DNA of 64,000 nucleotides from Gemmatimonadales bacterium (lineage in GTDB: Bacteria; Gemmatimonadota; Gemmatimonadetes; Gemmatimonadales; GWC2-71-9). Where the stretch lies: contig DASSQQ010000102.1 of assembly GCA_035702425.1 (NCBI GenBank), positions 6,747-70,746 on the forward strand. Direction: 5' to 3'. The notes beneath the pieces were generated by a model. It was given only the letters and a program-made list of their open reading frames with translations. It did no database searches and was not told the origin of the DNA. Shown in pieces: positions 1-64,000 of the stretch. Made by a program: the position numbers and the translations under genes. Each line of letters begins with the position of its first letter. The first letter of the stretch is position 1.

Positions 1-161
1 ACCGCGGTGACCGGCGCCAGCGCCTCGAGATCGGTGAGGAGATCGAGGGATCCGACGTCGCCGCCGTGCAGGATGTGGTCCACCTGGCGGAACACGTCCA
101 GGACCTCCGGCCGCAGCAGCCCGTGCGTGTCCGAAATGACGCCCAGTCTCAGCCCTGCCAC
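1..161 (-). CDS. Metallophosphoesterase, YfcE/MJ0936-like (N-terminal part only; gene runs off the left edge)
   Basis: Read by eye on the minus strand: GTG at 161-159, then AGLRLGVISDTHGLLRPEVLDVFRQVDHILHGGDVGS. This carries the D-x-H-G and GD motifs of calcineurin-like phosphoesterases. It overlaps the ubiX 3' end by 13 nt. It is truncated, so it is absent from the ORF track. Confidence 0.55.
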   Translation of the reverse strand, partial: MAGLRLGVISDTHGLLRPEVLDVFRQVDHILHGGDVGSLDLLTDLEALAPVTA

Positions 162-733
162 CTCGGCGCGACCTGGATCTCGAGATCCAGATGGTCCACC
201 ACGCGCTGCACGATGAAGTCCACCAGCTCGGCGATCCGGGTCGGGCGGTGATAGAAACCGGGAGCCGCGGGCAGCACGACCGCGCCCGCTTCCGTGGCGA
301 GGGTGAGATTCCTGAGATGCACCAGCGAGAGCGGCGTCTCCCGCGGCACCAGGATCAGCTTGCGCCGCTCCTTGAGGACGACGTCCGCCGCGCGCTCGAT
401 CAGGGAGCGGCTGGTGCCGTGCGCCACGGCCGCGACGGTGCCCATGGAGCAGGGACAGATCACCATACCCGCGGTCTTCGCGGAGCCCGACGCGGGCAGC
501 GCGCCGCGGTTCTTGTCGTCGTACATCGTGACCGAGGCCCAGTCTCCGCCGGTCGCCGTGCGGAGCGCCGTCTCGTCCGCGATCCCGCACTCCTCGGAGA
601 GCAGGCGCCACCCGTGCGCCGAGACCAGCAGCCAGACCGGCACCGCGTTCCGGGCCAGGACCTCGAGCAGACGCACCCCGTAGGGCGCGCCGGACGCGCC
701 GGTGATGGCGAGTACGACGGGGAGGCGGGTCAA
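149..733 (-). CDS. ubiX: Flavin prenyltransferase UbiX (partner of UbiD-family decarboxylase)
   Basis: 194-aa ORF with VLAITGASGAPYGVRLLE and VICPCSMGT motifs of UbiX/Pad1 flavoproteins. The start is TTG at 733. Confidence 0.9.
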   Translation of the reverse strand: MTRLPVVLAITGASGAPYGVRLLEVLARNAVPVWLLVSAHGWRLLSEECGIADETALRTATGGDWASVTMYDDKNRGALPASGSAKTAGMVICPCSMGTVAAVAHGTSRSLIERAADVVLKERRKLILVPRETPLSLVHLRNLTLATEAGAVVLPAAPGFYHRPTRIAELVDFIVQRVVDHLDLEIQVAPRWQG

Positions 734-810
734 CGGCCGCGCCGGTTGGGTGTGGGGGAACGCCTGGGGTGCGCGGGCGGGCGGGGAGGCGCACCCGATC
801 GGCTCTTGCC

Positions 811-907
811 GATTGCGGATTGCGGATTCGCGGAGACGGGAGGCTTGCCGGCCCGCCGCGCGTGCGGTTTCCTACGCATTCCGCAATCCGAAATCCACAA
901 TCCGCAA
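811..907. repeat. Imperfect hairpin whose arms are tandem heptamers (GATTGCG x3 / ATCCGMA x4)
   Basis: The left arm 811-834 (gattgcggattgcggattcgcgga) is complementary to the right arm 879-907 (ttccgcaatccgaaatccacaatccgcaa). The loop is GC-rich and 44 nt long. The element lies in the 176-nt ubiA-ubiX spacer. A second 7-bp hairpin is at 768-795. Confidence 0.5.
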
Positions 908-909
908 AC

Positions 910-1839
910 TCATAGGATCCGGTCCCCCAGCGCGCCCAGGAACACCACCACCGCGACCACGCCGTTGGCGGTGAAGAACGCGGCGTCGAGCCGCGACAGA
1001 TCGTTCGGCTTCACCAGCTGATGCTCGTAGGCGATCACGAGAGCCCCGACCCCGACGCCGGCGTAGTACCAGGCGCCGAGTCCCGCGCCCCAGCCCAGGA
1101 GCAGCAGCGAGAGCAGGGCGAGGCCATGGAGGAGCTTGCCGAAAAAAATCCCCCGCTCGCGCCCGAAGCGCACGATGGCCGAGTGCAGGCCCTCGGCGCG
1201 GTCGAACGCCTCATCCTGGAGGGCGTAGAACACGTCGAATCCGCCCACCCAGAAGGTCACGGCGGCCGCGAGGGCCCAGAGCAGCCACCCCGGCCGGCTC
1301 CAGGCGCCGGCCACGGCGAGAAACCCGGCGGGCCCCGCGATCGCGTCCCCGAAACCGAGCCAGAGGTGGGACCACCACGCGAAGCGCTTCGAGAAGCTGT
1401 AGGAGACGATGACGAGGAGCGCCACGGGCGAGAGCAGGAAGCAGAGCGGGTTCAGCGCCCACGCCGCCCACTCGAACAGAGCGGCCGCGAGGATGACGGC
1501 GGCCCACGCCTCTGCCACGGAAAGCCGCCCGGCCGGAATCTCGCGCGCGCGGGTACGCGGATTGCGCGCGTCCAAGGCGCGATCGGCGATCCGATTGAAG
1601 CCCATCGCGACGAAGCGCGCGGCCGTGAACGCCAGCACCACGAGGGCGAGCGCGCGCAGGGTCACCGCATACGCCCGGGACGCGAGAACCACACCCAGAA
1701 GCGCGAACGGGAGCGCGAAGACCGTGTGGGGGAGCCGTACGAAGTTGGCGTACCGGACGAATAGAGACTGCCCGGCGAAGGTTTGACCCTCTCGCGGCGC
1801 GAGGCGAGGCGCGTGGTCCGTGGCCCGTGGCCCGCTCAT
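910..1839 (-). CDS. ubiA: UbiA-family aromatic polyprenyltransferase (4-hydroxybenzoate / MqnP-like)
   Basis: Track ORF 910..2304 trimmed to the in-frame ATG at 1839, which forms an ATGA overlap with the upstream stop. The protein is multi-TM. It has the Asp-rich motifs NRIADRALD and YALQDEAFD typical of UbiA prenyltransferases. Confidence 0.85.
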   Translation of the reverse strand: MSGPRATDHAPRLAPREGQTFAGQSLFVRYANFVRLPHTVFALPFALLGVVLASRAYAVTLRALALVVLAFTAARFVAMGFNRIADRALDARNPRTRAREIPAGRLSVAEAWAAVILAAALFEWAAWALNPLCFLLSPVALLVIVSYSFSKRFAWWSHLWLGFGDAIAGPAGFLAVAGAWSRPGWLLWALAAAVTFWVGGFDVFYALQDEAFDRAEGLHSAIVRFGRERGIFFGKLLHGLALLSLLLLGWGAGLGAWYYAGVGVGALVIAYEHQLVKPNDLSRLDAAFFTANGVVAVVVFLGALGDRIL

Positions 1840-2459
1840 GGCCGCGAGGGGTTGGGCAGGAAGAACAGCCCGGCGAGGAGCGCGTGAATGCCGAGACTCA
1901 CCCCGACATTGAGCAACGCGACCACGGTGGCGACGGCATACAGGACGGGCCCCAGGAGGTACTCGCGCGTCACGTAGGCCACGAGGCGGGGATCCGCGTC
2001 GGCCTTGAGCAGCCGGCCGCCGCCGCCCGCGGCGTACCGCCACACCGCGTTGAAGGCGAGCGCGGTGCAGGTCAGGTTGGCGCCGTAGAGCACCGTGGCC
2101 GCGGTGCGCGCCCCGGCGACCGGCAGATACGCGGCGAGGACGGCGGTGGGAAACGGCAGGACCGCCACCCCCAGCAGGAGTCCCAGGTTCAGCAGGACGA
2201 AGACGTGATTCGAGCGGCGGATGTAGCGAAAGATGTTGTGATGGTTCGCCCACATGATCCCGATGATGACGAAGCTCAACGCGAACGCGGCGTACGATCC
2301 CCACCGCTCGCCGAGCGCGCCCCAGAGCCCCCGCGCCGTCACCGCCTCCGCCGTGGGAACGCGCACGTCGAGCACGAGCAGGGTGATGGCGATCGCGAAG
2401 ACCCCGTCGCAGAAGGCGCCCAGCCGCTCGAGATTCCCGGTGTCCGGCCCGCCGCTCAC
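1836..2459 (-). CDS. TMEM175/DUF1211-family membrane protein (putative K+ channel)
   Basis: Track ORF 1836..3557 trimmed to GTG 2459, which forms a GTGA overlap with the ubiD stop. The protein is 207 aa and roughly 6 TM. RLGAFCDGVFAIAITLLVLDV matches the TM1 signature (FSDGVFAIxxTLL) of TMEM175 homologs. Confidence 0.7.
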   Translation of the reverse strand: MSGGPDTGNLERLGAFCDGVFAIAITLLVLDVRVPTAEAVTARGLWGALGERWGSYAAFALSFVIIGIMWANHHNIFRYIRRSNHVFVLLNLGLLLGVAVLPFPTAVLAAYLPVAGARTAATVLYGANLTCTALAFNAVWRYAAGGGGRLLKADADPRLVAYVTREYLLGPVLYAVATVVALLNVGVSLGIHALLAGLFFLPNPSRP

Positions 2460-3949
2460 CGGCGCCCCCCGGCCAGGTCGATTCCGAGCTCCCGCCAGAT
2501 CTGGTCCACTTTCCGCCTGGTCCCCTCGTCCATCACGATCCGGTCGGGCCAGTCGCGGGTGAAGCCCTCCTCCTTCCACTTCCGGGTCGCGTCGATCCCC
2601 ATCTTCGAGCCGTAGGAAAATCCGCGGCTCGAGTGATCGAGCACGTCCATCGGCCCCATCGAGAACCGCACGTCCCGCTCGGGGTCGATGTGGTTCAGCG
2701 CCACCCACCAGGCTTCCTTCTCGTCCCGCACGTTCACGTCCTGGTCCAATACCACGATCACCTTGGCGAGGGACATCAGTCCCTGCCCCCACAGGCCGTT
2801 CATCACCTTCCACGCCTGGCCCGGGTACCGCTTGTCGATGCTCACGAACACCAGATTGTGAAAAATGCCCTCGGCCGGCATGTGCAGGTCCACGATCTCC
2901 GGGAGCGTGAGCTTCAAGAGCGGGAGGAAAATGCGCTCCGTGGCGTGGCCGAGGTAATAGTCCTCCATCGGCGGCGGTCCCACGATGGTGTGCGGCCACA
3001 CCGGCTCGCCCCGCGTCGTGACCGCGGTGATGTGCACCTTGGGGTAGTAGTCCGCGAGGGAGTAGAACCCGGTGTGATCGCCGAAGGGGCCCTCCAGCAC
3101 CAGCTCCTCGCGCGGGTCGATGTGCCCTTCCAGCACGATCTCCGCCTCGGCCGGCACCTGGAGATCGGAGGTGACCGCCCGGGCGAGCTTCACCGGCGCG
3201 CCCCGCAGGAACCCCGCGAAAAGAAACTCGTCGATCGTGGGCGGGAGCGGCGCCGTGGCCGCGTAGATGCTCGCGGGGTCGCCGCCCAGCGCGATGGCCA
3301 CCGGCATGGTCTCCCCGCGCTCCGCCATCTCCCGCCAGTGCGCCGCGCCCACCTTGTGGCGCTGCCAGTGCATCGCGACCTCGTTCCGGCCCAGCACCTG
3401 CACCCGGTACATCCCCACGTTGCGCACCCCGGTCCTGGGGTCGCGGGTGATGACGCCGCCCAGGGTGACGTAGGGCCCGCCGTCCTGCGGCCAGCAGATG
3501 GGCACCGGCAGTTTCCCGAGATCCACCTCGGCGCCGCGCAGCACGATCTCCTGGCACGGCGGCCGCCCGCCCGTCATCTGCGGCGGGAACTTGGCCACCT
3601 CGGCCAGCCGGGGGAGCATCGCGAGTTTCCCGAGGAGGCCGTCGGGGACCTTGAGCTCGAGCAGGTCGGTGAGCCGCGCCCCGATGTCGTCGAGCGACTC
3701 GACGCCCAGGGCCAGCGCCATCCGCGCCTCGGAACCGAAGAGGTTTACCGCCACCGGCACCGAGGACGCGCCACCGGAGGGGAGCACGGGATGCTCGAAG
3801 AGGAGCGCGGGACCGCCGCCGGGAGACTTCATGCAGCGGTCCGCGATCTCGGTCATTTCCTTGTCGATGGAAACTGGACGGCGCACCCGCGCCAGGTCGC
3901 CCCGCGCATCCAGCGCGGCGATGAACTCCCGCAAGTTAGCGAAGGCCAT
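2456..3949 (-). CDS. ubiD: UbiD-family (prenyl-FMN-dependent) decarboxylase
   Basis: 497 aa with a full-length UbiD-like pattern (GPYVTLGGVITRDP, GMYRVQV, HWQRHKVGA, EGPFGDHTGFY). UbiX and UbiA genes are adjacent. Confidence 0.9.
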   Translation of the reverse strand: MAFANLREFIAALDARGDLARVRRPVSIDKEMTEIADRCMKSPGGGPALLFEHPVLPSGGASSVPVAVNLFGSEARMALALGVESLDDIGARLTDLLELKVPDGLLGKLAMLPRLAEVAKFPPQMTGGRPPCQEIVLRGAEVDLGKLPVPICWPQDGGPYVTLGGVITRDPRTGVRNVGMYRVQVLGRNEVAMHWQRHKVGAAHWREMAERGETMPVAIALGGDPASIYAATAPLPPTIDEFLFAGFLRGAPVKLARAVTSDLQVPAEAEIVLEGHIDPREELVLEGPFGDHTGFYSLADYYPKVHITAVTTRGEPVWPHTIVGPPPMEDYYLGHATERIFLPLLKLTLPEIVDLHMPAEGIFHNLVFVSIDKRYPGQAWKVMNGLWGQGLMSLAKVIVVLDQDVNVRDEKEAWWVALNHIDPERDVRFSMGPMDVLDHSSRGFSYGSKMGIDATRKWKEEGFTRDWPDRIVMDEGTRRKVDQIWRELGIDLAGGRR

Positions 3950-4685
3950 GATGGATGGCGCAGATCCCGCCGGTGAGAAGGTCGTAGCCCACGCGCGAGA
4001 ATCCGGCCGCGGTGAGGCGACGCGCCAGGGCGTCGGGCTCGGGAAACGCGAGCACCGACTCTGGCAGGTAGGTATAGGCGTCCATATGTTTCGACACCAT
4101 CCGCCCTACCGCGGGCAGGATGCGCCGGAAGTAGAAGAGGTACAGGGCGCGCAGCGGCGGGAAGCGCGGGGTGGTGAGCTCGAGAACCACCAGCCGCGCG
4201 CCGGGCTTGAGAACGCGGCGCGCCTCCCGCAGTCCGGCGTCGAGGTCCGCCAGGTTGCGCACGCCGAAGCCCACCAGCGCGCCGTCGAAGTGCGCGTCGG
4301 GAAACGGCAGGGAGAGGGCATCGGCCGCGACCGGAACCGCGCGGACCGCCTTCCCGCGGCCGCGGAGCAGCATCGGGAGCGCGAAGTCCGCTCCCACCAC
4401 GGTGCCCTGGAAGCCCCGGGCGCGCGCCAGCTGGGCGGCCAGGTCCAGGGTGCCGGAGCAGAGGTCGAGATAGGTGCCCGCCGGCCGGGCTTCCCAGCCG
4501 AGCCGGAGGACGGCGCGGCGGCGCCAGCGCCGGTCCAGATTGAGGCTCAGGAAGTGGTTCAGGAAGTCGTAACGCGGCGCGATCGCCGAGAACATGTCGC
4601 GCACATAGGCGCGCCTGGCGCCCGAATCCCCCGCCCCGGCGGGACGCGCAGGACCGACGACCCCGGAGAGAGGAGCGAGCGCCAT
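3936..4685 (-). CDS. ubiE: Demethylmenaquinone/ubiquinone C-methyltransferase (UbiE/MenG)
   Basis: 249 aa with the UbiE N-terminal signature MFSAIAPRYDFLNHFLSLNLDRRWRR and the SAM motif LDLCSGTLDL. It overlaps the ubiD start by 14 nt. Confidence 0.9.
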   Translation of the reverse strand: MALAPLSGVVGPARPAGAGDSGARRAYVRDMFSAIAPRYDFLNHFLSLNLDRRWRRRAVLRLGWEARPAGTYLDLCSGTLDLAAQLARARGFQGTVVGADFALPMLLRGRGKAVRAVPVAADALSLPFPDAHFDGALVGFGVRNLADLDAGLREARRVLKPGARLVVLELTTPRFPPLRALYLFYFRRILPAVGRMVSKHMDAYTYLPESVLAFPEPDALARRLTAAGFSRVGYDLLTGGICAIHHGLR

Positions 4686-4734
4686 AGGCGCGAAAGATAG
4701 GCCGTCGAACCTTGCCTCCGCCAGCGATCAGCAG

Positions 4735-5295
4735 GTGGTGCACTGGGCGAAACAAGGTCACGACGCCGCGTTCCGGGAGCTGGTGCGCCGCTACGAGCGC
4801 CCGGTGTTCTCGCTGCTCTATCGGATGGTGCGCGATCGCGCGCTGGCCGAGGACCTGGCGCAGGAAACGTTCATCAAGGTGCTGAACGGGATCCGGTCCT
4901 ACAATCCGGAATTCAAGTTCTCGTCGTGGATCTTCAAGATCGCGAACAACGCGGCCATCGATCACCTGCGCAAGCGCTCGATCGAAACGCTGTCACTCGA
5001 CGGCTCGCCCCACGCCCGCACGCCGGACGAAATCGAGGCCACCACCATCCAGCTCGGCGACCACGCCGAAAGCCCGCTCGATGAAGTGGAAGCACGGGAG
5101 CTGGGCGGCGCGATCGAGCGTGCCATCGCGAGACTGCGCCCGGAGTACCGGGCCTGCATCATGCTGCGGCACGTGGAGGGGTACGCGTACGAGGAAATCG
5201 CGGAAATGCTGGAGCTGCCGCTCGGAACCGTGAAGACCTACATCCACCGGGCCCGCAACGAATTGCGGGGCTATCTCGAGGACCGCCGCAACTGA
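4735..5295 (+). CDS. ECF-type RNA polymerase sigma factor (sigma-70 family)
   Basis: 186 aa with region 2 (FRELVRRYERPVFSLLYRMV..AEDLAQETFIKV) and a region 4 HTH (YEEIAEMLELPLGTVKTYIHRARNELR). The start is GTG. Confidence 0.9.
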   Translation: MVHWAKQGHDAAFRELVRRYERPVFSLLYRMVRDRALAEDLAQETFIKVLNGIRSYNPEFKFSSWIFKIANNAAIDHLRKRSIETLSLDGSPHARTPDEIEATTIQLGDHAESPLDEVEARELGGAIERAIARLRPEYRACIMLRHVEGYAYEEIAEMLELPLGTVKTYIHRARNELRGYLEDRRN

Positions 5296-5298
5296 AAC

Positions 5299-5317
5299 CG
5301 GGGCCCGCCGGGCCCCG
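5299..5317 (+). promoter_or_regulatory. GC hairpin between the sigma and anti-sigma cistrons
   Basis: cggggccc-gcc-gggccccg, with up to 8 bp of stem, lies between the sigma stop (5295) and the anti-sigma ATG (5330). Function is unknown. Confidence 0.3.
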
Positions 5318-5329
5318 TACGGAGCACCC

Positions 5330-5590
5330 ATGACCGAACCACTCACCGCCCACCTCACCACCGACGAGATCGAGCTCTGGGCGCAGGGCCTGCTCCCCGC
5401 GGCGCGGGCCATCCATCTGTCCGACTGTTCGCTCTGCTTCGCCGAGGCGGAGCGGGAGCGGAAGATCATCCTGGAGCTGGTCCAGCTGCAGCGCTTCGCG
5501 CCGCGCGCCGGGTTCAGCGACCGGGTGATGGCGCAGGTCAAGATCACGAGCCCCTCAGGCTCGCACCTGGCCTCCGACACCGACGCCTAA
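5330..5590 (+). CDS. Putative zinc-binding anti-sigma factor (ZAS type), short and without a TM segment
   Basis: 86 aa, 34 nt downstream of the ECF sigma, with GGAG 5 nt upstream of the ATG. It has the H-x3-C-x2-C motif (HLSDCSLC). Confidence 0.6.
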   Translation: MTEPLTAHLTTDEIELWAQGLLPAARAIHLSDCSLCFAEAERERKIILELVQLQRFAPRAGFSDRVMAQVKITSPSGSHLASDTDA

Positions 5591-6301
5591 GAGGCGCGCC
5601 GCGCTGCCGTCGCGCACGGCGACCTCCACGGTGCCGGCGCTCCCCACGTACGCCAGCAGCTGACCCCGCTCCACGTCGCCGAAGGTCCGGCGCAGGGGTC
5701 CCACGTCCGTCCCCTCGACCTTGATCCGCACGCCCGGCTCCACCGCCTCCCCCGCGATGTTCGACACCAGGGTCCCGAAACGATCCACGTAGATCACCTC
5801 GCCGACGGTGACGGGGCCGTCGGCGTGGGGAGTGGGGAGCGGGACCTTGAGCGGATCGCTCACGATCTGCCCCAGCTGCTCGAGCGACGCGCCGCGGGCG
5901 AGGCGCGCGGCCGCGGGCGCGAAGACGTCGCGCCCGTGAAAGGTCGGCGAGGCGTCGGCCGGAATGGGCAGCGACGCGAAGCGCGCGCCCGGCGGGAGCG
6001 CGGTGAGCAGGCCGTTGTCGGGGGCGACGAACGCGTGGCCCTCCGCGGTCGCGGCCAGCGCCCGGCGGTCGGTGCCGACACCGGGATCCACCACCACCAC
6101 GTGCACGGTCCCGTTCGGGAAGCGATGCCAGGTGCGCGCCAGGATGAACTGCGCCGCCCGCACGTCGCCCGGCGGAATCTGGTGCGTGATGTCCACCACC
6201 GTCGCGCCGGGGACCGCCGCGAGCAGCACGCCTTTCATCTCGCCGACGTAGCTGTCGCCGGTGCCGAAGTCGGTCAGCAGCGTGATGAGGGACGTGGTCA
6301 T
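5555..6301 (-). CDS. SAM hydroxide adenosyltransferase / SAM hydrolase family protein (DUF62)
   Basis: Track ORF 5555..8146 trimmed to ATG 6301, which forms an ATGA overlap with the MATE stop. The protein is 248 aa with LLTDFGTGDSYVGEMKGV and VVVVDPGVGT motifs of the DUF62 / chlorinase-fluorinase superfamily. Confidence 0.85.
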   Translation of the reverse strand: MTTSLITLLTDFGTGDSYVGEMKGVLLAAVPGATVVDITHQIPPGDVRAAQFILARTWHRFPNGTVHVVVVDPGVGTDRRALAATAEGHAFVAPDNGLLTALPPGARFASLPIPADASPTFHGRDVFAPAAARLARGASLEQLGQIVSDPLKVPLPTPHADGPVTVGEVIYVDRFGTLVSNIAGEAVEPGVRIKVEGTDVGPLRRTFGDVERGQLLAYVGSAGTVEVAVRDGSAARLLGVGVGGQVRA

Positions 6302-7641
6302 ACCGTGCTCCTCCGCCACGCCCCGCTCCGCCAGAATCCCGTCATCGCGACGCCGCGCAGGACGGCCGTGGACGACAGCGCGATCCAGATCCCCAGGAGC
6401 CCGATGGTCCGGGACCACCAGGCCGAGAGCGGCACCCGGAGGCCCGAGAGCGAGACGCTCGTGATCTGGGGCCAGAAGGTGTAGCCGGCGCCGGCGAGCG
6501 CGCCCTCGAGAATGATCTCGAAGGTCTGCCCCACCTGCGCGAACGCGATCACCCGCAGATACCAGCTCCCGTCCCTGATGACGGCCGGGTCGGTGGTGAA
6601 CAGGCCGGCGAGGGTGCGCGGCACCAGCAGGAAGATCACCGCGGTGGTGACCGTCACCAGCAGGCAGTAGCGCACGGTGAGGCGGACCGCGTCCCGGGCC
6701 CGATCCTCCAGTCCCGCGCCCAGGTTCTGCCCCACCAGGGCCCCGGCCGAGAGCGCGAATCCCGAGATGGCGATGAACCCCAGGCCCTCGACCTTGTGTC
6801 CGATCCCGAGCGCGGCGAGCGCGCTGGTGCCGAAGCGGGACGTGAACCGGGTGAGCCACATGTAGATCAGCGAGAACAGCACGCCGTTCAGCGAGATCGG
6901 CGCCCCGATCCGCATGATGGTGGGGATGGCGCGCCAGTCGGGCGCGGAGAGACGGATCAGCCCGCGGCGCAGCGCGATCGCCACGCCGATCAGGCATCCT
7001 CCCCCCCGCACCATCACCGAGGCCACCGCCGCGCCCTCCACTCCCAGTCGCGGGAAGGGCCCGAGCCCCGCGATCAAGAGCGGGTCCAGCAGGATCGAGA
7101 GGGCCACCGACGTCAACAGGAGCAGGAACGGGGTGCGGGTGTCCCCGGAGGCGCGGAAGGTCGCCTCGATCGCGAAGAAGCCGAAGACCAGCGGACCCCC
7201 GAGGAGCCAGGTGGAGAGGTACGCTTTCCCGAGTACGGCCACTTCCGGAGGCACCGTCATCAACCGGAAGAGCGAAGGGCCGAAGAGCATTCCCACCGCG
7301 CTCACCACGCTTCCCGCGAGGAGCGCGTACGCGAGCGCCGCCGCCGCCGCGCGGGCGGCGGGTTCCGGGGAGCCTTCCCCGTGCCGCCGGGCCGCCAGCG
7401 CGATGAGCCCCACCTCGACCATTTCGCCCAGCGAGAGGAGCACCCAGGTGTAGAAGCCGGCGGTGGACACCGCGGCCAGCGCCGCGGGCCCGATGAGCCG
7501 GCCCACCCAGATGCTGTCGATCAGGTTGAACGAGAAATGACAGGCCATCATCGCGACCGCGGGAGCCGCGAGCCGCAGGATCACCGGCCGCAGGGGGCCG
7601 ACGGTGAGCGCCCCGGGACTTCGCGGGGTGGTGACGGTCAT
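6298..7641 (-). CDS. MATE-family efflux transporter
   Basis: Track ORF trimmed to ATG 7641 (ATGA overlap). The protein is 447 aa with 12 hydrophobic segments and a typical MATE/NorM layout. Confidence 0.9.
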   Translation of the reverse strand: MTVTTPRSPGALTVGPLRPVILRLAAPAVAMMACHFSFNLIDSIWVGRLIGPAALAAVSTAGFYTWVLLSLGEMVEVGLIALAARRHGEGSPEPAARAAAAALAYALLAGSVVSAVGMLFGPSLFRLMTVPPEVAVLGKAYLSTWLLGGPLVFGFFAIEATFRASGDTRTPFLLLLTSVALSILLDPLLIAGLGPFPRLGVEGAAVASVMVRGGGCLIGVAIALRRGLIRLSAPDWRAIPTIMRIGAPISLNGVLFSLIYMWLTRFTSRFGTSALAALGIGHKVEGLGFIAISGFALSAGALVGQNLGAGLEDRARDAVRLTVRYCLLVTVTTAVIFLLVPRTLAGLFTTDPAVIRDGSWYLRVIAFAQVGQTFEIILEGALAGAGYTFWPQITSVSLSGLRVPLSAWWSRTIGLLGIWIALSSTAVLRGVAMTGFWRSGAWRRSTV

Positions 7642-8390
7642 GGCCCGGGGTCCGGCACGCGCGCGAGAAAGCGCTGGAAGACCGGGTTGCCGGGGTAACG
7701 CGAGGCGAGGCCCTCCACGTACCCGCGGGCCTCGCGCCGGAGGGCGGGGTTCGGCGGATCGCGCTTCGCCTCCCGCTCGAGCGCCGCCGCGAGCACCCAG
7801 GTGGCCTCGACCCGCGCCAGATCGCCTCCGGTCGCCGCGCGCCGCAGCTCGACCAGCGCGGTGTCCGCGTTGCCGCTCCCCAGCCCGACGAGCCTCGCGA
7901 AAAAGCGCGCCAGTCCGCCGGCGCGGGCCAGACCGTATTCGTACACGCCGAGCCCGAGGTAGCAATCCACGCAGGAGGAATCGGCGGCGAGCACCAGCCG
8001 GTAGGCGTCGCGCATCGCCTTGCCGTCCTTGGCGGCGGAGAACGCGTGGCCGTGGAGGTCGCGCTGGCGCGCGCGGTAGCCCAGCGCGGTGCCCAGCCAG
8101 AACTCGGTGACCGGGCCGGGGGCGAGGGCGCGGGCGCGGCGGACACCGGCGTCGAGAAGCGAATCGATGCGGTTCCGCTCGAAGTCGTCCGAATCCTTGG
8201 CGGCGGCCCACCAGATGTAGGCGCCGGCCTCGAAGATCAACGGGGCGGGATCGGCCGTGTCGCGGGCGGCGAGGGTCTCGAAGTAGCGGCCCGCTTCGCC
8301 GAACGCGCCGGCGTACAGGGTGTCGAGTCCGGCCCGCAGATCGGGACGCGCCGGACCCTGCAGAAGAAGGAAGGCGGCGAGGAGCCGCAC
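7638..8390 (-). CDS. Hypothetical secreted all-alpha (TPR-like) protein
   Basis: 250 aa with a hydrophobic N-terminus and no motif I recognise. Its operon position (1-nt gap upstream, 4-nt overlap downstream) and its composition support coding. Confidence 0.55.
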   Translation of the reverse strand: MRLLAAFLLLQGPARPDLRAGLDTLYAGAFGEAGRYFETLAARDTADPAPLIFEAGAYIWWAAAKDSDDFERNRIDSLLDAGVRRARALAPGPVTEFWLGTALGYRARQRDLHGHAFSAAKDGKAMRDAYRLVLAADSSCVDCYLGLGVYEYGLARAGGLARFFARLVGLGSGNADTALVELRRAATGGDLARVEATWVLAAALEREAKRDPPNPALRREARGYVEGLASRYPGNPVFQRFLARVPDPGP

Positions 8391-8391
8391 G

Positions 8392-9498
8392 TCAGCGGCC
8401 GGGGCCCCGGGCCGGCGCGGGACCCAGCGCCAGCGCCACCGCGCGGGCCAGCTCCGCGAGCGCCGCTCCGGCCGGCGAATCGGGCTCGGCGGACACGATG
8501 GGCCGCCCGCCGTCGGCGAGCTGCGGGAGCTGGGCCTGGAGCGGCACCTGCGCGAGGAGCGGCACGCCCAGCTCCTCCGCCAGCCGCTTCCCGCCGCCGG
8601 AGAGGAAAAGCTCGGTGCGCTCGCCGCAGTGGGGGCAGACGTAGTAGCTCATGTTCTCGACCACTCCCAGCACCCGCACCCCCACCCGCTCGAACATCTT
8701 GGCGCCGCGGAGCGAGTCCCCCACCGCGACCTCCTGCGGGGTGGTCACGATCAGCGCGCCGTGGAGATGGATGGTCTGGGCGAGCGAGAGCTGGGCGTCG
8801 CCGGTGCCGGGCGGGAGGTCCACGATCAGGTAATCGAGCTCGCCCCACGCCACGTCGCGCAGGAATTGCTGGATCACCTTCATGATGATCGGTCCGCGCC
8901 AGATCGCCGGGGCCTCGCGCTCCACGATGAACCCCAGGGACATGAGCTTCACGCCGTGGCTCTCGAGGGGCTGGATCTTGCCGCCCGAAACTTCCGGCTT
9001 GCCGTCCACGCCCATCATCCGCGGGATGTTGGGCCCGTAGATGTCGGCGTCCATGAGGCCGACCCGGTGGCCCTGGCGCCGCAGCGCCACCGCGAGGTTG
9101 ACGGAGACGGTGGACTTCCCCACCCCGCCCTTGCCCGACGAAACCGCGAGCACCGAGCCCAGCGCCGGCATCTCCTCCGGGGTGGGCGGAGGAGGCACGG
9201 CGCCGCGAGGTGCGTGGGGCGCGGCGCGTGGGGCGCCCGCACCGGCGCCCGCGCCCTCGGTCACGCTCACGCGGACGCCGGACACGCCGGCGACGCCCTG
9301 GGCCGCCTTGCGGGCGTCGCGCGCCAGCGAGGGCGGGTCGTCGCGGGAGAGCAGGAAGGTGAAGGTGACGCCGCCATCCGCGGCCACGGCGAGGTCCGCC
9401 ACCATGCCGGCGCTGACGACGTTCTGTCCGACGCGGGGATTGGTGACGGTGGCGAGCGCGGCGCGAACGCGCTCGAGCAGATCGGCGGCGGCGGGCAC
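8392..9498 (-). CDS. apbC: Fe-S cluster carrier ATPase, Mrp/ApbC/NBP35 family
   Basis: 368 aa with an N-terminal DUF59-like domain, the deviant P-loop SGKGGVGKSTVSVNLA, and the CPHCG motif. Confidence 0.9.
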   Translation of the reverse strand: MPAAADLLERVRAALATVTNPRVGQNVVSAGMVADLAVAADGGVTFTFLLSRDDPPSLARDARKAAQGVAGVSGVRVSVTEGAGAGAGAPRAAPHAPRGAVPPPPTPEEMPALGSVLAVSSGKGGVGKSTVSVNLAVALRRQGHRVGLMDADIYGPNIPRMMGVDGKPEVSGGKIQPLESHGVKLMSLGFIVEREAPAIWRGPIIMKVIQQFLRDVAWGELDYLIVDLPPGTGDAQLSLAQTIHLHGALIVTTPQEVAVGDSLRGAKMFERVGVRVLGVVENMSYYVCPHCGERTELFLSGGGKRLAEELGVPLLAQVPLQAQLPQLADGGRPIVSAEPDSPAGAALAELARAVALALGPAPARGPGR

Positions 9499-9528
9499 GG
9501 GGGGAATGTAATCACCCCGCCCGACGGG

Positions 9529-12057
9529 TCACCAGTCGAACCAGTACGTCGCTTTCACGAGGAAAGTGTTCAGCGGGTAGGCGCGGAAGAGGCGATCGAG
9601 GTCGCCGCCGAGAGACCGGTTGCCCTCGGCCGGTTCCCCGTCCTCGCGCCCCTGGGTCCACACCAGGAAGAGCGCCGAGCCGGGCTTGTACTCCCAGCGC
9701 AACACCACGTTGGAGTTGAACTGCTTGAAGTTGAAGCCGCCCGGATTGTTGGTGACCGCGGTGTCTCCGTAGGGCGCGAAGCGCGCCGCGTAGTCGGCGG
9801 CCCGCGGGTCCACCACCTCCCGCACCTGGGAGTAGGTGCCCTTGCTCACGAAGGGATTGGCGTAGATCTGGAGCGTGAGCGTGGGCGACGCGGTGTAGTC
9901 CACGCGGAAGGTGAGTCCCACGGTGGTCTGATCGAGATGGGCGAAGGTGTAGTGCGTCGCCTGGGTCGAGTCGACGAAGTTCCCGTAGAACTGCGTGTTG
10001 TCGCGGTTGCGACTGTAGCTCACGCCGATGGTCGGCGTGGTGCGGGCCGAGAGGCGAAACTGCAGCGTGGGATCGAAAGAGGTGCGCACGGTGCGTCCGC
10101 CGTCGGTGCGCACGAATTGCGCGAAGATGTCCGGATAGAAGACGCTGCGCTGGTCGCCCTGCGCCTCGATCCACGGCGCGAGGTAGGAATCCTGGCGCAG
10201 GGCGGGTCCGCCGCGGGTGCAGCGGTCGCAGTAGGTGGCGCCGAGCTGGCCCACGGTGCCGCCGGCGTGCAGCCACCAGTTGTTGCGGAACTGAATGTGG
10301 GTGTTGGTATTGAGCGCCTGCTCGAGCAACAGTCCGCCGGCGCTGGTCCAGTCGTGCCACTCGTTGAAGTTCCAGCGGAGCGCCTGGAACCAGGAGCTGG
10401 GGTGCTGAAAGAAGAGACCCACCCAGGTGCTTTGGTCCTGCCAGTCGGCGCGGTTCAGGAAGCCCAGGTCGTTGGGCTCGAATCCCGGGGAGATGCGCTG
10501 ATAGCTGGTCTCGAAGTACACCAGGCCGCCGCCCATCTTCGACAAGTGAATGGTCTCCGCGTGGCCGGCCAGGCTGGTGCGGGTGGAGTCGAAGCGCAGC
10601 GATCCGTCGGGGCGCTGATAGTAATGGGCGGGGTCGGTCTGGGTCGCGGCGATCGCGGCGGTGCTGCCGCTGACGTCGCTCGCGGTGACCGAGCCCGTGA
10701 GCTCGTAGTTGTTCCCCGGACCGAACCGGTGCCGGAAGTCCACGCCGCCGACGTAGGCGGAGCTCCGCAGGAACCCGCGGGTGAGCGAATCGAGGGAGCG
10801 GTCGACGGCGGTGAAAATCGCTCCCACGCCGCTCTGGTGGTTGTCCAGGTCCTGCTCCAGACGCAGCACGCCGTAGTTGGTCGCCGGCTCGATGGTGCGA
10901 TCCGCCGGGCCCGTTTCCCGCCCCGTCACCGCCTCGAGGAGGCCGAGGGTGAGGCCACCGGTGGAGCGGCCGGTGAGTTTGCCCGCGCCCAGAATCGTGG
11001 TGGCCGTGGGCGAGCTCGCGTCCCCGTACGCGTCCAGGAGCTGGGGCCGGCGGCCGATGCGGCGGGAATAGAACAGGCCCTCGCCGGCGCAGCTCACCTG
11101 GTTGCAGTTCACGGGGAAGCGGTACACGCCGGTCCCCTCGAGGAAGAAGGGGCGCTTCTCCTGATAGAAGGTCTCGAACGCCGTGAGGTTCAGCACCGCG
11201 GGGTCCGCTTCGACCTGCCCGAAGTCCGGATTCACGGTGCCGTCCAGCGTGTAGTTCGAGGTGACGCCGTACTTGAAATCGGCGCCGGCGCCGAAGGTCT
11301 GGTGCCGGTCGAAGCCGGAGGCGGTGGCGAGCGGCTCGTTCTTGGCGACCGCGTATGGCGTCACGTCGAGGCGGCGCGGCGCCGGCACGTCGTCGATCCC
11401 GGTGACGTCGCCCAGCTGGGACATGAACCCGATCTGGGTGGGGTGATAGGCCGGCCACGCCACCCGCTCCTTGTACCGCTCGATGTCGCGCCAGATGGCG
11501 AAGCCGAAGGTATGGGTCGGGGAGGGTGCGAACCGGAGCTGCGACAGCGGCACCCGGAACTCGGCCGTCCAGCCCAGCGAGTCCACCCGGGTGGCGACGT
11601 CCCACACGCCGTCCCAGGACTCGTCTTCGTTCACGTCGTCGTACACCGCGTAGTCGCGCTTCACGCCGCCCGGGCTCACCGCGAACTCGTAGCCGGTGCG
11701 CCGGTCGTGGTAGGCGTCGATGACGATCTTGAGCTGATCCGTGGGGGGACGCACGTCGCGCCGGGCGAGCACGTTGGAGATCTTCTGCGGCTCGGGGTCG
11801 TAGGCCCGGATGAAGACGTAGAAGTTGTGATCGTCGAAGGCGACCTTGGCCTCGGTGCGGAACCGGGCGGGAGCGCCCTCCACCGGCACGAATTCGGTGA
11901 AGTCGGTGATGGCGGGCGCGGAGCGCCAGACCGGATCGTCGTCCCGGCCGTCGATCACCACCGGCACCGCGGTACGCGCCGCGACCGCCGTCGGAGCGGC
12001 GGGTGGTCCGCCCCCCTGCAACAGGGCGGCGACGGCGAAGAACGCGTGCCAGGTCAT
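9529..12057 (-). CDS. CBM9/DOMON-like plus DUF5916-type large secreted/outer-membrane protein
   Basis: 842 aa with a signal peptide and an N-terminal module (VVIDGRDDDPVWRSA..FYVFIRAYD). A long beta-rich region follows and ends in the aromatic KATYWFDW. Confidence 0.75.
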   Translation of the reverse strand: MTWHAFFAVAALLQGGGPPAAPTAVAARTAVPVVIDGRDDDPVWRSAPAITDFTEFVPVEGAPARFRTEAKVAFDDHNFYVFIRAYDPEPQKISNVLARRDVRPPTDQLKIVIDAYHDRRTGYEFAVSPGGVKRDYAVYDDVNEDESWDGVWDVATRVDSLGWTAEFRVPLSQLRFAPSPTHTFGFAIWRDIERYKERVAWPAYHPTQIGFMSQLGDVTGIDDVPAPRRLDVTPYAVAKNEPLATASGFDRHQTFGAGADFKYGVTSNYTLDGTVNPDFGQVEADPAVLNLTAFETFYQEKRPFFLEGTGVYRFPVNCNQVSCAGEGLFYSRRIGRRPQLLDAYGDASSPTATTILGAGKLTGRSTGGLTLGLLEAVTGRETGPADRTIEPATNYGVLRLEQDLDNHQSGVGAIFTAVDRSLDSLTRGFLRSSAYVGGVDFRHRFGPGNNYELTGSVTASDVSGSTAAIAATQTDPAHYYQRPDGSLRFDSTRTSLAGHAETIHLSKMGGGLVYFETSYQRISPGFEPNDLGFLNRADWQDQSTWVGLFFQHPSSWFQALRWNFNEWHDWTSAGGLLLEQALNTNTHIQFRNNWWLHAGGTVGQLGATYCDRCTRGGPALRQDSYLAPWIEAQGDQRSVFYPDIFAQFVRTDGGRTVRTSFDPTLQFRLSARTTPTIGVSYSRNRDNTQFYGNFVDSTQATHYTFAHLDQTTVGLTFRVDYTASPTLTLQIYANPFVSKGTYSQVREVVDPRAADYAARFAPYGDTAVTNNPGGFNFKQFNSNVVLRWEYKPGSALFLVWTQGREDGEPAEGNRSLGGDLDRLFRAYPLNTFLVKATYWFDW

Positions 12058-12178
12058 GACGAGCCAAATATATGATTGCTTCGGGGCCGATAAGGTTGCA
12101 TGTCGCGGCGCTCTCTAACGGGCCGCGGGCCCGCCCGGTATCTTAGCCGGCGGCCGCCTCGCGCGGCCGCTTTCGCCG

Positions 12179-13312
12179 ATGGGAATCGCCTGGAGCAGGT
12201 TCGCCCGGGGAGTCCTGGCACTCACCGCCACCCTCGCGACCGCGTGCGGCCGCCAGCGGGCGCCGAGGGTCATCGGCTACGCGTACGCCTCGGTCGAGAA
12301 CAGCGTGGTGGCGCTGGCGCGGGAAACGATGCGCGCCTGGCCCGGATTCACTCCCCCGGAGGTGTTGAGCGCCCGCCGCAACGTCAGCTGGGCCGGGCCG
12401 GCCGGCGAGGTCCAGCGGGCCGCGAAGCTCGTGGCCATGCCCGGGCTGGTGGGCGTCGTGGGACCGGCGAGCAGTCGGGAGACGCTGGTCTCCGCTCCCA
12501 TCTACGACGAAGCCGGGATTCCGGTGATCATCCCCAACGCCAACAGCCGGCTCCTGCGACAGGGCGGACCCTGGCTCTTCCGGCTCGCGCCCGACGACTC
12601 GATCGAGGGCGATTTCATCGCCGGGTACGCGGCGGGCGGACTCCGCGTGCACGCCGTGGTGGTGCTCTACGAGAACGACGAGTACGGTCTGGGCCTCCGG
12701 GACGGCGTGAAGGCGGGCCTCGCGGCCCGTCACGTTCCGGTGGTGGCCGACCTGCCGCTCTCCGGCCCCTGCGCCGACGCGGCCGGCCGGCTCACCAGCG
12801 AAACCGACCTCGCGATCGAGACGGTCCGCCGCACGGGGGCGGACGCGGTGCTCCTCGCGAGTCAATCCGCTCTCGCCGCCTGCCTCGCCCGCGCCATCTA
12901 CGCCCGGAATCCGCGGGTTCACTTCCTCGCGGGCGACGGCGTCGAGAGCGCCAACCTGATTCTCGCCGGCGTGGGCCCCGCCGCGGGCGCGTTCTCGATC
13001 GCCGCCTTCTGGTATCCGGCCTTTCCCGACAGCGTTTCCCGCGCCTTCGTGACCCGATTCCGCGCGGCGGCCGATCGCGACCCGTCCCCGCACGAGGCGC
13101 TGGAGTACGACGCGCTGATCACCCTGGCGCGCGCCGTGCGCGAGGTGGGGCCCAGTCCCCGGGCGGTGCGCGCCTATCTGCTCTCGCTCGGCCTGGACCG
13201 CCCGCCCCTCGCGGGCGTCACCGGCGCCATCGGATTCGGGCCGGGCTTTCAGCGGCCGCTGTTCATGGTGCGCATCGACCGCGGCCGTGCCGTGCCGGTC
13301 GCGGCCCCGTGA
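12179..13312 (+). CDS. Type-1 periplasmic binding protein (LivK/amide-binding-like) lipoprotein
   Basis: 377 aa with a lipoprotein-like leader (LTATLATAC) and a PBP1 pattern (VVGPASSRETL, IPVIIPNA, VVLYENDEYG). Confidence 0.8.
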   Translation: MGIAWSRFARGVLALTATLATACGRQRAPRVIGYAYASVENSVVALARETMRAWPGFTPPEVLSARRNVSWAGPAGEVQRAAKLVAMPGLVGVVGPASSRETLVSAPIYDEAGIPVIIPNANSRLLRQGGPWLFRLAPDDSIEGDFIAGYAAGGLRVHAVVVLYENDEYGLGLRDGVKAGLAARHVPVVADLPLSGPCADAAGRLTSETDLAIETVRRTGADAVLLASQSALAACLARAIYARNPRVHFLAGDGVESANLILAGVGPAAGAFSIAAFWYPAFPDSVSRAFVTRFRAAADRDPSPHEALEYDALITLARAVREVGPSPRAVRAYLLSLGLDRPPLAGVTGAIGFGPGFQRPLFMVRIDRGRAVPVAAP

Positions 13313-16236
13313 CCCCGCCCCCGGCCCTGCGGCGGGGGATCGCTCTCCGCACCGCGCTCCGCGCCGCGGCGATCGGGGCCGGGGTCTACATCGCGCTGAT
13401 CGCCGCGGTCATCGCGTGGCGCATCAAGCCCACCGCCGATTCCCTGCGCGCCAAGAGCGTCGCCCTGCTCGCGCAATACAACCTGGTGCGGGCCCGGACC
13501 GACGCGCTCCGCTCCGCGCGCGACGAAATCGCGACCCTGGTGGCGAGCGGTCCCCGCGGCGAGGCCGCGCTGGCCGCGGTGCGCCGCCACGCCCTGCTGC
13601 TCGAGGCGAGACTCGACACCCTCGCTCCCGGCCGCTCGGCGGATCAGGTTCCGGGCATCCCCACGGGCATGCGCACCGTGCTCGCCGCGGCGACGGGAAC
13701 GCAGTCCAGTCTGGGCACCACGCTCTACCAGGCGCTCGCCGCGCTGCAGCTCGGACGCGGCAGCGAAGCGGCGGCCCGTCTCGACGACGCGGACTCCATC
13801 GCCGCGCTGCTCAACCGGCGGGTCGCCGACGCCGATCGCCTGGGGATGGTGGACCTGATCGCCCGGGAGCGCTCGCTCTCCGGCGCCCTGCGCACCGCGC
13901 TCTCCGCGCTCGCGGGGTGGATGGTGCTGGGCGCGTTCTTCGTGCCGCTGATCGCCGTCTTCGTGCAGCGCCGCTTCTACCGCCCGCTCGAGGAGCTCGA
14001 CCGCGGCCTGTCCCGGGTGGCGGGAGGCGACCTGGAGGGCTCGATCCCGGTGCGGCGTGCCGACGAGCTGGGACGGCTCGGCGCCCAGTTCAACCAGATG
14101 ACCGGCCTGCTGCGGGAGCGCGCGGAGGATGAGCGCCGGCGCCGGGAAGACCTCTCCGAGCGCTACCGGACCATGTTCGAGTCCGCCCCGGTAGGCATGG
14201 CGCTGGTGGACGCGCGGGGCCGATACCGCCAGGCCAATCCGGCGCTGGAACGCTTCCTCGGCTACCCGGCCGCCGAGCTCGCGGGACGCCACTTCAGCGA
14301 AGTCACGCTGCCTGAAGACGTGGCCGAGACCGACCGCCAGTTCCAGGCGCTGCTGTGGGGCGCGCGGGATCGTTTCGAAATGGAGAAACGCTACCGGCGC
14401 AAGGACGGCGACGTGGTGTGGGCGAGGCTCTCGGTGAACGCGGTGCGGGACGCCAAGGGCGTGCTGGTCCACACGGTCTCGATGATCGAAGACATCACGG
14501 CGCAGAAGCTCGACGAGGCGGCGGTCCGCGACCGCGACCAGCAGCTGCGAAGCCATCACGCGGCCCTGGTCCAGCTCGCGCAATCGCCGGCCCTCTACCA
14601 GGGCGACTCCCCCGCGACCTGGCGCGAGATCACCGAGTCGGCCGGACGCACCCTCGGCGTCGCGCGGGTGGGGATCTGGCTCTACGACGCCGAGCGCACC
14701 GCCATCCGCTGCGTGGATCTCTACGAGCTGCCGGCCAACCGCCACGGGACGCTGGGGGCCCATGCCGCCGCGGAATACCCGGCGTATCGCCGGGCGCTCG
14801 ACGAGGATCGGGTGATCGCGGCGCACGACGTGCACGCGGACCCGAGGACGCAGGAGCTGTCGGCCGGCCACGTCGCCACCGCCGCGGTCACCTCCCGCCT
14901 GGACGCGCCGATCCGGGTGGGCGGCCGGACGGTGGGCGTGGTCTGCCACGAGCACACTGGTCCCCCGCGGCAATGGAGCGCGGAAGCGCAGAGTTTCGCC
15001 GGCTCGATCGCAGACATCGCGGGGCTGGCCCTGCAGGCGGGCGAGCGCCGCCGCCTCGAAGAGCAGCTCCTGCAGTCACAGAAGCTCGACGCGGTGGGCC
15101 GGCTGGCGGGCGGCGTGGCGCACGATTTCAACAACCTGCTGTCGGCGATGCTCGGCTACGCCGAGATCACCCAGCGCTCGCTCGCCGCCGAGGACCCGCG
15201 CCGGGCGGACCTGGAAGAGATCCGGCGCGCGGGCCGGCGGGCGGCCGACCTCATCCATCAGCTCCTGGCCTTCGCCCGGCGCCAGGTGATCGAGCCGCGA
15301 GTGGTGAGCGTGAACGAGCTGATCGCGAACATGCAGAAGATGCTGCGGCGGCTGATCGGCGCCGACGTCGAGCTCGCCACCAGCCTGGCCCCGGACGCGG
15401 AGCCGGTGAAAGTGGATCCGGGACAGTTCGAGCAGGTGGTGATGAACCTGGTGGTGAACGCGCGGCACGCGATGCCCGCCGGTGGGAAGTTGATGGTCAC
15501 GACGGGTAACGTGCACTTCGCGCCGCCGCGCGCCGCGGAAGCGGGCGTGGCGCCGGGGCCTTTCGTGCGCGTCTCGGTGAGCGACACCGGGGTGGGCATG
15601 AGCGCCGAGACGATGAGCCGCGTCTTCGAACCCTTCTTCACTACCAAGGAGCCCGGCCAGGGGACCGGACTCGGCCTCGCCACCTGTTACGGGATCGTCA
15701 AGCAGGCCAACGGGCACATCGCGGTGACCAGCGAGGTCGGCTGCGGCACCACCTTCGAGATCTACCTGCCGGTCGCGGACGAACGGCCGGCGCAGGCCCC
15801 GGCGGCGGAGGAGGAGGCCGCGCCTTCCGGCACCGAGACGCTGCTCCTCGTCGAGGACGAGGAGCAGGTCCGGGCCATGGCCACCCGGCTCCTCGGCGCG
15901 CAGGGGTACGAGGTGCTCGCCGCGGGGGACCCCGACCAAGCGCTGGCGATCGTCCGCGACCACTCCGGGTCCATTCATCTGATGATCACGGACGTGGTCT
16001 TGCCGCGGATGAGCGGACGGGTGCTGGCGCAGCGGGTGATGGAGGCGCGGCCGGAGACGCGCGTGCTCTACATCTCGGGGTACGCGGAGGACGTGATCGT
16101 CCACCGCGGGGTGCTGGAGCCGGGAGTGTCCTACCTGCAGAAGCCCCTCACCGCCGCGACGCTGGCGCGTCGCGTGCGGGAGGTGCTCGATGCTCCGGTA
16201 CCAGTCAGGGCTTCGCCGCGCTCGCCACCAGCGTAG
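13309..16236 (+). CDS. Hybrid sensor histidine kinase (2TM-HAMP-PAS-GAF-HisKA-HATPase-REC)
   Basis: Track ORF 12100..16236 trimmed to GTG 13309, which forms a GTGA overlap with the PBP stop. It has an H-box (VAHDFNNLL), N and G boxes (NLVVNARHAM, DTGVGM, GTGLGLA), and a C-terminal receiver (LLLVEDE...MITDVVLP). Confidence 0.9.
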   Translation: MTPPPALRRGIALRTALRAAAIGAGVYIALIAAVIAWRIKPTADSLRAKSVALLAQYNLVRARTDALRSARDEIATLVASGPRGEAALAAVRRHALLLEARLDTLAPGRSADQVPGIPTGMRTVLAAATGTQSSLGTTLYQALAALQLGRGSEAAARLDDADSIAALLNRRVADADRLGMVDLIARERSLSGALRTALSALAGWMVLGAFFVPLIAVFVQRRFYRPLEELDRGLSRVAGGDLEGSIPVRRADELGRLGAQFNQMTGLLRERAEDERRRREDLSERYRTMFESAPVGMALVDARGRYRQANPALERFLGYPAAELAGRHFSEVTLPEDVAETDRQFQALLWGARDRFEMEKRYRRKDGDVVWARLSVNAVRDAKGVLVHTVSMIEDITAQKLDEAAVRDRDQQLRSHHAALVQLAQSPALYQGDSPATWREITESAGRTLGVARVGIWLYDAERTAIRCVDLYELPANRHGTLGAHAAAEYPAYRRALDEDRVIAAHDVHADPRTQELSAGHVATAAVTSRLDAPIRVGGRTVGVVCHEHTGPPRQWSAEAQSFAGSIADIAGLALQAGERRRLEEQLLQSQKLDAVGRLAGGVAHDFNNLLSAMLGYAEITQRSLAAEDPRRADLEEIRRAGRRAADLIHQLLAFARRQVIEPRVVSVNELIANMQKMLRRLIGADVELATSLAPDAEPVKVDPGQFEQVVMNLVVNARHAMPAGGKLMVTTGNVHFAPPRAAEAGVAPGPFVRVSVSDTGVGMSAETMSRVFEPFFTTKEPGQGTGLGLATCYGIVKQANGHIAVTSEVGCGTTFEIYLPVADERPAQAPAAEEEAAPSGTETLLLVEDEEQVRAMATRLLGAQGYEVLAAGDPDQALAIVRDHSGSIHLMITDVVLPRMSGRVLAQRVMEARPETRVLYISGYAEDVIVHRGVLEPGVSYLQKPLTAATLARRVREVLDAPVPVRASPRSPPA

Positions 16237-16756
16237 GACCCTTCGCGGCCGGTGAGACCACCAGCCGCACCCACATCCCCGCCGCGCCGTGGCCCGGCAC
16301 GGCGCAGAAGATGATGTAGTTCCCCGCCTGCGCCGCGATGAAGCGGACGTCCTGCTTCGCTTCGGCGCTGAGCCCGCCCGCCAGGTTGGACGTGGCGGCG
16401 TGCGCGAAGGCCGGAGTGACGGGGCCCACCGGAATGGGCTGGCTGTCGCGAATCACTTCGACCGAATGCGGAAGCATCTGGTCGTTGTTCCGCACGTGCA
16501 GCACCACCGTCCATCCCTCCGGAACGGTGAGCGTGAGGCCGCCGTCCTTGGCGCCGTCGAAATTCATTCCGGCGTTCAAGGGCGTGAGCCCGGCGATGAC
16601 CGTGAACTCGGCCGTTTTCGCGGTGGAATCGGTCTTGAGCCACGCCGAGGCGGCTTCCTTCCCCGCCGACCCCTGCGCTCCGGCTCCCGCGGCCAGGAGA
16701 CACAACCCCGCCGCGGCGGCCAGTGCCCTCGTTCCCTGCTTCGTCAGTGCGCGCAT
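16205..16756 (-). CDS. Type-1 copper protein, rusticyanin/sulfocyanin-like cupredoxin
   Basis: 183 aa with a signal peptide. Candidate Cu ligands are PHS...FCAVPGHGAAGMW (Cys-x4-His-x4-Met), close to the rusticyanin loop CQIPGHAATGM. GGGAG sits 5 nt upstream of the ATG. Confidence 0.8.
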   Translation of the reverse strand: MRALTKQGTRALAAAAGLCLLAAGAGAQGSAGKEAASAWLKTDSTAKTAEFTVIAGLTPLNAGMNFDGAKDGGLTLTVPEGWTVVLHVRNNDQMLPHSVEVIRDSQPIPVGPVTPAFAHAATSNLAGGLSAEAKQDVRFIAAQAGNYIIFCAVPGHGAAGMWVRLVVSPAAKGPTLVASAAKP

Positions 16757-16787
16757 CTTCGCTCCCGGTAAGGGTCGGAGGACCCGG

Positions 16788-18185
16788 TTAGTAGAGCAGC
16801 CAGGCGAGGACGTACAGCGTGTTGTTGTCCGACGCCTTGCGGCCGCCGCCGTTGTAGTTGGTCGTCCCGCCGTTGAACTTGCTGTACGCGACGTACTGGA
16901 ACTGGAGCCGGAAGTTCTGCCACGGCATCACGTCCCACTCCGCGATCAGTCCCCGGCTGTCGGGGCTTCCGCTCGCGGAGCCGGCGGCGGAGGAATCGGG
17001 CGCGTAGAGCCCGGCGTCCGTGGTGCCGGTGGTGCTGAAGGGCGCGAGGGTCGCGGCCCAGCGCTGGCCGTGGTGATACATCGCGTCGAAGCGGATGGTG
17101 GTGAGCTTGTCCAGCGAGTTCGCCGCGCCGCTCGACGGATCCCAGTGCTGGCGCTCCGAAATGAGCGTCCCGTCCAGCGTGGCGCTGTTCGACCCCATCA
17201 TCAGCATGTAGGCCACGTCGAAGGCCACGTCGGAGAACCGGTTGGTCGGCCCGGTCACGCCGCCCTGATACTCGGTCCCGGACATCCCGTACATCCCGAC
17301 CATCAGCGAATGCTCTCCCCAGGTGTTGGGCAGCGCCACGCGCCAGTAGGGCGCGAGACCCTTGATCACGCCGGTGGAGGTGCTGTCGAAGGGACGGGCC
17401 ACGCCCAGTTGGGCCGAGCGATAGCCGCCGACCTCGGCGTAGATCTGGTTGTTCCACATCGAGTAGGCGGTGAGGCCCGCCACCTGGCCGCCCAGGGTCC
17501 CGTCGATCATCGTGGCGGCGGTGGGAGTCGGCGCGGCGGGCGAGCTGCCGTAGGGGAAACCCCACGCCGGCGTGCTGTTCCACAGGTCCTGCACCGTCGG
17601 ATTGTTGTTGACGCTCACCCCGAACACGGTGTGTTTGGAGAAGAGCGTGGTGTTGTTGGCGTAGCGGAAATCCGCGTTGTCGATCCCCAGCGAGCCGTCC
17701 TGTGGATCGAAGGTGACCTGGAGGAACCCGCCGACGTGCGGCGTGACTTCGCCGCCGGTGAAGATGCTCACCTGGTCGGGGAAGAACACGATGCCGTTCT
17801 GGGTCCCGGGCTGGGCCTTGGCGGTGGCGGTGTAGGAGGTCTGGAACATCACCGAGAGCGGCGGCACCAGGTTGAGGAGCAGATTCTGCTCGCCCTCGGG
17901 GCTCCGGCCCTGCAGTGAGTCGGCGCGACGGAAGACGTAGCCGTTGAGCTTGAAGGCCCGTCCCATCGGCGTGAGCTCGGGGTAGTGGGTGTGGCAGGCG
18001 CTGCAGGCGAGGCCCGTCTGCCGGGCGAACGCCGGGGTCAGGTCGAAGGTTTTGTGGGCATAGGACGCTTCATACGACCGCACCGCCGCCGTCCGGTCAT
18101 ACCGGCCGCCGGAAGCGCTGAGAGCCCGGGGAACCACCGCCAGCACCGCCGTACCCGCCACCAACATCCCGAATCGACGCCACAT
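16788..18185 (-). CDS. Cyc2-like fused monoheme cytochrome c / outer-membrane beta-barrel
   Basis: Track ORF trimmed to ATG 18185 (GAGGAG 9 nt upstream). The protein has a signal peptide and a single CSACH heme motif in FARQTGLACSACHTHYPELTPMGRAFKLNGY. About 400 aa of beta-rich sequence follow and end in YVLAWLLY. Confidence 0.65.
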   Translation of the reverse strand: MWRRFGMLVAGTAVLAVVPRALSASGGRYDRTAAVRSYEASYAHKTFDLTPAFARQTGLACSACHTHYPELTPMGRAFKLNGYVFRRADSLQGRSPEGEQNLLLNLVPPLSVMFQTSYTATAKAQPGTQNGIVFFPDQVSIFTGGEVTPHVGGFLQVTFDPQDGSLGIDNADFRYANNTTLFSKHTVFGVSVNNNPTVQDLWNSTPAWGFPYGSSPAAPTPTAATMIDGTLGGQVAGLTAYSMWNNQIYAEVGGYRSAQLGVARPFDSTSTGVIKGLAPYWRVALPNTWGEHSLMVGMYGMSGTEYQGGVTGPTNRFSDVAFDVAYMLMMGSNSATLDGTLISERQHWDPSSGAANSLDKLTTIRFDAMYHHGQRWAATLAPFSTTGTTDAGLYAPDSSAAGSASGSPDSRGLIAEWDVMPWQNFRLQFQYVAYSKFNGGTTNYNGGGRKASDNNTLYVLAWLLY

Positions 18186-18285
18186 AGTCCCGCTCCTCGT
18201 GAAAGAGTGACTGACGCCGCGCGCCAACCGTCACGGTTATGGGGAACAAGGCTATGTGCGACCGAGGGTTCGGAAGGTGAAGACT

Positions 18286-19290
18286 CTATGAAGGGTTCTT
18301 CAACAACGCCCGGGCGGCGGCGAGGACCCTCGCCTCCGCCTCCGCCAGGGTTCCGTCGAGCGACGCGCCCGCCGCCTTCTTGTGGCCCCCGCCGCCGAAC
18401 TGGCCGGCGAGCCGCGCCACGTCCACGGCGCCCATGGAGCGGAACGAAACCTTGATTCGGCCGTTCGCGAGCTCGCGGAAGAGGAGCGCGAGACGCACCC
18501 CGGCGATCGAGCGCGGGAACTCCACGATGCCGTCGAGGTCGTCGGGAGAGGCGTCGTAGCGCTCGAGGGACCCGGGCGGCACGGTCACCCAGGCGAGTCC
18601 GTCCTCCACCACCAGGGTCTGCAGCACCTCGGCGGTGAGGCGAATCCGCCCCTCGGGCGCGCTGGCGTAGACCTGCTCGTAGATCGTTTCCGGATCCACG
18701 CCGCGCTCGAGGAGGTCCCCGGCGACGCGGAGGGCGCGGGCGCTGGTGTTCGAGAACCGGAACGCCCCGGTGTCGGTGAGAAGGCCGACGTAGAGCGCCC
18801 GCGCGGCGTCGGCGGGGAGTTCCCAGCCCAGCGCGGTCGCGAAATCGAAGATCAGCTCCGCGGTGGCCGCGGCCTCGGGCGCCACCAGGCGCGGCCCTTC
18901 GGGGAGGGTGCCGGGGCTGACGTGATGATCCACGCATCCCACCGGGATCTTCGCCGCGCGGACCGCCTGGCCCAGGTCGCCGAGGCGGGAGAGGTCCGCG
19001 ATGTCCAGCACGATCACCGCGTCGGCCCGGCCGATTTCCTTCACCGCCCGGTCGCTCACGTCCGCGCCGCCGGGGATCAGGAAATCGAACCGCTCCGGGA
19101 TGGGCGTGGGGTTCGCGATGAGGGGGCGCGCGCCGCGGGCGGCGAGGAGGTGCCACATCCCCACTTCACTCCCCAACCCGTCCCCGTCGGCGTTGACGTG
19201 CGTGGTCAGGACGATCCGGGCCTCCTGCTTGACGAGCTTCGCGATTTCCCGGGCGGCCGCTACGCGGTCCGGGGGAACGGTGAGGGTCAT
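18286..19290 (-). CDS. nrnA: DHH-family phosphoesterase (NrnA-like oligoribonuclease / pAp phosphatase)
   Basis: It has DHH (HVNADGDGLGS, VDHH) and DHHA1 (GGGHKKAAG) motifs. ATG at 19290 is preferred over the track's TTG at 19308. Confidence 0.85.
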   Translation of the reverse strand: MTLTVPPDRVAAAREIAKLVKQEARIVLTTHVNADGDGLGSEVGMWHLLAARGARPLIANPTPIPERFDFLIPGGADVSDRAVKEIGRADAVIVLDIADLSRLGDLGQAVRAAKIPVGCVDHHVSPGTLPEGPRLVAPEAAATAELIFDFATALGWELPADAARALYVGLLTDTGAFRFSNTSARALRVAGDLLERGVDPETIYEQVYASAPEGRIRLTAEVLQTLVVEDGLAWVTVPPGSLERYDASPDDLDGIVEFPRSIAGVRLALLFRELANGRIKVSFRSMGAVDVARLAGQFGGGGHKKAAGASLDGTLAEAEARVLAAARALLKNPS

Positions 19291-19353
19291 GAGGACAAGA
19301 TACGTCAAGACGCAAACGGTCGAGACGCTCCTGCCTCGGGGACGCCGTTCTCT

Positions 19354-20847
19354 CTAGACGCCCTTCTTCAGCGCCTGGCGCAGTTTGCTGTGCCTGACGC
19401 CGTAGGTGAAGTAGATCCCGAAGCCGATCACCAGCCACACCACCAGCCGGATCCAGGTGTCGACCGGCAGGGTGAGCATCAAGCCCAGACAGCTCACCAT
19501 GCCGAGGATGGGGACCAGGGGCACGAGCGGCGTGCGGAAGGGCCGTTCGAGATCGGGCCGGGTGTGCCGCAGGACCCAGACGCCGCCGCACACCAGCACG
19601 AACGCGAGCAGGGTGCCGATGTTGACCAGCTGCCCGAGGAGCTGAATCGGGAACAGGCCGGTGAACAGGGCGACGGCGACCCCGGTGTACATGGTCGAGA
19701 GGTACGGCGTGCGGAACCGGGGGTGCACCTTCCCCGCCCAGGGGCCGAGGAGGCCGTCGCGGGACATGGAGTAGAACACGCGGGACTGGCCGAGGAGCAT
19801 CACCAGAATGGTGGACCCGAGGCCCAGCACGGCGCCGATGGTGATGACCGGGAGGAACCAGGCGAGCTGGGGCACCATCTGCACCACGGTGATGAGCGGC
19901 GCGGGGACGTTGAGGAGCTGGTACTGCACCAGGCCGGTGAGCACCAGCGACACCAGCACGTAGAGCGCGGTGCACGCGAGGAGCGATCCCAGGATCCCCA
20001 CCGGCATGTCCTTCTGGGGGTTCTTCGCCTCCTGCGCGGCGGTGCTCACCGCGTCGAATCCGATGAACGCGAAGAAGATCACCCCCGCCCCGCGCAGCAC
20101 GCCGGACCAGCCGTAGCTCCCCCAGGCCCCGTTGTTGGGCGGCACGAAGGGGTGCCAGTTGCCGGCCTTCACGTACAGGAACCCGCAGGCGATGAAGATC
20201 AGCAGGACGCCGACCTTCACCAGCACCACGAAGGTGTTGAACCGCGCGGACTCCCGGATCCCGATCACCAGGATGGCGGTGATCGCGAGAATGATGAGGA
20301 TGGCCGGGAGATTCACCACCGCGCCGGTGCCGTTCCAGCCGGGGTGGGTACACCCCGCCACCTGCATCACCTGCGCGGCGGTGCAGACCTGGAAGGGCGG
20401 GTTCGCGACCGCGGCCGGAAGGTGGATGCCCAGGATCTCGAGGAACGCGACGAAGGTCGCGGACCACCCGGCGGCCACCGTCGCCGCGCCCATCGCGTAC
20501 TCGAGGATCAGGTCCCAGCCGATGATCCAGGCGATCAGCTCGCCCAGCGTCGCGTAGGAATACGTGTACGCGCTCCCGGCGACCGGGACCGCGCTCGCCA
20601 TCTCGGCGTAACAGAGCCCGGCGAACCCGCAGCCGATACCCGCGAAGATCATCGAGACCGGGACGGCGGGACCGGCGTAGAGCGCCGCGGCGACGCCGGT
20701 GAAGACGAAGATGCCGGCTCCCACGATGGCGCCGATGCCGAGGGTGGTGAGCTGGAGGGGGCCGAGGGTGCGCTTGAGCGCGTGTTCCCCGGGCGCATCC
20801 GCCTCGGCGCGGAGCGTCGCGATGGGTTTGGTGGCGAGGAGGTTCAT
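19354..20847 (-). CDS. APC-superfamily amino acid permease (cationic amino acid transporter-like)
   Basis: 497 aa and multi-TM, with LGIGAIVGAGIFVFTG and SAYTYSYATLGELIAWIIGWDLILEY. Confidence 0.9.
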   Translation of the reverse strand: MNLLATKPIATLRAEADAPGEHALKRTLGPLQLTTLGIGAIVGAGIFVFTGVAAALYAGPAVPVSMIFAGIGCGFAGLCYAEMASAVPVAGSAYTYSYATLGELIAWIIGWDLILEYAMGAATVAAGWSATFVAFLEILGIHLPAAVANPPFQVCTAAQVMQVAGCTHPGWNGTGAVVNLPAILIILAITAILVIGIRESARFNTFVVLVKVGVLLIFIACGFLYVKAGNWHPFVPPNNGAWGSYGWSGVLRGAGVIFFAFIGFDAVSTAAQEAKNPQKDMPVGILGSLLACTALYVLVSLVLTGLVQYQLLNVPAPLITVVQMVPQLAWFLPVITIGAVLGLGSTILVMLLGQSRVFYSMSRDGLLGPWAGKVHPRFRTPYLSTMYTGVAVALFTGLFPIQLLGQLVNIGTLLAFVLVCGGVWVLRHTRPDLERPFRTPLVPLVPILGMVSCLGLMLTLPVDTWIRLVVWLVIGFGIYFTYGVRHSKLRQALKKGV

Positions 20848-20850
20848 GGG

Positions 20851-20889
20851 GAAAAAATGCGGCGCGGCTGGATGGCTCCAACCGCGCCG
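20851..20889 (-). terminator. Intrinsic-terminator-like hairpin plus T6 tract
   Basis: The minus strand reads CGGCGCGG-14 nt-CCGCGCCG-CATTTTTTCCCC-ATG. The stem is 20860-67 / 20882-89 and the T-run is 20852-57. It ends 4 nt before the permease ATG. Confidence 0.45.
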
Positions 20890-20922
20890 GGACGACCGGG
20901 ACTTCCCGGGGGCTGAGCGGGG

Positions 20923-21753
20923 CTAGGGCGCGCCCTGGGTGAGCAGGTTCCGCCGGTAGCGCCGGGAGAGACTCACCCGCACGCCGGAGTGCAGGATCAC
21001 CACCGCGTCCCCGTGGAACCAGGGCTGGACCTCGCGGACCCGGTCGATGTTCACCAGCGCGGAGCGGTTCACGCGGCGGAAGCGCTCGCCGTCCAGCCGC
21101 TCCTCGAGGGAGGAGAGCGTGGCCCGGAGGAGGTGGGACCGCTCCCCGATGTGGAGCCGCACGTAGTTCTTCGCGGCCTCGAGCCAGTCCACGTCCGCGG
21201 TGCGGACGAAGAACGAACGCCCGTCCTCGTCCACCAGCAGGCGGTCCGCCGGCCGGCGCCGCGCAACCCGCTCCTCGAGATCGGCGAGCGCGGCGCGCCG
21301 CGCTTCCAGGTCCCGGTGGTAATCGTGGGCGTGAACGATGGCGAGGATCGCCCAGTAGACGATCACGTTCCAGTGGTAGAAGAGCGTGAAGTTGTCGAGC
21401 AGCTTGTCGGCGAAGACGAAGGGCTGGCCCGCCGCCGCGTACAGCAGATTCTGGAGCCCCACCGACAGCACCAGGTGGAGCATGGCGAGGTCCAGGCTCG
21501 CGCCCAGGTGAATGAAGAAGTGGCGGCCGAAATTCGAGCGGTCCACCTGGAAGCGGCGGCCGAACCAGGCGACCAGCGGCGCGAAGACGCCCCACAGGTA
21601 CCAGGTGGAGAGACTCGCGGCGAGGGCCTGGGCCCAGGTGCCGGGATGGGACGCGAGCCGCTGGTCAGCGAAAAAGAGCTGGAGCGAGGAGGCGAACCCC
21701 AGGAAGGACCAGAAGGCGACCCACTTGAGCCAGAGCAGAAGGCGCGCGCGCAT
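20923..21753 (-). CDS. Membrane-anchored LytTR-domain DNA-binding protein
   Basis: Track ORF trimmed to ATG 21753. The protein is 276 aa with about 4 N-terminal TM helices. The C-terminal LytTR domain reads FFVRTADVDWLEAAKNYVRLHIG..LRATLSSLEERL..FRRVNRSALVNIDRV. Confidence 0.8.
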   Translation of the reverse strand: MRARLLLWLKWVAFWSFLGFASSLQLFFADQRLASHPGTWAQALAASLSTWYLWGVFAPLVAWFGRRFQVDRSNFGRHFFIHLGASLDLAMLHLVLSVGLQNLLYAAAGQPFVFADKLLDNFTLFYHWNVIVYWAILAIVHAHDYHRDLEARRAALADLEERVARRRPADRLLVDEDGRSFFVRTADVDWLEAAKNYVRLHIGERSHLLRATLSSLEERLDGERFRRVNRSALVNIDRVREVQPWFHGDAVVILHSGVRVSLSRRYRRNLLTQGAP

Positions 21754-21756
21754 ACC

Positions 21757-21798
21757 CTGAAAAGATACGACGGCCGGCCTCCCGCGGGAGACCGGCCG
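21757..21798 (-). terminator. Terminator-like GC palindrome plus T-rich tract
   Basis: The minus strand reads CGGCCGG-TC-TCCCGCGGGA-GG-CCGGCCG, then TCGTATCTTTTCAGGGT, then the LytTR ATG (21753). Confidence 0.4.
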
Positions 21799-21818
21799 CC
21801 GGACGCGTCCTCTCCGGG

Positions 21819-23273
21819 CTACTGGGCCCGGTTCAGCCGGGAGTGCTTGTAGCTGTACGCGATATAGACCACCATCCCGATCAGGAACCAGACGATCAGC
21901 CGGATCCAGGTGACGGGCGGCAGGGACTTCATGAGGTAGGCCGCGCAGAAGGCGCCCGCCGGCGCCACGAACCACACCCACGGGGTCTTGAAGGTGCGCG
22001 GCAGGTTCGGCTCCCGCAGCCGCAGGACCAGGATGCCCACCGAGACGATCACGAACGCCAGCAGGGTGCCGATGGAGACCAGGCTCGCCGCGTCCCGGAT
22101 GGGGAGAATCGCCGAGAAGAACGCGACGGCGATGCCGGTGATGATGGACGTGATGTACGGCGTCTGGAACCGGGGATGGATCCGGTTCACGAACTGCGGC
22201 AGGAGTCCGTCCTTGGACATGGTCCAGAAGACGCGGGACTGCCCGAGGAGCATCACCAGGATCACCGAGGAGAGCCCCGCGATGGCGCCGAGCTTGATGA
22301 AGGTGGACATCCAGCCCAGGCCCGCGTGGTCGGCCACGACGGCGATGGGGTCGGGCACGTTCAAGTCCTTGTAGCTCATCACGCCGGTCGCGATCCCGGA
22401 GACCAGGATGTAGAGCACGGTGCAGATCAGGAGCGAGCCGATGATGCCGATCGGCATGTCTTTCTGGGGATTTTTCGCTTCCTGCGCCGCCGTGCTCACC
22501 GCGTCGAACCCGATGTAGGCGAAGAACACGATAGCGCCGCCGGTCATCACTCCGCTCCAGCCGAAGAGCCCCGGCTGGGGGACGCCGTTCACCACGGTCT
22601 GCGGGGGAATGAAGGGGTGCCAGTTGGCCGGGTTCACGGCCTTGGCGGCGAAGGCGATGAACAGCAGCACCACCGCCACCTTCACGAACACGATGAAGTT
22701 GTTGAAGTTCGCGGACTCCTTGATGCCGATGACCAAGAGGGCGGTGACCAGCGCGATGATGATGACGGCGGGCAGGTTGAAGATGGCCGTCACCGTGGTG
22801 CCGTCGGCGCAGGTGACCGCGACGCCCCGCGCCGCCGCGAGCGAGCAGGGCACGTTGATCCCGAAGTCGTGCAGGAAGCTCACCACGTACCCGGACCACC
22901 CGATGGCCACCGTGACCGCTCCCAGCGCGTATTCAAGGATCAGGTCCCAGCCGATGATCCAGGCGATGAGCTCGCCCAGGGTGGCGTAGCCGTAGGTGTA
23001 GGCGCTGCCGGCCATGGGGACGAGGGAGGCGAACTCGGAGTAGCAGAGCGCCGCGAAGATCGACGCGACCCCGGCCGCGACGAAGGAGAGCACCACCGCC
23101 GGCCCGGCGTTCACCGCCGCCACCGTCCCGGTGAGCACGAAGATGCCGGTGCCGATGATGGCGCCGATGCCGAGCATGGTCAGATTGAGCGCGCCCAGGG
23201 CGCGCTTCAGACTATGGTCGGTCTGGGCTTCGGCCTGCAGCTCGGTGACGCTTTTCCGTCGGAAAAGGTTCAT
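21819..23273 (-). CDS. APC-superfamily amino acid permease (paralog of 19354..20847)
   Basis: ATG at 23273 is preferred (MNLFRRKS). The same conserved blocks appear as in the other permease (LGIGAIIGTGIFVLTG, SAYTYGYATLGELIAWIIGWDLILEY). Confidence 0.9.
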   Translation of the reverse strand: MNLFRRKSVTELQAEAQTDHSLKRALGALNLTMLGIGAIIGTGIFVLTGTVAAVNAGPAVVLSFVAAGVASIFAALCYSEFASLVPMAGSAYTYGYATLGELIAWIIGWDLILEYALGAVTVAIGWSGYVVSFLHDFGINVPCSLAAARGVAVTCADGTTVTAIFNLPAVIIIALVTALLVIGIKESANFNNFIVFVKVAVVLLFIAFAAKAVNPANWHPFIPPQTVVNGVPQPGLFGWSGVMTGGAIVFFAYIGFDAVSTAAQEAKNPQKDMPIGIIGSLLICTVLYILVSGIATGVMSYKDLNVPDPIAVVADHAGLGWMSTFIKLGAIAGLSSVILVMLLGQSRVFWTMSKDGLLPQFVNRIHPRFQTPYITSIITGIAVAFFSAILPIRDAASLVSIGTLLAFVIVSVGILVLRLREPNLPRTFKTPWVWFVAPAGAFCAAYLMKSLPPVTWIRLIVWFLIGMVVYIAYSYKHSRLNRAQ

Positions 23274-23321
23274 GAGGGACCTCTTGTAAGGGAGAAGCAC
23301 TGCTTCGAGAACGTCGGTATG

Positions 23322-23350
23322 CCGGCCGCTAGAGTAGGGCGCGCGGCCGG
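23322..23350 (-). terminator. GC hairpin downstream of guaB (weak terminator candidate)
   Basis: CCGGCCGC (23322-29) pairs with GCGGCCGG (23343-50) around a 13-nt loop. No clear U-tract follows. Confidence 0.3.
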
Positions 23351-23381
23351 GGGTGTCAAGCGCGGCGGGACCCGGAATGTC

Positions 23382-25191
<1,810 letters not shown>

Positions 25192-25195
<4 letters not shown>

Positions 25196-26226
25196 GGCTC
25201 CACCTCGAGCGTGAGGAGATCCACCACGGGATTGCCGAGATACCGGCTCTTTCCGGCGCGCACCCGCGCCGTGATCCGGATGGTGGCGAGGGGCGGCAGG
25301 GTGCTGAGACCGTTCACCTTCGCGTCCGGCACCACCACGTACACGAACCCGCGCTCCGGCACCGGGCCCTGCGCGAGAAGATAGGTCGCCCCGTTCGGGA
25401 TCTCGGGGCGCAGGTCGTCCGCCTTCTCGATGGCGATGAACTGCAGGGTCCAGTTCAGCACCTGTCCCACGTAGCGCTGGGGCTCGGCGCGGAGCTCCGC
25501 GGCCGAGAGCCCGACCAGCGCGCCGGCCGGCGCCACCGCCAGATCCGAGCTCCGGACCCACCCCTCGAGCTCCACCCGGGACCAGTCGCCCGACTTGGAG
25601 AGCACCCGCAGCGGCGTGTCTCCCGCGATGGTCGCGGCGGGCGCGCCGTCGGGGGTGCGATAGACGGTGGTGCGCCGCGTCGCGGCCACGCGGCTCGCGT
25701 CCACCGCGGCGCTGTCCGGCGGATGGACGGGGACCGGAACCGCGGCGCGGGTCGAGTCCGAATCGCCGGCCGCGGTGCGGGTGGCGACGATGCCGATGAG
25801 GGGGGTCAGGTCCGCCTGCCGCATGTAGCCGTCGCGCGTCACGTGTACCCAGCGTCCCTGCTGGCCGGTCTTGTTGAGACCGAATCCCTTGATCAAGGTC
25901 GCGATCAGGTCGCCCCGGGGCGTGGCGCGAAGATTCTCTCCGCCCGCCTTCGCGACGGCGATCTGGAATTCCGGTTTGGGCGAGGGGCCGAGGGAGGTCT
26001 CGAAGATCCAGCCGTCGAGGGTGACGGGAACGAAAGCGCCTTCGGGCGCGCCCGCGGAGACGAGCGCCGTGCGGGCGACGACGGCGAGGCGTTTTCCCGC
26101 GGGCGTCTGGTAGAACCACGCGCTGTCGGTGACGACGCGGTAGCGCGCCTGGGCGGACGCGGGCGAGGGCGCGAGGGCGAGCGAAATCGCAACTGGTAGG
26201 CCGAAGAGGGCGCGGCTACATTGCAT
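25192..26226 (-). CDS. Secreted protein with SH3b-like repeats
   Basis: Track ORF trimmed to ATG 26226. The protein is 344 aa with a signal peptide (ALAPSPASAQA) and SH3-like segments (GDWSRVELEGWVRSSDL, GRWVHVTRDGYM). Confidence 0.6.
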
Positions 26227-26236
26227 TTCCTCCAAT

Positions 26237-27799
26237 ATGCCCAAGCCGAGCGCATCCCGCACCCCGGTCGTCCTGATCGTCCTCGACGGCTGGGGGTTCC
26301 GCCCCGGCGCGGACGGGAACGCCATCGAGCTCGGCAGAACTCCCGTCTGGCACCGGCTCTGGGAGCGCGCCCCGCGCGCCCTGCTCGAGGCCTCGGGGCT
26401 CGCGGTGGGACTTCCCGAAGGGCAGATGGGAAACAGCGAAGTGGGGCACCTGAACCTCGGCGCCGGACGCGTGGTGCCGCAGGACATCGTCCGCATCTCC
26501 CAGGCGATCCAGTCCGGCGAGTTTTTCCAACTCGAGCCCGCGGTCGAGTTGTGCGAGCAGGTCAAGCGGTCGAAGGGGACCCTGCACCTGATCGGGCTCA
26601 TCGGGACGGGCGGGGTGCACGCGCTCGACACCCACCTGCTCGCCGCGGTCGAGCTGGGGCGCCGCGCCGGGGTGCCGGTGGCGATCCACGCCTGGACCGA
26701 CGGACGGGACACCCTCCCCAGGTCGGGGCTCGCGTTCATGGAGGAGCTGCTGCGGCACGTGGGACGTGACACGGGAGACGGGAGCCGGACCCCGGTGGCG
26801 ATCTCGACCGTCGTGGGACGCTACTACGCGATGGACCGCGACCGGCGCTGGGACCGCACCAAGCTCGCCTACGACGCGATGGTGCACGGCGCGGCCCCCG
26901 AGGTCGCCGATCCCCTCACCGCCATCCGCGACGCCTACGCCGCGGGGGAGACCGACGAGTTCATCAAGCCCCGGGTGATCCGGGGAGCGCCGCGCATCAA
27001 GTCCGGGGACGGGGTGTTCTGCTTCAACTTCCGCGCCGACCGGATGCGGCAGATGGTGCGGGCGCTCGCGCTGGAAGGCTTCGACGGGTTCGACACCGGC
27101 GCCCGGCCGCGCGTCTCGCTCGTCACCATGACCCAGTACGACGCCACCTTTCCCTTTCCGATGGCGTTCGGTCCGATGGTGTTGCGGGAGATCGTGGGCA
27201 AGGTGCTGTCCGACCGGGGCAAGACCATGTTCCGCACCGCCGAGACCGAGAAGTACGCGCACGTCACCTACTTCTTCAACGGCGGCCTCGAGGTCCCCTT
27301 CCCCAACGAGGAGCGGCTCCTCGTGCCCTCGCAGAAAGTGGCGACCTACGACCTGATGCCCGAAATGAGCGCGCCCGGCGTGACCGACGTGCTCTGCGGC
27401 GCCATCAAGAAGGGCCGCCACGACTTCATTCTCTGCAATTACGCCAACGGGGACATGGTGGGGCACTCGGGGGTACTACCCGCCGCGGTGCGGGCGGTCG
27501 AGACGGTGGACACCTGCCTCGCCCGGGTCCTCCAGACCGCGGAAGACGCGGGCGCCACGCTCCTCATCACCGCCGACCACGGGAACTGCGAGCTGATGAT
27601 CGACCCGGCCACGGGAGGACCCCACACCGCCCACACCACCAACCCGGTGCCACTGGTGCTGGTGGGGAACGGCGGGTCCGGCAAGGTTAGCTTGCGGGCC
27701 GGCGGCTCCCTCTCGGACGTGGGCCCCACGCTGCTCCACCTGCTCGGCCTCGAGCCCCCGCCCGAAATGACGGGGAAAGATCTGCGGGAGATGGAATGA
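26237..27799 (+). CDS. gpmI: 2,3-bisphosphoglycerate-independent phosphoglycerate mutase
   Basis: 520 aa with VLDGWG, GQMGNSEVGHLNLGAGR and TADHGN motifs. Confidence 0.95.
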   Translation: MPKPSASRTPVVLIVLDGWGFRPGADGNAIELGRTPVWHRLWERAPRALLEASGLAVGLPEGQMGNSEVGHLNLGAGRVVPQDIVRISQAIQSGEFFQLEPAVELCEQVKRSKGTLHLIGLIGTGGVHALDTHLLAAVELGRRAGVPVAIHAWTDGRDTLPRSGLAFMEELLRHVGRDTGDGSRTPVAISTVVGRYYAMDRDRRWDRTKLAYDAMVHGAAPEVADPLTAIRDAYAAGETDEFIKPRVIRGAPRIKSGDGVFCFNFRADRMRQMVRALALEGFDGFDTGARPRVSLVTMTQYDATFPFPMAFGPMVLREIVGKVLSDRGKTMFRTAETEKYAHVTYFFNGGLEVPFPNEERLLVPSQKVATYDLMPEMSAPGVTDVLCGAIKKGRHDFILCNYANGDMVGHSGVLPAAVRAVETVDTCLARVLQTAEDAGATLLITADHGNCELMIDPATGGPHTAHTTNPVPLVLVGNGGSGKVSLRAGGSLSDVGPTLLHLLGLEPPPEMTGKDLREME

Positions 27800-28542
27800 A
27801 CCAGGAAACAACTGCGGCGGAGGGACGGAAAGACGGAGGGCGGATGGCACGGCGAGCAGCGATGCTCTTCCTGCTTCCGCTTTCCGTCCTTCCGTCTTTC
27901 GGTCGTCTGTCGGCTCAAGTGGGCTACGACCCCGCCCACTCGCCCTACCAGGACATGCAGAAGGGGATGGGACCGGTGGCGTTCGTCGGATATCTCGCGG
28001 GCGACCGCGGCACCGTGGGCGTGGGGCCGTCGAACGGCGCGACCTTCGGCGTGCGCTGGGACGTGAACCTGGGGGGCACCGTGGCGTTCCTGGTGAGCTT
28101 CGCCGACGCCCGCACCAACCGCTTCATCGTGGACCCGACCCAGGACTCGACCGTCCGGAAATCGGGGCCGGTGTCGAACCCGGTGGTGCTCGCGGACGTC
28201 GGCCTCGAGGTGCTGCTCACCGGCGGGAAGACCTACCACCACCTCGCCCCGTACCTGCAGACCGCGCTCGGCTTCGCCTTCGGCTCGAGCACCGCGCGCG
28301 ACACCTCGGGCTACGATTTCGGCACCAAGTTCACGCTGGCGCCCGGCGCCGGGATCCGCTGGTACCCGTCGCGCCGCATCTGCGTGCAGACCGATCTCCG
28401 CCTGCTGTTCTGGAAGCTCAAGTATCCGCTCTCCTACAAGGTGCCCGCGTCCGACTCGAGCCGCGTGCTCCCGGTGAGCGCCCCCGACGGTGACTGGACC
28501 ACGCATCCCTGGCTGACCCTCGGCGTGGGATGGACTTTCTAG
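27796..28542 (+). CDS. Small outer-membrane beta-barrel-like protein
   Basis: ATG 27796 forms an ATGA overlap with the gpmI stop. An alternative ATG at 27844 is preceded by GGAGGG. It has a signal-like segment and ends in the aromatic LTLGVGWTF. Confidence 0.6.
   Translation: MNQETTAAEGRKDGGRMARRAAMLFLLPLSVLPSFGRLSAQVGYDPAHSPYQDMQKGMGPVAFVGYLAGDRGTVGVGPSNGATFGVRWDVNLGGTVAFLVSFADARTNRFIVDPTQDSTVRKSGPVSNPVVLADVGLEVLLTGGKTYHHLAPYLQTALGFAFGSSTARDTSGYDFGTKFTLAPGAGIRWYPSRRICVQTDLRLLFWKLKYPLSYKVPASDSSRVLPVSAPDGDWTTHPWLTLGVGWTF
27822..27902. repeat. Palindromic repeat element, copy A (arms of 8-nt repeats GACGGAAR)
   Basis: The 13-bp stem 27828-40 / 27888-900 contains one G.U pair. The right arm ccgctttccgtccttccgtctttcggtcg matches 53674-53702 at 26 of 29 positions. 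Confidence 0.5.
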
Positions 28543-29225
28543 GCGACGGCCTGCGCCGAGCCCTCGGCCTGCTGTTCGCCGGGGACCCGGAGACCTACGG
28601 CGTCGCCCTCCTCACCTTCAAGGTGGCGGCCGTCGCCACCGTCATCGCCTGCGCCGCCGGCATCCCCGCCGGGTTTCTGCTCGCCTCGCGGCCCTTCTGG
28701 GGCCGGCGCGCGGCGCTCACGGTGGTGAATACCGCGCTCGCGTTCCCGACGGTGCTGGTCGGCCTTCTTCTATATGGCCTGCTCTCGCGGCGGGGTCCGC
28801 TGGGCGGCCTCTCGATGCTCTACACCTGGCAGGCCATCGCCCTGGGCGACGTGCTGCTCGCCTTCCCCATCGCGGCCGCGCTCTCGGCCGCCGCGGTGCA
28901 GGGCGTGGACCCGCGGGTCCGCCGCACCGCGCTCACCCTCGGGGCCGGTCCGTGGCGCGCGGCGTGGACCGTGGCCCGGGAGGCGCGCTTCGCGCTCGCC
29001 GCGGCGATCACCGCCGCGTTCGGCCACGTGATCGCCGAGATCGGCTCGGCGATGATCGTCGGCGGCAACGTGCGCGGGCAAACCCGGACCCTCACCACCG
29101 CGATCGCGCTCTCCACGTCGCAGGGCGATTTCGGCCTCGCGCTCGCGCTGGGAATCATTCTCCTCGTGCTGGCGCTGCTCGTGAACGTGGCGCTGCAGGT
29201 GCTCCAGGGGCGCGGCGATGCTTGA
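28530..29225 (+). CDS. ABC transporter permease (tungstate/molybdate TupB-like small permease)
   Basis: 231 aa and multi-TM, resembling a binding-protein-dependent transport inner-membrane component. It overlaps the neighbours on both sides. Confidence 0.75.
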   Translation: MDFLGDGLRRALGLLFAGDPETYGVALLTFKVAAVATVIACAAGIPAGFLLASRPFWGRRAALTVVNTALAFPTVLVGLLLYGLLSRRGPLGGLSMLYTWQAIALGDVLLAFPIAAALSAAAVQGVDPRVRRTALTLGAGPWRAAWTVAREARFALAAAITAAFGHVIAEIGSAMIVGGNVRGQTRTLTTAIALSTSQGDFGLALALGIILLVLALLVNVALQVLQGRGDA

Positions 29226-30201
29226 GCTGGTCGGCGTGAAGCACCGCTACGCGGGCCGCCTGGTCCTCGATCTCGACCGCTTCCTGGTCCCCGACCGCTC
29301 CGCCGTGGCCATCGTGGGCCACAACGGCTCGGGCAAGAGCACCCTGCTCCGGCTGCTCGCCTCTCTGGAGTCGCCGAGCGAGGGCGTGGTGCGCTTCGAC
29401 GGCAGGCCCGCGGCGGGCGAGCGGCGGCGGGTGACCCTGGTGGAGCAGCGGCCGGTGCTCTTCCGCGGGACCGTCCGGGAGAACATCGCCTACGGCCTGC
29501 GCGCGCGGGGCCGCCGGGCGAGCGAGATCGAGCGCCAGGTGTCGCGGGTCTCGGAACGGCTCGGCCTCTCCGCCCTGCTCGGGCGCCGGCGCCAGCAGCT
29601 GTCCGAGGGCGAGGTTCAGCGGGTGGCGGTGGCGCGCGCGCTCGCGATCGAGCCCGACGTCCTGCTCCTCGACGAGCCCGCGGCGTCGGCCGATCGCGCG
29701 GCGTCGCAGGCGCTCTATCGCGCGCTCGACGAGGAGCGCCGGGCGCGTCCGCTCGCGGTGTGTGTCGCGTCGCACCAGCTGGAGGACGCCTACCGCTGGA
29801 CCGACGACATCCGGGCGCTGGCGGAAGGGCGGCTCTCCCCGGTGACGCCCGAGAATCTCTTCCGGGTGGACCTCCCCGGCCCCGACGCCGGGGGCCTGCA
29901 GCACGTCGCCGTGGGGGGGATCCGGATCGCGGTGGTGAGCGACAAGACCGGCCCCGCCATCCTCGCCGTCCCGCCCACCGACGTGCTGGTGAGCCGCGAG
30001 CCCCTGCCTTCGTCCGCGCGCAACGTGTTCCGGGGGAAGGTCACCCGCCTCGCCCGCCAGCGGGGGGGCGTCCACCTCTCCGCGGACGTGGGCGTGGAGC
30101 TCGTGGCCGCGATCACCGAGGAAGCGACGCGCGATCTCGCCCTCGCGCCGGGGGCCTCCGTGGTGTTTTCGTTCAAGGCGAGCGCGGTGCGAGTATTCTG
30201 A
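29218..30201 (+). CDS. ABC transporter ATP-binding protein with C-terminal TOBE/Mop-like domain
   Basis: It has Walker A (GHNGSGKST), the signature LSEGEVQRV, and Walker B (LLLLDEP). The C-terminal ~90 aa (NVFRGKVTRLARQRGGVHLSADVG...) is TOBE-like. Confidence 0.85.
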   Translation: MLELVGVKHRYAGRLVLDLDRFLVPDRSAVAIVGHNGSGKSTLLRLLASLESPSEGVVRFDGRPAAGERRRVTLVEQRPVLFRGTVRENIAYGLRARGRRASEIERQVSRVSERLGLSALLGRRRQQLSEGEVQRVAVARALAIEPDVLLLDEPAASADRAASQALYRALDEERRARPLAVCVASHQLEDAYRWTDDIRALAEGRLSPVTPENLFRVDLPGPDAGGLQHVAVGGIRIAVVSDKTGPAILAVPPTDVLVSREPLPSSARNVFRGKVTRLARQRGGVHLSADVGVELVAAITEEATRDLALAPGASVVFSFKASAVRVF

Positions 30202-30203
30202 CA

Positions 30204-30623
30204 ATGGCCACGGCCTACCTGACCACGATCCTCGAGTTCACCGCCGGGCACCGCATCCGGCGCGCCGACCTCACGCCGGAACAGAACGCGGCCGAGTTCG
30301 GCAAGGCCGCCGCCGACCACAGTCACAAGTACCGGGTGCAGGTGACGGTGGCGGGGCGGCTCCAGCCCGAGAAGAAAGGCGTGATCAATCTGAAGGAGCT
30401 GGACCGGATCCTGAAAACCGAAATCACGGAACGGCTGGACGGCAAGTCCATCAACGAGGCGATCCCCGAGTTCGCGGACGGCAAACGGCTCGCGACCGGT
30501 GAGGCGCTGGCGGTGTATTTCTGGGAGCGGCTCGCCTCCCGGCTCCCCGAGGGCGCGCGGCTCCACGCGGTGCGGGTCCAGGAGAGCGACCATCTCTACT
30601 CCGAGTACTTCGGTGAAGCGTAA
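30204..30623 (+). CDS. 6-pyruvoyl-tetrahydropterin synthase / QueD-fold protein (divergent)
   Basis: Track ORF trimmed to ATG 30204. The protein is 139 aa. EFTAGHRI and DHSHKY match the Zn-binding His positions of PTPS/QueD. The Cys of the E. coli QueD HKCGRLHGH block is Ala here. Confidence 0.75.
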   Translation: MATAYLTTILEFTAGHRIRRADLTPEQNAAEFGKAAADHSHKYRVQVTVAGRLQPEKKGVINLKELDRILKTEITERLDGKSINEAIPEFADGKRLATGEALAVYFWERLASRLPEGARLHAVRVQESDHLYSEYFGEA

Positions 30624-30717
30624 GCCCGGCGAGCCGCCCGCGTCCCCCCTCTCCGCAACGGAGAGGGCGTCGGGGGGTGAGGACTCGCGCCCCGCCCCCG
30701 GCTCCCGCCGCGGCCGG

Positions 30718-31437
30718 ATGCAGGCCGACAGCGCGCTGGTCGAGGAGCTCCCGGTCTGGCTCGAGGTGAACGGGGAGCCCGCGGTCACCTGGATGTGCAC
30801 CCCGGACCAGCTGGAGGAGCTGGCGGTGGGCTGGCTCCACGGCGAGGGCTACATCGATTCCGCGGACGATCTGATCCGGCTCCGCCCCTGCGCCACCGAT
30901 CTCGGCTTCTGGGCCGACGTGAAGCCGGCGGGCGTCGCCCGGGTGAAGGGCGAAGACCGCAAGCGGGTGCTCGCGTCCGGGTGCGGCGCGGTCTCCACGC
31001 TGCTCGCCGACCCCAATACCGTCGCGCACGCCCCCGCCCGCGGTGAGGCTCCGGCGGCCGAGCGCCTGCGCGCCTTGTTCAAGGAGCTCTTCGCCGCGGG
31101 CGAGCGCTACAACGAGACCGGCGGGATTCACGCCGCGGCGCTCACCGACGGCGAGCGCCTGCGGCATCACGCGGAGGACATCGGGCGGCACAACGCGGTG
31201 GACAAGGTGGTGGGCGCGGCGGTGCTGGCGCGGGATGTCATCACCGGCCGGGGACTCCTCGTCACCGGACGCATTTCCGCCGAGCTCGCGTTCAAGGCGG
31301 CGCGGGCCGGGGTGGCCTGGGTGGCGACGCCCTCGGTGCCGTCCACGCTGGCCCTCACCATCGCGCGGCGCTCGGGGATGCTCCTGGTGGGCCGCGCGGT
31401 GAGCGGCGCGCCGCACCTGCACCGTCCGGAGCCGTGA
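30718..31437 (+). CDS. fdhD: Formate dehydrogenase accessory sulfurtransferase FdhD
   Basis: It has TGGIHAAAL and EDIGRHNAVDKVVGA signatures. The start is ATG 30718. An alternative in-frame GTG at 30613 would overlap the upstream stop. Confidence 0.85.
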   Translation: MQADSALVEELPVWLEVNGEPAVTWMCTPDQLEELAVGWLHGEGYIDSADDLIRLRPCATDLGFWADVKPAGVARVKGEDRKRVLASGCGAVSTLLADPNTVAHAPARGEAPAAERLRALFKELFAAGERYNETGGIHAAALTDGERLRHHAEDIGRHNAVDKVVGAAVLARDVITGRGLLVTGRISAELAFKAARAGVAWVATPSVPSTLALTIARRSGMLLVGRAVSGAPHLHRPEP

Positions 31438-31841
31438 CCCCCGATCTCTTGCGCGAGCTCCTGCGCCGGGCGAAGACCATCGCGGTGGTGGGCCTCTCCC
31501 CCAACCCCGACCGGCCGAGCCACGAAATCGCGACCTATCTAAAGGAGCGGGGGTACCGAGTGGTGCCGGTGAATCCGGGGCAGAAGGAGATTCTGGGCCA
31601 GAAGTGCTATCCCTCGCTCGCGGCCGCGGCGGCGGAGCATAGCATTGACGTGGTGGACGTCTTCCGGAAGAGCGAACAGGCCGGCGCCGTGGTGGACGAA
31701 GCGATCGCGATCCGCCCGCGTCTGATCTGGCTCCAGATCGGCGTGGTGGACGACGCCGCCCGCCGGCGGGCGGAAGCGGCCGGCATTCCGTGCGTGATGG
31801 ACCGTTGCATCAAGATCGATCACCGCGCGCTCGGCTTGTAG
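31434..31841 (+). CDS. CoA-binding domain protein (YccU/YneT family)
   Basis: 135 aa with IAVVGLSPNPDRPSH...VVPVNP. It forms a GTGA overlap with the fdhD stop. Confidence 0.85.
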   Translation: MTPDLLRELLRRAKTIAVVGLSPNPDRPSHEIATYLKERGYRVVPVNPGQKEILGQKCYPSLAAAAAEHSIDVVDVFRKSEQAGAVVDEAIAIRPRLIWLQIGVVDDAARRRAEAAGIPCVMDRCIKIDHRALGL

Positions 31842-31876
31842 CGCGCACCGTGCCACTGCCACGAGAGCGAGGTCCA

Positions 31877-32716
31877 ATGCCCCGTGCCCTGTTCGCGACG
31901 TTCGTGCTCTTCGTGCTCCCGGGCGCTCCGCGCCTCGCGTCCCAAACGCGGTCGCAGCCCAACCTCACCCTCTCGGTCGAGCTTGGCTTCCACGGCGGCT
32001 ACAAGCTGTGGTCGGTGGGGAATCAGCCCTTCTACATGATCGTGCAAACCGGGGCGGGCATCGACACCGTCTCCAAGTTCGACACCCTCGATCTCCGCCG
32101 GCAGTTGGTGCCCGGCTTCACGCTCGGGGTCTCCGGCGTCTACTACCCCACCCCCTACGTCGGCATTCACGGGGAGCTGGTCTTCTACGGGATGTCGCTG
32201 GAGAGCCACTGCGCCATCCGCACCGACGCGTCGAGTGACAGCACCGACATCGATCCCCAGCTCTGCTCTTCGCTCGAGGGCCAGTCGGTGTCCACCAGCA
32301 CCCTGGGCCTCGCCATCGGGACGGTGCTGCGGCCCGCGCCCCGCGGCGCGATCAGCCCCTATCTCCGCGCCGACGTGGGCGTGGTCACGCGGTCCCGCGG
32401 GACGGTCGAGCTGATCGGGCTCTACACCGACAACACCGGGTTCGTGAGCGCGCTGCAGGTCGCCGGCGACAACAAGGAAACCAAGAACAGCCTCAGCTTC
32501 TCGGTGGCGCTGGGCGTGGCGATGCCGCTCGGCCCCGGGTACCAGTTCCGGCTCGAGGGCGGCGACGTCTACGCACCGCTCGACCGGGTGACCGGCCTCG
32601 CGGCTCCGACCAACGTGACGCTCTTCCCGCCGCACGCGGCGGTGTGGAAGCACAACCTCACCTTCCGGATGGCCCTCGACATCGTGCTCGAGCAGCGCCG
32701 CGGCCGCCGCTACTGA
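31877..32716 (+). CDS. Hypothetical secreted / outer-membrane beta-barrel-like protein
   Basis: Track ORF trimmed to ATG 31877. The protein is 279 aa with a signal peptide (FVLFVLPGAPRLASQ), alternating beta-like pattern and a C-terminal Tyr. Confidence 0.55.
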   Translation: MPRALFATFVLFVLPGAPRLASQTRSQPNLTLSVELGFHGGYKLWSVGNQPFYMIVQTGAGIDTVSKFDTLDLRRQLVPGFTLGVSGVYYPTPYVGIHGELVFYGMSLESHCAIRTDASSDSTDIDPQLCSSLEGQSVSTSTLGLAIGTVLRPAPRGAISPYLRADVGVVTRSRGTVELIGLYTDNTGFVSALQVAGDNKETKNSLSFSVALGVAMPLGPGYQFRLEGGDVYAPLDRVTGLAAPTNVTLFPPHAAVWKHNLTFRMALDIVLEQRRGRRY

Positions 32717-32718
32717 GC

Positions 32719-33342
32719 GTGCGCGGAGCCGTGCTCGCGGGAGGCGCCGCGAGCCGTTACGGCGGACAACCGAAGGGCCTGCTCCAGGTGGGAGGGCGGC
32801 GCATTCTCGACCGGGTGGTGGACGCCGTCGCCGCCGCCACCGGGACGCCGCCCCTGCTCGTGGCCAACGCCCCCGACGCGCAATCCTGGCGCCCCGACCT
32901 CCGCACCATTCCCGACGCCCGTCCCGGCGCGGGGAGTCTGGGCGGCATCTACACCGCCGTGGCCGCCTTCCCCGAGCCGGTGCTGTGCGTGGCCTGGGAC
33001 ATGCCCTTCGTCCCCGCGGCGCTTTTGGTCGAACTGATCGGGGGCTCGGTCGCGTACGACGCCTTTCTCCCCGAAAGCGATCCCAAGGGACTCCCCGCGG
33101 GCCGCGGCCGCCGCGGGGTCGAGCCCCTGTGCGCGGTGTACGGGCCCGCCTGCCGGGACGCGATCACGGCCCAGCTCGACGCGGGTGACCTGAGGGCGAT
33201 CGGCTTCCACCCGCGAGTGAACGTCGGTACACTATCGCTCGACCGGGTGCGCGCGTTCGGGGACCCGGACCAGCTGTTCTTCAACGTGAATCGTCCCGAG
33301 GATCTGGCCCGGGCGGAGGATGTGTGGCGGCGACGCGGATGA
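32719..33342 (+). CDS. mobA: Molybdenum cofactor guanylyltransferase MobA
   Basis: The start is GTG 32719. It has the LAGGAASRYGGQPKGL nucleotide-binding motif and an MobA-like fold pattern. Confidence 0.85.
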   Translation: MRGAVLAGGAASRYGGQPKGLLQVGGRRILDRVVDAVAAATGTPPLLVANAPDAQSWRPDLRTIPDARPGAGSLGGIYTAVAAFPEPVLCVAWDMPFVPAALLVELIGGSVAYDAFLPESDPKGLPAGRGRRGVEPLCAVYGPACRDAITAQLDAGDLRAIGFHPRVNVGTLSLDRVRAFGDPDQLFFNVNRPEDLARAEDVWRRRG

Positions 33343-33857
33343 TCTCCATCATCGGCAAGAAGAACGCCGGGAAGACCACGCTGGTGGTGGCGCTCTGCGC
33401 CGAGCTCGCGCGCCGCAAGTTCCGGGTGATGACGCTCAAGCACGGCACCCACGCCGCCGACCTGGACCAGAAGGGCAAGGACACCTGGCGGCACTGGCAC
33501 GAGGGGAAGGCCGAGCGGGTGCTGCTCGAAGCGCCGGGCCAGCGGGTGCTCTTCGAGCGGACCGAGAAGGACGGCGATCCGGTCGCGCTGGCGCGGAAAT
33601 ATCTCGACGGCGCGGACATCGTGGTGGTGGAGGGCTTCACCGAGCACCCCATCCCCAAGATCGAGGTCTACCGCACCGCCTGCGGCGACGATCCGCTCTT
33701 CGACCCCGCGCGCCACGATCCCGGAGACTGGGTCGCGATGGTGACCGACAATCCGAAATACCGCGCCCCGTTCCCGGTTTTCCGCTTCTCGGACACGGCG
33801 TGGCTCGTCACCCTCGCCAACCTCGCCTGGGACCGCGCGCGGATTCTCCCGCCCTGA
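33339..33857 (+). CDS. mobB: Molybdopterin-guanine dinucleotide biosynthesis adapter MobB
   Basis: ATG 33339 forms an ATGA overlap with the mobA stop. It has the P-loop IIGKKNAGKTT. Confidence 0.85.
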   Translation: MISIIGKKNAGKTTLVVALCAELARRKFRVMTLKHGTHAADLDQKGKDTWRHWHEGKAERVLLEAPGQRVLFERTEKDGDPVALARKYLDGADIVVVEGFTEHPIPKIEVYRTACGDDPLFDPARHDPGDWVAMVTDNPKYRAPFPVFRFSDTAWLVTLANLAWDRARILPP

Positions 33858-33859
33858 CC

Positions 33860-35107
33860 ATGCTCACGCCGACCGAAGCGGCGCGGCTCATCGTCTCCCA
33901 TCTCACGCCGCTCCCGCCCGCGCGGGTGCCGCTGCGGGACGCGCTCGACCTGGTGCTGGCCGAGGACGTGGTGAGCCCGCTCGATCTGCCCCCCTGGGAC
34001 AACTCGGCGATGGACGGCTACGCGGTGCGGAGCGGCGACGTGGCCGGCGCGTCCGCCGGGAAGCCGGCCATCCTGCGGGTCATCGAGAGCGTGGCGGCGG
34101 GGGGCTTCCCCACGCGCCCGGTGGGCCGGGGCGAGGCGACGCGGATCTTCACCGGCGCGCCGCTCCCGGAAGGCGTGGACACCGTGATCCGCCAGGAGGA
34201 CACCCGGGACGGCACCGCGCGGTCCGTCGCGGTGACCGACGATCGCGACGCGCGGCGCAACGTCCGCTTCCGGGGGGAGGACGTGAAGAAGGGCGCGACG
34301 GTGCTCTCCGGCGGCACGCCCCTCGGGCCCGCCCAGGTGGGCGTGCTCGCGTCGCTCACCCACGGAACGCCCCTCGTCCATCCCGCCCCGCTGGTCGCGT
34401 TCATGGGCTCGGGGGACGAGATCGTGGATCTCGACCGCAAGGACGAAATCCTCGCGGGGAAAAAGATCGCGACCTCCAATTCCTACACTCTGGCCGCGAA
34501 CATCCGGCGCGCGGGCGGCGTGCCGGTGGACCTGGGCGTGGCGCGGGACACGAAGGAAAGTCTCCGCGAGCACCTCGCGCGGCGCGCCGGGGCCGATCTG
34601 CTGGTCACCACCGCGGGGGTGAGCGTGGGGGAGCACGACCTGGTGCGGGACGTGCTCGCCGAGCTCGACTGCGACATGAAGCTCTGGAAGATCCGGATGC
34701 GCCCCGGCGCGCCGCTCGGCTTCGGCGTCCTCGACGGCAAGCCGTGGATCGGGCTCCCGGGAAACCCGGTGAGCACCATGGTCACCTTCGAGCTGTTCGT
34801 GCGCCCCGCGATCCGGCGGCTGGCGGGGCACCCGCTGCCCTTCCGCCGCACCGTTTCGGTGATTCTGGCCGAGCCGGTGAAGCTCGGGCCCCCGCTGCGG
34901 CACTTTCTGCGCGCCGTGGTGGCGAGCGAGAACGGCGACCTGGTGGCGCGGCTCACCGGACCGCAGGGCTCGGGCATCCTCACCTCGATGGCCCGCGCCG
35001 ACGCGCTGCTCATCGTGCCCGAGGACCGCCAGCAGGTCCCGGCCGGCGAGCGGCTGGACGCGATTCTCCTCGACGACCCGCGGCACCTGCCGGAGCCGCC
35101 CTTCTGA
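33860..35107 (+). CDS. moeA: Molybdopterin molybdotransferase MoeA
   Basis: Track ORF trimmed to ATG 33860. The protein is 415 aa with PPWDNSAMDGYAV and TTAGVSVGEHD motifs. Confidence 0.9.
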   Translation: MLTPTEAARLIVSHLTPLPPARVPLRDALDLVLAEDVVSPLDLPPWDNSAMDGYAVRSGDVAGASAGKPAILRVIESVAAGGFPTRPVGRGEATRIFTGAPLPEGVDTVIRQEDTRDGTARSVAVTDDRDARRNVRFRGEDVKKGATVLSGGTPLGPAQVGVLASLTHGTPLVHPAPLVAFMGSGDEIVDLDRKDEILAGKKIATSNSYTLAANIRRAGGVPVDLGVARDTKESLREHLARRAGADLLVTTAGVSVGEHDLVRDVLAELDCDMKLWKIRMRPGAPLGFGVLDGKPWIGLPGNPVSTMVTFELFVRPAIRRLAGHPLPFRRTVSVILAEPVKLGPPLRHFLRAVVASENGDLVARLTGPQGSGILTSMARADALLIVPEDRQQVPAGERLDAILLDDPRHLPEPPF

Positions 35108-35109
35108 CC

Positions 35110-35769
35110 GTGCCCGCCTCGTTCGAGCCCGTGCTCCACGCCCTGCAGGACCTGCTCCTGGTCCTCACCTCGGTCCTCTTCATCGTGGACCCGTTCGCCG
35201 CGGTGCCGAGCTTCCTCGCGATGACGGAGCGGGACACGCCCGAGATGCGCCGCCTTCTCGCCAAGCGGGGCGCCTGGACGGTCGCGATCACCCTCGCGCT
35301 CTTCGCGGCGGGGGGGAGTCTGATCTTCAAGCTCTTCGGCATCACCCTGGGCGCGTTCAAGATCGCGGGCGGGGTGCTGATCGGGTTGAACGCGCTGGAC
35401 ATGGTGCAGGCCCGGCGCAGCCAGCAGCGGGAGACGCCGGTCGAGACCGCGGAGGGCATCACCAAGGAGGACATCGGCATCATGCCGCTCGGCGTGCCGA
35501 TGCTCGCGGGGCCGGGCGCGATCTCGACGGTGATGGTGCTCGCGCTGGGGTCGAAGAGCGTCTTTACCACGGCCGGCATCTACGTGGCGATCGCGCTCAC
35601 CGCGTTCATCTCCTACCTCACACTCGCCGCCGCCTCCCTGGTGGAGCGGCGGCTGGGGCAGACCGGCATGCGAATCCTGACCCGGCTGATGGGCCTCGTT
35701 CTCTGCGCCATCGCGATCCAGTTCATCCTCGACGGACTGAAGCTCGCGGGGGTGGCGGGGGGAGCCTAG
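35110..35769 (+). CDS. MarC-family (UPF0056) integral membrane protein
   Basis: The start is GTG 35110. The protein is 219 aa and multi-TM, with FIVDPFAAVPSFLAMT typical of the MarC family. Confidence 0.85.
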   Translation: MPASFEPVLHALQDLLLVLTSVLFIVDPFAAVPSFLAMTERDTPEMRRLLAKRGAWTVAITLALFAAGGSLIFKLFGITLGAFKIAGGVLIGLNALDMVQARRSQQRETPVETAEGITKEDIGIMPLGVPMLAGPGAISTVMVLALGSKSVFTTAGIYVAIALTAFISYLTLAAASLVERRLGQTGMRILTRLMGLVLCAIAIQFILDGLKLAGVAGGA

Positions 35770-35833
35770 GCAGGCACCAGGGGTACGCCAAGCAGTGTCC
35801 ACTTCATCATCCCGGGCTGAAGCCCGGCCTGAA

Positions 35834-37084
35834 ATGCGCCGCGGGGTGAGGGCCAACCTTCCCGAGGTCGCGCGCACCGCGGTCGGCATCGTCCTCGGCC
35901 TGGTCTCGTCGCCACTCGCCGCCCAAGCCCCCTGGCTCGCCCCCGGCGCGCAGGCGATCGGGGTCTTCACTCAACAGAATCCGATTCCCGGAGGCGGCTC
36001 GCTCGGCGAAGCCCGCCTGGTCCAGCCGGTGGCGATGATCGAGGCCGGCTGGGGCCGGCTCACGCTCACCGCCACCGCCGACGTCGAAGGGCTCACCATC
36101 CCCAACGGCGAGCTCACCATCGGCGCCTACGGCGAAGGATTCGTGGATCGCCGGCATCCCCACACCTACGTCCACGAGCTGATCCTCGCCGCGCACGACG
36201 TGCTGGGACGGGCCGACGGACCCGCGTCCCTCTCGCTCGCCCTCGGCAAGGGGTTCGCGCCCTTCGGACCCGACGATCCGATGAGCCGGCCCGTTGAGCG
36301 CTATCCGGTGAACCATCACCTGGCGCAGATCCTCGAGCGCGCGCTGGTCGGCGCCGGGGTGCGGGTGGGGCCGGCGCTGCTCGAAGCGGCGCTCTTCAAC
36401 GGCGACGAGCCGGAGAATCCGTCGGAATGGCCCAAGGTGAGCCGGGTGGGAGACTCCTGGTCGGCGCGGCTCACGGTGAGTCCGCTCCGAGGCGTCGAAT
36501 GGGAGGCGTCGCTCGCGCGGGTGCATTCGCCGGAGCAGCGCGGCGGCGCGGGACCGGATCAGTCCAAGTGGAACACGTCCGCGCGGTACCAGGGCTCGGA
36601 CGGCGCCGCGCAGTGGTACGGGCTCCTTTCCATCGCGCGAACCTCGGAGGCGAACGGCGCGTTCGTCTTCCAGAGCCAGGCCGCGGAAGGGTCGGTGACC
36701 CTGGGCCGCCACACACCCTATCTCCGGATCGAACGCACCGAGCGCCCGGAGGAAGAGCGCACCACCGATCCGTTCCGGACCGTGCGCCCGCTCCTCGAAA
36801 GCTCGATTCTGGGCGTCACCCGCTGGACCATCTTCACGGCGGGATACGGGTACGACCTCAGGCCGCGGGGCCCGCTCGCGGTGCGGCCGTTCGGGGAAGT
36901 CTCCTACGCGCGGATCGCGAAGGTCGGAAGCGGGCTTTTCGATCCTCAGACCACCTACGGACGCACCTTTTCCTGGACCCTGTCGGTCGGCGTGGCCGTG
37001 CGGTGGAAAATGACGGGACACCGGATGGGTCACTATCTCGATGACCGCGCGATGAGCGGAATGGCGGGTATGCGTGGGATGTGA
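35834..37084 (+). CDS. Hypothetical secreted / outer-membrane protein
   Basis: The start is ATG 35834. It has a signal peptide ending PLAAQA and His-containing blocks (RRHPHTYVHEL, NHHLAQ). I do not recognise a family. Confidence 0.5.
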   Translation: MRRGVRANLPEVARTAVGIVLGLVSSPLAAQAPWLAPGAQAIGVFTQQNPIPGGGSLGEARLVQPVAMIEAGWGRLTLTATADVEGLTIPNGELTIGAYGEGFVDRRHPHTYVHELILAAHDVLGRADGPASLSLALGKGFAPFGPDDPMSRPVERYPVNHHLAQILERALVGAGVRVGPALLEAALFNGDEPENPSEWPKVSRVGDSWSARLTVSPLRGVEWEASLARVHSPEQRGGAGPDQSKWNTSARYQGSDGAAQWYGLLSIARTSEANGAFVFQSQAAEGSVTLGRHTPYLRIERTERPEEERTTDPFRTVRPLLESSILGVTRWTIFTAGYGYDLRPRGPLAVRPFGEVSYARIAKVGSGLFDPQTTYGRTFSWTLSVGVAVRWKMTGHRMGHYLDDRAMSGMAGMRGM

Positions 37085-38243
37085 CCGTGGCGCCGTCCTC
37101 CTGCTTCTCGCGCTGGGCGCCGGGGCGTGCCGCGAGGATCACTCGGTGGCCGCCCCTCCGCCACCCGGAGACAGCACGCCCGCGCTCGTCGCCACGGTAA
37201 ACATCCCGCCCTACTACGGGATTCACGACACCTACGTCCGGGACGGGATCGCTTTCGTCTGCGCCTGGGACTCGGGCGTGATCATCTTCGACGTGGGGAA
37301 CGGAATCATGGGTGGCACCCCGGCCGCGCCGGTCCGGGTCTCGAGCATCGTCACCGCGGGCGGCGAGGTCCACAACGCCTGGTGGTTTCACAACCCGGTG
37401 ACCGGGGAGAAGCGCTACCTCTTCGTCGGGCAGGAAGGGCCCGGGAGCATTGGGTCGAGCTCGAGTGGCGACCTGCACGTGGTGGACGTGTCGGACCTCG
37501 GCAACCCCAAGGAGGTCGGCTTCTTCCACATCGCGGGCGCGGGACCGCACAACTTCTGGATGGACGAGACCGGTCAGATCCTCTACGCCGCGTACTACAA
37601 CGCCGGCGTCGTCGCACTCGACGTGTCGGACACGCTCGCGGGCGACCTCTCCGCCCGCGGCATCGACACCATCGCGCCGGGCGGCGCCGGCAATACCTAC
37701 GTCTGGGGCGTCCAGCGCGTGGGCGGGTCGCTCTACGCGCTGGACATGCTGAGCGGGCTCTGGCGGCTCGGCGCGAGCAGCGGCCACTTCGCGACCGGGG
37801 GCGGCGGGAACAACGTCCCCGAGCGGTACGGCTCCGACCTCTGGGTCTCGAACGGCTACGCCTACACCGGCACCTGGGGCTTCGCCCAGCGCACCACCGG
37901 CGTCGTGGGCAACGCGCTCAAGGTGTGGCGGCTCGATTCGCTGGGAGCGCCGGCGCTGGTGGACTCCATCATCACCGCCGGGATCGTCACGGTGAGTGAC
38001 GTGGAGGTCTCGGCGGACGGCAAGCTCCTGATGTTCTCGACCGAAGGCGGCTCGGGCTCGGGGTTCTACTTCTATTCCCTCGCCGACCCCGCGCATCCCG
38101 CGTTCCGCGGACAGTACCTGGTCTCGACCGGCGTGCATACCGCCACTTTCGGATACATCGGGGGCAAGGTGTATGCGTTCGGCGCGAAGGATCCGTCAGG
38201 TCCGGAGCTCGTGATCCTGGACGTGACGGCGCTGGATCGGTGA
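37074..38243 (+). CDS. LVIVD-repeat beta-propeller lipoprotein
   Basis: 389 aa with the lipobox LALGAGAC. It has repeated segments ending in (V/I)xxxDVS-type motifs (IIFDVG, LHVVDVSD, VVALDVSD, LVILDVT). Confidence 0.65.
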   Translation: MGCDRGAVLLLLALGAGACREDHSVAAPPPPGDSTPALVATVNIPPYYGIHDTYVRDGIAFVCAWDSGVIIFDVGNGIMGGTPAAPVRVSSIVTAGGEVHNAWWFHNPVTGEKRYLFVGQEGPGSIGSSSSGDLHVVDVSDLGNPKEVGFFHIAGAGPHNFWMDETGQILYAAYYNAGVVALDVSDTLAGDLSARGIDTIAPGGAGNTYVWGVQRVGGSLYALDMLSGLWRLGASSGHFATGGGGNNVPERYGSDLWVSNGYAYTGTWGFAQRTTGVVGNALKVWRLDSLGAPALVDSIITAGIVTVSDVEVSADGKLLMFSTEGGSGSGFYFYSLADPAHPAFRGQYLVSTGVHTATFGYIGGKVYAFGAKDPSGPELVILDVTALDR

Positions 38244-38247
38244 GCCC

Positions 38248-39918
38248 TTACATCCGCTTGTACTTCGGCCCGCTCCCGCCCTCGCGCGGGGTCCACCGGG
38301 GACCGAGGACGTCGGTCGCCTTGCAGTCCACGCAGTTCGGCGCGTTCACCCGCAGGACGCCGTCCACTTCCTCGTAGACCCCCGCCGGACAGAGGTGCGC
38401 GTAGAACCGCGCCACCTCCGCCGGCACGTCCCGCCCGATCACCAGGTGAGTGGGGATGGTGTCGCGGGTCGCGTTACCCGACTTGAAAACCGCGTCCACC
38501 TTGCTGATCCCCGGGGACCCCGGGCTTTCCCCCGGAGTGAGAGCCGCGCCGGCCAGGCGCGCGACCTCCGCGTCGCGCTCCATCGCGATCTTCCCGCCGG
38601 GAAAGCGGCCGCCGGTGAGGGTCATCAGCCCGGCGCGCACGCCGCCCGCCCAGAAACCGTCCTTGAACGCGAGCCGCATGTTGCGGGTGCGGTGGAGATC
38701 GTCCATCACGTACGAGCCGTTCATCGCGACATCGTAGGCGCCGAGCCGCGCCGCTGAACAGTCGCCGGCCTTGAGCGCGGCGAAGATCGCCCGCGCCGCC
38801 TCGATGCCCGACTGCATCGCGTAGTGGATGCCCTTGAGCGACGGCACGTCCACGAATCCCGCCGAGTCCCCGAGGACCACCACCCCGTCGCCGGAGCGGC
38901 GGGACGGGACCGCGTAGTAGCCGCCCTCCGGAATCGTCTTGGCGCCCCATTCCACGAGCTCCCCGCCCGCCAGGTACCCGGCGAACAGGGGATGCTGTTT
39001 CATTCTCTGCAGCAGGACGTGCACGTCCAGCGCGGCGTCCCGGTAATCGAGGCCCACCACGAGACCCAGCGCCACCAGGTTCGGTTCCAGGGGATACATG
39101 AAACTCCCGCCGAACGCGTCCGGCGGGAGCGGCCAGCCCAGGGTGTGGATCACCCGATCGAGGGGCCGCCTGGTCTCCCAGATCTCCTTCACCCCCAGCG
39201 CGAAGATCTGCGGATTTTCCGACGCGATGCGCCGCCACTCGAAGAACGCCTGCGCCAGCATTCCCCGGGTGCCCTCGGCGAGGGCCGTGACCTTGGCGGT
39301 GAGATCGTTCGGCGCCATGTAGTTGGCGAGCGGCTTGCCGTCCCGGTCGGTGCCGGTGGCCGCGGTGCGCACCCCCATCACCCGCTCTCCCTCCACGAGG
39401 AGCGCGGCGGCGGGAAATCCGGTGAACAGATTCACGCCCAGCGCCTCGGCCTTCTGGCCCAGCCAGCGGACCATCTCGCAAAGCGAAGCGACGTAGTAGG
39501 ACTTGTTGTGCATCGTCGGCGGGGTGGGAATCGGCAGTTTCCCGCGGGCGGTGAGGAGATAGACCGACTCCTTCGACACCGGGCCGCGGAACGGGAAGTC
39601 CGAGTCCTCGAGCTCGGGGAAGAGCTCGCGGAAGGCGCGGGGATTCACCACCGCCCCGGAGAGCGAATGCTCGCCCAGGGCTTCCGCCTTCTCGAGGACG
39701 CCGATCTGCACCTCCCCGAGGCCGCCGCCCGCGGCGTTGTCCCGGCGCACCAGGTTGGCGAGCTCGATGGCGCCGGCGAGCCCCGCCGGCCCCGCGCCCA
39801 CGAAGAGCACGTCCATCTCGAGCTGGTCCCCCGCGCCCTCCGCACCGTGCGGCACCAGGAGCCGGTCGAGAGGGAGTGGCGGTTGGAAACGCGCGGGGAC
39901 GACCGTCCCGCCCGTCAT
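38248..39918 (-). CDS. Electron transfer flavoprotein-quinone oxidoreductase (ETF-QO)
   Basis: Track ORF trimmed to ATG 39918. The protein is 556 aa with FAD motif VGAGPAGL and a C-terminal 4Fe-4S region (CPAGVY...NCVDCKA). Confidence 0.9.
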   Translation of the reverse strand: MTGGTVVPARFQPPLPLDRLLVPHGAEGAGDQLEMDVLFVGAGPAGLAGAIELANLVRRDNAAGGGLGEVQIGVLEKAEALGEHSLSGAVVNPRAFRELFPELEDSDFPFRGPVSKESVYLLTARGKLPIPTPPTMHNKSYYVASLCEMVRWLGQKAEALGVNLFTGFPAAALLVEGERVMGVRTAATGTDRDGKPLANYMAPNDLTAKVTALAEGTRGMLAQAFFEWRRIASENPQIFALGVKEIWETRRPLDRVIHTLGWPLPPDAFGGSFMYPLEPNLVALGLVVGLDYRDAALDVHVLLQRMKQHPLFAGYLAGGELVEWGAKTIPEGGYYAVPSRRSGDGVVVLGDSAGFVDVPSLKGIHYAMQSGIEAARAIFAALKAGDCSAARLGAYDVAMNGSYVMDDLHRTRNMRLAFKDGFWAGGVRAGLMTLTGGRFPGGKIAMERDAEVARLAGAALTPGESPGSPGISKVDAVFKSGNATRDTIPTHLVIGRDVPAEVARFYAHLCPAGVYEEVDGVLRVNAPNCVDCKATDVLGPRWTPREGGSGPKYKRM

Positions 39919-40592
39919 CGAATCACGAAAAAGTTGAGTCCGAAGGAGAATTGCATGTCCAGCGCGAGATTGGGCGCGTGGTATTCCGAGGGGTAGTTGG
40001 TGAGGTCGGGCTTCATCAGGTAGCCGGTCCACTCGAAGCGGGTGCCGATCTTGGGCGACACCCGGTGGTCGATCCCCAGCACCACCACGCCGCCGAACTC
40101 GGTGACGTCCGGCTGGTTGATCACCACGCCGGGCGAGAACTCGCCGATCGCGGCGCCGAGGCCGAAGTAGACCGGCACCTGGGGTTTGAGGCGGAAGAGC
40201 AGGACGCCGTCGGCGCGGAGCAGCCGCACCCGGTCGGGCGGGGAGAACGACGATCCCCCGTTGGCGGAGATGATCTTGTAATGGGTCCAACCGATCGCCA
40301 CGCCGAGGCGGAACGCGGCGCGCGAGGCGACGCTGGTCTGGAACCGCGCGCCCAGCCCCGGAGCGCCGGAGAGATCCTGGTCCGAGGAGCAGGGGTTGAC
40401 GTCGCAGCCGGGGACCAGGGGGTCGATGAAGACCCGGGTCGCGCGCCGGCCCTCGGAGCCGAGGAAGACGAAGGCGGTGAACGACGTCGGAAAAGCGGCG
40501 GGGGGCGGCTGCTCCCCGGGCATCTCCTGGGCGAGCGCCGGCCTCGCCAGCGCCGCGAGCGCGAGCAGGAGTCCGACCGCGCGCTCACGCAT
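39915..40592 (-). CDS. Small outer-membrane beta-barrel-like protein
   Basis: 225 aa with a signal peptide (LLLALAALARPALAQE), a beta-rich body and the C-terminal FSFGLNFFVIR. It overlaps etfA by 8 nt and ETF-QO by 4 nt (ATGA). Confidence 0.55.
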   Translation of the reverse strand: MRERAVGLLLALAALARPALAQEMPGEQPPPAAFPTSFTAFVFLGSEGRRATRVFIDPLVPGCDVNPCSSDQDLSGAPGLGARFQTSVASRAAFRLGVAIGWTHYKIISANGGSSFSPPDRVRLLRADGVLLFRLKPQVPVYFGLGAAIGEFSPGVVINQPDVTEFGGVVVLGIDHRVSPKIGTRFEWTGYLMKPDLTNYPSEYHAPNLALDMQFSFGLNFFVIR

Positions 40593-41556
40593 GCAGTTTC
40601 GCGATCTCCTCGGAAAGCCGGGGCACGATCTCGAAGAGATCGCCCACCACGCCGTAGTCCGCCACCTTGAAGATGGGCGCGTCCTTGTCCTTGTTGATCG
40701 CCACGATCACCTTCGAGGTCCGCATCCCGGCGAGGTGCTGGATCGCGCCCGAGATCCCGACCGCGATGTACAGCGTGGGACTCACGGTCTTCCCGGTCTG
40801 CCCCACCTGGTCCGCGTGGGGGCGCCAGCCGGCGTCCACCACCGCGCGGGAGGCGCCTACCGCGGCCCGCCCGCCGAACGCCTTCGCGAGATCCTCGAGG
40901 AGCTTGAAGTTGGCCGGCTCCTTCAACCCGCGGCCGCCCGAAATCACGACCGGGGCCTCGCCCACGTCGAGCGATCCGGTCGCCGCCTTCACGTCCTTCA
41001 CCGTCACCCGGCCGGGCGCGACGCTCACCGCCGCCGTTTCCGCCGCGCCCGCCTTGGGCCGCTCCACCGGGGTGAAGACGTTGGGCCGGAGCGACACCAG
41101 GGCCGGCTGCCCGGTGAGCTTCACCTTGAGAATCGCCTTGCCCGCGTACACCGGCCGGCTCGCGATCACCGCGCCGCCCTCGGCCGCGACGTCGGTCACG
41201 TCCGCCGCGAGGCCGACGGAGAGTTTCGCCGCGACCCGCGGCGCCAGGTCCTTGCCCGTCGCGCTCGCGGCGAAGAGCACCGCCGCGTAGCCGCCCGCCT
41301 TCACCCGGTCGGCGATCGCCCGCGCGTAACCCTCCGGCGCGTAGGCGCCGAGCCCCGCGCCGGTAAGCGTCACGACCTTGTCCGCGCCGAACGCGCCCAG
41401 GCGGTCGGACCCCGACACCGGGCCCGCCCCCAGCACCAGCGCGTCCACGGTGGCGCCCAGCTGGTCGGCGAGCCGGCGCGCGCCGGTCACCACTTCGTGG
41501 GACACTTTGCGGAGCGCGCCGCCGCGCTGCTCGGTCACCGCGAGGACGGCGCTCAC
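40585..41556 (-). CDS. etfA: Electron transfer flavoprotein subunit alpha
   Basis: 323 aa with the C-terminal FAD-binding block PTLYIAVGISGAIQHLAGM. Confidence 0.9.
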   Translation of the reverse strand: MSAVLAVTEQRGGALRKVSHEVVTGARRLADQLGATVDALVLGAGPVSGSDRLGAFGADKVVTLTGAGLGAYAPEGYARAIADRVKAGGYAAVLFAASATGKDLAPRVAAKLSVGLAADVTDVAAEGGAVIASRPVYAGKAILKVKLTGQPALVSLRPNVFTPVERPKAGAAETAAVSVAPGRVTVKDVKAATGSLDVGEAPVVISGGRGLKEPANFKLLEDLAKAFGGRAAVGASRAVVDAGWRPHADQVGQTGKTVSPTLYIAVGISGAIQHLAGMRTSKVIVAINKDKDAPIFKVADYGVVGDLFEIVPRLSEEIAKLHA

Positions 41557-42323
41557 AGGACCTTCGCCTCCTCGCGGAGGATGCGGAGCAGCTCGGGCAC
41601 GGCGCCCGCGCCTTCGCCCACGATGCGTCCTTCCTTCCGCTCCGGCGGCGGCGTCATCGCGAGCACTTCGACTCCGCCCGCCCCGGGCGAAATCGGCTTC
41701 ACCTCGAGGGGTTTCTTCTTCGCCGCCATGATCCCCTTCAGGGCCGGGTAGCGCGGCTCGTTCAGACCCTTGTCCGCGGTGATCACCGCGGGGAGCGGAA
41801 ACTCGACCACCTCCACCCCGCCTTCGATCTCCCGCTCGGCGGTGCCGTTCCCGTCGGCGAGGTCGAGATGCGCCGCCGCCGTGACGCAGGGAAGATCGAG
41901 CAGCTCCGCCACCATCGGGCCCACCTGATGGTTGTAATCGTCGATCGCGATCTTGCCGAAGAGCACCAGGTCCCAGGGACCGCCGGCTTTCAGCTCGGCG
42001 GCGAGCGCCTTGGCGGTCTCGAGTCCGTCGGCCGGCACGCGGTCGGTCTGGAGCAGAATGCCGCGGTCGGCGCCCATCGCGAGCGCGGTGCGGATGGTCT
42101 CCTGGGCCGCGGGGCCGCCCAGCGCGAGCACCACCACTTCTCCCGCGCCGGCTTTTTCCTTGCGCTGGAGCGCCTCTTCCACGGCGAATTCGTCGTACGG
42201 ATTGAGGATGAACTTCACGCCGGCCTCGTCCAGACTTCTGCCGTCGGCGGCGATCCTGACGCGGGTCTCCGAATCGGCGACGCGCTTGATGCAGACAGCG
42301 ATGCGCAATGCGGCATTCCTCAT
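41553..42323 (-). CDS. etfB: Electron transfer flavoprotein subunit beta
   Basis: 256 aa with IAVCIKRV...NPYDEFAVEEAL, which is typical of EtfB. It overlaps etfA by 4 nt. Confidence 0.9.
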   Translation of the reverse strand: MRNAALRIAVCIKRVADSETRVRIAADGRSLDEAGVKFILNPYDEFAVEEALQRKEKAGAGEVVVLALGGPAAQETIRTALAMGADRGILLQTDRVPADGLETAKALAAELKAGGPWDLVLFGKIAIDDYNHQVGPMVAELLDLPCVTAAAHLDLADGNGTAEREIEGGVEVVEFPLPAVITADKGLNEPRYPALKGIMAAKKKPLEVKPISPGAGGVEVLAMTPPPERKEGRIVGEGAGAVPELLRILREEAKVL

Positions 42324-42364
42324 GGAGTGAATTGGGCGGTCATCAGTCGCCGACGACTGAGAAC

Positions 42365-43552
42365 TCAGTTGAATGCATTAATCCCGGTGATTTCCTGCCC
42401 CAGCACCAGGGTGTGGATGTCGTGGGTGCCCTCGTAGGTGTACACCGACTCGAGGTTGGCGAGGTGCCGCATCGCCGGGTACTCGGCGAGGATGCCGTTG
42501 GCGCCGAGGAGGCGGCGGGTCTCCCGCGCGACGTCGGTCGCGATGCTCACGTTGTTGCGCTTGGCGAGAGAAACCTGCTGCGGGGTCATGGTTCCCGCGT
42601 CCTTCAGCCGGCCGAGCTGGAGACAGAGTAGCTGGGCCTTGGTGATCTCGGTCAGCATTTCGGCGAGGCGCGCCTGCTGCAGCTGGAATCCGCCGATCGG
42701 CTTCCCGAACATCACCCGGTTCTTGGAGTAGCTCACCGCCTCGTCGTAACACGCCATCGCGGCGCCCACGGCGCCCCACGCGATCCCGTAGCGCGCCTGG
42801 GTGAGGCACATCAGCGGGGACTTGAGGCCGGCGGACTTGGGAAGAATCGCGTCCTTCGGGACCCGCACGTCCTGGAGCACCAGCTCCGAGGTGTCGCTGG
42901 CGCGGAGCGAGAGCTTGCCCTTCTGATCCTTGGCCGAGAAGCCCTTCGCGTCGGTGGGAACGAGGAAGCCGCGGATCGAGTTCTGGTCCTCGAGCGCGCC
43001 GGTCTTGGCCCAGATCACCGCCACCTGGGCGGTGGACCCGTTGGTGATCCACATCTTGGCGCCGTTCAGGACCCAGCCGTCCTTGGTCTCCTTGGCGACG
43101 GTGATCATCCCCCCGGGATTCGAGCCGTAGTCGGGCTCGGTGAGGCCGAAGCAGCCGATCACCTTGCCGCTCGCCATTTCGGGGAGCCAACGCTTCTTCT
43201 GCTCGTCGGATCCGAAGGCGAAGACCGGGTACATCACCAGCGCGCCCTGCACCGAGGCGAAGGAGCGCACGCCGGAGTCTCCGCGCTCCAGCTCCTGCAT
43301 GATCAGCCCGTAGGCGACGTTGTTCAGTCCGGCGCAGCCGTACTGTTCGGGGAGATTCGCCCCGAAGAGACCGAGCTCGGCCATGCCGGGGATCAGCTGC
43401 TTCGGGAATTTCCCCTGGACGTAGTGCTCGCCGATGATGGGGAGGAGATTGTCGTCCACCCAGGCGCGAACCGTGTCCCGGACGGCCCGCTCCTCTTCGG
43501 AGAGCACGCCGTCGACCCCGTAGAAATCCACGCCCTGGAACTTGGCAGCCAT
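42365..43552 (-). CDS. gcdH: Acyl-CoA dehydrogenase, glutaryl-CoA dehydrogenase-like
   Basis: The start is ATG 43552. The protein is 395 aa with GLTEPDYGSNPGGM and YEGTHDIHTLVLG blocks typical of GCDH-type ACADs. Confidence 0.8.
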   Translation of the reverse strand: MAAKFQGVDFYGVDGVLSEEERAVRDTVRAWVDDNLLPIIGEHYVQGKFPKQLIPGMAELGLFGANLPEQYGCAGLNNVAYGLIMQELERGDSGVRSFASVQGALVMYPVFAFGSDEQKKRWLPEMASGKVIGCFGLTEPDYGSNPGGMITVAKETKDGWVLNGAKMWITNGSTAQVAVIWAKTGALEDQNSIRGFLVPTDAKGFSAKDQKGKLSLRASDTSELVLQDVRVPKDAILPKSAGLKSPLMCLTQARYGIAWGAVGAAMACYDEAVSYSKNRVMFGKPIGGFQLQQARLAEMLTEITKAQLLCLQLGRLKDAGTMTPQQVSLAKRNNVSIATDVARETRRLLGANGILAEYPAMRHLANLESVYTYEGTHDIHTLVLGQEITGINAFN

Positions 43553-43631
43553 GAGCAAACCCCGTGGTATGTCGCGGGTCGCGCGACGTCCGCGTCGCAC
43601 GACGTAGCGTCTGATGACGTAGCGCCGGCGC

Positions 43632-44501
43632 TCAGTTCGTCGGTGTCCCGACCGAGACCGAGTCCCGCCGCTCCATGCCCTGCCCCCGCGCGAAGGCGAA
43701 GGTGTCCGACGCGCGGAACCGTCCCCGCTCCGATTCCCAGCGGAAGAAGGTCACCTGCACCGCCGCGGGTTCGATGGTGACGACGTTGAACGACGACGGC
43801 CGGCCGCCGCGGGAGCGGGTGCAGAGCGTCCCCGCGGTGGAGACGATCACGTGGTCCCCCAGCACGTCCGCGCCCTCCTGGTGGTCGTGGCCGCAAAGCA
43901 CCACGTCCGCGCCGCAGGCGAGGATCCGCTTCTGCGCCGTCCGCCAGCGGGCCAGTCCCATCCGCTGTGAAATCTCGCCCCGCAGGACGTTGTGGTGGAG
44001 GACCAGCACCCGCGCGAGATCCGGCGGCGCGGCGCCGAAGATCAGCTTCACCCGGTCGATTTCGCGCCGGGGCAGGTGGCCCTTCACCGCGAGGTCCCGC
44101 ACCCGGGTGGTGAGGGAGCCCCAAGCGACGCCGAACGAGGTCTGGACCCCCGCGATCACCGCGCCGCCGGACAGCTGGAGCGAGGGGGCGAGATCGTCGC
44201 CGAAGTAGCGCCGGTATTTCGCCGTGCGGCGCGCCGCGAGCCCGGGGACCAAGGGCCAGTGCCACCACTGCACGTCGTGGTTGCCGGGGAGGACGTACAC
44301 CGGCGCGGTCTTCGTCGCGAGGTTCAGGAACGCGCGCCCCCGCTGGAACTCGCCGTGCCGCGCGCGCTGGGAGATGTCGCCCGAGATCACCGTCGCGTCG
44401 GGCCGGAGATCGGGAATCATCTCCTCCAGGGCCTCGACCTGGCGGACGTCCGCCAGCCCGCCGAAGTGGAGATCGGAGACGTGGAGCAGCTGGACCGTCA
44501 T
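43632..44501 (-). CDS. Metallophosphoesterase
   Basis: 289 aa with HVSDLHFG, GDISQ, GNHD and GHDH motifs. Confidence 0.85.
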   Translation of the reverse strand: MTVQLLHVSDLHFGGLADVRQVEALEEMIPDLRPDATVISGDISQRARHGEFQRGRAFLNLATKTAPVYVLPGNHDVQWWHWPLVPGLAARRTAKYRRYFGDDLAPSLQLSGGAVIAGVQTSFGVAWGSLTTRVRDLAVKGHLPRREIDRVKLIFGAAPPDLARVLVLHHNVLRGEISQRMGLARWRTAQKRILACGADVVLCGHDHQEGADVLGDHVIVSTAGTLCTRSRGGRPSSFNVVTIEPAAVQVTFFRWESERGRFRASDTFAFARGQGMERRDSVSVGTPTN

Positions 44502-44511
44502 GCGCGTACCG

Positions 44512-44823
44512 TCATTTCAGCACCTCCAGCGCGACCCGGGACGCGATCTGATACACCAGCGCGTACCACACCACCGCGGCCGCGGCCCCGATGGTCCGCG
44601 CCGTCCGATCCGGCGGCAGGGTGAGCACCAGGTACGCCGCCAGCGGAAGGGTGGTGCCGAGCGCGATCCAGCGCGCGATCCGCCCCGCGCGCCGGGTGAG
44701 GACGCGGGTGCAATCGGCGCAGATGCCGCCGATCGTGAGCCCGGGAACCATCGCTCCGCACTTGGCGCACGGGTGGCTAGGCCCGACGGGCCACGGCGTG
44801 AGCAAACTCGGCGGTTGTAGCAC
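44512..44823 (-). CDS. Small zinc-ribbon membrane protein (hypothetical)
   Basis: It has CAKCG...CADC (two CxxC) followed by two hydrophobic helices. The start is uncertain (GTG 44823 or TTG 44805), and either one overlaps the upstream gene's 3' end. Confidence 0.4.
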   Translation of the reverse strand: MLQPPSLLTPWPVGPSHPCAKCGAMVPGLTIGGICADCTRVLTRRAGRIARWIALGTTLPLAAYLVLTLPPDRTARTIGAAAAVVWYALVYQIASRVALEVLK

Positions 44824-45811
44824 GGCCCCCCAGATCCCTGGTGCGCACGTTGTCCTTCACGATCGTGGTCTCGATCGCCTTGCGAAGCGCGTTGCCCGCG
44901 GCGGCCTCCCCCACGTGGTCGAGCAGCATCGCCGCGGCCAGCATTTGCGCCGACGGGTTGGCGATCCCCTGCCCCGCGATGTCGGGCGCGGACCCGTGCA
45001 CCGCCTCGAAGATGGCGGCGTGAGTGCCGATGTTGGCGCCCGGCGCCAGCCCGAGCCCGCCCACCAGCCCCGACGCCTCGTCGGAGAGAATATCTCCGAA
45101 CAGGTTCGTCGTCACGATGACGTCGAACTGGTCCGGATTGATCACCAGCTGCATCGCGGCGTTGTCCACGATCTTCTCGTCAGCCGTAAGCTCCGGATAG
45201 TCCTTGGCCACGAGACGGCCGGTCTCGAGAAAGAGGCCGGAGGTCGCCTTGAGGATGTTCGCCTTGTGAACGATGGTGACTTTCTTGCGCCCGTTGCGCC
45301 GGGCGTAATCGAAGGCGTAGCGGCAGACCCGGAGACAGCCGTCCCGGGTCATCACCGAGAGCGCCTGCGCCACCGCCTTGGGGTCGTCCCCCACCCGGAA
45401 GGTGTGGTCGAGGCCGACGTAGAGCCCCTCGGTGTTCTCCCGGACGATCACCAGGTCCACGCGGTCGTAGCGCCCGCCCGGCACCATGGTCTTGGTGGGG
45501 CGGACGTTGGCGTAGAGATCGAACTCCTTTCGCAGGGCGACGTTCACCGAGCGGAACCCGCCGCCCACCGGCGTCGTCAGCGGTCCCTTGAGCGCCAGTC
45601 TGGTGCGGCGGATCGAATCCAGGGTGGCGTTGGGAAGCGGGGTCCCCGCTTTCTCCACCGCCGTCGTCCCGCCGAACTGCTCGTCCCAGTCGAACTTCAC
45701 GCCCAGCGCGTCGAGGACCAGCAGGGTGGCCTGGGTGATCTCGGGGCCGATGCCATCCCCCGGGATCAGCGTCGCTTCGCGGCGGCCGTTGCCGGCGCTC
45801 TTCGCGCTCAC
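44777..45811 (-). CDS. Isocitrate/isopropylmalate dehydrogenase family protein (NAD-IDH-like)
   Basis: Track ORF trimmed to GTG 45811 (GTGA overlap). The protein is 344 aa with [34 protein letters not shown] and [22 protein letters not shown]. Confidence 0.85.
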
Positions 45812-46518
45812 GGCAGACCCGGCGTGAGGCGCTTCAGGGCCTGAGTGAGACCGGTCCACTCGTCGTCGCCGGTGCCGCGCGCCACGGTGCGCCATCCCAC
45901 CCGGCCCACCCGGACGTCCACCAGCACCATGGACAGCTCGGCGGTCGCCTTCCCGGCGCCCGAGTCCACCCGGGGGTCGCGCACCCGGTACACCAGCGCC
46001 GCCGGCACCAGCGCGTAGCGCCCGCCCGAACCCGCGATCGCGGCCAGGGTGCGCAGCTCGCTCTGCAGGGGATCCGGAACCTGCACCAGGCGGTCGGCGC
46101 GGAGGACCGCGGTGCCCATCTGGTCGGGATCGGTGGCGATGCCGATGGCGCGGCGGGCCGCGCGGCGCACCTCGGCCGGCGGCACCCAGTTCACCTCGGG
46201 CGCGCGCGCCTTCAAGAGCGCGACGATCACCGAGTCGGCGCGGTCGAGAACGGCGCGGCGGTCGCTCACCACGTCCCAGTGCAGGGAGTCCTCCGCTCCG
46301 ACCATCGTGAGCGGAAGCACGATCACCTGCTGGCCGGCGAGTCCGGCGGTGGGCAGCGGCTCGGTGAGCTCGGGTGTCGGGGTCCCCGGTTTTCCGCACC
46401 CGGCGATCACGAGCGCGGAGACGGCCCACGCGGCGCGCGCCACCCAGTAGACCAAGTTCTTGTTTTTCAACGGATTAGTCACGGCGGAAAATATCGCCCG
46501 GGCCCGGGGCGTTTTCAA
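45808..46518 (-). CDS. Hypothetical lipoprotein
   Basis: It has the lipobox LVIAGC. The start is either TTG 46518 (TTGA overlap) or TTG 46470, which gives [10 protein letters not shown] do not recognise a family. Confidence 0.55.
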
Positions 46519-47312
46519 GAAGCGAGGGTCAGCCCGCCGTCCACGATGATGGTTTGCCCCGTGATGTGGCGGGCCGCTTCACTGCAGAGGAATACGATGA
46601 CCCGCGCGACGTCTTCGGGCTCCGCCACGCGCCCCAGCACCGACTCGTGCTCGGCGCGCTCCAGGACCTCGCGGGGCAGCTTGGCCAGCAGCTCGGTTTT
46701 CACGAACCCCGGCGCCACCGCGTTCACGTTGATGTTGGAGGATCCGAGGTCCACGGCGGCCGAGCGGGTGAGACCGATCAGCGCGGCCTTGCTGGTGGCG
46801 TAGTTCGCGATCCCGAAGCCGGGACGGAAGGCCTGGTGGCTCGCCACGTTCACGATCTTCCCGAAGCGCTGGGCGCGCATGGGAACGGCGGCGGCGTGGA
46901 TGCAGTTGAAGGCGCCGTTGACGTTGGTGTCCAGGACTTCGGACCAGGCCTCGGGGGTGAGCCGCCAGAGGGCGCCGTCGTGGGTGACGCCGGCGTTGTT
47001 CACGAGATAATGGAGGCCGCCCAGGCGCTCCCGGGCGTCGCTCATGAAGCGGTCCACGGCGTCCGGGTTGCGCACGTCGCACACGGCGGAGTAGACGCCG
47101 ACGCCGATTCCCTTGAGCGCGGTTTCGGTGAGGAGGGCCTGGGCCGCGACCTCCCGCCCCGGCAGCTCGAAGTAGTTGAAGCCCACCGAGGCGCCGCGCT
47201 GCGCGAACTCGAGGCAGACCGCGCGTCCCAGGCCGGTGGCGCCGCCGGTCACCACCGCGACCCGGCCGCGGAGAGTCTCGGTCGGCACGGCCTCGGGTCG
47301 TTCCTGCGTCAC
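46515..47312 (-). CDS. SDR-family oxidoreductase (FabG-like)
   Basis: It has [12 protein letters not shown] and YATSK motifs. GTG 47312 is preferred, and ATG 47396 is an alternative. Confidence 0.85.
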
Positions 47313-47423
47313 GGCGACTCCGGCCGGAGCGCCTCGCGGATTGAGGGACCACGAGTAGGGGGCCAAGTGGTCGAACCTATGACGCGGTTTGAACATCGGC
47401 AAGGCGAGGCGTATGTTGGCGGC

Positions 47424-49451
47424 ATGCGCCGACTGGGGTCGGTATTGCTCTGGATCGCCGTCTCCGCCGCGGGGGCCGTGGCGTTCGGCGTGCTCGCGCT
47501 GGTGCGGGGTGAACCGGTGAGCGCGGCGTGGCTGGTGATCGCCGCGGTCTGCACCTACGCCGTGGGCTACCGGTTCTACGCGCGCTTCATCGCCCGCAAG
47601 GTGTTCGCGCTGGACCAGCGTCGAGCCACGCCCGCCGAGCGCTTCGAGAACGGGCGCGACTTCGTCCCCACGGGAAAGTGGGTCCTGTTCGGACACCACT
47701 TCGCCGCCATCGCCGGCGCGGGACCGCTGGTGGGCCCGGTGCTCGCCGCGCAGTTCGGATTCCTGCCCGGGACCATCTGGCTGATCATCGGCGTGGTGCT
47801 GGGCGGCGCGGTGCAGGACTTCACCATTCTCTGCTGTTCCCTGCGGCGGAACGGGAAGTCGCTGGGCCAGATGGCGAAGGAAGAAGTGAATCCCGCCGCC
47901 GGCGTGACCGCGATGCTCGCCGTGCTCTTCATCATGGTGATCCTGCTCGCGGTGCTGGCATTGATCGTGGTGAACGCGCTCAAGGCGAGCCCCTGGGGGC
48001 TCTTCACCATCGCCTGCACCATTCCCATCGCGCTCCTGATGGGATGGTGGATGCGGAGCTGGCGGCCGGGCGCGGTGGGCGAGGCGTCCCTGGCGGGCGC
48101 GGTCCTGCTGATCGCGGCGCTGGTCGGCGGCGGATGGGTGGCGGCGCATCCGGTGCTCGGCCCCGCGTTCACCCGCTCGGGACCGGCGCTCACCTGGATG
48201 CTGATCGCCTACGGCTTCCTGGCGTCGGTGCTGCCGGTGTGGATGCTGCTCACGCCCCGGGACTATCTGTCCACCTTCCTCAAGATCACGACCATCCTGG
48301 TGCTGGCGGTCGCGATTCTGGTGATTCTCCCGCCGCTGCGGATGCCGGCGCTGACCACCTTCGCCACGGCGGGCGAGGGGCCGGTGTTCGCGGGGAAGCT
48401 CTTCCCCTTCGCGTTCATCACCATCGCCTGCGGGGCGATCTCGGGGTTCCACGCGCTGGTGGCGTCGGGCACGACGCCCAAGATGATCCGCCGCGAGACC
48501 GACGCGCCGTTGATCGGCTACGGCGGGATGCTGATGGAGTCGTTCGTCGGCGTGATGGCGATGATCGCGGCGTGCACCCTGGAGCCCGGGATTTACTTCG
48601 CGATGAACACCACGCCGGCCGCGCTCGCCGGGGCGTCCCAGGCCCTGGCGCAGGCCGGATTCACCGTCACGCCCGAGACCATGCACGCCTTGGCCCAGCA
48701 GATGGGCGAGACCACGCTTCTCGCCCGCACCGGCGGCGCGCCCTCGCTCGCCGTGGGAATGGCGCAGATCTTCGCTGGCTTCACCAGCGCCATCGGCGGG
48801 AAGGAGCTGTCGTCGCTCTGGTATCACTTCGCCATCATGTTCGAGGCGCTCTTCATTCTCACCACCATCGACGCCGGCACCCGGGTGGGGCGTTTCATGC
48901 TGCAGGAGATCGTGAGCCACGTCTGGCCCCGCTTCGGCGAGACCTCGTGGTATCCGAGCGTCCTCCTGTCGTCCGCCGCGATCGCGGCGGGATGGGGATA
49001 CTTCCTGTATCAGGGCGTGGTGGATCCGCTGGGCGGGATCAACTCGCTGTGGCCGCTATTCGGGATCTCGAACCAGCTCCTCGCGGCGGTGGCGCTCTGC
49101 GTCGCCACCACGGTGATCATCAAGATGGGCCGGGCGCGGTACGCCTGGGTGACGGTCGCGCCGCTGGCCTGGCTGGTCGCGGTGACGATGACCGCCGGGG
49201 TGCAGAAGGTTTTCTCCGCGGACCCCAAGCTCGGCTTCCTCGCCCACGCCCGTACCCTCGATCCCCTCACCAACCCCAGCGCCGCCCGGATGATCTTCAA
49301 CGACCGGCTGGACGCCGGGGTGGCCCTGCTCTTCATCGCCATCGTGGGGATCCTGGTGCTGGCCTCGGTACGGGAGTGGTGGCTGGTCCTCTCCAGGCGG
49401 AAGCCGGCGGAGACGAAAGAGGCGCCGTTCGTCGCGGTGGCGGCGCTATGA
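47424..49451 (+). CDS. cstA: Carbon starvation protein CstA (peptide/pyruvate transporter family)
   Basis: Track ORF trimmed to ATG 47424. The protein is 675 aa and multi-TM with a CstA N-terminal pattern ([39 protein letters not shown]). Confidence 0.9.
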
Positions 49452-49615
49452 CCCTGCGAGGCATCCTCCGCGTGATCCGCAGGATCCTCGGCGCGCCCGA
49501 CTACGCCGCCTACCTCGAGCACTGCCGGGCGGCGGGGCACGAGGTCCGGCTCACCGAACGGGAGTACGTACGGGAGTTCCTCGACAACAAGGGGAAGGCG
49601 CCGCGCTGCTGCTAG
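49448..49615 (+). CDS. ybdD: YbdD/YjiX-family small protein (DUF466)
   Basis: 55 aa, forming an ATGA overlap with the cstA stop. [28 protein letters not shown] is typical of the cstA-linked small protein. Confidence 0.8.
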
Positions 49616-49631
49616 GCGTGGCGGTGATCAG

Positions 49632-49799
49632 CTGGACGCCAAGTTCGAAGAACGCACCGCACAGATCGAAGCGATGATCGACGTGCGGCTGGCCGCGTTC
49701 CGGACCGACGTCGTCCGCTGGATGTTCCTGCTCTGGATCGGCCAGGCCGCCACCACGGTCGGCCTGGTACTCGGCGTCGTTCGCCTCGTCGCTCGCTGA
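49632..49799 (+). pseudogene. 5'-truncated copy of the coiled-coil/TM gene at 52745..53089
   Basis: The frame reads LDAKFEERTAQIEAMIDVRLAAFRTDVVRWMFLLWIGQAATT...*. This aligns to FDAKLERRIAQLEAR..AAFESRLIKWMFLFWVGTLGT of the full gene. Upstream there is no matching N-terminal region and no good start (the first ATG is at 49674). Confidence 0.45.
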
Positions 49800-49816
49800 C
49801 CGGGAGCCGGGCGGCG

Positions 49817-52645
49817 CTACCCGCCCGCGCGCGGATCCGGCCGCACCGTGAACTTCTGGGTGTAGCTCTGCCCGTTCACCGAGAGTTTCGCCGTGAACTC
49901 CCCCGGAAGAGCGATCGGCGCGGGTTGCTCCCCGCCCCCCGCACCCCCCGCACCCCCGCGCCTGCGCCGCCCGCCCAGCGGATTCCACACCGCGCGATGC
50001 ATCCCGGCCGCCGCGGAGAAGGGCTCCGGCGCGGGCCGCCACAGCGCGGTGGTGTTGGGGATCCGGTCGCTCGGGGGCCGCGATTCCGCGGGCGCGCTGG
50101 ACAGCGTCTCGAGTACGGCTCCGCTCGCATCTTGAATCTCGAGGGTCACGACTCCCGCCGCCGCGGTCTTCAGGTAGTAATCGATGTACGCGCCGCTCGG
50201 CGGATTCGGCGCCTGGGGCTCGTCCTTCTGCAGGGGCGTGCCCTCGTCGTCCCCCTGCTGATAGGCGATCGCGTCCGCCGGCTGGAAGAGCCAGGCGTCG
50301 GCCTTCGCCACCGTGTCGTCCACCTGCCGCAGCACGCTGATGTCGTCGATCACCCAGAACCCGCGGCCGTGCGTCGCCACGATGAGATCGTTGCCGTAGA
50401 TCTCGAAATCCCGCACCGACGTCACCGGCAGGTTGAGCTGCAGCGGCTGCCAGCTGTCGCCGTCGTCGAAGGAGACGAAGGCGCCCCGTTCCGTCCCCGC
50501 GAAGAGAAGACCCTGGCGAGCGGGGTCTTCCTTCACGCTGTGCACGTAGACCCCCGCGGGAAGGCCCCGGGTGATCGGCTGCCAGGTTTTTCCCTGGTCC
50601 CGGGTGCGATAGATGTAGGGCTCGAAGTCCTGGAGCTGGTGCCGGTCCACGCTGGCGTAGGCGGCGTTGAAGTCGAAGTGCGACGCCTCGATCATGGTGA
50701 TCCGGCTCCAGGGGGCGACGGCGGACGGCGTGACGTTCTGCCAGGTCTTGCCGTCGTTGGTGGTGACGTGGATCCACCCGTCGTCGGTGCCCACCCACAC
50801 CATCGGGACGAGGAGCGGCGACGGCGCGATGGTATAGACCACGCCCCGCTTCCCGTTCCGATCCACCTGCGCCGCGGCCGCCGCGTCGAGATTGGCCGGC
50901 GGCTGGCCCTCGGGCCGGGTCAGGTCGCCCGAGATCCGGGCCCAGCTCCTGGCGCCGTCCGTGGTTTTGTACACGAACTGGCTGGCGAAGTAGAGCGCGC
51001 GCGGATCGGCGTGAGAGAGCACCAGCGGTTCGGTCCAGTCGCCGCGCGCCGGCTCGTCGGAATGCGGCGAGGTGGTGCCGGGCAGGAACCGGTTCTGCTC
51101 GAGATCGAACCGGCTCCCGTCCCCGCCGTAAACGATCCCCGGGTGGAGCGGATCGCCGGCGGTGTACCCGCTCTCTCCCCCCGCGCCGATGGGCTCCCAG
51201 TCGTGCATGGAGATCTCGCCGAACTTGCCGCGCGAGCGCACCGCCACCGCGCCTGAATCCTGCTGGGCGCCGGTGACCCAGTAGGGGAAGCGATAATCCA
51301 CGGAGACGTGATAGATCTGCGCGGTGGCCTGATTGAGCCACGAGCTCCAGGTGACTTCCCGCGGGTCGTCGGTGGTGGCGTTCCGGGTGACGATGCATCC
51401 CTGATCGCTGGCCACGATCATCGTGTCCGGATCCTCCGGCGCGATCCAGGCCTGGTGGTAATCGTCCCCGCCCGGCGAGCCCCGGAGCGGCACCCAGGTC
51501 TTTCCACCGTCCGCGGAACGGGAGACGGAAACGTTGGAGACGTACACGCGATCCGGGTTCTTGGGATCGACCACCACCGTCTCGAAGTACCAGCCCCGGC
51601 CCCACAGGGCCTGATCCGCCGAGACCCGGGTCCAGGTGGCGCCGGCGTCGTCGGAGCGGAAGAACCCGCCCTGCCGGGGCGTGGTGTCCCGCGCGAAGCT
51701 GCCCGGCGCGGGAGGCGGCGGCAGCGTGGCGCCGGGCTCGGGGAGGAGGCAATCCACCACCGCGTACACCCGCTGCGAGTCGCTCGGCGCCACCGCGATG
51801 CCGGTGCGCCCGATTCCCGCCGCGGGAAGCCCCGCAGTGAGTTGCTTCCAGGTGCTCCCGCCGTCCGTGGACTTGTAGATGCCGCCGCCGGGGCCGTTGG
51901 TCGGCGCGTAGGTGAACCAGGGCGGCCGCCGCGTGTTCCAGAGTCCGGCGTAGATCACCTCGGGGTTCGACGGATCCATCACCACCTCGACCGCGCCCAC
52001 GCTCTCATCCTTGTACAGCACCTTCTTCCAGGTCTTGCCGCCGTCCTCGGTGCGGAAGACGCCGCGCTCCGGGCTCGCGGCATAGAGGTGGCCGATGGCC
52101 GCGACCAGCACCACGTCCGGGTTCCGGGGGTGAACCGCGATCCGGCCGATGTGCTGGGTGTCCTCGAGCCCGATGTGGGTCCAGGTCTTTCCGCCGTCCG
52201 TGGACTTGTACATCCCGTTGCCGTAGCCCACGGAATCGCGGAGGGTGGATTCGCCGCTCCCCACGTACACCACGTCGGGGGCGGAGGGCGCCACCGCGAG
52301 CGCGCCGATGGACGCCACCGGCTGGGAATCGAAGACCGGCTCCCAGACCCGGCCCGCGTCCAGGGTCTTCCAGACCCCGCCGTTCACCGCGCCGAAGTAG
52401 AACTCGTTGGGACGACCCGGGACGCCGGACACCGCGTCCACCCGGCCGCCACGGAAGGGGCCGAGCATTCGCCAGGCGAGGCCGGAGTAGAGCGACGCGG
52501 GTTCCGGCGCGGGGGTCATGACCGGGCGCGCCAGCGCGCGCAGGGCCGGAGCGCCGACGAACGCCGCGCCGGTCACGGTCCCCGAAACCACGAGGAATTC
52601 CCGGCGGGAGAGGTTCGAGTCCTGGTTCGCGTCTTTCCGTTTCAC
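49817..52645 (-). CDS. TAT-exported BNR/Asp-box, sortilin (VPS10)-type repeat protein (glycosidase-like)
   Basis: 942 aa with a twin-arginine leader (SRREFLV). It has at least 8 Asp-box repeats (STDGGKTW, TEDGGKTW, STDGGSTW, SADGGKTW, TNDGKTW, TRDQGKTW and others). Confidence 0.8.
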   Translation of the reverse strand: MKRKDANQDSNLSRREFLVVSGTVTGAAFVGAPALRALARPVMTPAPEPASLYSGLAWRMLGPFRGGRVDAVSGVPGRPNEFYFGAVNGGVWKTLDAGRVWEPVFDSQPVASIGALAVAPSAPDVVYVGSGESTLRDSVGYGNGMYKSTDGGKTWTHIGLEDTQHIGRIAVHPRNPDVVLVAAIGHLYAASPERGVFRTEDGGKTWKKVLYKDESVGAVEVVMDPSNPEVIYAGLWNTRRPPWFTYAPTNGPGGGIYKSTDGGSTWKQLTAGLPAAGIGRTGIAVAPSDSQRVYAVVDCLLPEPGATLPPPPAPGSFARDTTPRQGGFFRSDDAGATWTRVSADQALWGRGWYFETVVVDPKNPDRVYVSNVSVSRSADGGKTWVPLRGSPGGDDYHQAWIAPEDPDTMIVASDQGCIVTRNATTDDPREVTWSSWLNQATAQIYHVSVDYRFPYWVTGAQQDSGAVAVRSRGKFGEISMHDWEPIGAGGESGYTAGDPLHPGIVYGGDGSRFDLEQNRFLPGTTSPHSDEPARGDWTEPLVLSHADPRALYFASQFVYKTTDGARSWARISGDLTRPEGQPPANLDAAAAAQVDRNGKRGVVYTIAPSPLLVPMVWVGTDDGWIHVTTNDGKTWQNVTPSAVAPWSRITMIEASHFDFNAAYASVDRHQLQDFEPYIYRTRDQGKTWQPITRGLPAGVYVHSVKEDPARQGLLFAGTERGAFVSFDDGDSWQPLQLNLPVTSVRDFEIYGNDLIVATHGRGFWVIDDISVLRQVDDTVAKADAWLFQPADAIAYQQGDDEGTPLQKDEPQAPNPPSGAYIDYYLKTAAAGVVTLEIQDASGAVLETLSSAPAESRPPSDRIPNTTALWRPAPEPFSAAAGMHRAVWNPLGGRRRRGGAGGAGGGEQPAPIALPGEFTAKLSVNGQSYTQKFTVRPDPRAGG

Positions 52646-52744
52646 GGATCACTCCTCGTTAATTGCCACGGCCCGCGTGCGATTGATTCCTCGGCCCCGC
52701 CGAGCCTATGTTACCCTGGGTCCGGCATCTCACGCGAGCTCCCG

Positions 52745-53089
52745 ATGCCGGTCACCGCCAGACTGTCCCGGAAATTCTACCAGAAGCTGGGCGACGACGT
52801 CGCCAACGAGCTCGTGGAGTGGTTCAACCAGGTGGATCTGACGTACCGCGGGGACCTCCGGGAGCTGAACGAGCTCAACTTCACCCGGTTCGACGCGAAG
52901 CTGGAGCGGCGCATCGCCCAGCTCGAGGCGAGGGTGCAACAGCGCCTGGCGCAGATTGAAGCCAGGTTCGAGCAACGCCTGGCGCAGCTCGAGGTCAGGT
53001 TCGCGGCTTTCGAGTCCCGCCTCATCAAGTGGATGTTCCTCTTCTGGGTCGGTACTCTGGGTACGCTGATCGCCCTGCTGAAGTTGTAG
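52745..53089 (+). CDS. Coiled-coil protein with C-terminal TM helix (DUF1640-like)
   Basis: Track ORF trimmed to ATG 52745. The protein is 114 aa with three 11-residue repeats (RRIAQLEARVQ / QRLAQIEARFE / QRLAQLEVRFA), followed by KWMFLFWVGTLGTLIALLKL. Confidence 0.6.
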   Translation: MPVTARLSRKFYQKLGDDVANELVEWFNQVDLTYRGDLRELNELNFTRFDAKLERRIAQLEARVQQRLAQIEARFEQRLAQLEVRFAAFESRLIKWMFLFWVGTLGTLIALLKL

Positions 53090-53095
53090 CGCTTT

Positions 53096-54280
53096 CTACC
53101 CGCCGATCAATCCGGCGCGGACCGGGCGCAACAGCGGCGCGAGCGTGAGCGCGGCACCGGCCGCGGCGCTGGCCGCGAAGGCGGTCGCCCCTCCCGCCTG
53201 CTGATAGAGCACCCCGATCGCGACACCCCCCGCGAGCGCGGCGAGCCCGGTCCACCCGTGGTAACTGCCGAACCCCGATCCCTGCCTCGCGCCCGCGAGC
53301 CGCGCCACCAGCGCCCGCTCCGGACTTTCGGTGAGCCCCGCCACGATCCCCATCGCGAGGAAGCACCCCCAGGCGCCCGGCGCGGTGCGGGCCAACGCGA
53401 ACGCCGCCGCCACCAGGGCGTACGCCGTCCACCCCAGCCACATGGTGCGGCCCGCGCCCAGCCGGTCGGTGCGCGCGCCCCCCACCACGCTCGAGGCCGA
53501 GCGCACCACGTGAACCGCGGCCCACAAGAGGGGAACCGCCGCGACCGGCACGCCCAGGTCCTGCGAGCGCAGAATGATCAGCGCGTCGGGGACCCGGAGG
53601 AGATAGAAGGCGGGGATGAGAACACCGACGGTAGGCCGGTAAGACGGAAGGGAAATGGGAACTGCGGTGTCATCCGCTTTCCGTCCTGCCGTCTTGCCGT
53701 CGCCGTTGTCCTTCACTCCCACCGCCCACATCGCGAGCACCACCACCACCACGCCGGGCACGATGCTGGCGCCGATCACCGCGCGCAGGTTGACCCGGTG
53801 CGACGCGAGCAACGCCCAGGCCACGAGGGGGCCGAGCACGGCGCCGGCGTGGTCGAACGCGCGCTGCAGGCCGAAGGCGCGGCCCCGCTGGTCGGGAGAC
53901 GTCGCGTCCGCGATGAGCGCGTCCCGGGGCGGAGTCCGGATTCCCTTCCCCACCCGGTCCACCACCCGGAGTCCGATCACCTGCCACGCCGCGCCGGTGA
54001 TGGCGATGACCGGCCGCACCACCACCGCGATGGCGTACCCCAGCACCACCAGCCGGCCCCGCCGCGCGACGCGATCCGCGAGCTTGCCGGCCTGAAACTT
54101 GACGATCGCCGCGGCGAAATCGGCCGCGCCGTCCAGGGTGCCGAGCGCGGCCGCGCCGCCTCCCAGCACCGCGGTGACGAACGCGGGGAGCAGCGGGTAG
54201 ATCATCTCGCTCGCGAAATCGTTGAAGAGCGAGACCGCCGACAGGAGCTTGACCTGCCGCGGGAGCCGGGCGCCGCTCAC
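53096..54280 (-). CDS. MFS transporter
   Basis: Track ORF trimmed to GTG 54280 (GTGA overlap). The protein is 394 aa with 12 hydrophobic segments and an MFS loop motif (DRVGKGIRTPPRDA). Confidence 0.85.
   Translation of the reverse strand: MSGARLPRQVKLLSAVSLFNDFASEMIYPLLPAFVTAVLGGGAAALGTLDGAADFAAAIVKFQAGKLADRVARRGRLVVLGYAIAVVVRPVIAITGAAWQVIGLRVVDRVGKGIRTPPRDALIADATSPDQRGRAFGLQRAFDHAGAVLGPLVAWALLASHRVNLRAVIGASIVPGVVVVVLAMWAVGVKDNGDGKTAGRKADDTAVPISLPSYRPTVGVLIPAFYLLRVPDALIILRSQDLGVPVAAVPLLWAAVHVVRSASSVVGGARTDRLGAGRTMWLGWTAYALVAAAFALARTAPGAWGCFLAMGIVAGLTESPERALVARLAGARQGSGFGSYHGWTGLAALAGGVAIGVLYQQAGGATAFAASAAAGAALTLAPLLRPVRAGLIGG
53637..53699. repeat. Palindromic repeat element, copy B, in-frame within the MFS gene
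   Basis: aagacggaagggaaa (53641-55) pairs imperfectly with ctttccgtcctgccgtctt (53677-95), and the stem extends to 53637 / 53699. It is near-identical to the right arm of the element at 27877-27905. Confidence 0.5.
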
Positions 54281-55890
54281 GCCAGACCGAGGCCCCAGCG
54301 AATCAGCGAGACGGGGAGACCGCCGTAGGGAAGGATCGCGTCGTGGAAGCGGCGGAGGGTGAACGCGCCGCCGTCGCGCGCCTTGAAGTCGTCGCGGAGG
54401 GCGAGCAGCTCGCGCCGGCCCACCGCGTAACACAACGGATACCCGGGGCCGGCGCAGTAGCGCCGCACCTCGGCCTCGGCGTTGGCGCGGTCCACGTGCA
54501 GGGTATCCACGATGTAGTCCACGGCCTGCGCGAACGTCATCCCCCGGGTGTGGAGCCCGACGTCCAGGAGCACCCGCACCGCCCGCCACAGGAGATGCAC
54601 CCGCTGGAAGAACCGCTCTTCCTCCGAAGCGTAGAACCCCTCGTCCGCCATCATGTCCTCGCAGTACAGCGCCCAGCCCTCGACGGTGAGCGGCGTCCAG
54701 AGATTCTTCCGGACGTCGGACGCCTGGGCCTGGGCCGTGACCAGCTGGAGATGATGCCCCGGGTAACCCTCGTGCAGGGCGGTGGCGGCGATCTCGTAGC
54801 GGCAGTGGTCGCGCAGCATCCGCTCCCGCCGCTCCGGCGACAGCGCGCCGTCCGGGACCGTCACGTAGAAAATGCCGCGCCGGTCGCTCGAGTACTGACC
54901 GGGACACTCGTAGGCGGCGAAGGGGATGAGGGGCCGCATGAACTCCGGCGTCGCGACGACCTCGAGCGGCGCGTCCGGCACCCGCGCCAGCCCGCGCATC
55001 GACACGAATTCCCGCGCCCGCACCATCTCGGTGGCGTACGCGTCCACCAGGATCCGCTCCCCGGGGTGATCGGCGCGCAGCCGCTCGGCGACCGTGGCCC
55101 ACGCCCCGCCGCCCAGGCGCCGGGCCCGCGTCGCGAGGTCGCTCTCGAGCTCGTCCTTCAGGTGGAGCCCGTAGCGCCAGAGCTCGGGCGCGGTATCGCG
55201 CAGGGCGTGCTCGTAGTGGAGCCGGAAGTTGAACGCCTCCTCCCCGATCGCGAAGTCGTCGCTGCCGGCGTCGAGCCAGCGGGCCAGGTCCTGATCGAGC
55301 GCCTGGAGCGCCGCCCGGGCTCCCGCCGCCGCGGCCGCGAGGCGCTCCCGGTGCGCGGGGGCGGCCGCTCCCAGCGCGCCCGCGACCTCGGCGATCAGCT
55401 CCTTGCCCCCGGCGCTCATCCGGACCGCGGTCTCCGCGAACACCCGCACCGGGGAGGTGAGCGTGGCGCGCGCGTCGTCCAGGAACGCCGGGACATCCTC
55501 CAGCCGTCCCGCGAGCGCCAGCGCCTTCTGGTCCGGGGTCCGGTCCTTCCGCACCAGGAGGACGTGAAGTCCGGACAGCAGATGGGAAAGCCAGAACTCG
55601 GGGCTCGCGGCCTGGGGGCGCTCCTTCTCGAAGCGGCGGAGGGTGACGCGGATTTCGTTCAGGAGCGCGGTGCGATCGATCTCGTCGTCGAGCGCCGAGA
55701 CCGCGGCCTCCTCCAGCGCCGACGCGATGGACTTGAGCGCCGCGAGGTGCGGGGTCAGCGCGGTGGCCCCGAAACGCCCGAAGCGGGCGTCGTGATCGGT
55801 GACGCCCGCCTGACTCGCTCCCACCGGATCCATGTGCCAGCGGAGATCGAAGTAGGAGCGCTCGAGCTCCCGGAACGCGCTTACCGCCAT
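54277..55890 (-). CDS. DUF885-family protein (metallopeptidase-like)
   Basis: The start is ATG 55890. The protein is 537 aa with the HEGYPGHH motif characteristic of DUF885. Confidence 0.8.
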   Translation of the reverse strand: MAVSAFRELERSYFDLRWHMDPVGASQAGVTDHDARFGRFGATALTPHLAALKSIASALEEAAVSALDDEIDRTALLNEIRVTLRRFEKERPQAASPEFWLSHLLSGLHVLLVRKDRTPDQKALALAGRLEDVPAFLDDARATLTSPVRVFAETAVRMSAGGKELIAEVAGALGAAAPAHRERLAAAAAGARAALQALDQDLARWLDAGSDDFAIGEEAFNFRLHYEHALRDTAPELWRYGLHLKDELESDLATRARRLGGGAWATVAERLRADHPGERILVDAYATEMVRAREFVSMRGLARVPDAPLEVVATPEFMRPLIPFAAYECPGQYSSDRRGIFYVTVPDGALSPERRERMLRDHCRYEIAATALHEGYPGHHLQLVTAQAQASDVRKNLWTPLTVEGWALYCEDMMADEGFYASEEERFFQRVHLLWRAVRVLLDVGLHTRGMTFAQAVDYIVDTLHVDRANAEAEVRRYCAGPGYPLCYAVGRRELLALRDDFKARDGGAFTLRRFHDAILPYGGLPVSLIRWGLGLA

Positions 55891-57113
55891 GCGGCCTGCT
55901 TCAGGAGGCGATGGCACTCCTCGTCGGAGAGCGCGCGGTCCGCTTTCTTCGCGGCGGCGAAGAGCGCCTGACACGCCGCTTCATCCGCGGGATCGTAGCC
56001 GTGCGCCTCGAGCCAGTACTTCACGTTGGAGAGCCCGGAGACCGGCGTGATCTCGATCTTCTGCGACAGGCCCAGCTCGCCCGCGGGCACCGAGCTGTAA
56101 ATCCGGTCGGCGAGCCAGGCGTCTCCCTTTTTCCGGGCCTTGATGATCGCCGCGGCGTGCACCCCGGTGCCGGTGCGGAACGCGTCCGCACCCAGCACCG
56201 GATAATTCGCGGGGATGGGCATCCCCACCGCGTCGGCGGTGACCCGGCAGTACTCGGGGAGCTTCGAGAGATCGTGCCGGTGCGCGCCAAGGAGCTTCAG
56301 GTTGACGATCAGAAGATCCATCTCCGCGTTGCCCACGCGCTCCCCCACGCCCAGCGCCGTCGCGTGCACCCGGTCCACGCCCGCTTCGATCGCGGTGAGG
56401 CAGTTGATCACGCCCATCCCGCGGTCCCGGTGCCCGTGCCAGTCGATCTTCACGTTCTGTTTCTTGACGATGTCTTTCTTGACGAAGTCGATCAGGGCTC
56501 TCACGCCGTCCGGTGTCGCGTGACCCACCGTGTCCGCGAGGCAGATTCGCGTGGCCCCGCAGTCGATCGCCGCGCCGTAGAGCGCCTTCAGCGTTTCCGG
56601 CTTGGCGCGGGTGGTGTCTTCGGTGACGTACATGCAGGGGAGCCCGTGCCGCACCGCGAAGGTGACCGCTTCCTCGGTCGCCTGGAGCATCCGGTCCAGG
56701 GTCCAGTCCTCGGCGTACTGGCGGATGGGCGAGGAGCCGATGAAGGTCGCGGCTTCGATCTTCATCCCCAGCTCTTCGGAGATCCGGACGATCGGCTCCA
56801 GGTCCGCGATCACGGTGCGCGCGGCGCAGTTGGGCGCGATGGGGAGCTTGGCGTCGCGGATTTCGCTGGCCAGCATCCGCACCTGCTCCACCACCCGCGG
56901 TCCCGCCCCCGGAAGCCCGATGTCCGCGGCCACGATGCCCAGGTCCGCCATCAGGTGCAGGAGGCGGCGCTTCACGTCGGGCGAGGGATCCTTGACCGAT
57001 GGGGACTGGAGGCCGTCGCGCAGGGTTTCGTCGTTCAGGTCCACGCGCGCGCGGGTCCAATCGAACGTGGCGCCCAGTCTGTTCCAGTCGTGGATCAGCT
57101 CGCGCTCGTCCAT
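55881..57113 (-). CDS. 2-isopropylmalate / homocitrate synthase family enzyme (DRE-TIM metallolyase, short form)
   Basis: 410 aa with LNDETLRDGLQSP, ICLADTVGHATP and IDWHGHRDRGMG motifs. It has no long C-terminal LeuA regulatory domain. Confidence 0.8.
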   Translation of the reverse strand: MDERELIHDWNRLGATFDWTRARVDLNDETLRDGLQSPSVKDPSPDVKRRLLHLMADLGIVAADIGLPGAGPRVVEQVRMLASEIRDAKLPIAPNCAARTVIADLEPIVRISEELGMKIEAATFIGSSPIRQYAEDWTLDRMLQATEEAVTFAVRHGLPCMYVTEDTTRAKPETLKALYGAAIDCGATRICLADTVGHATPDGVRALIDFVKKDIVKKQNVKIDWHGHRDRGMGVINCLTAIEAGVDRVHATALGVGERVGNAEMDLLIVNLKLLGAHRHDLSKLPEYCRVTADAVGMPIPANYPVLGADAFRTGTGVHAAAIIKARKKGDAWLADRIYSSVPAGELGLSQKIEITPVSGLSNVKYWLEAHGYDPADEAACQALFAAAKKADRALSDEECHRLLKQAAWR

Positions 57114-57131
57114 GACGAAAACTAGTCACGA

Positions 57132-57203
57132 AGAGGCGAAGAGGCGAAGGTGCGGCAGGGGCGAACCCGCTCCGCCCCTTCGCCTCTCGGCCCCTTCGCC
57201 TCT
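57132..57203. repeat. Long imperfect hairpin built from 8-nt tandem repeats (AGAGGCGA) in a divergent spacer
   Basis: AGAGGCGA (57132-39) pairs with TCGCCTCT (57196-203). AGAGGCGAAGG (57140-50) pairs with CCTTCGCCTCT (57177-87). An inner GCGG / CCGC pair is at 57152-55 / 57172-75. Confidence 0.45.
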
Positions 57204-57214
57204 AGCTTTGAGTC

Positions 57215-58408
57215 GTGCCCGACCCCATCACCGCCCTTCTCACCGACGACACCGTGGCCGCGGCCCGCCACTTTCTGGAGCGGACCGACGAGGTGACCGT
57301 GGCCCGGCAGGCCGCGCTTTCCGGCGTCCCCGCGCCCACCGGGGCCGAGGGCGCCCGGGGCGCACGGGTGGCGGAGCTGTTTCGCGAGGTCGGACTCCGG
57401 GACGTCAGGACCGACGCGGTCGGCAATGTGCTGGGGCTCCTCGGGGACACGGCGGGCGGGAACGGAGACGGGTGCGTCGTGGTGGCGGCCCACCTGGACA
57501 CCGTGTTCGGCCCCGAGGTGCGGGTGGAAGTCGAGCACCGGGAGCAGCGGCTGCTCGGGCCCGGAATCTCGGACAACGCGCGCGGTCTCGCCGCCCTCGT
57601 GGCCCTCGCCGAGGCCCTCGGCCGCTCCCGGGTGCCGCTCGAGAAGCCGGTCCTCTTCGCCGCGACGGTGGGGGAGGAAGGCGCGGGAGACCTCCGGGGG
57701 GTGAAGCATCTCTTCGGGGACGGTTTCAGGCCCTCCGCGTTCATCGCGCTGGACGGCGCGGGCGCGGAGCGGATCGTCCATCGCGCGCTCGGCTCCCGGC
57801 GCTATCGCGTGACCTATCGCGGCCCCGGCGGACACTCCTGGGCCGCGTTCGGCGTCGCGAATCCGGCGAGCGCGGTGGGCCGGGCCGTGGCGGCCGTGGC
57901 GGAGCTCGAGTTTCCGGCCGAGCCGCGCACCACCTGCGCGGCGGTCCGGATCGGCGGGGGAACCGGTCTCAACTCGATTCCCCAGGAGGCGTGGCTCGAC
58001 CTCGATCTCCGCAGCGAGGATCCGGCGGCGCTGAAGGAGCTGGACAAGAAGGTGCAGGGAATTCTCAATCGCGCCGCGGACGCGGAGAACAAGCGCCGGG
58101 CGGCGGGGACTCAGCCGCTGCGCGTGGAGGCGACGCTGGTGGGCGACCGCCCCTCGGGCGTCACGCCGCGGGCGCACCCGCTGGTGCAGGCGGCGCTCCA
58201 GGCCACGCGCGCGCTGGGCAAGAGTCCCGAGCTGGCGAGCGCGTCCACCGACGCCAACGTGCCGATCGCGCGCGGCATCCCGGCCATCTGTCTCGGTGCC
58301 GGCGGAAAATCCGGCGACACCCACTTGCCCACGGAGTGGTACGAGAACGAGGAGGGCGTGACGGGCCTGGTGCGCGCGATGCTGGTGGTGTGCGCGATGG
58401 GGCGCTAG
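57215..58408 (+). CDS. M20/M25/M40-family metallohydrolase (peptidase T / ArgE-like)
   Basis: 397 aa with AAHLDTV, GISDNARG and VGEEGAGDL metal-ligand blocks. The start is GTG. Confidence 0.85.
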   Translation: MPDPITALLTDDTVAAARHFLERTDEVTVARQAALSGVPAPTGAEGARGARVAELFREVGLRDVRTDAVGNVLGLLGDTAGGNGDGCVVVAAHLDTVFGPEVRVEVEHREQRLLGPGISDNARGLAALVALAEALGRSRVPLEKPVLFAATVGEEGAGDLRGVKHLFGDGFRPSAFIALDGAGAERIVHRALGSRRYRVTYRGPGGHSWAAFGVANPASAVGRAVAAVAELEFPAEPRTTCAAVRIGGGTGLNSIPQEAWLDLDLRSEDPAALKELDKKVQGILNRAADAENKRRAAGTQPLRVEATLVGDRPSGVTPRAHPLVQAALQATRALGKSPELASASTDANVPIARGIPAICLGAGGKSGDTHLPTEWYENEEGVTGLVRAMLVVCAMGR

Positions 58409-59241
58409 CCCACCTCCACCATCCCCACGTCTTTCGTCAAGAGCACCCGGTTCCGCGCGTATTCCCCGCTCTGTCCCCGCGCCGGGCGCGCGAACAGCGA
58501 GACCTGCCGCACTTCGTCGTCCGGAAGAATGGCGCCGATCTTGCCGCCCGAGCCCAGCGCGAAGTGCACACAGCTGAACGCGAAGGCGAGGCGCTTCACG
58601 CCCTTGAAGGTCAAGTCGGTCCCGCCGGTCGTCGAAACGGTGACGCCCGCCGAGGCACCGAGCGCGGCCTGCACTCCGGGCACGTCGAACCGGAACGAGG
58701 GGTCCGAGGTCCGGTCGGCCACGATGGTGAAGTCGGGACTCGTGATCACGGAGTCGATCACGAGAAACGCGTAGGGCGCGTCTTTCCCGAAGAAGATGGA
58801 CGCCGCGGGGTTGCGGCGGTCTACGGCGCGCCCCTCGAGCGCCTTCCCCAGCGCGTCGAGATCCACCCAGCTCCGCGCCACGTCGCGGAAACTGTAGGAC
58901 ACCTGACGCACGCCCTGGAACTTGGCGTCGAGCCCGGCCGATCCCGCGCCCAGCCCGGTCAGGAACCCGGCGAGCACCTGGAGGCCGAGCGAGAGGTCCA
59001 CGCTCTTGGTCTTCTTGCCGGAGAGATCGGGCAGCTGGGACCGCGCCGCCGGCGGGAACTGGGGAGCCGCGCCCTGGAGCAGGTCGCCCAGCGCGCCGCG
59101 GAACGACGCGCGGTCTCCGGCCGCCGCGAGAACGGCCAGCGGCTGGTACCGCTCCTCGGGCACCCGCAGGATGTTGGCCCCGAAGACATCGCGCAGGGTC
59201 CCGACCACCGGATCGTCCGAGCAGAGACCGAGAACACTCAC
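58405..59241 (-). CDS. Bacterial gasdermin (bGSDM)-like protein
   Basis: Track ORF 58405..59388 trimmed to GTG 59241, which forms a GTGA overlap with the upstream stop. The protein is 278 aa. An N-terminal Cys (MSVLGLC) and the blocks ILRVPEERYQPLAVL, PDLSGKKTKSVDLSLGLQVLAGFLTGLGAGSAGLDAKF, VSYSFRDV, YAFLVIDSVITSPDFTIVA, FDVPGVQAALGASAGVTVS and LTFKG.KRLAFAFSCV follow the bGSDM pattern as I remember it. Confidence 0.55.
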   Translation of the reverse strand: MSVLGLCSDDPVVGTLRDVFGANILRVPEERYQPLAVLAAAGDRASFRGALGDLLQGAAPQFPPAARSQLPDLSGKKTKSVDLSLGLQVLAGFLTGLGAGSAGLDAKFQGVRQVSYSFRDVARSWVDLDALGKALEGRAVDRRNPAASIFFGKDAPYAFLVIDSVITSPDFTIVADRTSDPSFRFDVPGVQAALGASAGVTVSTTGGTDLTFKGVKRLAFAFSCVHFALGSGGKIGAILPDDEVRQVSLFARPARGQSGEYARNRVLLTKDVGMVEVG

Positions 59242-59921
59242 CGCGCCCTCCACCTCCCGGGCAGGTATCCCACGAACCCGGCGATCACGAAGGCCCAGAG
59301 CACCCGCGGCGCGAACGTCACCGCGAAGATCAGCGCTCCCGCCCCGAAGATCCACATCGCGAGCTCGCCGGCAATCGCCTGGCCCCACTCCGGCGCCGCG
59401 CCCGAGGCCGGGAGCCGCGGGGCGAGTGACGGAACGAGGGACGGCACCGCCCGCCGATAGGATAGATAGCGCTCCCCCTGCGCCCGCTCCAGCTCCGCTT
59501 CCTCCCGACCGATCAGCCGCAGCACGAAGACCACCATCAGGACCACCAGCGCCGCCGCGCCCAACCGCGACGCGAGGGGCGCGAACCCCACCGCGAGGAG
59601 GATGGTGCCGAGGTAAAGCGGGTTCCGCACATGGCGGTAGGGTCCGTCCGCCACCACCCGCTCGGCGTGCAGGTCGCGGTCCTTCACCACCGCGGTCCTC
59701 AAGTACGCCGCGGCCCAGGTGCGCAACGCGGCCGCGAGCAACACCAGCACCGCGCCCGCGCCGAGGATCAGATGAACGTTGCGCGCGCCATCGCCGCCCA
59801 TCGGGGCCGCGATCGCCCGGGCGGCGTTGACGTGGTCCACGCGGTACAGGAAAAACGCCAGCGCGAAGAGCGGGGCGATGATCCAGAACCGGTGGCGGAA
59901 CTCGAATTCCGTCGCCTTCAT
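59238..59921 (-). CDS. ICMT/PEMT-family membrane methyltransferase
   Basis: 227 aa with about 5 TM. It carries the signature ADGPYRHVRNPLYLGTILL of isoprenylcysteine carboxyl / phospholipid methyltransferase families. Confidence 0.8.
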   Translation of the reverse strand: MKATEFEFRHRFWIIAPLFALAFFLYRVDHVNAARAIAAPMGGDGARNVHLILGAGAVLVLLAAALRTWAAAYLRTAVVKDRDLHAERVVADGPYRHVRNPLYLGTILLAVGFAPLASRLGAAALVVLMVVFVLRLIGREEAELERAQGERYLSYRRAVPSLVPSLAPRLPASGAAPEWGQAIAGELAMWIFGAGALIFAVTFAPRVLWAFVIAGFVGYLPGRWRAR

Positions 59922-59952
59922 GTCCCGAAGGGCGAGGCGTTCGGCCTCGCGG

Positions 59953-61539
59953 TCAGTGCGCCATCCCCGGGTCCGCCGCCGCGCCCAGCTTGGGCGGATG
60001 CATGAACAGCAGGAGCACCAGGGACAGCACGAAGATCGCTCCGAAGAGCATGAACAGCTGCTCGAAGGACAGCATCATCGCCTGCTTCTGGACCATGCCG
60101 TTCATCACCATCAGCGCTTTCTGCTGCGCGACCGGCGCCGGCGTTCCCGCCGCGATCATGCCGTTGGTGATGGCGTAGAGCCGGTCCCGCGCCACGTCCG
60201 AGTACATCGAGAGGTGGGCGACGAGGTCCGCCCGGTGCGTGGCCGTGAAATGCTGGACCAGCGTCGCCGAGATCGCGATCCCCATGCTCCCGCCCAGCTG
60301 CCGCATCAGATTGAAGAGGCCGGTGCCGTTCGCGATCTTGGAGAGCGGCATGTCCGCGAGAGCCAGGTTGGTGAGGGGCACGAAGATCAGCCCCAGGCCC
60401 ACGCCGCGGAAAATCAGCGGCCAGAAGAAGTCCCGCATTCCGGAATCGGTGGTGAAGTGGGCGTGCTTCCACATCGCCAGCGCGAAGATCGCCACCCCCG
60501 CCACGATCGAGAGCCGGGCGTCGAATTTCCCGTGGGTGCGCCCCATGATCGCCATGGTGAACGCCGAGGCCAGCGCCCCGGGCAGGATCACGAATCCGGT
60601 CTGCTCCGCCGAGAAGTTCAGGAGGTTCTGCAGGTAGACCGGGAGCACGAACACCGTGGCGTAGAGACAGACCCCGAGCACCGCGCCGAAGATCACGCCG
60701 ACCGTGAGTTGTCGGCTCTTCAGGATGGTGAGATCCACGATGGGATAGGGCGTCGTCAGCTCGTGCCACACGAAGCCCACGAGGGCCGCCCCGCTCACCA
60801 CCGCGTAGAAGATCACCTCGCGGGAATCGAACCAGTCGAGCCGCTCCCCGCGCTCCAGCATGGTCTGCAGCAGGCCGATCCCCACCGCGAGCAGTCCCAG
60901 GCCGATGTAGTCCACCTTGGTCTGGCGGATGGCGTGCTCCGAATCGGTGATGAAGGTGAGCGTCATCGCCAGGGCGAACATCCCGATGGGGATGTTGATG
61001 TAGAAAATCCACGGCCAGCCGAAGGCGTCGGTGATGTAGCCGCCGAGCGTGGGCCCGAGGGTGGGCCCGACCATCACGCCCATCCCGAAGATCGCCATCG
61101 CCGTGCCGAACTCTTCCTTCGGGAATTCCTCGTAGAGGATGGCCTGGGAGGTGGAGAGCAGCGCGCCGCCGCCCAGCCCCTGGATGATGCGCATCAGCAC
61201 CAGCATCTCCAGCGAATGGGCGTTGCCGCAGAAGAACGACGCCACGGTGAAGATGGCGATCGAGCTCGCGAAATAGCGCCGCCGCCCGAAGTACGCCGAG
61301 AGCCACCCGGTGATGGGCAGCACGATGACGTTGGCGACGATGTAGCCGGTCGAGACCCAGGCGATCTGATCCAGCGTCGCGCCCAGGTTCCCCATCATGT
61401 GGGGAATGGCGACGTTCACGATGCTGGTGTCCAGAAGCTCCAGCACCGACGCCATCGAGACCGTGATGGCAATCAGGTACTTGTAGCGGTACCGGTCCGG
61501 CGCGACGGCGCCGGGAAACGGAAGAACGGCGGTGGCCAC
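59953..61539 (-). CDS. emrB: DHA2-family MFS efflux transporter (EmrB/QacA type, 14 TM)
   Basis: 528 aa with LDTSIVNVAIPHM and GRRRYFASSIAIFTVASFFCG motifs. Confidence 0.9.
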   Translation of the reverse strand: MATAVLPFPGAVAPDRYRYKYLIAITVSMASVLELLDTSIVNVAIPHMMGNLGATLDQIAWVSTGYIVANVIVLPITGWLSAYFGRRRYFASSIAIFTVASFFCGNAHSLEMLVLMRIIQGLGGGALLSTSQAILYEEFPKEEFGTAMAIFGMGVMVGPTLGPTLGGYITDAFGWPWIFYINIPIGMFALAMTLTFITDSEHAIRQTKVDYIGLGLLAVGIGLLQTMLERGERLDWFDSREVIFYAVVSGAALVGFVWHELTTPYPIVDLTILKSRQLTVGVIFGAVLGVCLYATVFVLPVYLQNLLNFSAEQTGFVILPGALASAFTMAIMGRTHGKFDARLSIVAGVAIFALAMWKHAHFTTDSGMRDFFWPLIFRGVGLGLIFVPLTNLALADMPLSKIANGTGLFNLMRQLGGSMGIAISATLVQHFTATHRADLVAHLSMYSDVARDRLYAITNGMIAAGTPAPVAQQKALMVMNGMVQKQAMMLSFEQLFMLFGAIFVLSLVLLLFMHPPKLGAAADPGMAH

Positions 61540-61546
61540 GGAACGC

Positions 61547-62617
61547 CTACTTGGTGGTGATCGTGACCACGACGCTCATGCCGGGACGCAGCGGCTTGGC
61601 CGGATCGTTGGGCCGGTCCAGCCCGATCCGCACCGGGAGCCGCTGCACCACCTTGGTGAAATTCCCGGTGGCGTTGTCCGGTGGGAGCAGGGAGAACTTC
61701 GCGCCGGTCGCCGGGGAGAGACTCTCCACGTGGCCGGCGAAGTGCACGCCCGGATACGCGTCCACCGTGATGTCCGCCGGGTCCCCGGGGGTGACGTCGG
61801 TGATCTGCGTCTCCTTGAGGTTCGCTTCCACCCAGATGTTGTCGAGCGGCACCACGGTCATCAGCGGCTGGCCCGCCTGCACCAGCTGGCCCACCTCCAC
61901 GTTCTTCTTGCTCACCACGCCGCCGGTGGGCGCGGTGATGCGGGTGTAGGAGAGGTTCAGCGCCGCCTGATCGCGCGCGGCGCGCGCCGCCGCCACCCGG
62001 GCGTCCGCGCCGGCGAGCGCGGCCTGCGCCTGCGCCAGACCGGCGTCCGCCGCCGCGGCCGCGGCTTCGGCCGCGTCGAGCTGCTGCTTGGAGACGATGT
62101 CCTGATCGGCGAGGGGCCGCAGCCGGTCGAGATCGGCGTGCGCCTTCTGCGCGTTGGCCTGCGCCTGCGCCACCGCCGCGTCGGCCTGGCCCACCCGGGT
62201 CTTCGAGCTCACGGTCGCGAGCAGAGCGACCAGGTCGGCGTTGGCCTGGGTGAGGCGGACCTGGAAGTCGCGGTCGTCCAGCACCACCAGGGTGTCCCCC
62301 GCCCGCACCGGCTGGTTGTCCCGTACCCGGACCTCGGAGACGAACCCGCCCACCTTGGGCAGGACCGGGATGACGTGCCCGTCCACCTGGGCGTCATCGG
62401 TGGTCTGGTGGGAGAGGCCGTAGATGTAGCGCTTGGCCCCGAAGCCCAGCAGCAACACCAGGAGCACGCCCATCGCCGCGAAGACCACGCGGCGGCGGCC
62501 CCCGGGGGCCGGGGCTTCCTGGACCTGGGGCTCGGAGGCGCGCGCCGCGGGGGCGGAGCCGCCCTTCGCCTTGGTTTCCGGTTCGATCGTCGTCGCCATA
62601 TCCCGTGGTTCCTTCAT
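61547..62617 (-). CDS. HlyD/EmrA-family membrane fusion protein
   Basis: 356 aa with a single N-terminal TM, a coiled-coil hairpin (AQANAQKAHADLDRL...), and barrel-sandwich blocks (TITAPTGGVV). Confidence 0.9.
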   Translation of the reverse strand: MKEPRDMATTIEPETKAKGGSAPAARASEPQVQEAPAPGGRRRVVFAAMGVLLVLLLGFGAKRYIYGLSHQTTDDAQVDGHVIPVLPKVGGFVSEVRVRDNQPVRAGDTLVVLDDRDFQVRLTQANADLVALLATVSSKTRVGQADAAVAQAQANAQKAHADLDRLRPLADQDIVSKQQLDAAEAAAAAADAGLAQAQAALAGADARVAAARAARDQAALNLSYTRITAPTGGVVSKKNVEVGQLVQAGQPLMTVVPLDNIWVEANLKETQITDVTPGDPADITVDAYPGVHFAGHVESLSPATGAKFSLLPPDNATGNFTKVVQRLPVRIGLDRPNDPAKPLRPGMSVVVTITTK

Positions 62618-62628
62618 TCGTTGAATGT

Positions 62629-63951
62629 CTAGTGCAGTGTCCGCGCCACGCCCACCGCGCGCGCCAGGGTCACGCGCGCGAGCAGCACCGAGGCCCGGGC
62701 ATCAATCACGGCGTCCCGCGCCTGGATCAGCGAGGACTGCGCGTCAATCACTTCGATGTTTCCCGCCACGCCCGCGGTAAAACGCTGGCGCGCTTCCGAG
62801 AGTTCGTCTGCCGCGAGCTGGAGGCGCTCCGCGGCGATCGCGACCTGCGCCTCCGCCGAGCGAAGATCGAGGAACGCGCCCGCCACGTCGGCGGCGATCT
62901 GCTGCCGCAGGTCCTCCGCCCGCACCGCGGAGGAGCGCACCGCGACGTCGGCCTCGGCGATTTCGCCTTCGCGGCGGAATCCGTCGAGGATCGGGAGCGA
63001 CACCTCGAGCGCGATCTGCCGCGTCGGGATGGAGCCGGGGACGGTGATGCCGCTGGACCCGTAGTCGGCCTCGAGCCCGACGCTCGGCAGCCGCTGGGCG
63101 GAGAACGAACTTCTCACCCGCCGCGCCGCCTCCCCCGCCGCCGTGGTGGCCGCGAGATCGGGACGGCGGGAGAGCGCCACCGCCACCGCCGAGTCCTCCG
63201 TTGCCGGCACCTCGGCCTGACCGATCGCGCTGCCCAGCGTGTCGGCCAGCTCGATCGGCGTGGAGGCCGGGAGGCCGAGGGCGCGGGCCAAGTCCATGCG
63301 TCCGCGATCGGCCTGGTTCCGGGCCACGATGAGTCCGCCTTCGGCGGACACCAGCTGGGTCTGGGCGCGGGTGACGTCGATGGCCGCGGAGACGCCGGCC
63401 TTGTTCTGCGCCTTCGCGAGGCCCACCAGCTCCACCGCGAGGGCGGAGTCGGCGCGCCGCGCGCTCACCGTGGCCTCGGCCCGGAGCGCGCGCACGTAGG
63501 CGAGGGCGGCGGCCTCTGCCGCGGTCTCCGAAGTCACGGTTCCCGCCGCGGCCACGGCTTCGGTGCCGCTCTGCGCCGCTTTCACCCGGGAGTAGGCCGA
63601 GAAGTCGAACAGCGTCTGGCGCACGGTGAAGCGCGCGTCGTAGACGTTGAAGGGTCCGATCAGCTGCGGGATCACCACCGGACCCGGGAACTTGAAGCCG
63701 AAGGTCTGGCTGTTGAAGGTGCGGTTCACCCAGCTTCCGCCGAGCGACAGGTTGGGCAGCAGGGTGGCGCGGGTCTCGCGCACCCGGGCGGACGCGGAGT
63801 CGACGCGCAGGGCGGCGAGCCGGACCGCCGGAGCGGTGCCCGCGGCGCGGGAGACGGCGTCGCCGAAGGTGAGCCGGACCGGCGCGGGAGTCTGCGCCGC
63901 GAGGGACGCCGGCAGCACGAGCGCGGCGGCGAGGAACAGCGATCTACGCAT
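62629..63951 (-). CDS. TolC-family outer membrane efflux protein
   Basis: 440 aa with a signal peptide and the two-repeat OEP architecture with long helical segments. Confidence 0.9.
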   Translation of the reverse strand: MRRSLFLAAALVLPASLAAQTPAPVRLTFGDAVSRAAGTAPAVRLAALRVDSASARVRETRATLLPNLSLGGSWVNRTFNSQTFGFKFPGPVVIPQLIGPFNVYDARFTVRQTLFDFSAYSRVKAAQSGTEAVAAAGTVTSETAAEAAALAYVRALRAEATVSARRADSALAVELVGLAKAQNKAGVSAAIDVTRAQTQLVSAEGGLIVARNQADRGRMDLARALGLPASTPIELADTLGSAIGQAEVPATEDSAVAVALSRRPDLAATTAAGEAARRVRSSFSAQRLPSVGLEADYGSSGITVPGSIPTRQIALEVSLPILDGFRREGEIAEADVAVRSSAVRAEDLRQQIAADVAGAFLDLRSAEAQVAIAAERLQLAADELSEARQRFTAGVAGNIEVIDAQSSLIQARDAVIDARASVLLARVTLARAVGVARTLH

Positions 63952-64000
63952 TGGGGGTGTCCACGACCGGCGCCTGGCGGACGCCGTCCAGAAAAATGGT
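63944..64000 (-). CDS. 3' end of an unidentified upstream gene (partial)
   Basis: The minus-strand frame reads ...TIFLDGVRQAPVVDTPNA*, with TAG at 63946-63944 overlapping the TolC-like ATG by 8 nt. It is too short to assign a product. Confidence 0.3.
   Translation of the reverse strand, partial: TIFLDGVRQAPVVDTPNA

Follow-up and report, generated by a model that had tools for sequence, protein, structure and literature searches.

A Cyc2-type cytochrome-porin encoded beside a SoxE-family cupredoxin in a Gemmatimonadales bacterium, a candidate electron conduit across the outer membrane

Two adjacent genes encode a fused monoheme cytochrome-porin of the Cyc2 family and a small secreted blue-copper protein. 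We consider it fairly likely that this two-gene operon is an electron conduit across the outer membrane, leading from an extracellular reductant, most likely Fe2+, to the cupredoxin. The case is built on the domain architecture, on heme and copper sites that are conserved, on the barrel fold and on the conserved gene linkage. The features below are numbered along the whole 64-kb stretch of DNA that was analysed (the window).

16788..18185, (-) strand: cytochrome-porin gene, Cyc2 family, fused monoheme, 465 aa, ATG start and TAA stop (open reading frame call)
18114..18185, (-) strand: Sec-type signal peptide, aa 1-24, MWRRFGMLVAGTAVLAVVPRALSA (read from the sequence by inspection)
18015..18035, (-) strand: PAFARQT, aa 51-57, the Cyc2 diagnostic motif PXFAR[Q/K][T/Y] (seen in the sequence)
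17973..18005, (-) strand: putative heme c site CSACH, aa 61-65, then THY and PEL, aa 69-71, the latter being PXL at +4 (conservation)
16794..17858, (-) strand: 16-strand outer-membrane beta-barrel, aa 110-464, with the aromatic C-terminus ...AWLLY (AF2 model, Foldseek)
16757..16787, (-) strand: spacer between both genes, 31 nt, with a GGGAG ribosome-binding site (sequence reading)
16205..16756, (-) strand: cupredoxin gene, SoxE (sulfocyanin/rusticyanin-like) family, 183-aa secreted type-1 copper protein (Pfam PF06525)
16463-16468, (-) strand: fourth copper ligand His97 and Ser98, LPHS (conservation, 1RCY alignment)
16271..16309, (-) strand: copper loop FCAVPGHGAAGMW, aa 150-162, with Cys151, His156 and Met161 (conservation, 1RCY alignment)

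The cupredoxin gene starts 31 nt downstream of the cytochrome-porin gene on the same strand, as the preliminary description had it. Since no terminator was found in the 31-nt spacer, the two genes are probably co-transcribed. A Shine-Dalgarno-like GAGGAG precedes the ATG of the cytochrome-porin and GGGAG that of the cupredoxin. The identical cytochrome-porin is present on four public contigs, where independent gene calls give the same 465-aa and 183-aa products. The source organism is a soil bacterium of the Gemmatimonadales.

In the signal peptide of the cytochrome-porin the n-region is basic and is followed by a hydrophobic core and A-L-S-A; cleavage is predicted ahead of SGG. About 35 residues past this signal peptide lies the only CxxCH of the protein (CSACH, nt 17991-18005), within the string FARQTGLACSACHTHYPELTPMGRAFKLNGY to which it had been assigned from the sequence, and we expect heme c to be attached there. 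All 116 full-length close homologs have the motif, as do 125 of the 126 full-length representatives that share 33-50% identity; the only four close homologs that do not have it are N-terminally truncated fragments. P51, R55, Q56 and T57 do not vary among 60 homologs, and across 123 representatives each is at least 92% conserved; in the homolog alignments C61, C64, H65 and L71 are 100% and P69 is 96% conserved. The consensus of the 123 distant representatives, A-x-P-x-[FY]-[AS]-R-Q-T-G-x2-CxxCH-x3-P-x-L, as read from the alignment, reproduces the published Cyc2 consensus AXPXFAR[Q/K][T/Y] ... PXL. Residue 49 is Leu here, versus the consensus Ala in 94% of the family.

The AF2 model of the cytochrome-porin (pLDDT 81) bears out the barrel suspected from the strand-like tail ending in YVLAWLLY. 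DSSP of the model gives 16 long strands, mostly at pLDDT 85-96, and the N-terminal heme region is modelled at low confidence (pLDDT 40-65). A Foldseek search matched the fold to the 16-strand porins Omp32, OmpF, OprP and OprO at E values of about 1e-8 to 1e-7, the general porins Omp32 and OmpF being among the best matches. Of 150 representatives, 123 end in F, Y or W. No unrelated porin family claimed the protein in sequence searches, and its fold is that of the OprP/OprO-like porins to which Cyc2 folds have been likened (PMC8406198).

Cyc2 has been defined by a signal peptide, a single CXXCH, PXFAR[Q/K][T/Y], PXL at +4, a minimum length of 365 aa and a porin of 16 strands (PMC8406198). The 465-aa protein has all of these sequence and structure features, and it is by them, not by alignment or HMM score against an assayed Cyc2, that we assign it to Cyc2. 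It has at least 4902 homologs; megaplasmids of Ralstonia solanacearum carry members with the same motif at 41% identity (E 8e-72), and Ralstonia has been named among the genera holding Cyc2 homologs (PMC8406198). The likeness to Cyc2 of the Acidithiobacillus ferrooxidans rus operon, Cyc2 PV-1 of Mariprofundus and Cyt572 of Leptospirillum takes in the signal peptide, the single N-terminal CXXCH and both flanking motifs, together with a size of about 450 aa, the OprP/OprO-like 16-strand porin and the usual gene linkage to a periplasmic electron carrier. Unlike the rus operon, the operon described here has two genes only and no cyc1, cox or cta.

The cupredoxin belongs to the Pfam SoxE family (PF06525), with an E value of 1.8e-18 and 66.9 bits against a cut-off of 21, and the match runs over positions 5-145 of the 149 of the domain. 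Among its 377 homologs, all 120 listed carry PF06525; NCBI names them 'sulfocyanin-like copper-binding protein', and sulfocyanin or sulfocyanin-like is the name in NCBI and JGI alike. The loop spacing is Cys151-x4-His156-x4-Met161, and neither Ser98 nor any of the four copper ligands varies among 41 aligned homologs. Resemblance to rusticyanin in the copper loop and in the upstream PHS had been noted, and it holds in the HMMER alignment to rusticyanin 1RCY, where FCAVPGHGAAGMW pairs with VCQIPGHAATGMF and LPHS with GHS. Rusticyanin is the best solved sequence match (E 1.4e-5 over 113 residues), and the top nine Foldseek matches of the AF2 model (pLDDT 77.6) are all rusticyanin at E values of about 1e-6. 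Neither azurin nor pseudoazurin, the latter a grouping that the preliminary description had asked to be checked, is the best match: the protein falls in SoxE, and the solved structure closest to it in sequence and fold is rusticyanin.

The cupredoxin is not, however, an equivalog of either namesake, as it falls far under both NCBIfam cut-offs (TIGR03095, rusticyanin, 37 bits versus 146.7; TIGR03094 63 bits versus 168.4). It shares with rusticyanin of A. ferrooxidans (PDB 1RCY, 1A8Z, 2CAK) the Cys-x4-His-x4-Met loop, the Ser after the first His ligand and an operon with a Cyc2, but at 22-24% identity and a TM-score of about 0.5 it is not an ortholog, and the likeness does not imply acid stability or a very high potential. 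With sulfocyanin SoxE, known from the archaeal SoxM complex and from Ferroplasma iron oxidation, it shares the SoxE domain end to end above the gathering score, but it is bacterial and has no oxidase adjoining. The signal is cleavable (A-x-A/Q), and because the single N-terminal Cys is not conserved among homologs, the protein is neither a lipoprotein nor a membrane anchor and is probably soluble in the periplasm, again in contrast with sulfocyanin.

The cupredoxin gene lies behind a Cyc2-like gene in 32 loci; in 52 loci, members of its sister clade lie behind a dehydrogenase of the PQQ methanol/ethanol family (TIGR03075-type). Such dehydrogenases need a periplasmic one-electron acceptor. The position of the sister clade therefore suggests that the cupredoxin is a generic periplasmic electron acceptor, not an iron marker, and in either type of operon its reductant is plausibly the product of the gene immediately upstream. 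The arrangement resembles quinoprotein alcohol or amine dehydrogenases with their acceptors (cytochrome c550 ExaB/PedF, amicyanin, azurin), in which an input enzyme is likewise co-transcribed with a small one-electron carrier, whereas here a heme pore in the outer membrane takes the place of the soluble PQQ enzyme as input module.

Linkage to a carrier extends to the wider family. In 53 of 84 distinct loci a small periplasmic electron carrier directly adjoins the Cyc2-like gene on the same strand, and no adjacent carrier was found at the other 31. The carriers, checked with Pfam, are class-I cytochrome c (38), SoxE cupredoxin (11) and plastocyanin-type cupredoxin (4), and the three classes are mutually exclusive. 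Within 600 bp of the gene, small same-strand ORFs with CxxCH have a density of 0.40 per kb; from a distance of 2.5 kb outward the density is 0.028 per kb, an about 14-fold enrichment of small soluble redox carriers right beside the gene. The SoxE cupredoxin accompanies the gene only in the closest Gemmatimonadales clade; a Caballeronia copy is flanked by a HiPIP gene and a diheme cytochrome, and FeoAB lies near one related locus. In the window itself, the absence of a cytochrome c or terminal oxidase next to the pair, noted earlier, was borne out: the cytochrome-porin gene alone among about 47 called carries CxxCH, and Pfam scans found no oxidase. The 64 kb hold no carbon-fixation genes, and the other genes are housekeeping or heterotrophic (ubiquinone synthesis, ETF, ETF-QO, acyl-CoA dehydrogenase, CstA, amino-acid permeases).

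How, then, might the two proteins work together? After export by Sec, the cytochrome-porin would receive one heme c on CSACH from the cytochrome c maturation system, and BAM would insert the 16-strand barrel in the outer membrane. As has been suggested for Cyc2, the short N-terminal peptide with the heme would remain at the pore's periplasmic mouth or inside it. The heme would be reduced by a small soluble compound that comes in through the pore from outside the cell. The electron would pass to the type-1 copper held by His97, Cys151, His156 and Met161, and the cupredoxin would deliver it to a terminal oxidase or reductase whose gene lies beyond the window. In this scheme we infer the heme attachment, the direction of flow, the donor and the final acceptor. 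The preliminary description had read the pair as a two-gene Fe(II)-oxidation or electron-uptake module; the Cyc2-type architecture and the carrier linkage stand, and Fe(II) would be the substrate by analogy with the three Cyc2 proteins that have been assayed, all of which oxidise it (PMC8406198, PMC13647500). Counted against the iron-conduit reading were the heterotrophic window, the carrier-less loci, the high conservation within the sub-family and the low-confidence heme region.

The same heme pore and cupredoxin could have a physiological role other than lithotrophic iron oxidation, which we hold to be possible but doubtful: they may oxidise reduced humic or quinone compounds or Mn(II), detoxify Fe(II), or serve extracellular redox sensing in an aerobic heterotroph. 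The gene context, with no oxidase or carbon-fixation genes close by, fits such a role, as does a cupredoxin family that is not iron-specific, given the service of its sister clade to PQQ dehydrogenases. So does the spread of the sub-family, with members in at least 592 species genomes of many phyla, including plant pathogens and soil heterotrophs not known as iron oxidisers (Ralstonia, Caballeronia, Bacteroidota, Ignavibacteriales). The role and direction of Cyc2 hits in Gemmatimonadota, moreover, are not readable from annotation (PMC11316326). Weighing on the side of iron are the Fe(II) oxidation by every assayed member, a pore thought too narrow for large organic reductants by analogy with the size of OprP/OprO (PMC8406198) and, as a weak hint, FeoAB at the one related locus.

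Electrons might also flow outward, from dehydrogenases of the periplasm or inner membrane through the cupredoxin and the heme pore to an acceptor outside the cell, for example Fe(III) chelates or Mn oxides. A single heme could in principle run either way, a periplasmic dehydrogenase is evidently the reductant of the sister cupredoxin, and direction is not assignable from annotation (PMC11316326). Even so, we judge this very unlikely, as the partners found elsewhere (class-I cytochrome c, HiPIP, cbb3-type domains) are typical oxidase donors. Type-1 copper proteins of the rusticyanin/sulfocyanin type have high potentials and stand at the oxidising end of respiratory chains, which also argues against export. 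MtoAB, PioAB and MtrCAB do move electrons across the outer membrane via a barrel-held heme protein, but with a separate decaheme in a 26-strand barrel, and the known outward conduits are such multiheme wires (MtrCAB), not one polypeptide with one heme and 16 strands (PMC8406198). Least probable is a plain diffusion porin, or a channel for the uptake of iron or heme, with a heme that is structural or regulatory and a cupredoxin that is functionally unrelated. General porins as best fold matches and the 31 loci with no adjacent carrier agree with it, but it sits poorly with the carrier enrichment, with three carrier classes substituting for one another in the same slot, with a heme motif essentially invariant down to 33% identity, and with a gene pair kept in 32 loci with a spacer here of only 31 nt.

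The preliminary description had placed the module in a lineage and context not classically linked to iron oxidation. The novelty is smaller than this implies, since the literature already contains Cyc2 and sulfocyanin hits from Gemmatimonadota (PMC11316326, PMC10367259) as well as rus-like clusters from Gemmatimonadetes MAGs (bioRxiv 10.1101/2020.03.01.968255). Whereas identity between Cyc2 clusters is reported as 17-30%, it is 45-77% across phyla within the sub-family of the cytochrome-porin. The sub-family is therefore far more conserved than Cyc2 clusters are mutually, which suggests that it may have a narrower or different job than Cyc2 at large.

The heme porin, a Cyc2-like protein, and the cupredoxin, a SoxE-type copper protein, are encoded in tandem with a 31-nt spacer. 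The G+C content of the window is 70%, and its nearest relatives are uncultured soil Gemmatimonadales. The genes of the pair and the converging gene downstream are as follows.

Genes at the locus of the pair
16788-18185, minus strand, heme porin gene (465 aa), with a Shine-Dalgarno-like site
16205-16756, minus strand, cupredoxin gene (183 aa), with a Shine-Dalgarno-like site
13309-16236, plus strand, gene for a hybrid HAMP/PAS/GAF histidine kinase (975 aa), downstream of the pair and converging on the cupredoxin gene

A TTG start for the heme porin at 18227, which would give 479 aa, was rejected because the ATG at 18185 has the Shine-Dalgarno site and agrees with public gene calls. The identical protein is found on four public metagenome contigs, each with the same two gene calls as the window. 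A promoter and terminator scan of 15900-18500, which is uninformative for this phylum, found none, including between the two genes. The 3' ends of the kinase and cupredoxin genes overlap by 32 nt, and a periplasmic-binding-protein gene (12179-13312) lies ahead of the kinase gene. The upstream neighbour of the pair is a DHH/DHHA1 phosphoesterase gene. At 19354-23300 on the minus strand, a LytTR-domain regulator gene sits between two amino-acid permease genes that are paralogs of each other (497 and 493 aa). This arrangement near the DHH gene is kept on related contigs, including those on which the Cyc2-like gene stands elsewhere or has no cupredoxin beside it (locus L005).

Other genes of the window concern ubiquinone synthesis, an ECF sigma factor, amino-acid permeases, IMP dehydrogenase, molybdate uptake, molybdenum cofactor, ETF, ETF-QO, acyl-CoA dehydrogenase, CstA and an efflux pump. 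The genes of the 64-kb window include no oxidase, no other c-type cytochrome and no multiheme gene, in agreement with the preliminary description, which had placed no cytochrome c or terminal oxidase next to the pair. The remaining window genes give no support for a lithotrophic lifestyle. The molybdenum cluster at 27796-35107 on the plus strand encodes a ModB-like permease, a ModC-like ATPase with a TOBE domain, an FdhD/NarQ-family protein and a long MoeA, and suggests that a molybdoenzyme, such as formate dehydrogenase or nitrate reductase, is encoded elsewhere in the genome.

In the definition of Keffer et al. (2021, PMC8406198), the motif AXPXFAR[Q/K][T/Y] precedes the Cyc2 heme site and PXL follows at a distance of four residues. 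The published criteria are a signal peptide, one N-terminal CXXCH, both motifs, a length of at least 365 aa and, behind the heme peptide, a 16-strand porin, together with a blastp match to a reference Cyc2 at ≤1e-5 or a FeGenie Cyc2 HMM match and a place in one of three clusters (PMC8406198). The heme porin begins with a Sec-type signal peptide, recognised in the sequence by a basic n-region, a 14-residue hydrophobic core and an ALSA cleavage site. About 25 variable residues follow, and then LTPAFARQTGLACSACHTHYPELTPMGRAFKLNGY with CSACH at aa 61-65, near the N-terminus. This is the only CxxCH of the 465-aa protein and the probable site of heme attachment; the single motif behind the signal peptide had been recognised in the preliminary description. 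PAFARQT (aa 51-57) stands three residues ahead of Cys61, with Leu at the leading Ala position of the Cyc2 motif. The PXL motif is P69-E-L71, four residues past CSACH, and among 123 representatives P69 is conserved in 96% and L71 in 100%. At 465 aa, with 16 strands after the heme peptide, the protein also has the length and porin domain of Cyc2. It gave no Pfam, NCBIfam or PDB sequence match, by single sequence or by profile, and the family is without a curated model.

The heme motif is highly conserved. Among the best 120 homologs (52-77% identity), exactly one CxxCH is present in 116 of 116 full-length proteins; the remaining four, which lack it, are fragments truncated at the N-terminus. A profile search covering 1.84 billion cluster representatives gave 4273 relatives at E ≤1e-3 and 647 at E ≤1e-30. 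Within the best 150 of these (33-50% identity), exactly one CxxCH was found in 125 of the 126 proteins of at least 400 aa; the lone exception begins at profile position 105, apparently without its N-terminus. Conservation of the motif, proposed at the outset as a check, holds in close and distant full-length proteins alike. The consensus of 123 distant representatives, A-x-P-x-[FY]-[AS]-R-Q-T-G-x2-C-x2-C-H-x3-P-x-L-x3-G-R-x-F-K, matches the published definition of Cyc2 (PMC8406198). Barrel residues, for example R174, D200, R282, D323 and E344, are also strongly conserved in the family, which is unusual for Cyc2 given that the identity between Cyc2 clusters is only 17-30%. One representative from the profile search (P0203, 641 aa) has a 200-residue N-terminal extension whose several long hydrophobic stretches give it the look of a multi-span membrane protein; either the fusion is genuine or two gene calls were merged.

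A scan taking one genome per species found family relatives in at least 592 species, the best 80 of which belong to Gemmatimonadales, Ignavibacteriales, Bacteroidota, Steroidobacteraceae, Burkholderiales, Calditrichaceae and others. Annotated copies are carried by Ralstonia solanacearum megaplasmids (41% identity, motif VPAFARQTGMACMACH..PEL), by Caballeronia and Paraburkholderia plasmids, and by one plasmid found both in Acidiphilium cryptum and in an A. ferrooxidans assembly. Ralstonia and Burkholderia have been named among the genera rich in Cyc2 homologs (PMC8406198), and the 41%-identical Ralstonia copies tie the family, though only indirectly, at the genus level, to the published Cyc2 set. 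A family member of Acidihalobacter prosperus, an acidophilic iron oxidiser known for a rus operon, was considered as the cyc2 of that operon but stands alone: its surroundings on the Acidihalobacter prosperus-type contig (L177:10001-11353) contain no redox genes. The stand-alone copy thus indicates that iron oxidisers can hold this sub-family besides canonical cyc2.

To the AlphaFold2 model of the heme porin, built on a 60-sequence alignment, corresponds a mean pLDDT of 81, with 16 long strands in residues 110-464. The N-terminal residues 22-106 were modelled with low confidence, as expected because the heme is absent from the model. Foldseek matched the 16-strand porins Omp32, OmpF, OprP (2O4V) and OprO (4RJW), with E values of about 1e-8 to 1e-7. 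The barrel of roughly 16 strands sought in the preliminary description is present in the prediction. OprP and OprO are the structures reported for Cyc2 by Keffer et al. (PMC8406198). Among candidate distal heme ligands, Met113 is conserved in only 75% of the representatives, and His343 and His371 are not conserved among them. The protein does not belong with the MtrB/PioB/MtoB porin-cytochrome complexes. Whereas those consist of a barrel of about 26 strands and a separate multiheme partner, the heme porin has 16 strands and a fused single heme, with no multiheme gene in the window.

The gene neighbourhood was compared across 84 distinct loci of the family. A small soluble redox carrier directly adjoins the heme-porin gene on the same strand in 53 of them. 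The carrier is a mono- or diheme class-I cytochrome c in 38 loci, a SoxE cupredoxin in 11 and a plastocyanin/azurin-type cupredoxin in 4, and the three classes never co-occur. Examples of each class were confirmed by Pfam, including a true PF00127 cupredoxin beside a family member in locus L026. Up to 600 bp from the gene, small CxxCH ORFs on its strand number 0.40 per kb, versus 0.028 per kb at 2.5 kb or more, an enrichment of about 14-fold. Such swapping of carriers in one slot is as expected if the pore heme feeds a periplasmic shuttle.

Several loci of relatives have further redox genes. On plasmid pSBC1_3 of Caballeronia sp. SBC1, a soil Burkholderiaceae, a Pfam-confirmed HiPIP gene lies upstream and a diheme c-type cytochrome gene downstream of the family member (L093:3912-6929), and the three-gene set resembles iron-oxidation modules with carriers of the Iro or PioC type. 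In Bacteroidales and Kryptoniota (L049:8315-10273 and L072:4255-4800), a Rieske protein and a cytochrome b that is fused to c-type heme domains, both Pfam-confirmed, adjoin the Cyc2-like gene, a hint of direct coupling to a bc-type complex. A relative with 55% identity (L009:214-9946) has a two-heme, TPR-containing c-type cytochrome (NCBIfam c_type_nonphoto) ahead of its Cyc2-like/SoxE pair, and the pair is about 6 kb from FeoAB ferrous-iron transporter genes.

With Pfam SoxE (PF06525; cut-off 21 bits) the cupredoxin scores 66.9 bits, over profile positions 5-145 of 149. It scores far below the NCBIfam cut-offs of both the sulfocyanin equivalog TIGR03094 (63 bits versus 168.4) and the rusticyanin equivalog TIGR03095 (37.4 bits versus 146.7). 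A PDB sequence search returned rusticyanin in 9 of 15 matches, over 113 residues at E 1.4e-5; the lowest whole-sequence E (7.8e-6) came from copper nitrite reductase, via its cupredoxin domains only, and azurin II appeared at just E 0.16. With the AlphaFold2 model (pLDDT 77.6), the top nine Foldseek matches were rusticyanin, followed by auracyanin. Rusticyanin is the nearest solved structure. The proposed rusticyanin/sulfocyanin type is thus upheld by the SoxE match and the nearest solved fold, and assignment to either equivalog fell with the missed cut-offs. A grouping with pseudoazurins, named beforehand as an outcome that would count against this type, did not appear: the plastocyanin/azurin/pseudoazurin family PF00127 gave no Pfam match at E up to 1, and neither azurin nor pseudoazurin led the Foldseek list.

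The type-1 copper ligand set (His97, Cys151, His156 and Met161) and Ser98, the counterpart of rusticyanin Ser86, are invariant in 41 homologs. NCBI already uses the name 'sulfocyanin-like copper-binding protein' for homologs. A conserved A-x-A/Q site closes the signal peptide, and homologs do not keep the single N-terminal Cys, so the mature protein should be soluble in the periplasm. Lipoprotein anchoring was rejected, as Cys19 lies outside any lipobox. Nitrite reductase was likewise rejected as a general partner: a NirK-like gene occurs in only about 5 related loci and not in the window.

In the species-genome set, the cupredoxin stands behind the heme-porin gene in 11 loci, only in the closest clade (at least 55% identity to the window protein); one close species is without it, and two contigs end too early to score. 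A reverse survey of 83 metagenome loci with 49-74% identical cupredoxin copies placed the cupredoxin directly after a Cyc2-like gene in 22 and directly after a PQQ dehydrogenase gene in 52, with 9 unclassed near contig ends or without a recognised upstream gene. The dehydrogenase matches the methanol/ethanol family TIGR03075 at 446 bits versus a cut-off of 480, and its operon has a PqqU-like TonB-dependent receptor upstream and a 396-aa porin-like protein downstream. This conserved Gemmatimonadales operon (L096:1988-8038, also L094, L106, L109, L130 and about 50 other metagenome loci) runs in the order PqqU-like receptor, PQQ dehydrogenase, SoxE-type cupredoxin and porin-like protein ending ...FMLFF. 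The cupredoxin appears to stand in for cytochrome c550, the usual acceptor, and these bacteria may import PQQ instead of making it. Neighbour-joining puts the PQQ-linked copies into one clade, surrounded by the branches of the 32 Cyc2-linked copies, and the two sets share a mean identity of 56%.

The reading with the best support is that the pair conducts electrons inward. A soluble reductant outside the cell, most likely Fe2+, would reduce the pore heme, the heme would reduce the periplasmic type-1 copper protein, and the copper protein would hand the electron on to an oxidase or reductase whose gene lies elsewhere. The analysis shows the domain architecture, the conserved sites, the predicted fold and the gene linkage, and from these the heme attachment, the direction of flow, the donor and the final acceptor are inferred. 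Quinoprotein dehydrogenases require a small periplasmic one-electron acceptor (cytochrome c550, amicyanin or azurin), and the PQQ-linked sister clade therefore indicates that the cupredoxin family takes electrons from the protein of the gene just upstream. The sister clade also shows that the cupredoxin family is not specific to iron. One rival reading is a plain porin with an unrelated neighbour. The Foldseek matches are indeed to porins; cytochrome c, HiPIP and cupredoxins can each occupy the slot beside the pore, which supports a conduit role for the whole family. According to another, electrons flow outward through the same parts, and in a third these parts have a role unrelated to iron or to energy metabolism.

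Cyc2 is the most widely used genetic marker of microbial iron oxidation. The locus offers a clean minimal test case for Cyc2 outside the classical iron oxidisers, a heme pore and a copper protein, both small and expressible, from a dominant soil order. Cyc2 and, separately, sulfocyanin have already been reported in Gemmatimonadota MAGs by FeGenie-based surveys, in which sulfocyanin was read as a putative iron oxidase (PMC11316326; PMC10367259), and rus-operon-like clusters in Gemmatimonadetes MAGs were described in a 2020 preprint (bioRxiv 10.1101/2020.03.01.968255). In a literature search of incomplete coverage we found no description of a bicistronic Cyc2-SoxE pair or of a PQQ dehydrogenase-SoxE operon. 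Our additions are modest, namely the carrier-swapping pattern across the family and a caution on sulfocyanin as an iron marker. The Gemmatimonadales 'sulfocyanin', scored as an iron-oxidation gene by FeGenie-style surveys, has a PQQ dehydrogenase ahead of it more often than a Cyc2, and 'sulfocyanin' alone is therefore no evidence of iron oxidation. More speculatively, and with considerable doubt on our part, the abundant soil Gemmatimonadales might use copper proteins, not c-type cytochromes, as their standard periplasmic electron shuttle, one SoxE lineage having been duplicated to serve both a Cyc2-type pore of the outer membrane and a PQQ alcohol dehydrogenase, and the pair might let nominal heterotrophs facultatively use extracellular Fe(II) or other reductants. 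If true, 'sulfocyanin' matches are being misread as iron-oxidation markers, and the pair would represent a sink for reduced iron that is widespread in oxic soils and has gone unrecognised.

Follow-up and report, generated by a model that had tools for sequence, protein, structure and literature searches.

A probable orphan gasdermin gene at the end of a conserved efflux cluster in Gemmatimonadales

The 64,000-nucleotide stretch of Gemmatimonadales DNA analysed here (GCA_035702425.1 DASSQQ010000102.1:6747-70746, referred to as the window) encodes a bona fide bacterial gasdermin (bGSDM), a pore-forming cell-suicide protein. The account that we consider probable is that the gene is an orphan, one extra gene where a conserved TolC-HlyD-MFS cluster varies at its 3' end, and that its 4-nt overlaps with the genes on either side are features of the junctions and no mark of a co-evolved module. 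By analogy with characterised bGSDMs, a protease whose gene lies elsewhere probably releases the protein by cleaving it C-terminally.

The gasdermin and its predicted autoinhibited state

The gasdermin gene (58405..59241, minus strand) runs from a GTG start to a TAG stop and encodes 278 aa that read VSVLGLCSDD...ILRVPEERYQPLAVL...PDLSGKKTKSVDLSLGLQVLAGFLTGLGAGSAGLDAKF...YAFLVIDSVITSPDFTIVA...FDVPGVQAALGASAGVTVS...LTFKGVKRLAFAFSCV, followed by a tail of about 45 aa. A first-pass annotation of the window had pointed to a gasdermin block pattern, an N-terminal cysteine and such a tail in this ORF, and all three hold. The PADLOC bGSDM profile matches residues 6-248 at 3e-60, the NCBIfam model prok_gasdermin (NF051890) scores 179.7 bits against a cutoff of 100, Pfam PF26164 Bact_GSDM is assigned in precomputed annotation, and the sequence matches the PDB entries 7N51 (7.8e-31) and 8SL0 (5.9e-31). 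When the AlphaFold2 model (pLDDT 90.2, pTM 0.89) was compared with the PDB by Foldseek, a check that the annotation had suggested, the best match was again 7N51 (E 2.9e-20, TM 0.76/0.80), followed by 7N50 and 7N52 and then by eukaryotic gasdermins. These three entries are bGSDM crystal structures, all in the inactive state, and the model shows the gasdermin fold in its autoinhibited conformation; the resemblance is far beyond chance. The gene also looks functional as judged from its sequence, with an intact ORF in which every invariant and nearly invariant position of the alignment of 33 clade members is kept and with a GC3 of 0.90, like that of the neighbouring genes.

Among characterised proteins, the bGSDM of Vitiosangium sp., known in inactive (7N51) and active (8SL0/9A84) structures (Johnson et al., 2022, 2024), resembles the present one at about 1e-31 over gasdermin residues 5-232 and in its short C-terminal peptide in place of a large C-terminal domain (CTD), although identity over the Foldseek structural alignment is 28% and its 29-aa CTD is shorter than the linker plus tail of about 40-46 aa found here. 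The GLCSD motif is identical in both proteins and in the sequence alignment places Cys7 (codon 59221..59223, minus strand), which is conserved in at least 90% of the 33 clade members, on Cys4, the palmitoylated residue of the Vitiosangium structure (PMC10153256); palmitoylation of Cys7 is predicted from this alignment. Towards the C-terminus, residues 241-262 (58456..58521, minus strand) form a predicted flexible linker with low pLDDT (mean of about 50 in the blocks covering 241-260, below 50 at residues 252-255), poor conservation and many indels in the clade alignment, and by analogy with Runella (L247) and with the 29-aa CTD of Vitiosangium this is the likely place of an activating cut. In the last 16 residues (263-278, 58408..58455, minus strand, ending ..RNRVLLTKDVGMVEVG) pLDDT returns to 80-91, a strand at 273-276 packs on the core of the model, and a consensus motif common to the clade, SPDRVLL...P.LL.WD, is present, all of which points to a putative autoinhibitory peptide.

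On the account that we favour, the gasdermin would first exist as an autoinhibited precursor in which an acylated Cys7 is buried and the last ~16 residues are docked on the core. A cut in the disordered linker (~241-262) would release the C-terminal peptide, and the freed gasdermin would insert into the inner membrane and oligomerise into a lethal pore, the activating protease being encoded elsewhere in the genome or brought by an invader. The formation of pores and the activation by a protease acting in trans would then both proceed as in characterised bGSDMs, and activation in trans must be taken as an assumption because the protease search spans only 64 kb of the genome.

The conserved chromosomal backbone and the gene junctions

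The surroundings of the gasdermin gene are those that the annotation had described. Upstream on the same strand lies an efflux operon (59953..63951, minus strand) comprising OEP/TolC (62629-63951), an HlyD-type adaptor (61547-62617; Pfam HlyD_D23/HlyD_3) and a DHA2-like MFS pump (59953-61539; MFS_1), and 31 nt separate the stop of the latter from the ATG of a 227-aa membrane methyltransferase gene (59238..59921, minus strand). On the other side, a gene for a 397-aa M20/M28-family metallohydrolase (57215..58408, plus strand; Pfam Peptidase_M20, M28 and M20_dimer) converges on the gasdermin gene with a 4-nt overlap, the tetranucleotide CTAG at 58405-58408 providing the stop of both genes on opposite strands. 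Beyond it follow genes with the Pfam labels HMGL-like (55881-57113, minus strand) and DUF885 (54277-55974, minus strand), the product of the latter containing an HEGYPGHH motif, and the next ~17 kb (35.8-52.6 kb) encode ETF, acyl-CoA dehydrogenase, CstA and a sortilin/BNR protein. Among the three nearest genes in each direction (methyltransferase, MFS and HlyD; M20, HMGL-like and DUF885) Pfam revealed no recognisable endoprotease, be it caspase-, trypsin- or subtilisin-like, in agreement with the earlier statement that the gasdermin has no cognate protease; PADLOC gave no match for the methyltransferase, M20 and DUF885 proteins, and neither a protease candidate nor an NLR/STAND sensor was identified within the 64-kb window. 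With an efflux operon, the HMGL-like and DUF885 genes, an MFS gene and metabolic genes on its flanks, the region is housekeeping in character and not a defence island.

The ICMT/PEMT signature noticed earlier in the 227-aa protein, which carries GPYRHVRNPLYLG, is borne out by Pfam (PF04191 / PF04140 pair), where PEMT scores 34.2 bits (gathering score 25) and ICMT 33.2 bits (gathering score 24), and by a C-terminal motif block, RHxRNPLYxG...EE...QG..Y, that is invariant among nine orthologues (R96, H97, R99, N100, P101, L102, Y103, G105, E140, E141, Q148, G149 and Y152). The block presumably binds the methyl donor, as in ICMT structures. The superfamily includes Ste14/ICMT, phospholipid N-methyltransferase, LmtA and MddA, and while the protein passes the Pfam thresholds it fails the NCBIfam equivalogs: the isoprenylcysteine methyltransferase model NF040696 gives 35.7 bits against a cutoff of 160 and matches only the C-terminal 80 residues, LmtA gives 35.4 bits against 325 and MddA 26.5 against 270. 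With all equivalogs far under their cutoffs, ICMT/Ste14 sensu stricto was rejected; the assignment holds at the superfamily level only, so that naming the protein an isoprenylcysteine methyltransferase is unjustified.

Comparison with seven related syntenic contigs (L023-L029), all without a gasdermin and representing the conserved Gemmatimonadales backbone, defines what belongs to this region. The efflux operon genes are orthologous at 55-79% identity in these contigs, and tblastn located HMGL at 83-86% and DUF885 at 60-71% identity. Orthologues of the methyltransferase (58-62% identity) occupy the same syntenic position in L023-L026, where no gasdermin is present and the HMGL-like, DUF885 and MFS genes follow directly. 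M20 orthologues (70-72% identity) hold the same position as in the window in L027-L029, with neither gasdermin nor methyltransferase; there, a TetR-OEP-HlyD-MFS-AhpC series ending in adh_short or a 58-aa ORF converges on M20, the same CTAG overlap joins M20 to these other genes, and divergent HMGL-DUF885-MFS genes lie beyond M20. The methyltransferase and M20 genes are shown by these contigs to be backbone genes of the chromosomal region and not gasdermin-specific, and with these seven contigs as reference, every gene at the site except the gasdermin has a backbone counterpart. The direction of the change, gain here as against loss elsewhere, we infer from the seven related contigs rather than from a phylogeny.

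At the upstream junction, the gasdermin GTG (59241-59239) overlaps the methyltransferase TGA (59240-59238) as GTGA at 59238-59241, which confirms the earlier reading, and a Shine-Dalgarno-like GGAGGG run (59246..59251, minus strand) lies 4 nt upstream of the GTG within the last codons of the methyltransferase gene. The methyltransferase C-terminus is 3-4 residues shorter than in its closest orthologues, and the gene departs from its orthologues only at these last few codons, exactly where the gasdermin Shine-Dalgarno-like run and start sit. Given this tight coupling, joint translation of gasdermin and methyltransferase in this organism is almost certain, and the two genes would be co-transcribed, possibly along with the efflux operon. 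Such near-certain co-translation leaves room for a local functional interaction between the two proteins despite the comparative data.

Gasdermin loci elsewhere and known systems

Two further assemblies (L010 and L016) contain copies of the window arrangement at 99.6% identity or more, making one population in three assemblies. Besides these, the comparison took in 19 gasdermin loci whose flanks could be read, and none of the 19 has an ICMT-like gene. Searches by tblastn in L001-L022 found the methyltransferase only in the window's own copies, Pfam ICMT/PEMT was absent from the called genes of L011-L015 and L030, and an all-vs-all comparison of neighbours found no family common to the window and the other gasdermin loci. 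The survey of homologues called for in the first-pass annotation therefore shows an adjacency that is not conserved outside the window's own copies.

What stands beside the gasdermin is unusually varied across the clade, from C1, S8, HExxH, trypsin and caspase candidate proteases to none. In L001 and L030, the nearest relatives at 63% identity, the upstream genes are instead Usp and one encoding a membrane protein of 270-300 aa. In L006 from Chitinophaga agrisoli (40% identity) an AAA_16/NB-ARC ATPase, an EAD5-Trypsin_2 protein and a caspase-like Peptidase_C14 accompany the gasdermin, and the EAD5-Trypsin_2 gene overlaps the gasdermin start. The gasdermin of L004, a locus that also holds a truncated gasdermin copy, is adjoined by a papain-like C1 and a subtilase S8 protease, candidate adjacent proteases occur in L012, L008 and L022, and HExxH proteins are found beside some homologues. 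The partner proteins of L006, L004-type, L012 and L008 have no homologue anywhere in the 64-kb window. No recognisable protease was found near the gasdermins of L001, L002, L005, L011, L013, L014, L015, L018, L019 and L030, a list that takes in most of the nearest homologues (43% identity or more) and is to be read with caution since the genes of most comparison loci are ORF picks filtered by GC3 and novel protease folds escape Pfam. Some members of the clade may be triggered by something other than a protease encoded nearby. The annotation had reasoned that its proposal of a methyltransferase partner would fall if the neighbour were not conserved and the homologues had proteases; the first part was observed, and the second applies to some homologues (L006, L004 and the candidates in L012, L008 and L022) but not to most of the closest ones.

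Canonical bGSDM-protease operons pair the gasdermin with a CHAT protease, as in Runella, or with a trypsin and a STAND ATPase, as in the Lysobacter type. The effector of these operons, which DefenseFinder and PADLOC recognise as gasdermin systems, belongs to the same family as the one described here, and L006 has exactly the canonical layout. The window differs in having no C14/CHAT, trypsin-like or subtilisin-like gene within about three genes of the gasdermin, no NLR/STAND sensor and no defence island. The legend of Fig. S7 in the preprint describing the original bGSDMs shows the Vitiosangium gene among bGSDM-protease operons (bioRxiv 10.1101/2021.06.07.447441), whereas here no protease lies within three genes. 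According to the available text of the same preprint, 7 of the 50 original bGSDMs likewise lack a predicted protease among the three genes to each side. None of the seven was reported with an ICMT neighbour; literature searches returned no paper mentioning both bacterial gasdermin and isoprenylcysteine, and papers joining gasdermin and Gemmatimonad included none on bacterial gasdermins.

Alternative readings of the locus

The idea that the methyltransferase is the dedicated partner in a protease-less module, methylating the gasdermin or the lipid and thereby licensing or restraining the pore, draws on the GTGA overlap, on the gasdermin Shine-Dalgarno-like run inside the methyltransferase gene, on the inner membrane as the site of action of both products, on the lack of an adjoining endoprotease and on the recurrence of the arrangement in three assemblies, which represent one population. 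The substrate of ICMT-type enzymes is a lipidated cysteine at the C-terminus, whose free alpha-carboxylate they esterify, but Cys7 of the gasdermin is internal and offers no free carboxylate, and the isoprenylcysteine methyltransferase equivalog scores far below its cutoff. In the same database, moreover, the methyltransferase has at least 1945 close homologues (E <= 1e-5 among 8000 candidates scored) against 33 for the gasdermin clade. Because the methyltransferase is absent from the other gasdermin loci and present without a gasdermin in four contigs, a gasdermin-methyltransferase module is unsupported, and we regard the partnership as very improbable. Even further from what the data suggest is that the M20 enzyme, or DUF885 two genes on, is the activating protease. 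An automated rule of the type "protease domain within 3 genes" would count M20, which has its stop tetranucleotide in common with the gasdermin, and DUF885 has its HEGYPGHH motif; yet both have orthologues in the same positions in gasdermin-free relatives, and none of the other gasdermin loci has an M20 gene next to it. Enzymes of the M20 type act as exopeptidases or amidohydrolases and do not cut loops as endoproteases do, and the present one, with at least 6974 homologues (E <= 1e-20 among 8000 candidates scored), is most similar in NCBIfam to deacylases and exopeptidases. Activation by either protein is therefore extremely unlikely.

Activation without cleavage, through a redox change, membrane stress, partner binding or another non-proteolytic signal that might also serve the protease-less relatives, is unlikely. 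The eukaryotic gasdermins TrichoGSDM and RCD-1 are activated without cleavage and their structures are among the Foldseek matches, most close homologues have no recognisable protease nearby, and the slot at the tail of the efflux operon holds stress genes such as AhpC in relatives. Against this, the gasdermin retains two typical traits of protease-activated bGSDMs, the disordered linker and the docked C-terminal peptide, L006 (Trypsin_2 and C14) and L004 (C1 and S8) in the same alignment have adjacent proteases, and we know of no bacterial precedent, nor was one found in the literature searched. A silent passenger, recently acquired or decaying and without current function, would fit a gene that stands alone at its site without a counterpart in seven syntenic relatives and without a cognate activator nearby, and the truncated copy in L004 shows that gasdermin genes decay; the intact ORF with all its conserved positions, the high-confidence fold, the host-like GC3 and the good Shine-Dalgarno-like run with translational coupling make this quite improbable. 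We give similarly little credence to a composite account in which the gasdermin is wired into the tail of the efflux operon so that its dose follows envelope or drug stress, the trigger, with no dedicated neighbouring protease, being a housekeeping or phage protease or a non-proteolytic membrane cue, the methyltransferase perhaps tuning the membrane or the gasdermin in this lineage, and the nearest relatives (at least 43% identity) making up a bGSDM subclade that mostly lacks proteases and is activated by an undescribed route.

Were the methyltransferase a true partner, it would represent a new mode of control over gasdermin pores. The evidence points instead to an ordinary, orphan bGSDM whose striking overlap arises from the location of the gene. 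The locus thus offers a clean case of a lone gasdermin gene amid a conserved housekeeping region in Gemmatimonadota, and the varied or missing candidate proteases across its clade raise the question of what sets off an orphan bGSDM.

The gasdermin gene and its neighbourhood

The gene at 58405-59241 on the minus strand has a GTG start and encodes a protein of 278 aa, the translation of which contains all of the sequence blocks that the first-pass annotation had read as gasdermin-like. By every available test this protein is a bacterial gasdermin (bGSDM). The PADLOC bGSDM model matches residues 6-248 (3e-60), the NCBIfam model prok_gasdermin scores 179.7 bits (curated cutoff 100), and phmmer against PDB sequences aligns residues 5-232 with the Vitiosangium bGSDM (8SL0 at 5.9e-31, 7N51 at 7.8e-31). 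A precomputed database label places the protein in Pfam family PF26164 (Bact_GSDM). A direct Pfam scan gave no match because PF26164 is absent from the copy of Pfam-A scanned, and membership rests on PADLOC, NCBIfam, the PDB and the precomputed label rather than on that scan. The resemblance extends to the predicted structure: the best PDB matches found by Foldseek for an AlphaFold2 model with 33 homologues as input (mean pLDDT 90.2, pTM 0.89) are 7N51 (E 2.9e-20, TM 0.76/0.80), 7N50 and 7N52, three inactive-state bGSDM crystal structures, followed by eukaryotic gasdermins. Composition offers no argument for a horizontal origin, since GC (0.70) and GC3 (0.90) match those of the neighbouring genes and carry no foreign signature.

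The arrangement described from the sequence was confirmed in full. The gasdermin GTG (59241-59239) overlaps the TGA (59240-59238) of a 227-aa ORF at 59238-59921 (minus strand) in a GTGA, and a Shine-Dalgarno-like GGAGGG run lies 4 nt 5' of the GTG within the final codons of this upstream gene, which belongs to the ICMT/PEMT superfamily (Pfam PEMT 34.2 bits against 25, ICMT 33.2 bits against 24) and is called the ICMT gene here. Upstream on the same strand are genes for an MFS pump, a HlyD-type adaptor and an OEP/TolC protein, the ICMT ATG following 31 nt after the MFS stop. From the other side the gasdermin gene is met by a convergent M20/M28 hydrolase gene (57215-58408, plus strand), the CTAG at 58405-58408 serving as stop on both strands. 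Gasdermin and methyltransferase are almost certainly translated together in the source organism, and the gasdermin gene is possibly also read through from the efflux operon.

Several further features were observed around these genes. The MFS-ICMT gap (59922-59952, 31 nt) contains a 7-bp GC hairpin (GCGAGGC-CGAAC-GCCTCGC) without a T-run, which could attenuate read-through into the ICMT and gasdermin genes; folding of the 51 nt around it only marginally beats shuffles (z = -1.98). Scans of 56.8-64 kb returned no sigma-70 promoter, and intrinsic terminator-like matches at chance level. The divergent intergenic region between the M20 and HMGL-like genes (57118-57209) holds a palindrome of about 95 nt made of GAGGCGAAG repeats that folds at -69 kcal/mol (z = -6.1; none of 200 shuffles folds as well). 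The equivalent spacer of the gasdermin-free contigs L027 and L028 lacks it, and the GAGGCGAAG motif is not above chance elsewhere in the window; the palindrome could be an operator, or else a small repeat element that was inserted. Very long ORFs of up to 952 aa run antisense or out of frame (56602-59460 and 58922-59830, plus strand; 57122-58324, minus strand); they were rejected as genes, being artefacts of the 70% GC content, and gene picking required a GC3 filter on their account.

The methyltransferase gene and a variable slot

The first-pass annotation had proposed a protease-less gasdermin module with the ICMT-family methyltransferase as its dedicated partner, a pairing that comparison of loci does not support. 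A search of 5.8 billion proteins yielded only 33 in the gasdermin clade, and genome, metagenome and assembly collections supplied 20 distinct gasdermin loci, of which 19 had flanks that could be read. When the window ICMT protein was compared with the gasdermin loci by tblastn, only the window's own copies (L010, L016) matched; the called neighbours at six loci (L011-L015, L030) contain neither PF04140 nor PF04191, and no neighbour family in common with the window emerged when all ORFs lying up to 6 kb from a gasdermin were compared with one another. In the closest relatives (L001 and L030, Gemmatimonadota, 63% identity) a universal stress protein gene is followed by a gene for a 270-300-aa multi-TM protein, 10 nt 5' of the gasdermin gene; these proteins (5 TM with a pilin-like C-terminus) are 72% identical to each other and unrelated to ICMT. 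A recurrent theme of a membrane protein upstream was considered and dropped, since the protein upstream in L011 is not membrane-like and the proteins are unrelated. Literature searches for bacterial gasdermins together with isoprenylcysteine, and for gasdermins in Gemmatimonadota, found no relevant paper.

ICMT orthologues are also present without a gasdermin. The family is large (of the candidates scored, at least 1945 are homologues at E <= 1e-5), and on four gasdermin-free contigs (L023-L026) orthologues of 58-62% identity lie downstream of TolC, HlyD and MFS efflux genes and are directly followed by orthologues of the window's HMGL-like (84-86% identity; degraded in L023), DUF885 (60-70%) and MFS (62-64%) genes. 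The window protein is like its orthologues up to ...GYLPGR, then diverges and ends 3-4 residues early. Because this divergence point coincides with the Shine-Dalgarno-like run and start of the gasdermin gene, the overlap looks like an insertion junction.

The M20 gene, with at least 6974 homologues at E <= 1e-20, tells of the other side. On three further gasdermin-free contigs (L027-L029; M20 70-72% identical), the order TetR-OEP-HlyD-MFS-AhpC, followed by a short-chain dehydrogenase gene or a 58-aa ORF, converges on M20, beyond which lie divergent HMGL-DUF885-MFS genes; these contigs have neither gasdermin nor ICMT. The CTAG end of M20 is common to the window and all three contigs, and the converging gene uses the same four bases for its TAG stop, be it the gasdermin gene (window 58405-58408), the short-chain dehydrogenase gene (L027:7215-7218) or the 58-aa ORF (L028:7200-7203). 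The 4-nt overlap is therefore a property of the site and not of the gasdermin. M20 was rejected as a co-inserted partner, since it is syntenic in gasdermin-free relatives. The 58-aa ORF of L028 and L029, which has a GHTHGGQ metallophosphoesterase-like end, was likewise rejected as a gasdermin or ICMT remnant, having no similarity to either gene; a remnant would have argued for loss rather than gain of the gasdermin.

Judged by synteny, the Gemmatimonadales backbone is conserved here except for a variable slot from the efflux pump to M20/HMGL. ICMT and M20 belong to that backbone, and the gasdermin is the one gene without a counterpart. From the seven contigs we infer gain of the gasdermin here rather than loss elsewhere. 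Across L023-L029 and the window (57.2-59.95 kb) the slot holds AhpC with adh_short, AhpC with a metallophosphoesterase remnant, AhpC with Metallophos and ICMT, ICMT alone, or ICMT with gasdermin, which suggests that accessory genes have a local hotspot between the efflux MFS and M20/HMGL.

Proteases at the window and at homologous loci

No cognate protease adjoins the gasdermin gene, as had been noted: within three genes on either side only M20 and DUF885 are protease-like, and PADLOC returned nothing for ICMT, M20 or DUF885. The next 17 kb encode ETF, acyl-CoA dehydrogenase, CstA, a metallophosphoesterase and a sortilin/BNR protein. When partner proteins from other gasdermin loci (the HExxH proteins of L012 and L008/L022, the trypsin, C14 and STAND proteins of L006, the Nal1-like protein of L009 and neighbours from L001, L011 and L013) were searched against the whole window by tblastn, none matched. 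According to the accessible text of a preprint, 43 of the 50 original bGSDMs have a neighbouring protease and 7 do not (bioRxiv 10.1101/2021.06.07.447441).

The protease-less character of the locus is shared by some homologues and not by others. Ten at 43-63% identity (L001, L002, L005, L011, L013, L014, L015, L018, L019, L030) have no recognisable protease, whereas L006 (Chitinophaga agrisoli, 40%) is a canonical system with a STAND ATPase, EAD5-Trypsin_2 and Peptidase_C14, and L004 (48%) also has proteases. In the latter, a Longimicrobiales MAG (DASTKT010000071.1; 4505-10870, gasdermin about 8001-8855), the gene directly downstream encodes 662 aa, in which a papain-like Peptidase_C1 domain (2.1e-10) is joined to a large C-terminal region. 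Upstream is a Peptidase_S8 subtilase with an N-terminal signal-like sequence (5711-7240, minus strand, 3e-32), and 4610-4930 holds a second, truncated gasdermin copy. The protease types named beside bGSDMs in the accessible portions of the literature do not include C1.

Possible metalloprotease partners were seen at three further loci. In L012 (51% identity) a 395-aa HEYGH...EIEAD protein (6808-7995), with a weak M48 match (8e-4), is encoded 5 nt upstream of the gasdermin, and in L008 and L022 (32-36%) a common 472-aa HEITH protein lies downstream (L008:8844-10262, L022:7801-9222), the two versions, one in a Nitrospira MAG and one in a soil contig, being 53% identical. Literature searches for bGSDMs with metalloproteases found no relevant paper pairing them. 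In L021 (224-2624) and L020 (1605-6483), gasdermins of 35-39% identity lie downstream of a common protein of about 250 aa with weak similarity to PADLOC LmuA, ahead of which comes a SMODS nucleotidyltransferase (L021) or a DEAD/ResIII helicase (L020); these gasdermins may be effectors of a CBASS-like or Lamassu-like system. Two loci at 45% identity are flanked by an integrase, Z1/DUF4420 genes and a patatin-like gene (L014) or by IS transposases and a TIR-SEFIR protein (L015), mobile or defence contexts that contrast with the housekeeping setting of the window.

Probable activation of an orphan gasdermin

The GLCSD motif is identical in the window gasdermin and the Vitiosangium protein and aligns Cys7, conserved in at least 90% of the clade, on Cys4, which is reported to be palmitoylated and required for killing (PMC10153256). 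In the model confidence is low at about residues 241-262 and high again in the C-terminal segment (263-278), which includes a short strand, and the clade has a common C-terminal hydrophobic motif (consensus SPDRVLL...P.LL.WD). This linker and peptide architecture is that of protease-activated bGSDMs and suggests an inhibitory role for the peptide. The best-supported reading, by analogy, is an orphan bGSDM that would work like its characterised relatives. It would be made as an autoinhibited precursor and acylated at its N-terminus; cutting of the exposed linker would release the C-terminal peptide, and the freed protein would insert in the membrane and oligomerise into a lethal pore. The activating protease may be encoded elsewhere or carried in by an invader.

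Other readings have to be weighed against protease activation of an orphan bGSDM. Triggering independent of cleavage would fit a locus that lacks an adjoining protease, but has to accommodate the cleavable-looking linker, and is unlikely. That the gasdermin is a silent passenger of the slot is quite improbable, its predicted coupling to the ICMT gene counting against this. The same coupling speaks for a genuine ICMT partnership, in which the enzyme could act on the gasdermin or on the lipid into which it inserts. By profile score the gene is ICMT at superfamily level only, as it reaches 35.7 bits with the NCBIfam isoprenylcysteine methyltransferase equivalog, for which 160 are required, and scores similarly with the LmtA and MddA models, which weakens this mechanism. 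It is further weakened because ICMT chemistry acts on a C-terminal lipidated cysteine, whose free alpha-carboxylate it requires, and Cys7 is in peptide linkage; such a partnership is very doubtful. Activation by the M20 or DUF885 product has in its favour their position and protease-like annotation, but both are backbone genes and M20 belongs to an exopeptidase/deacylase family; of the readings weighed here it has the least to commend it and is highly improbable.

The window locus adds a member to a family already known, in an orphan arrangement that also has precedent, and is itself undescribed but not surprising. What still makes it worth attention is the question of what triggers orphan bGSDMs, together with the range of candidate proteases at the comparison loci.
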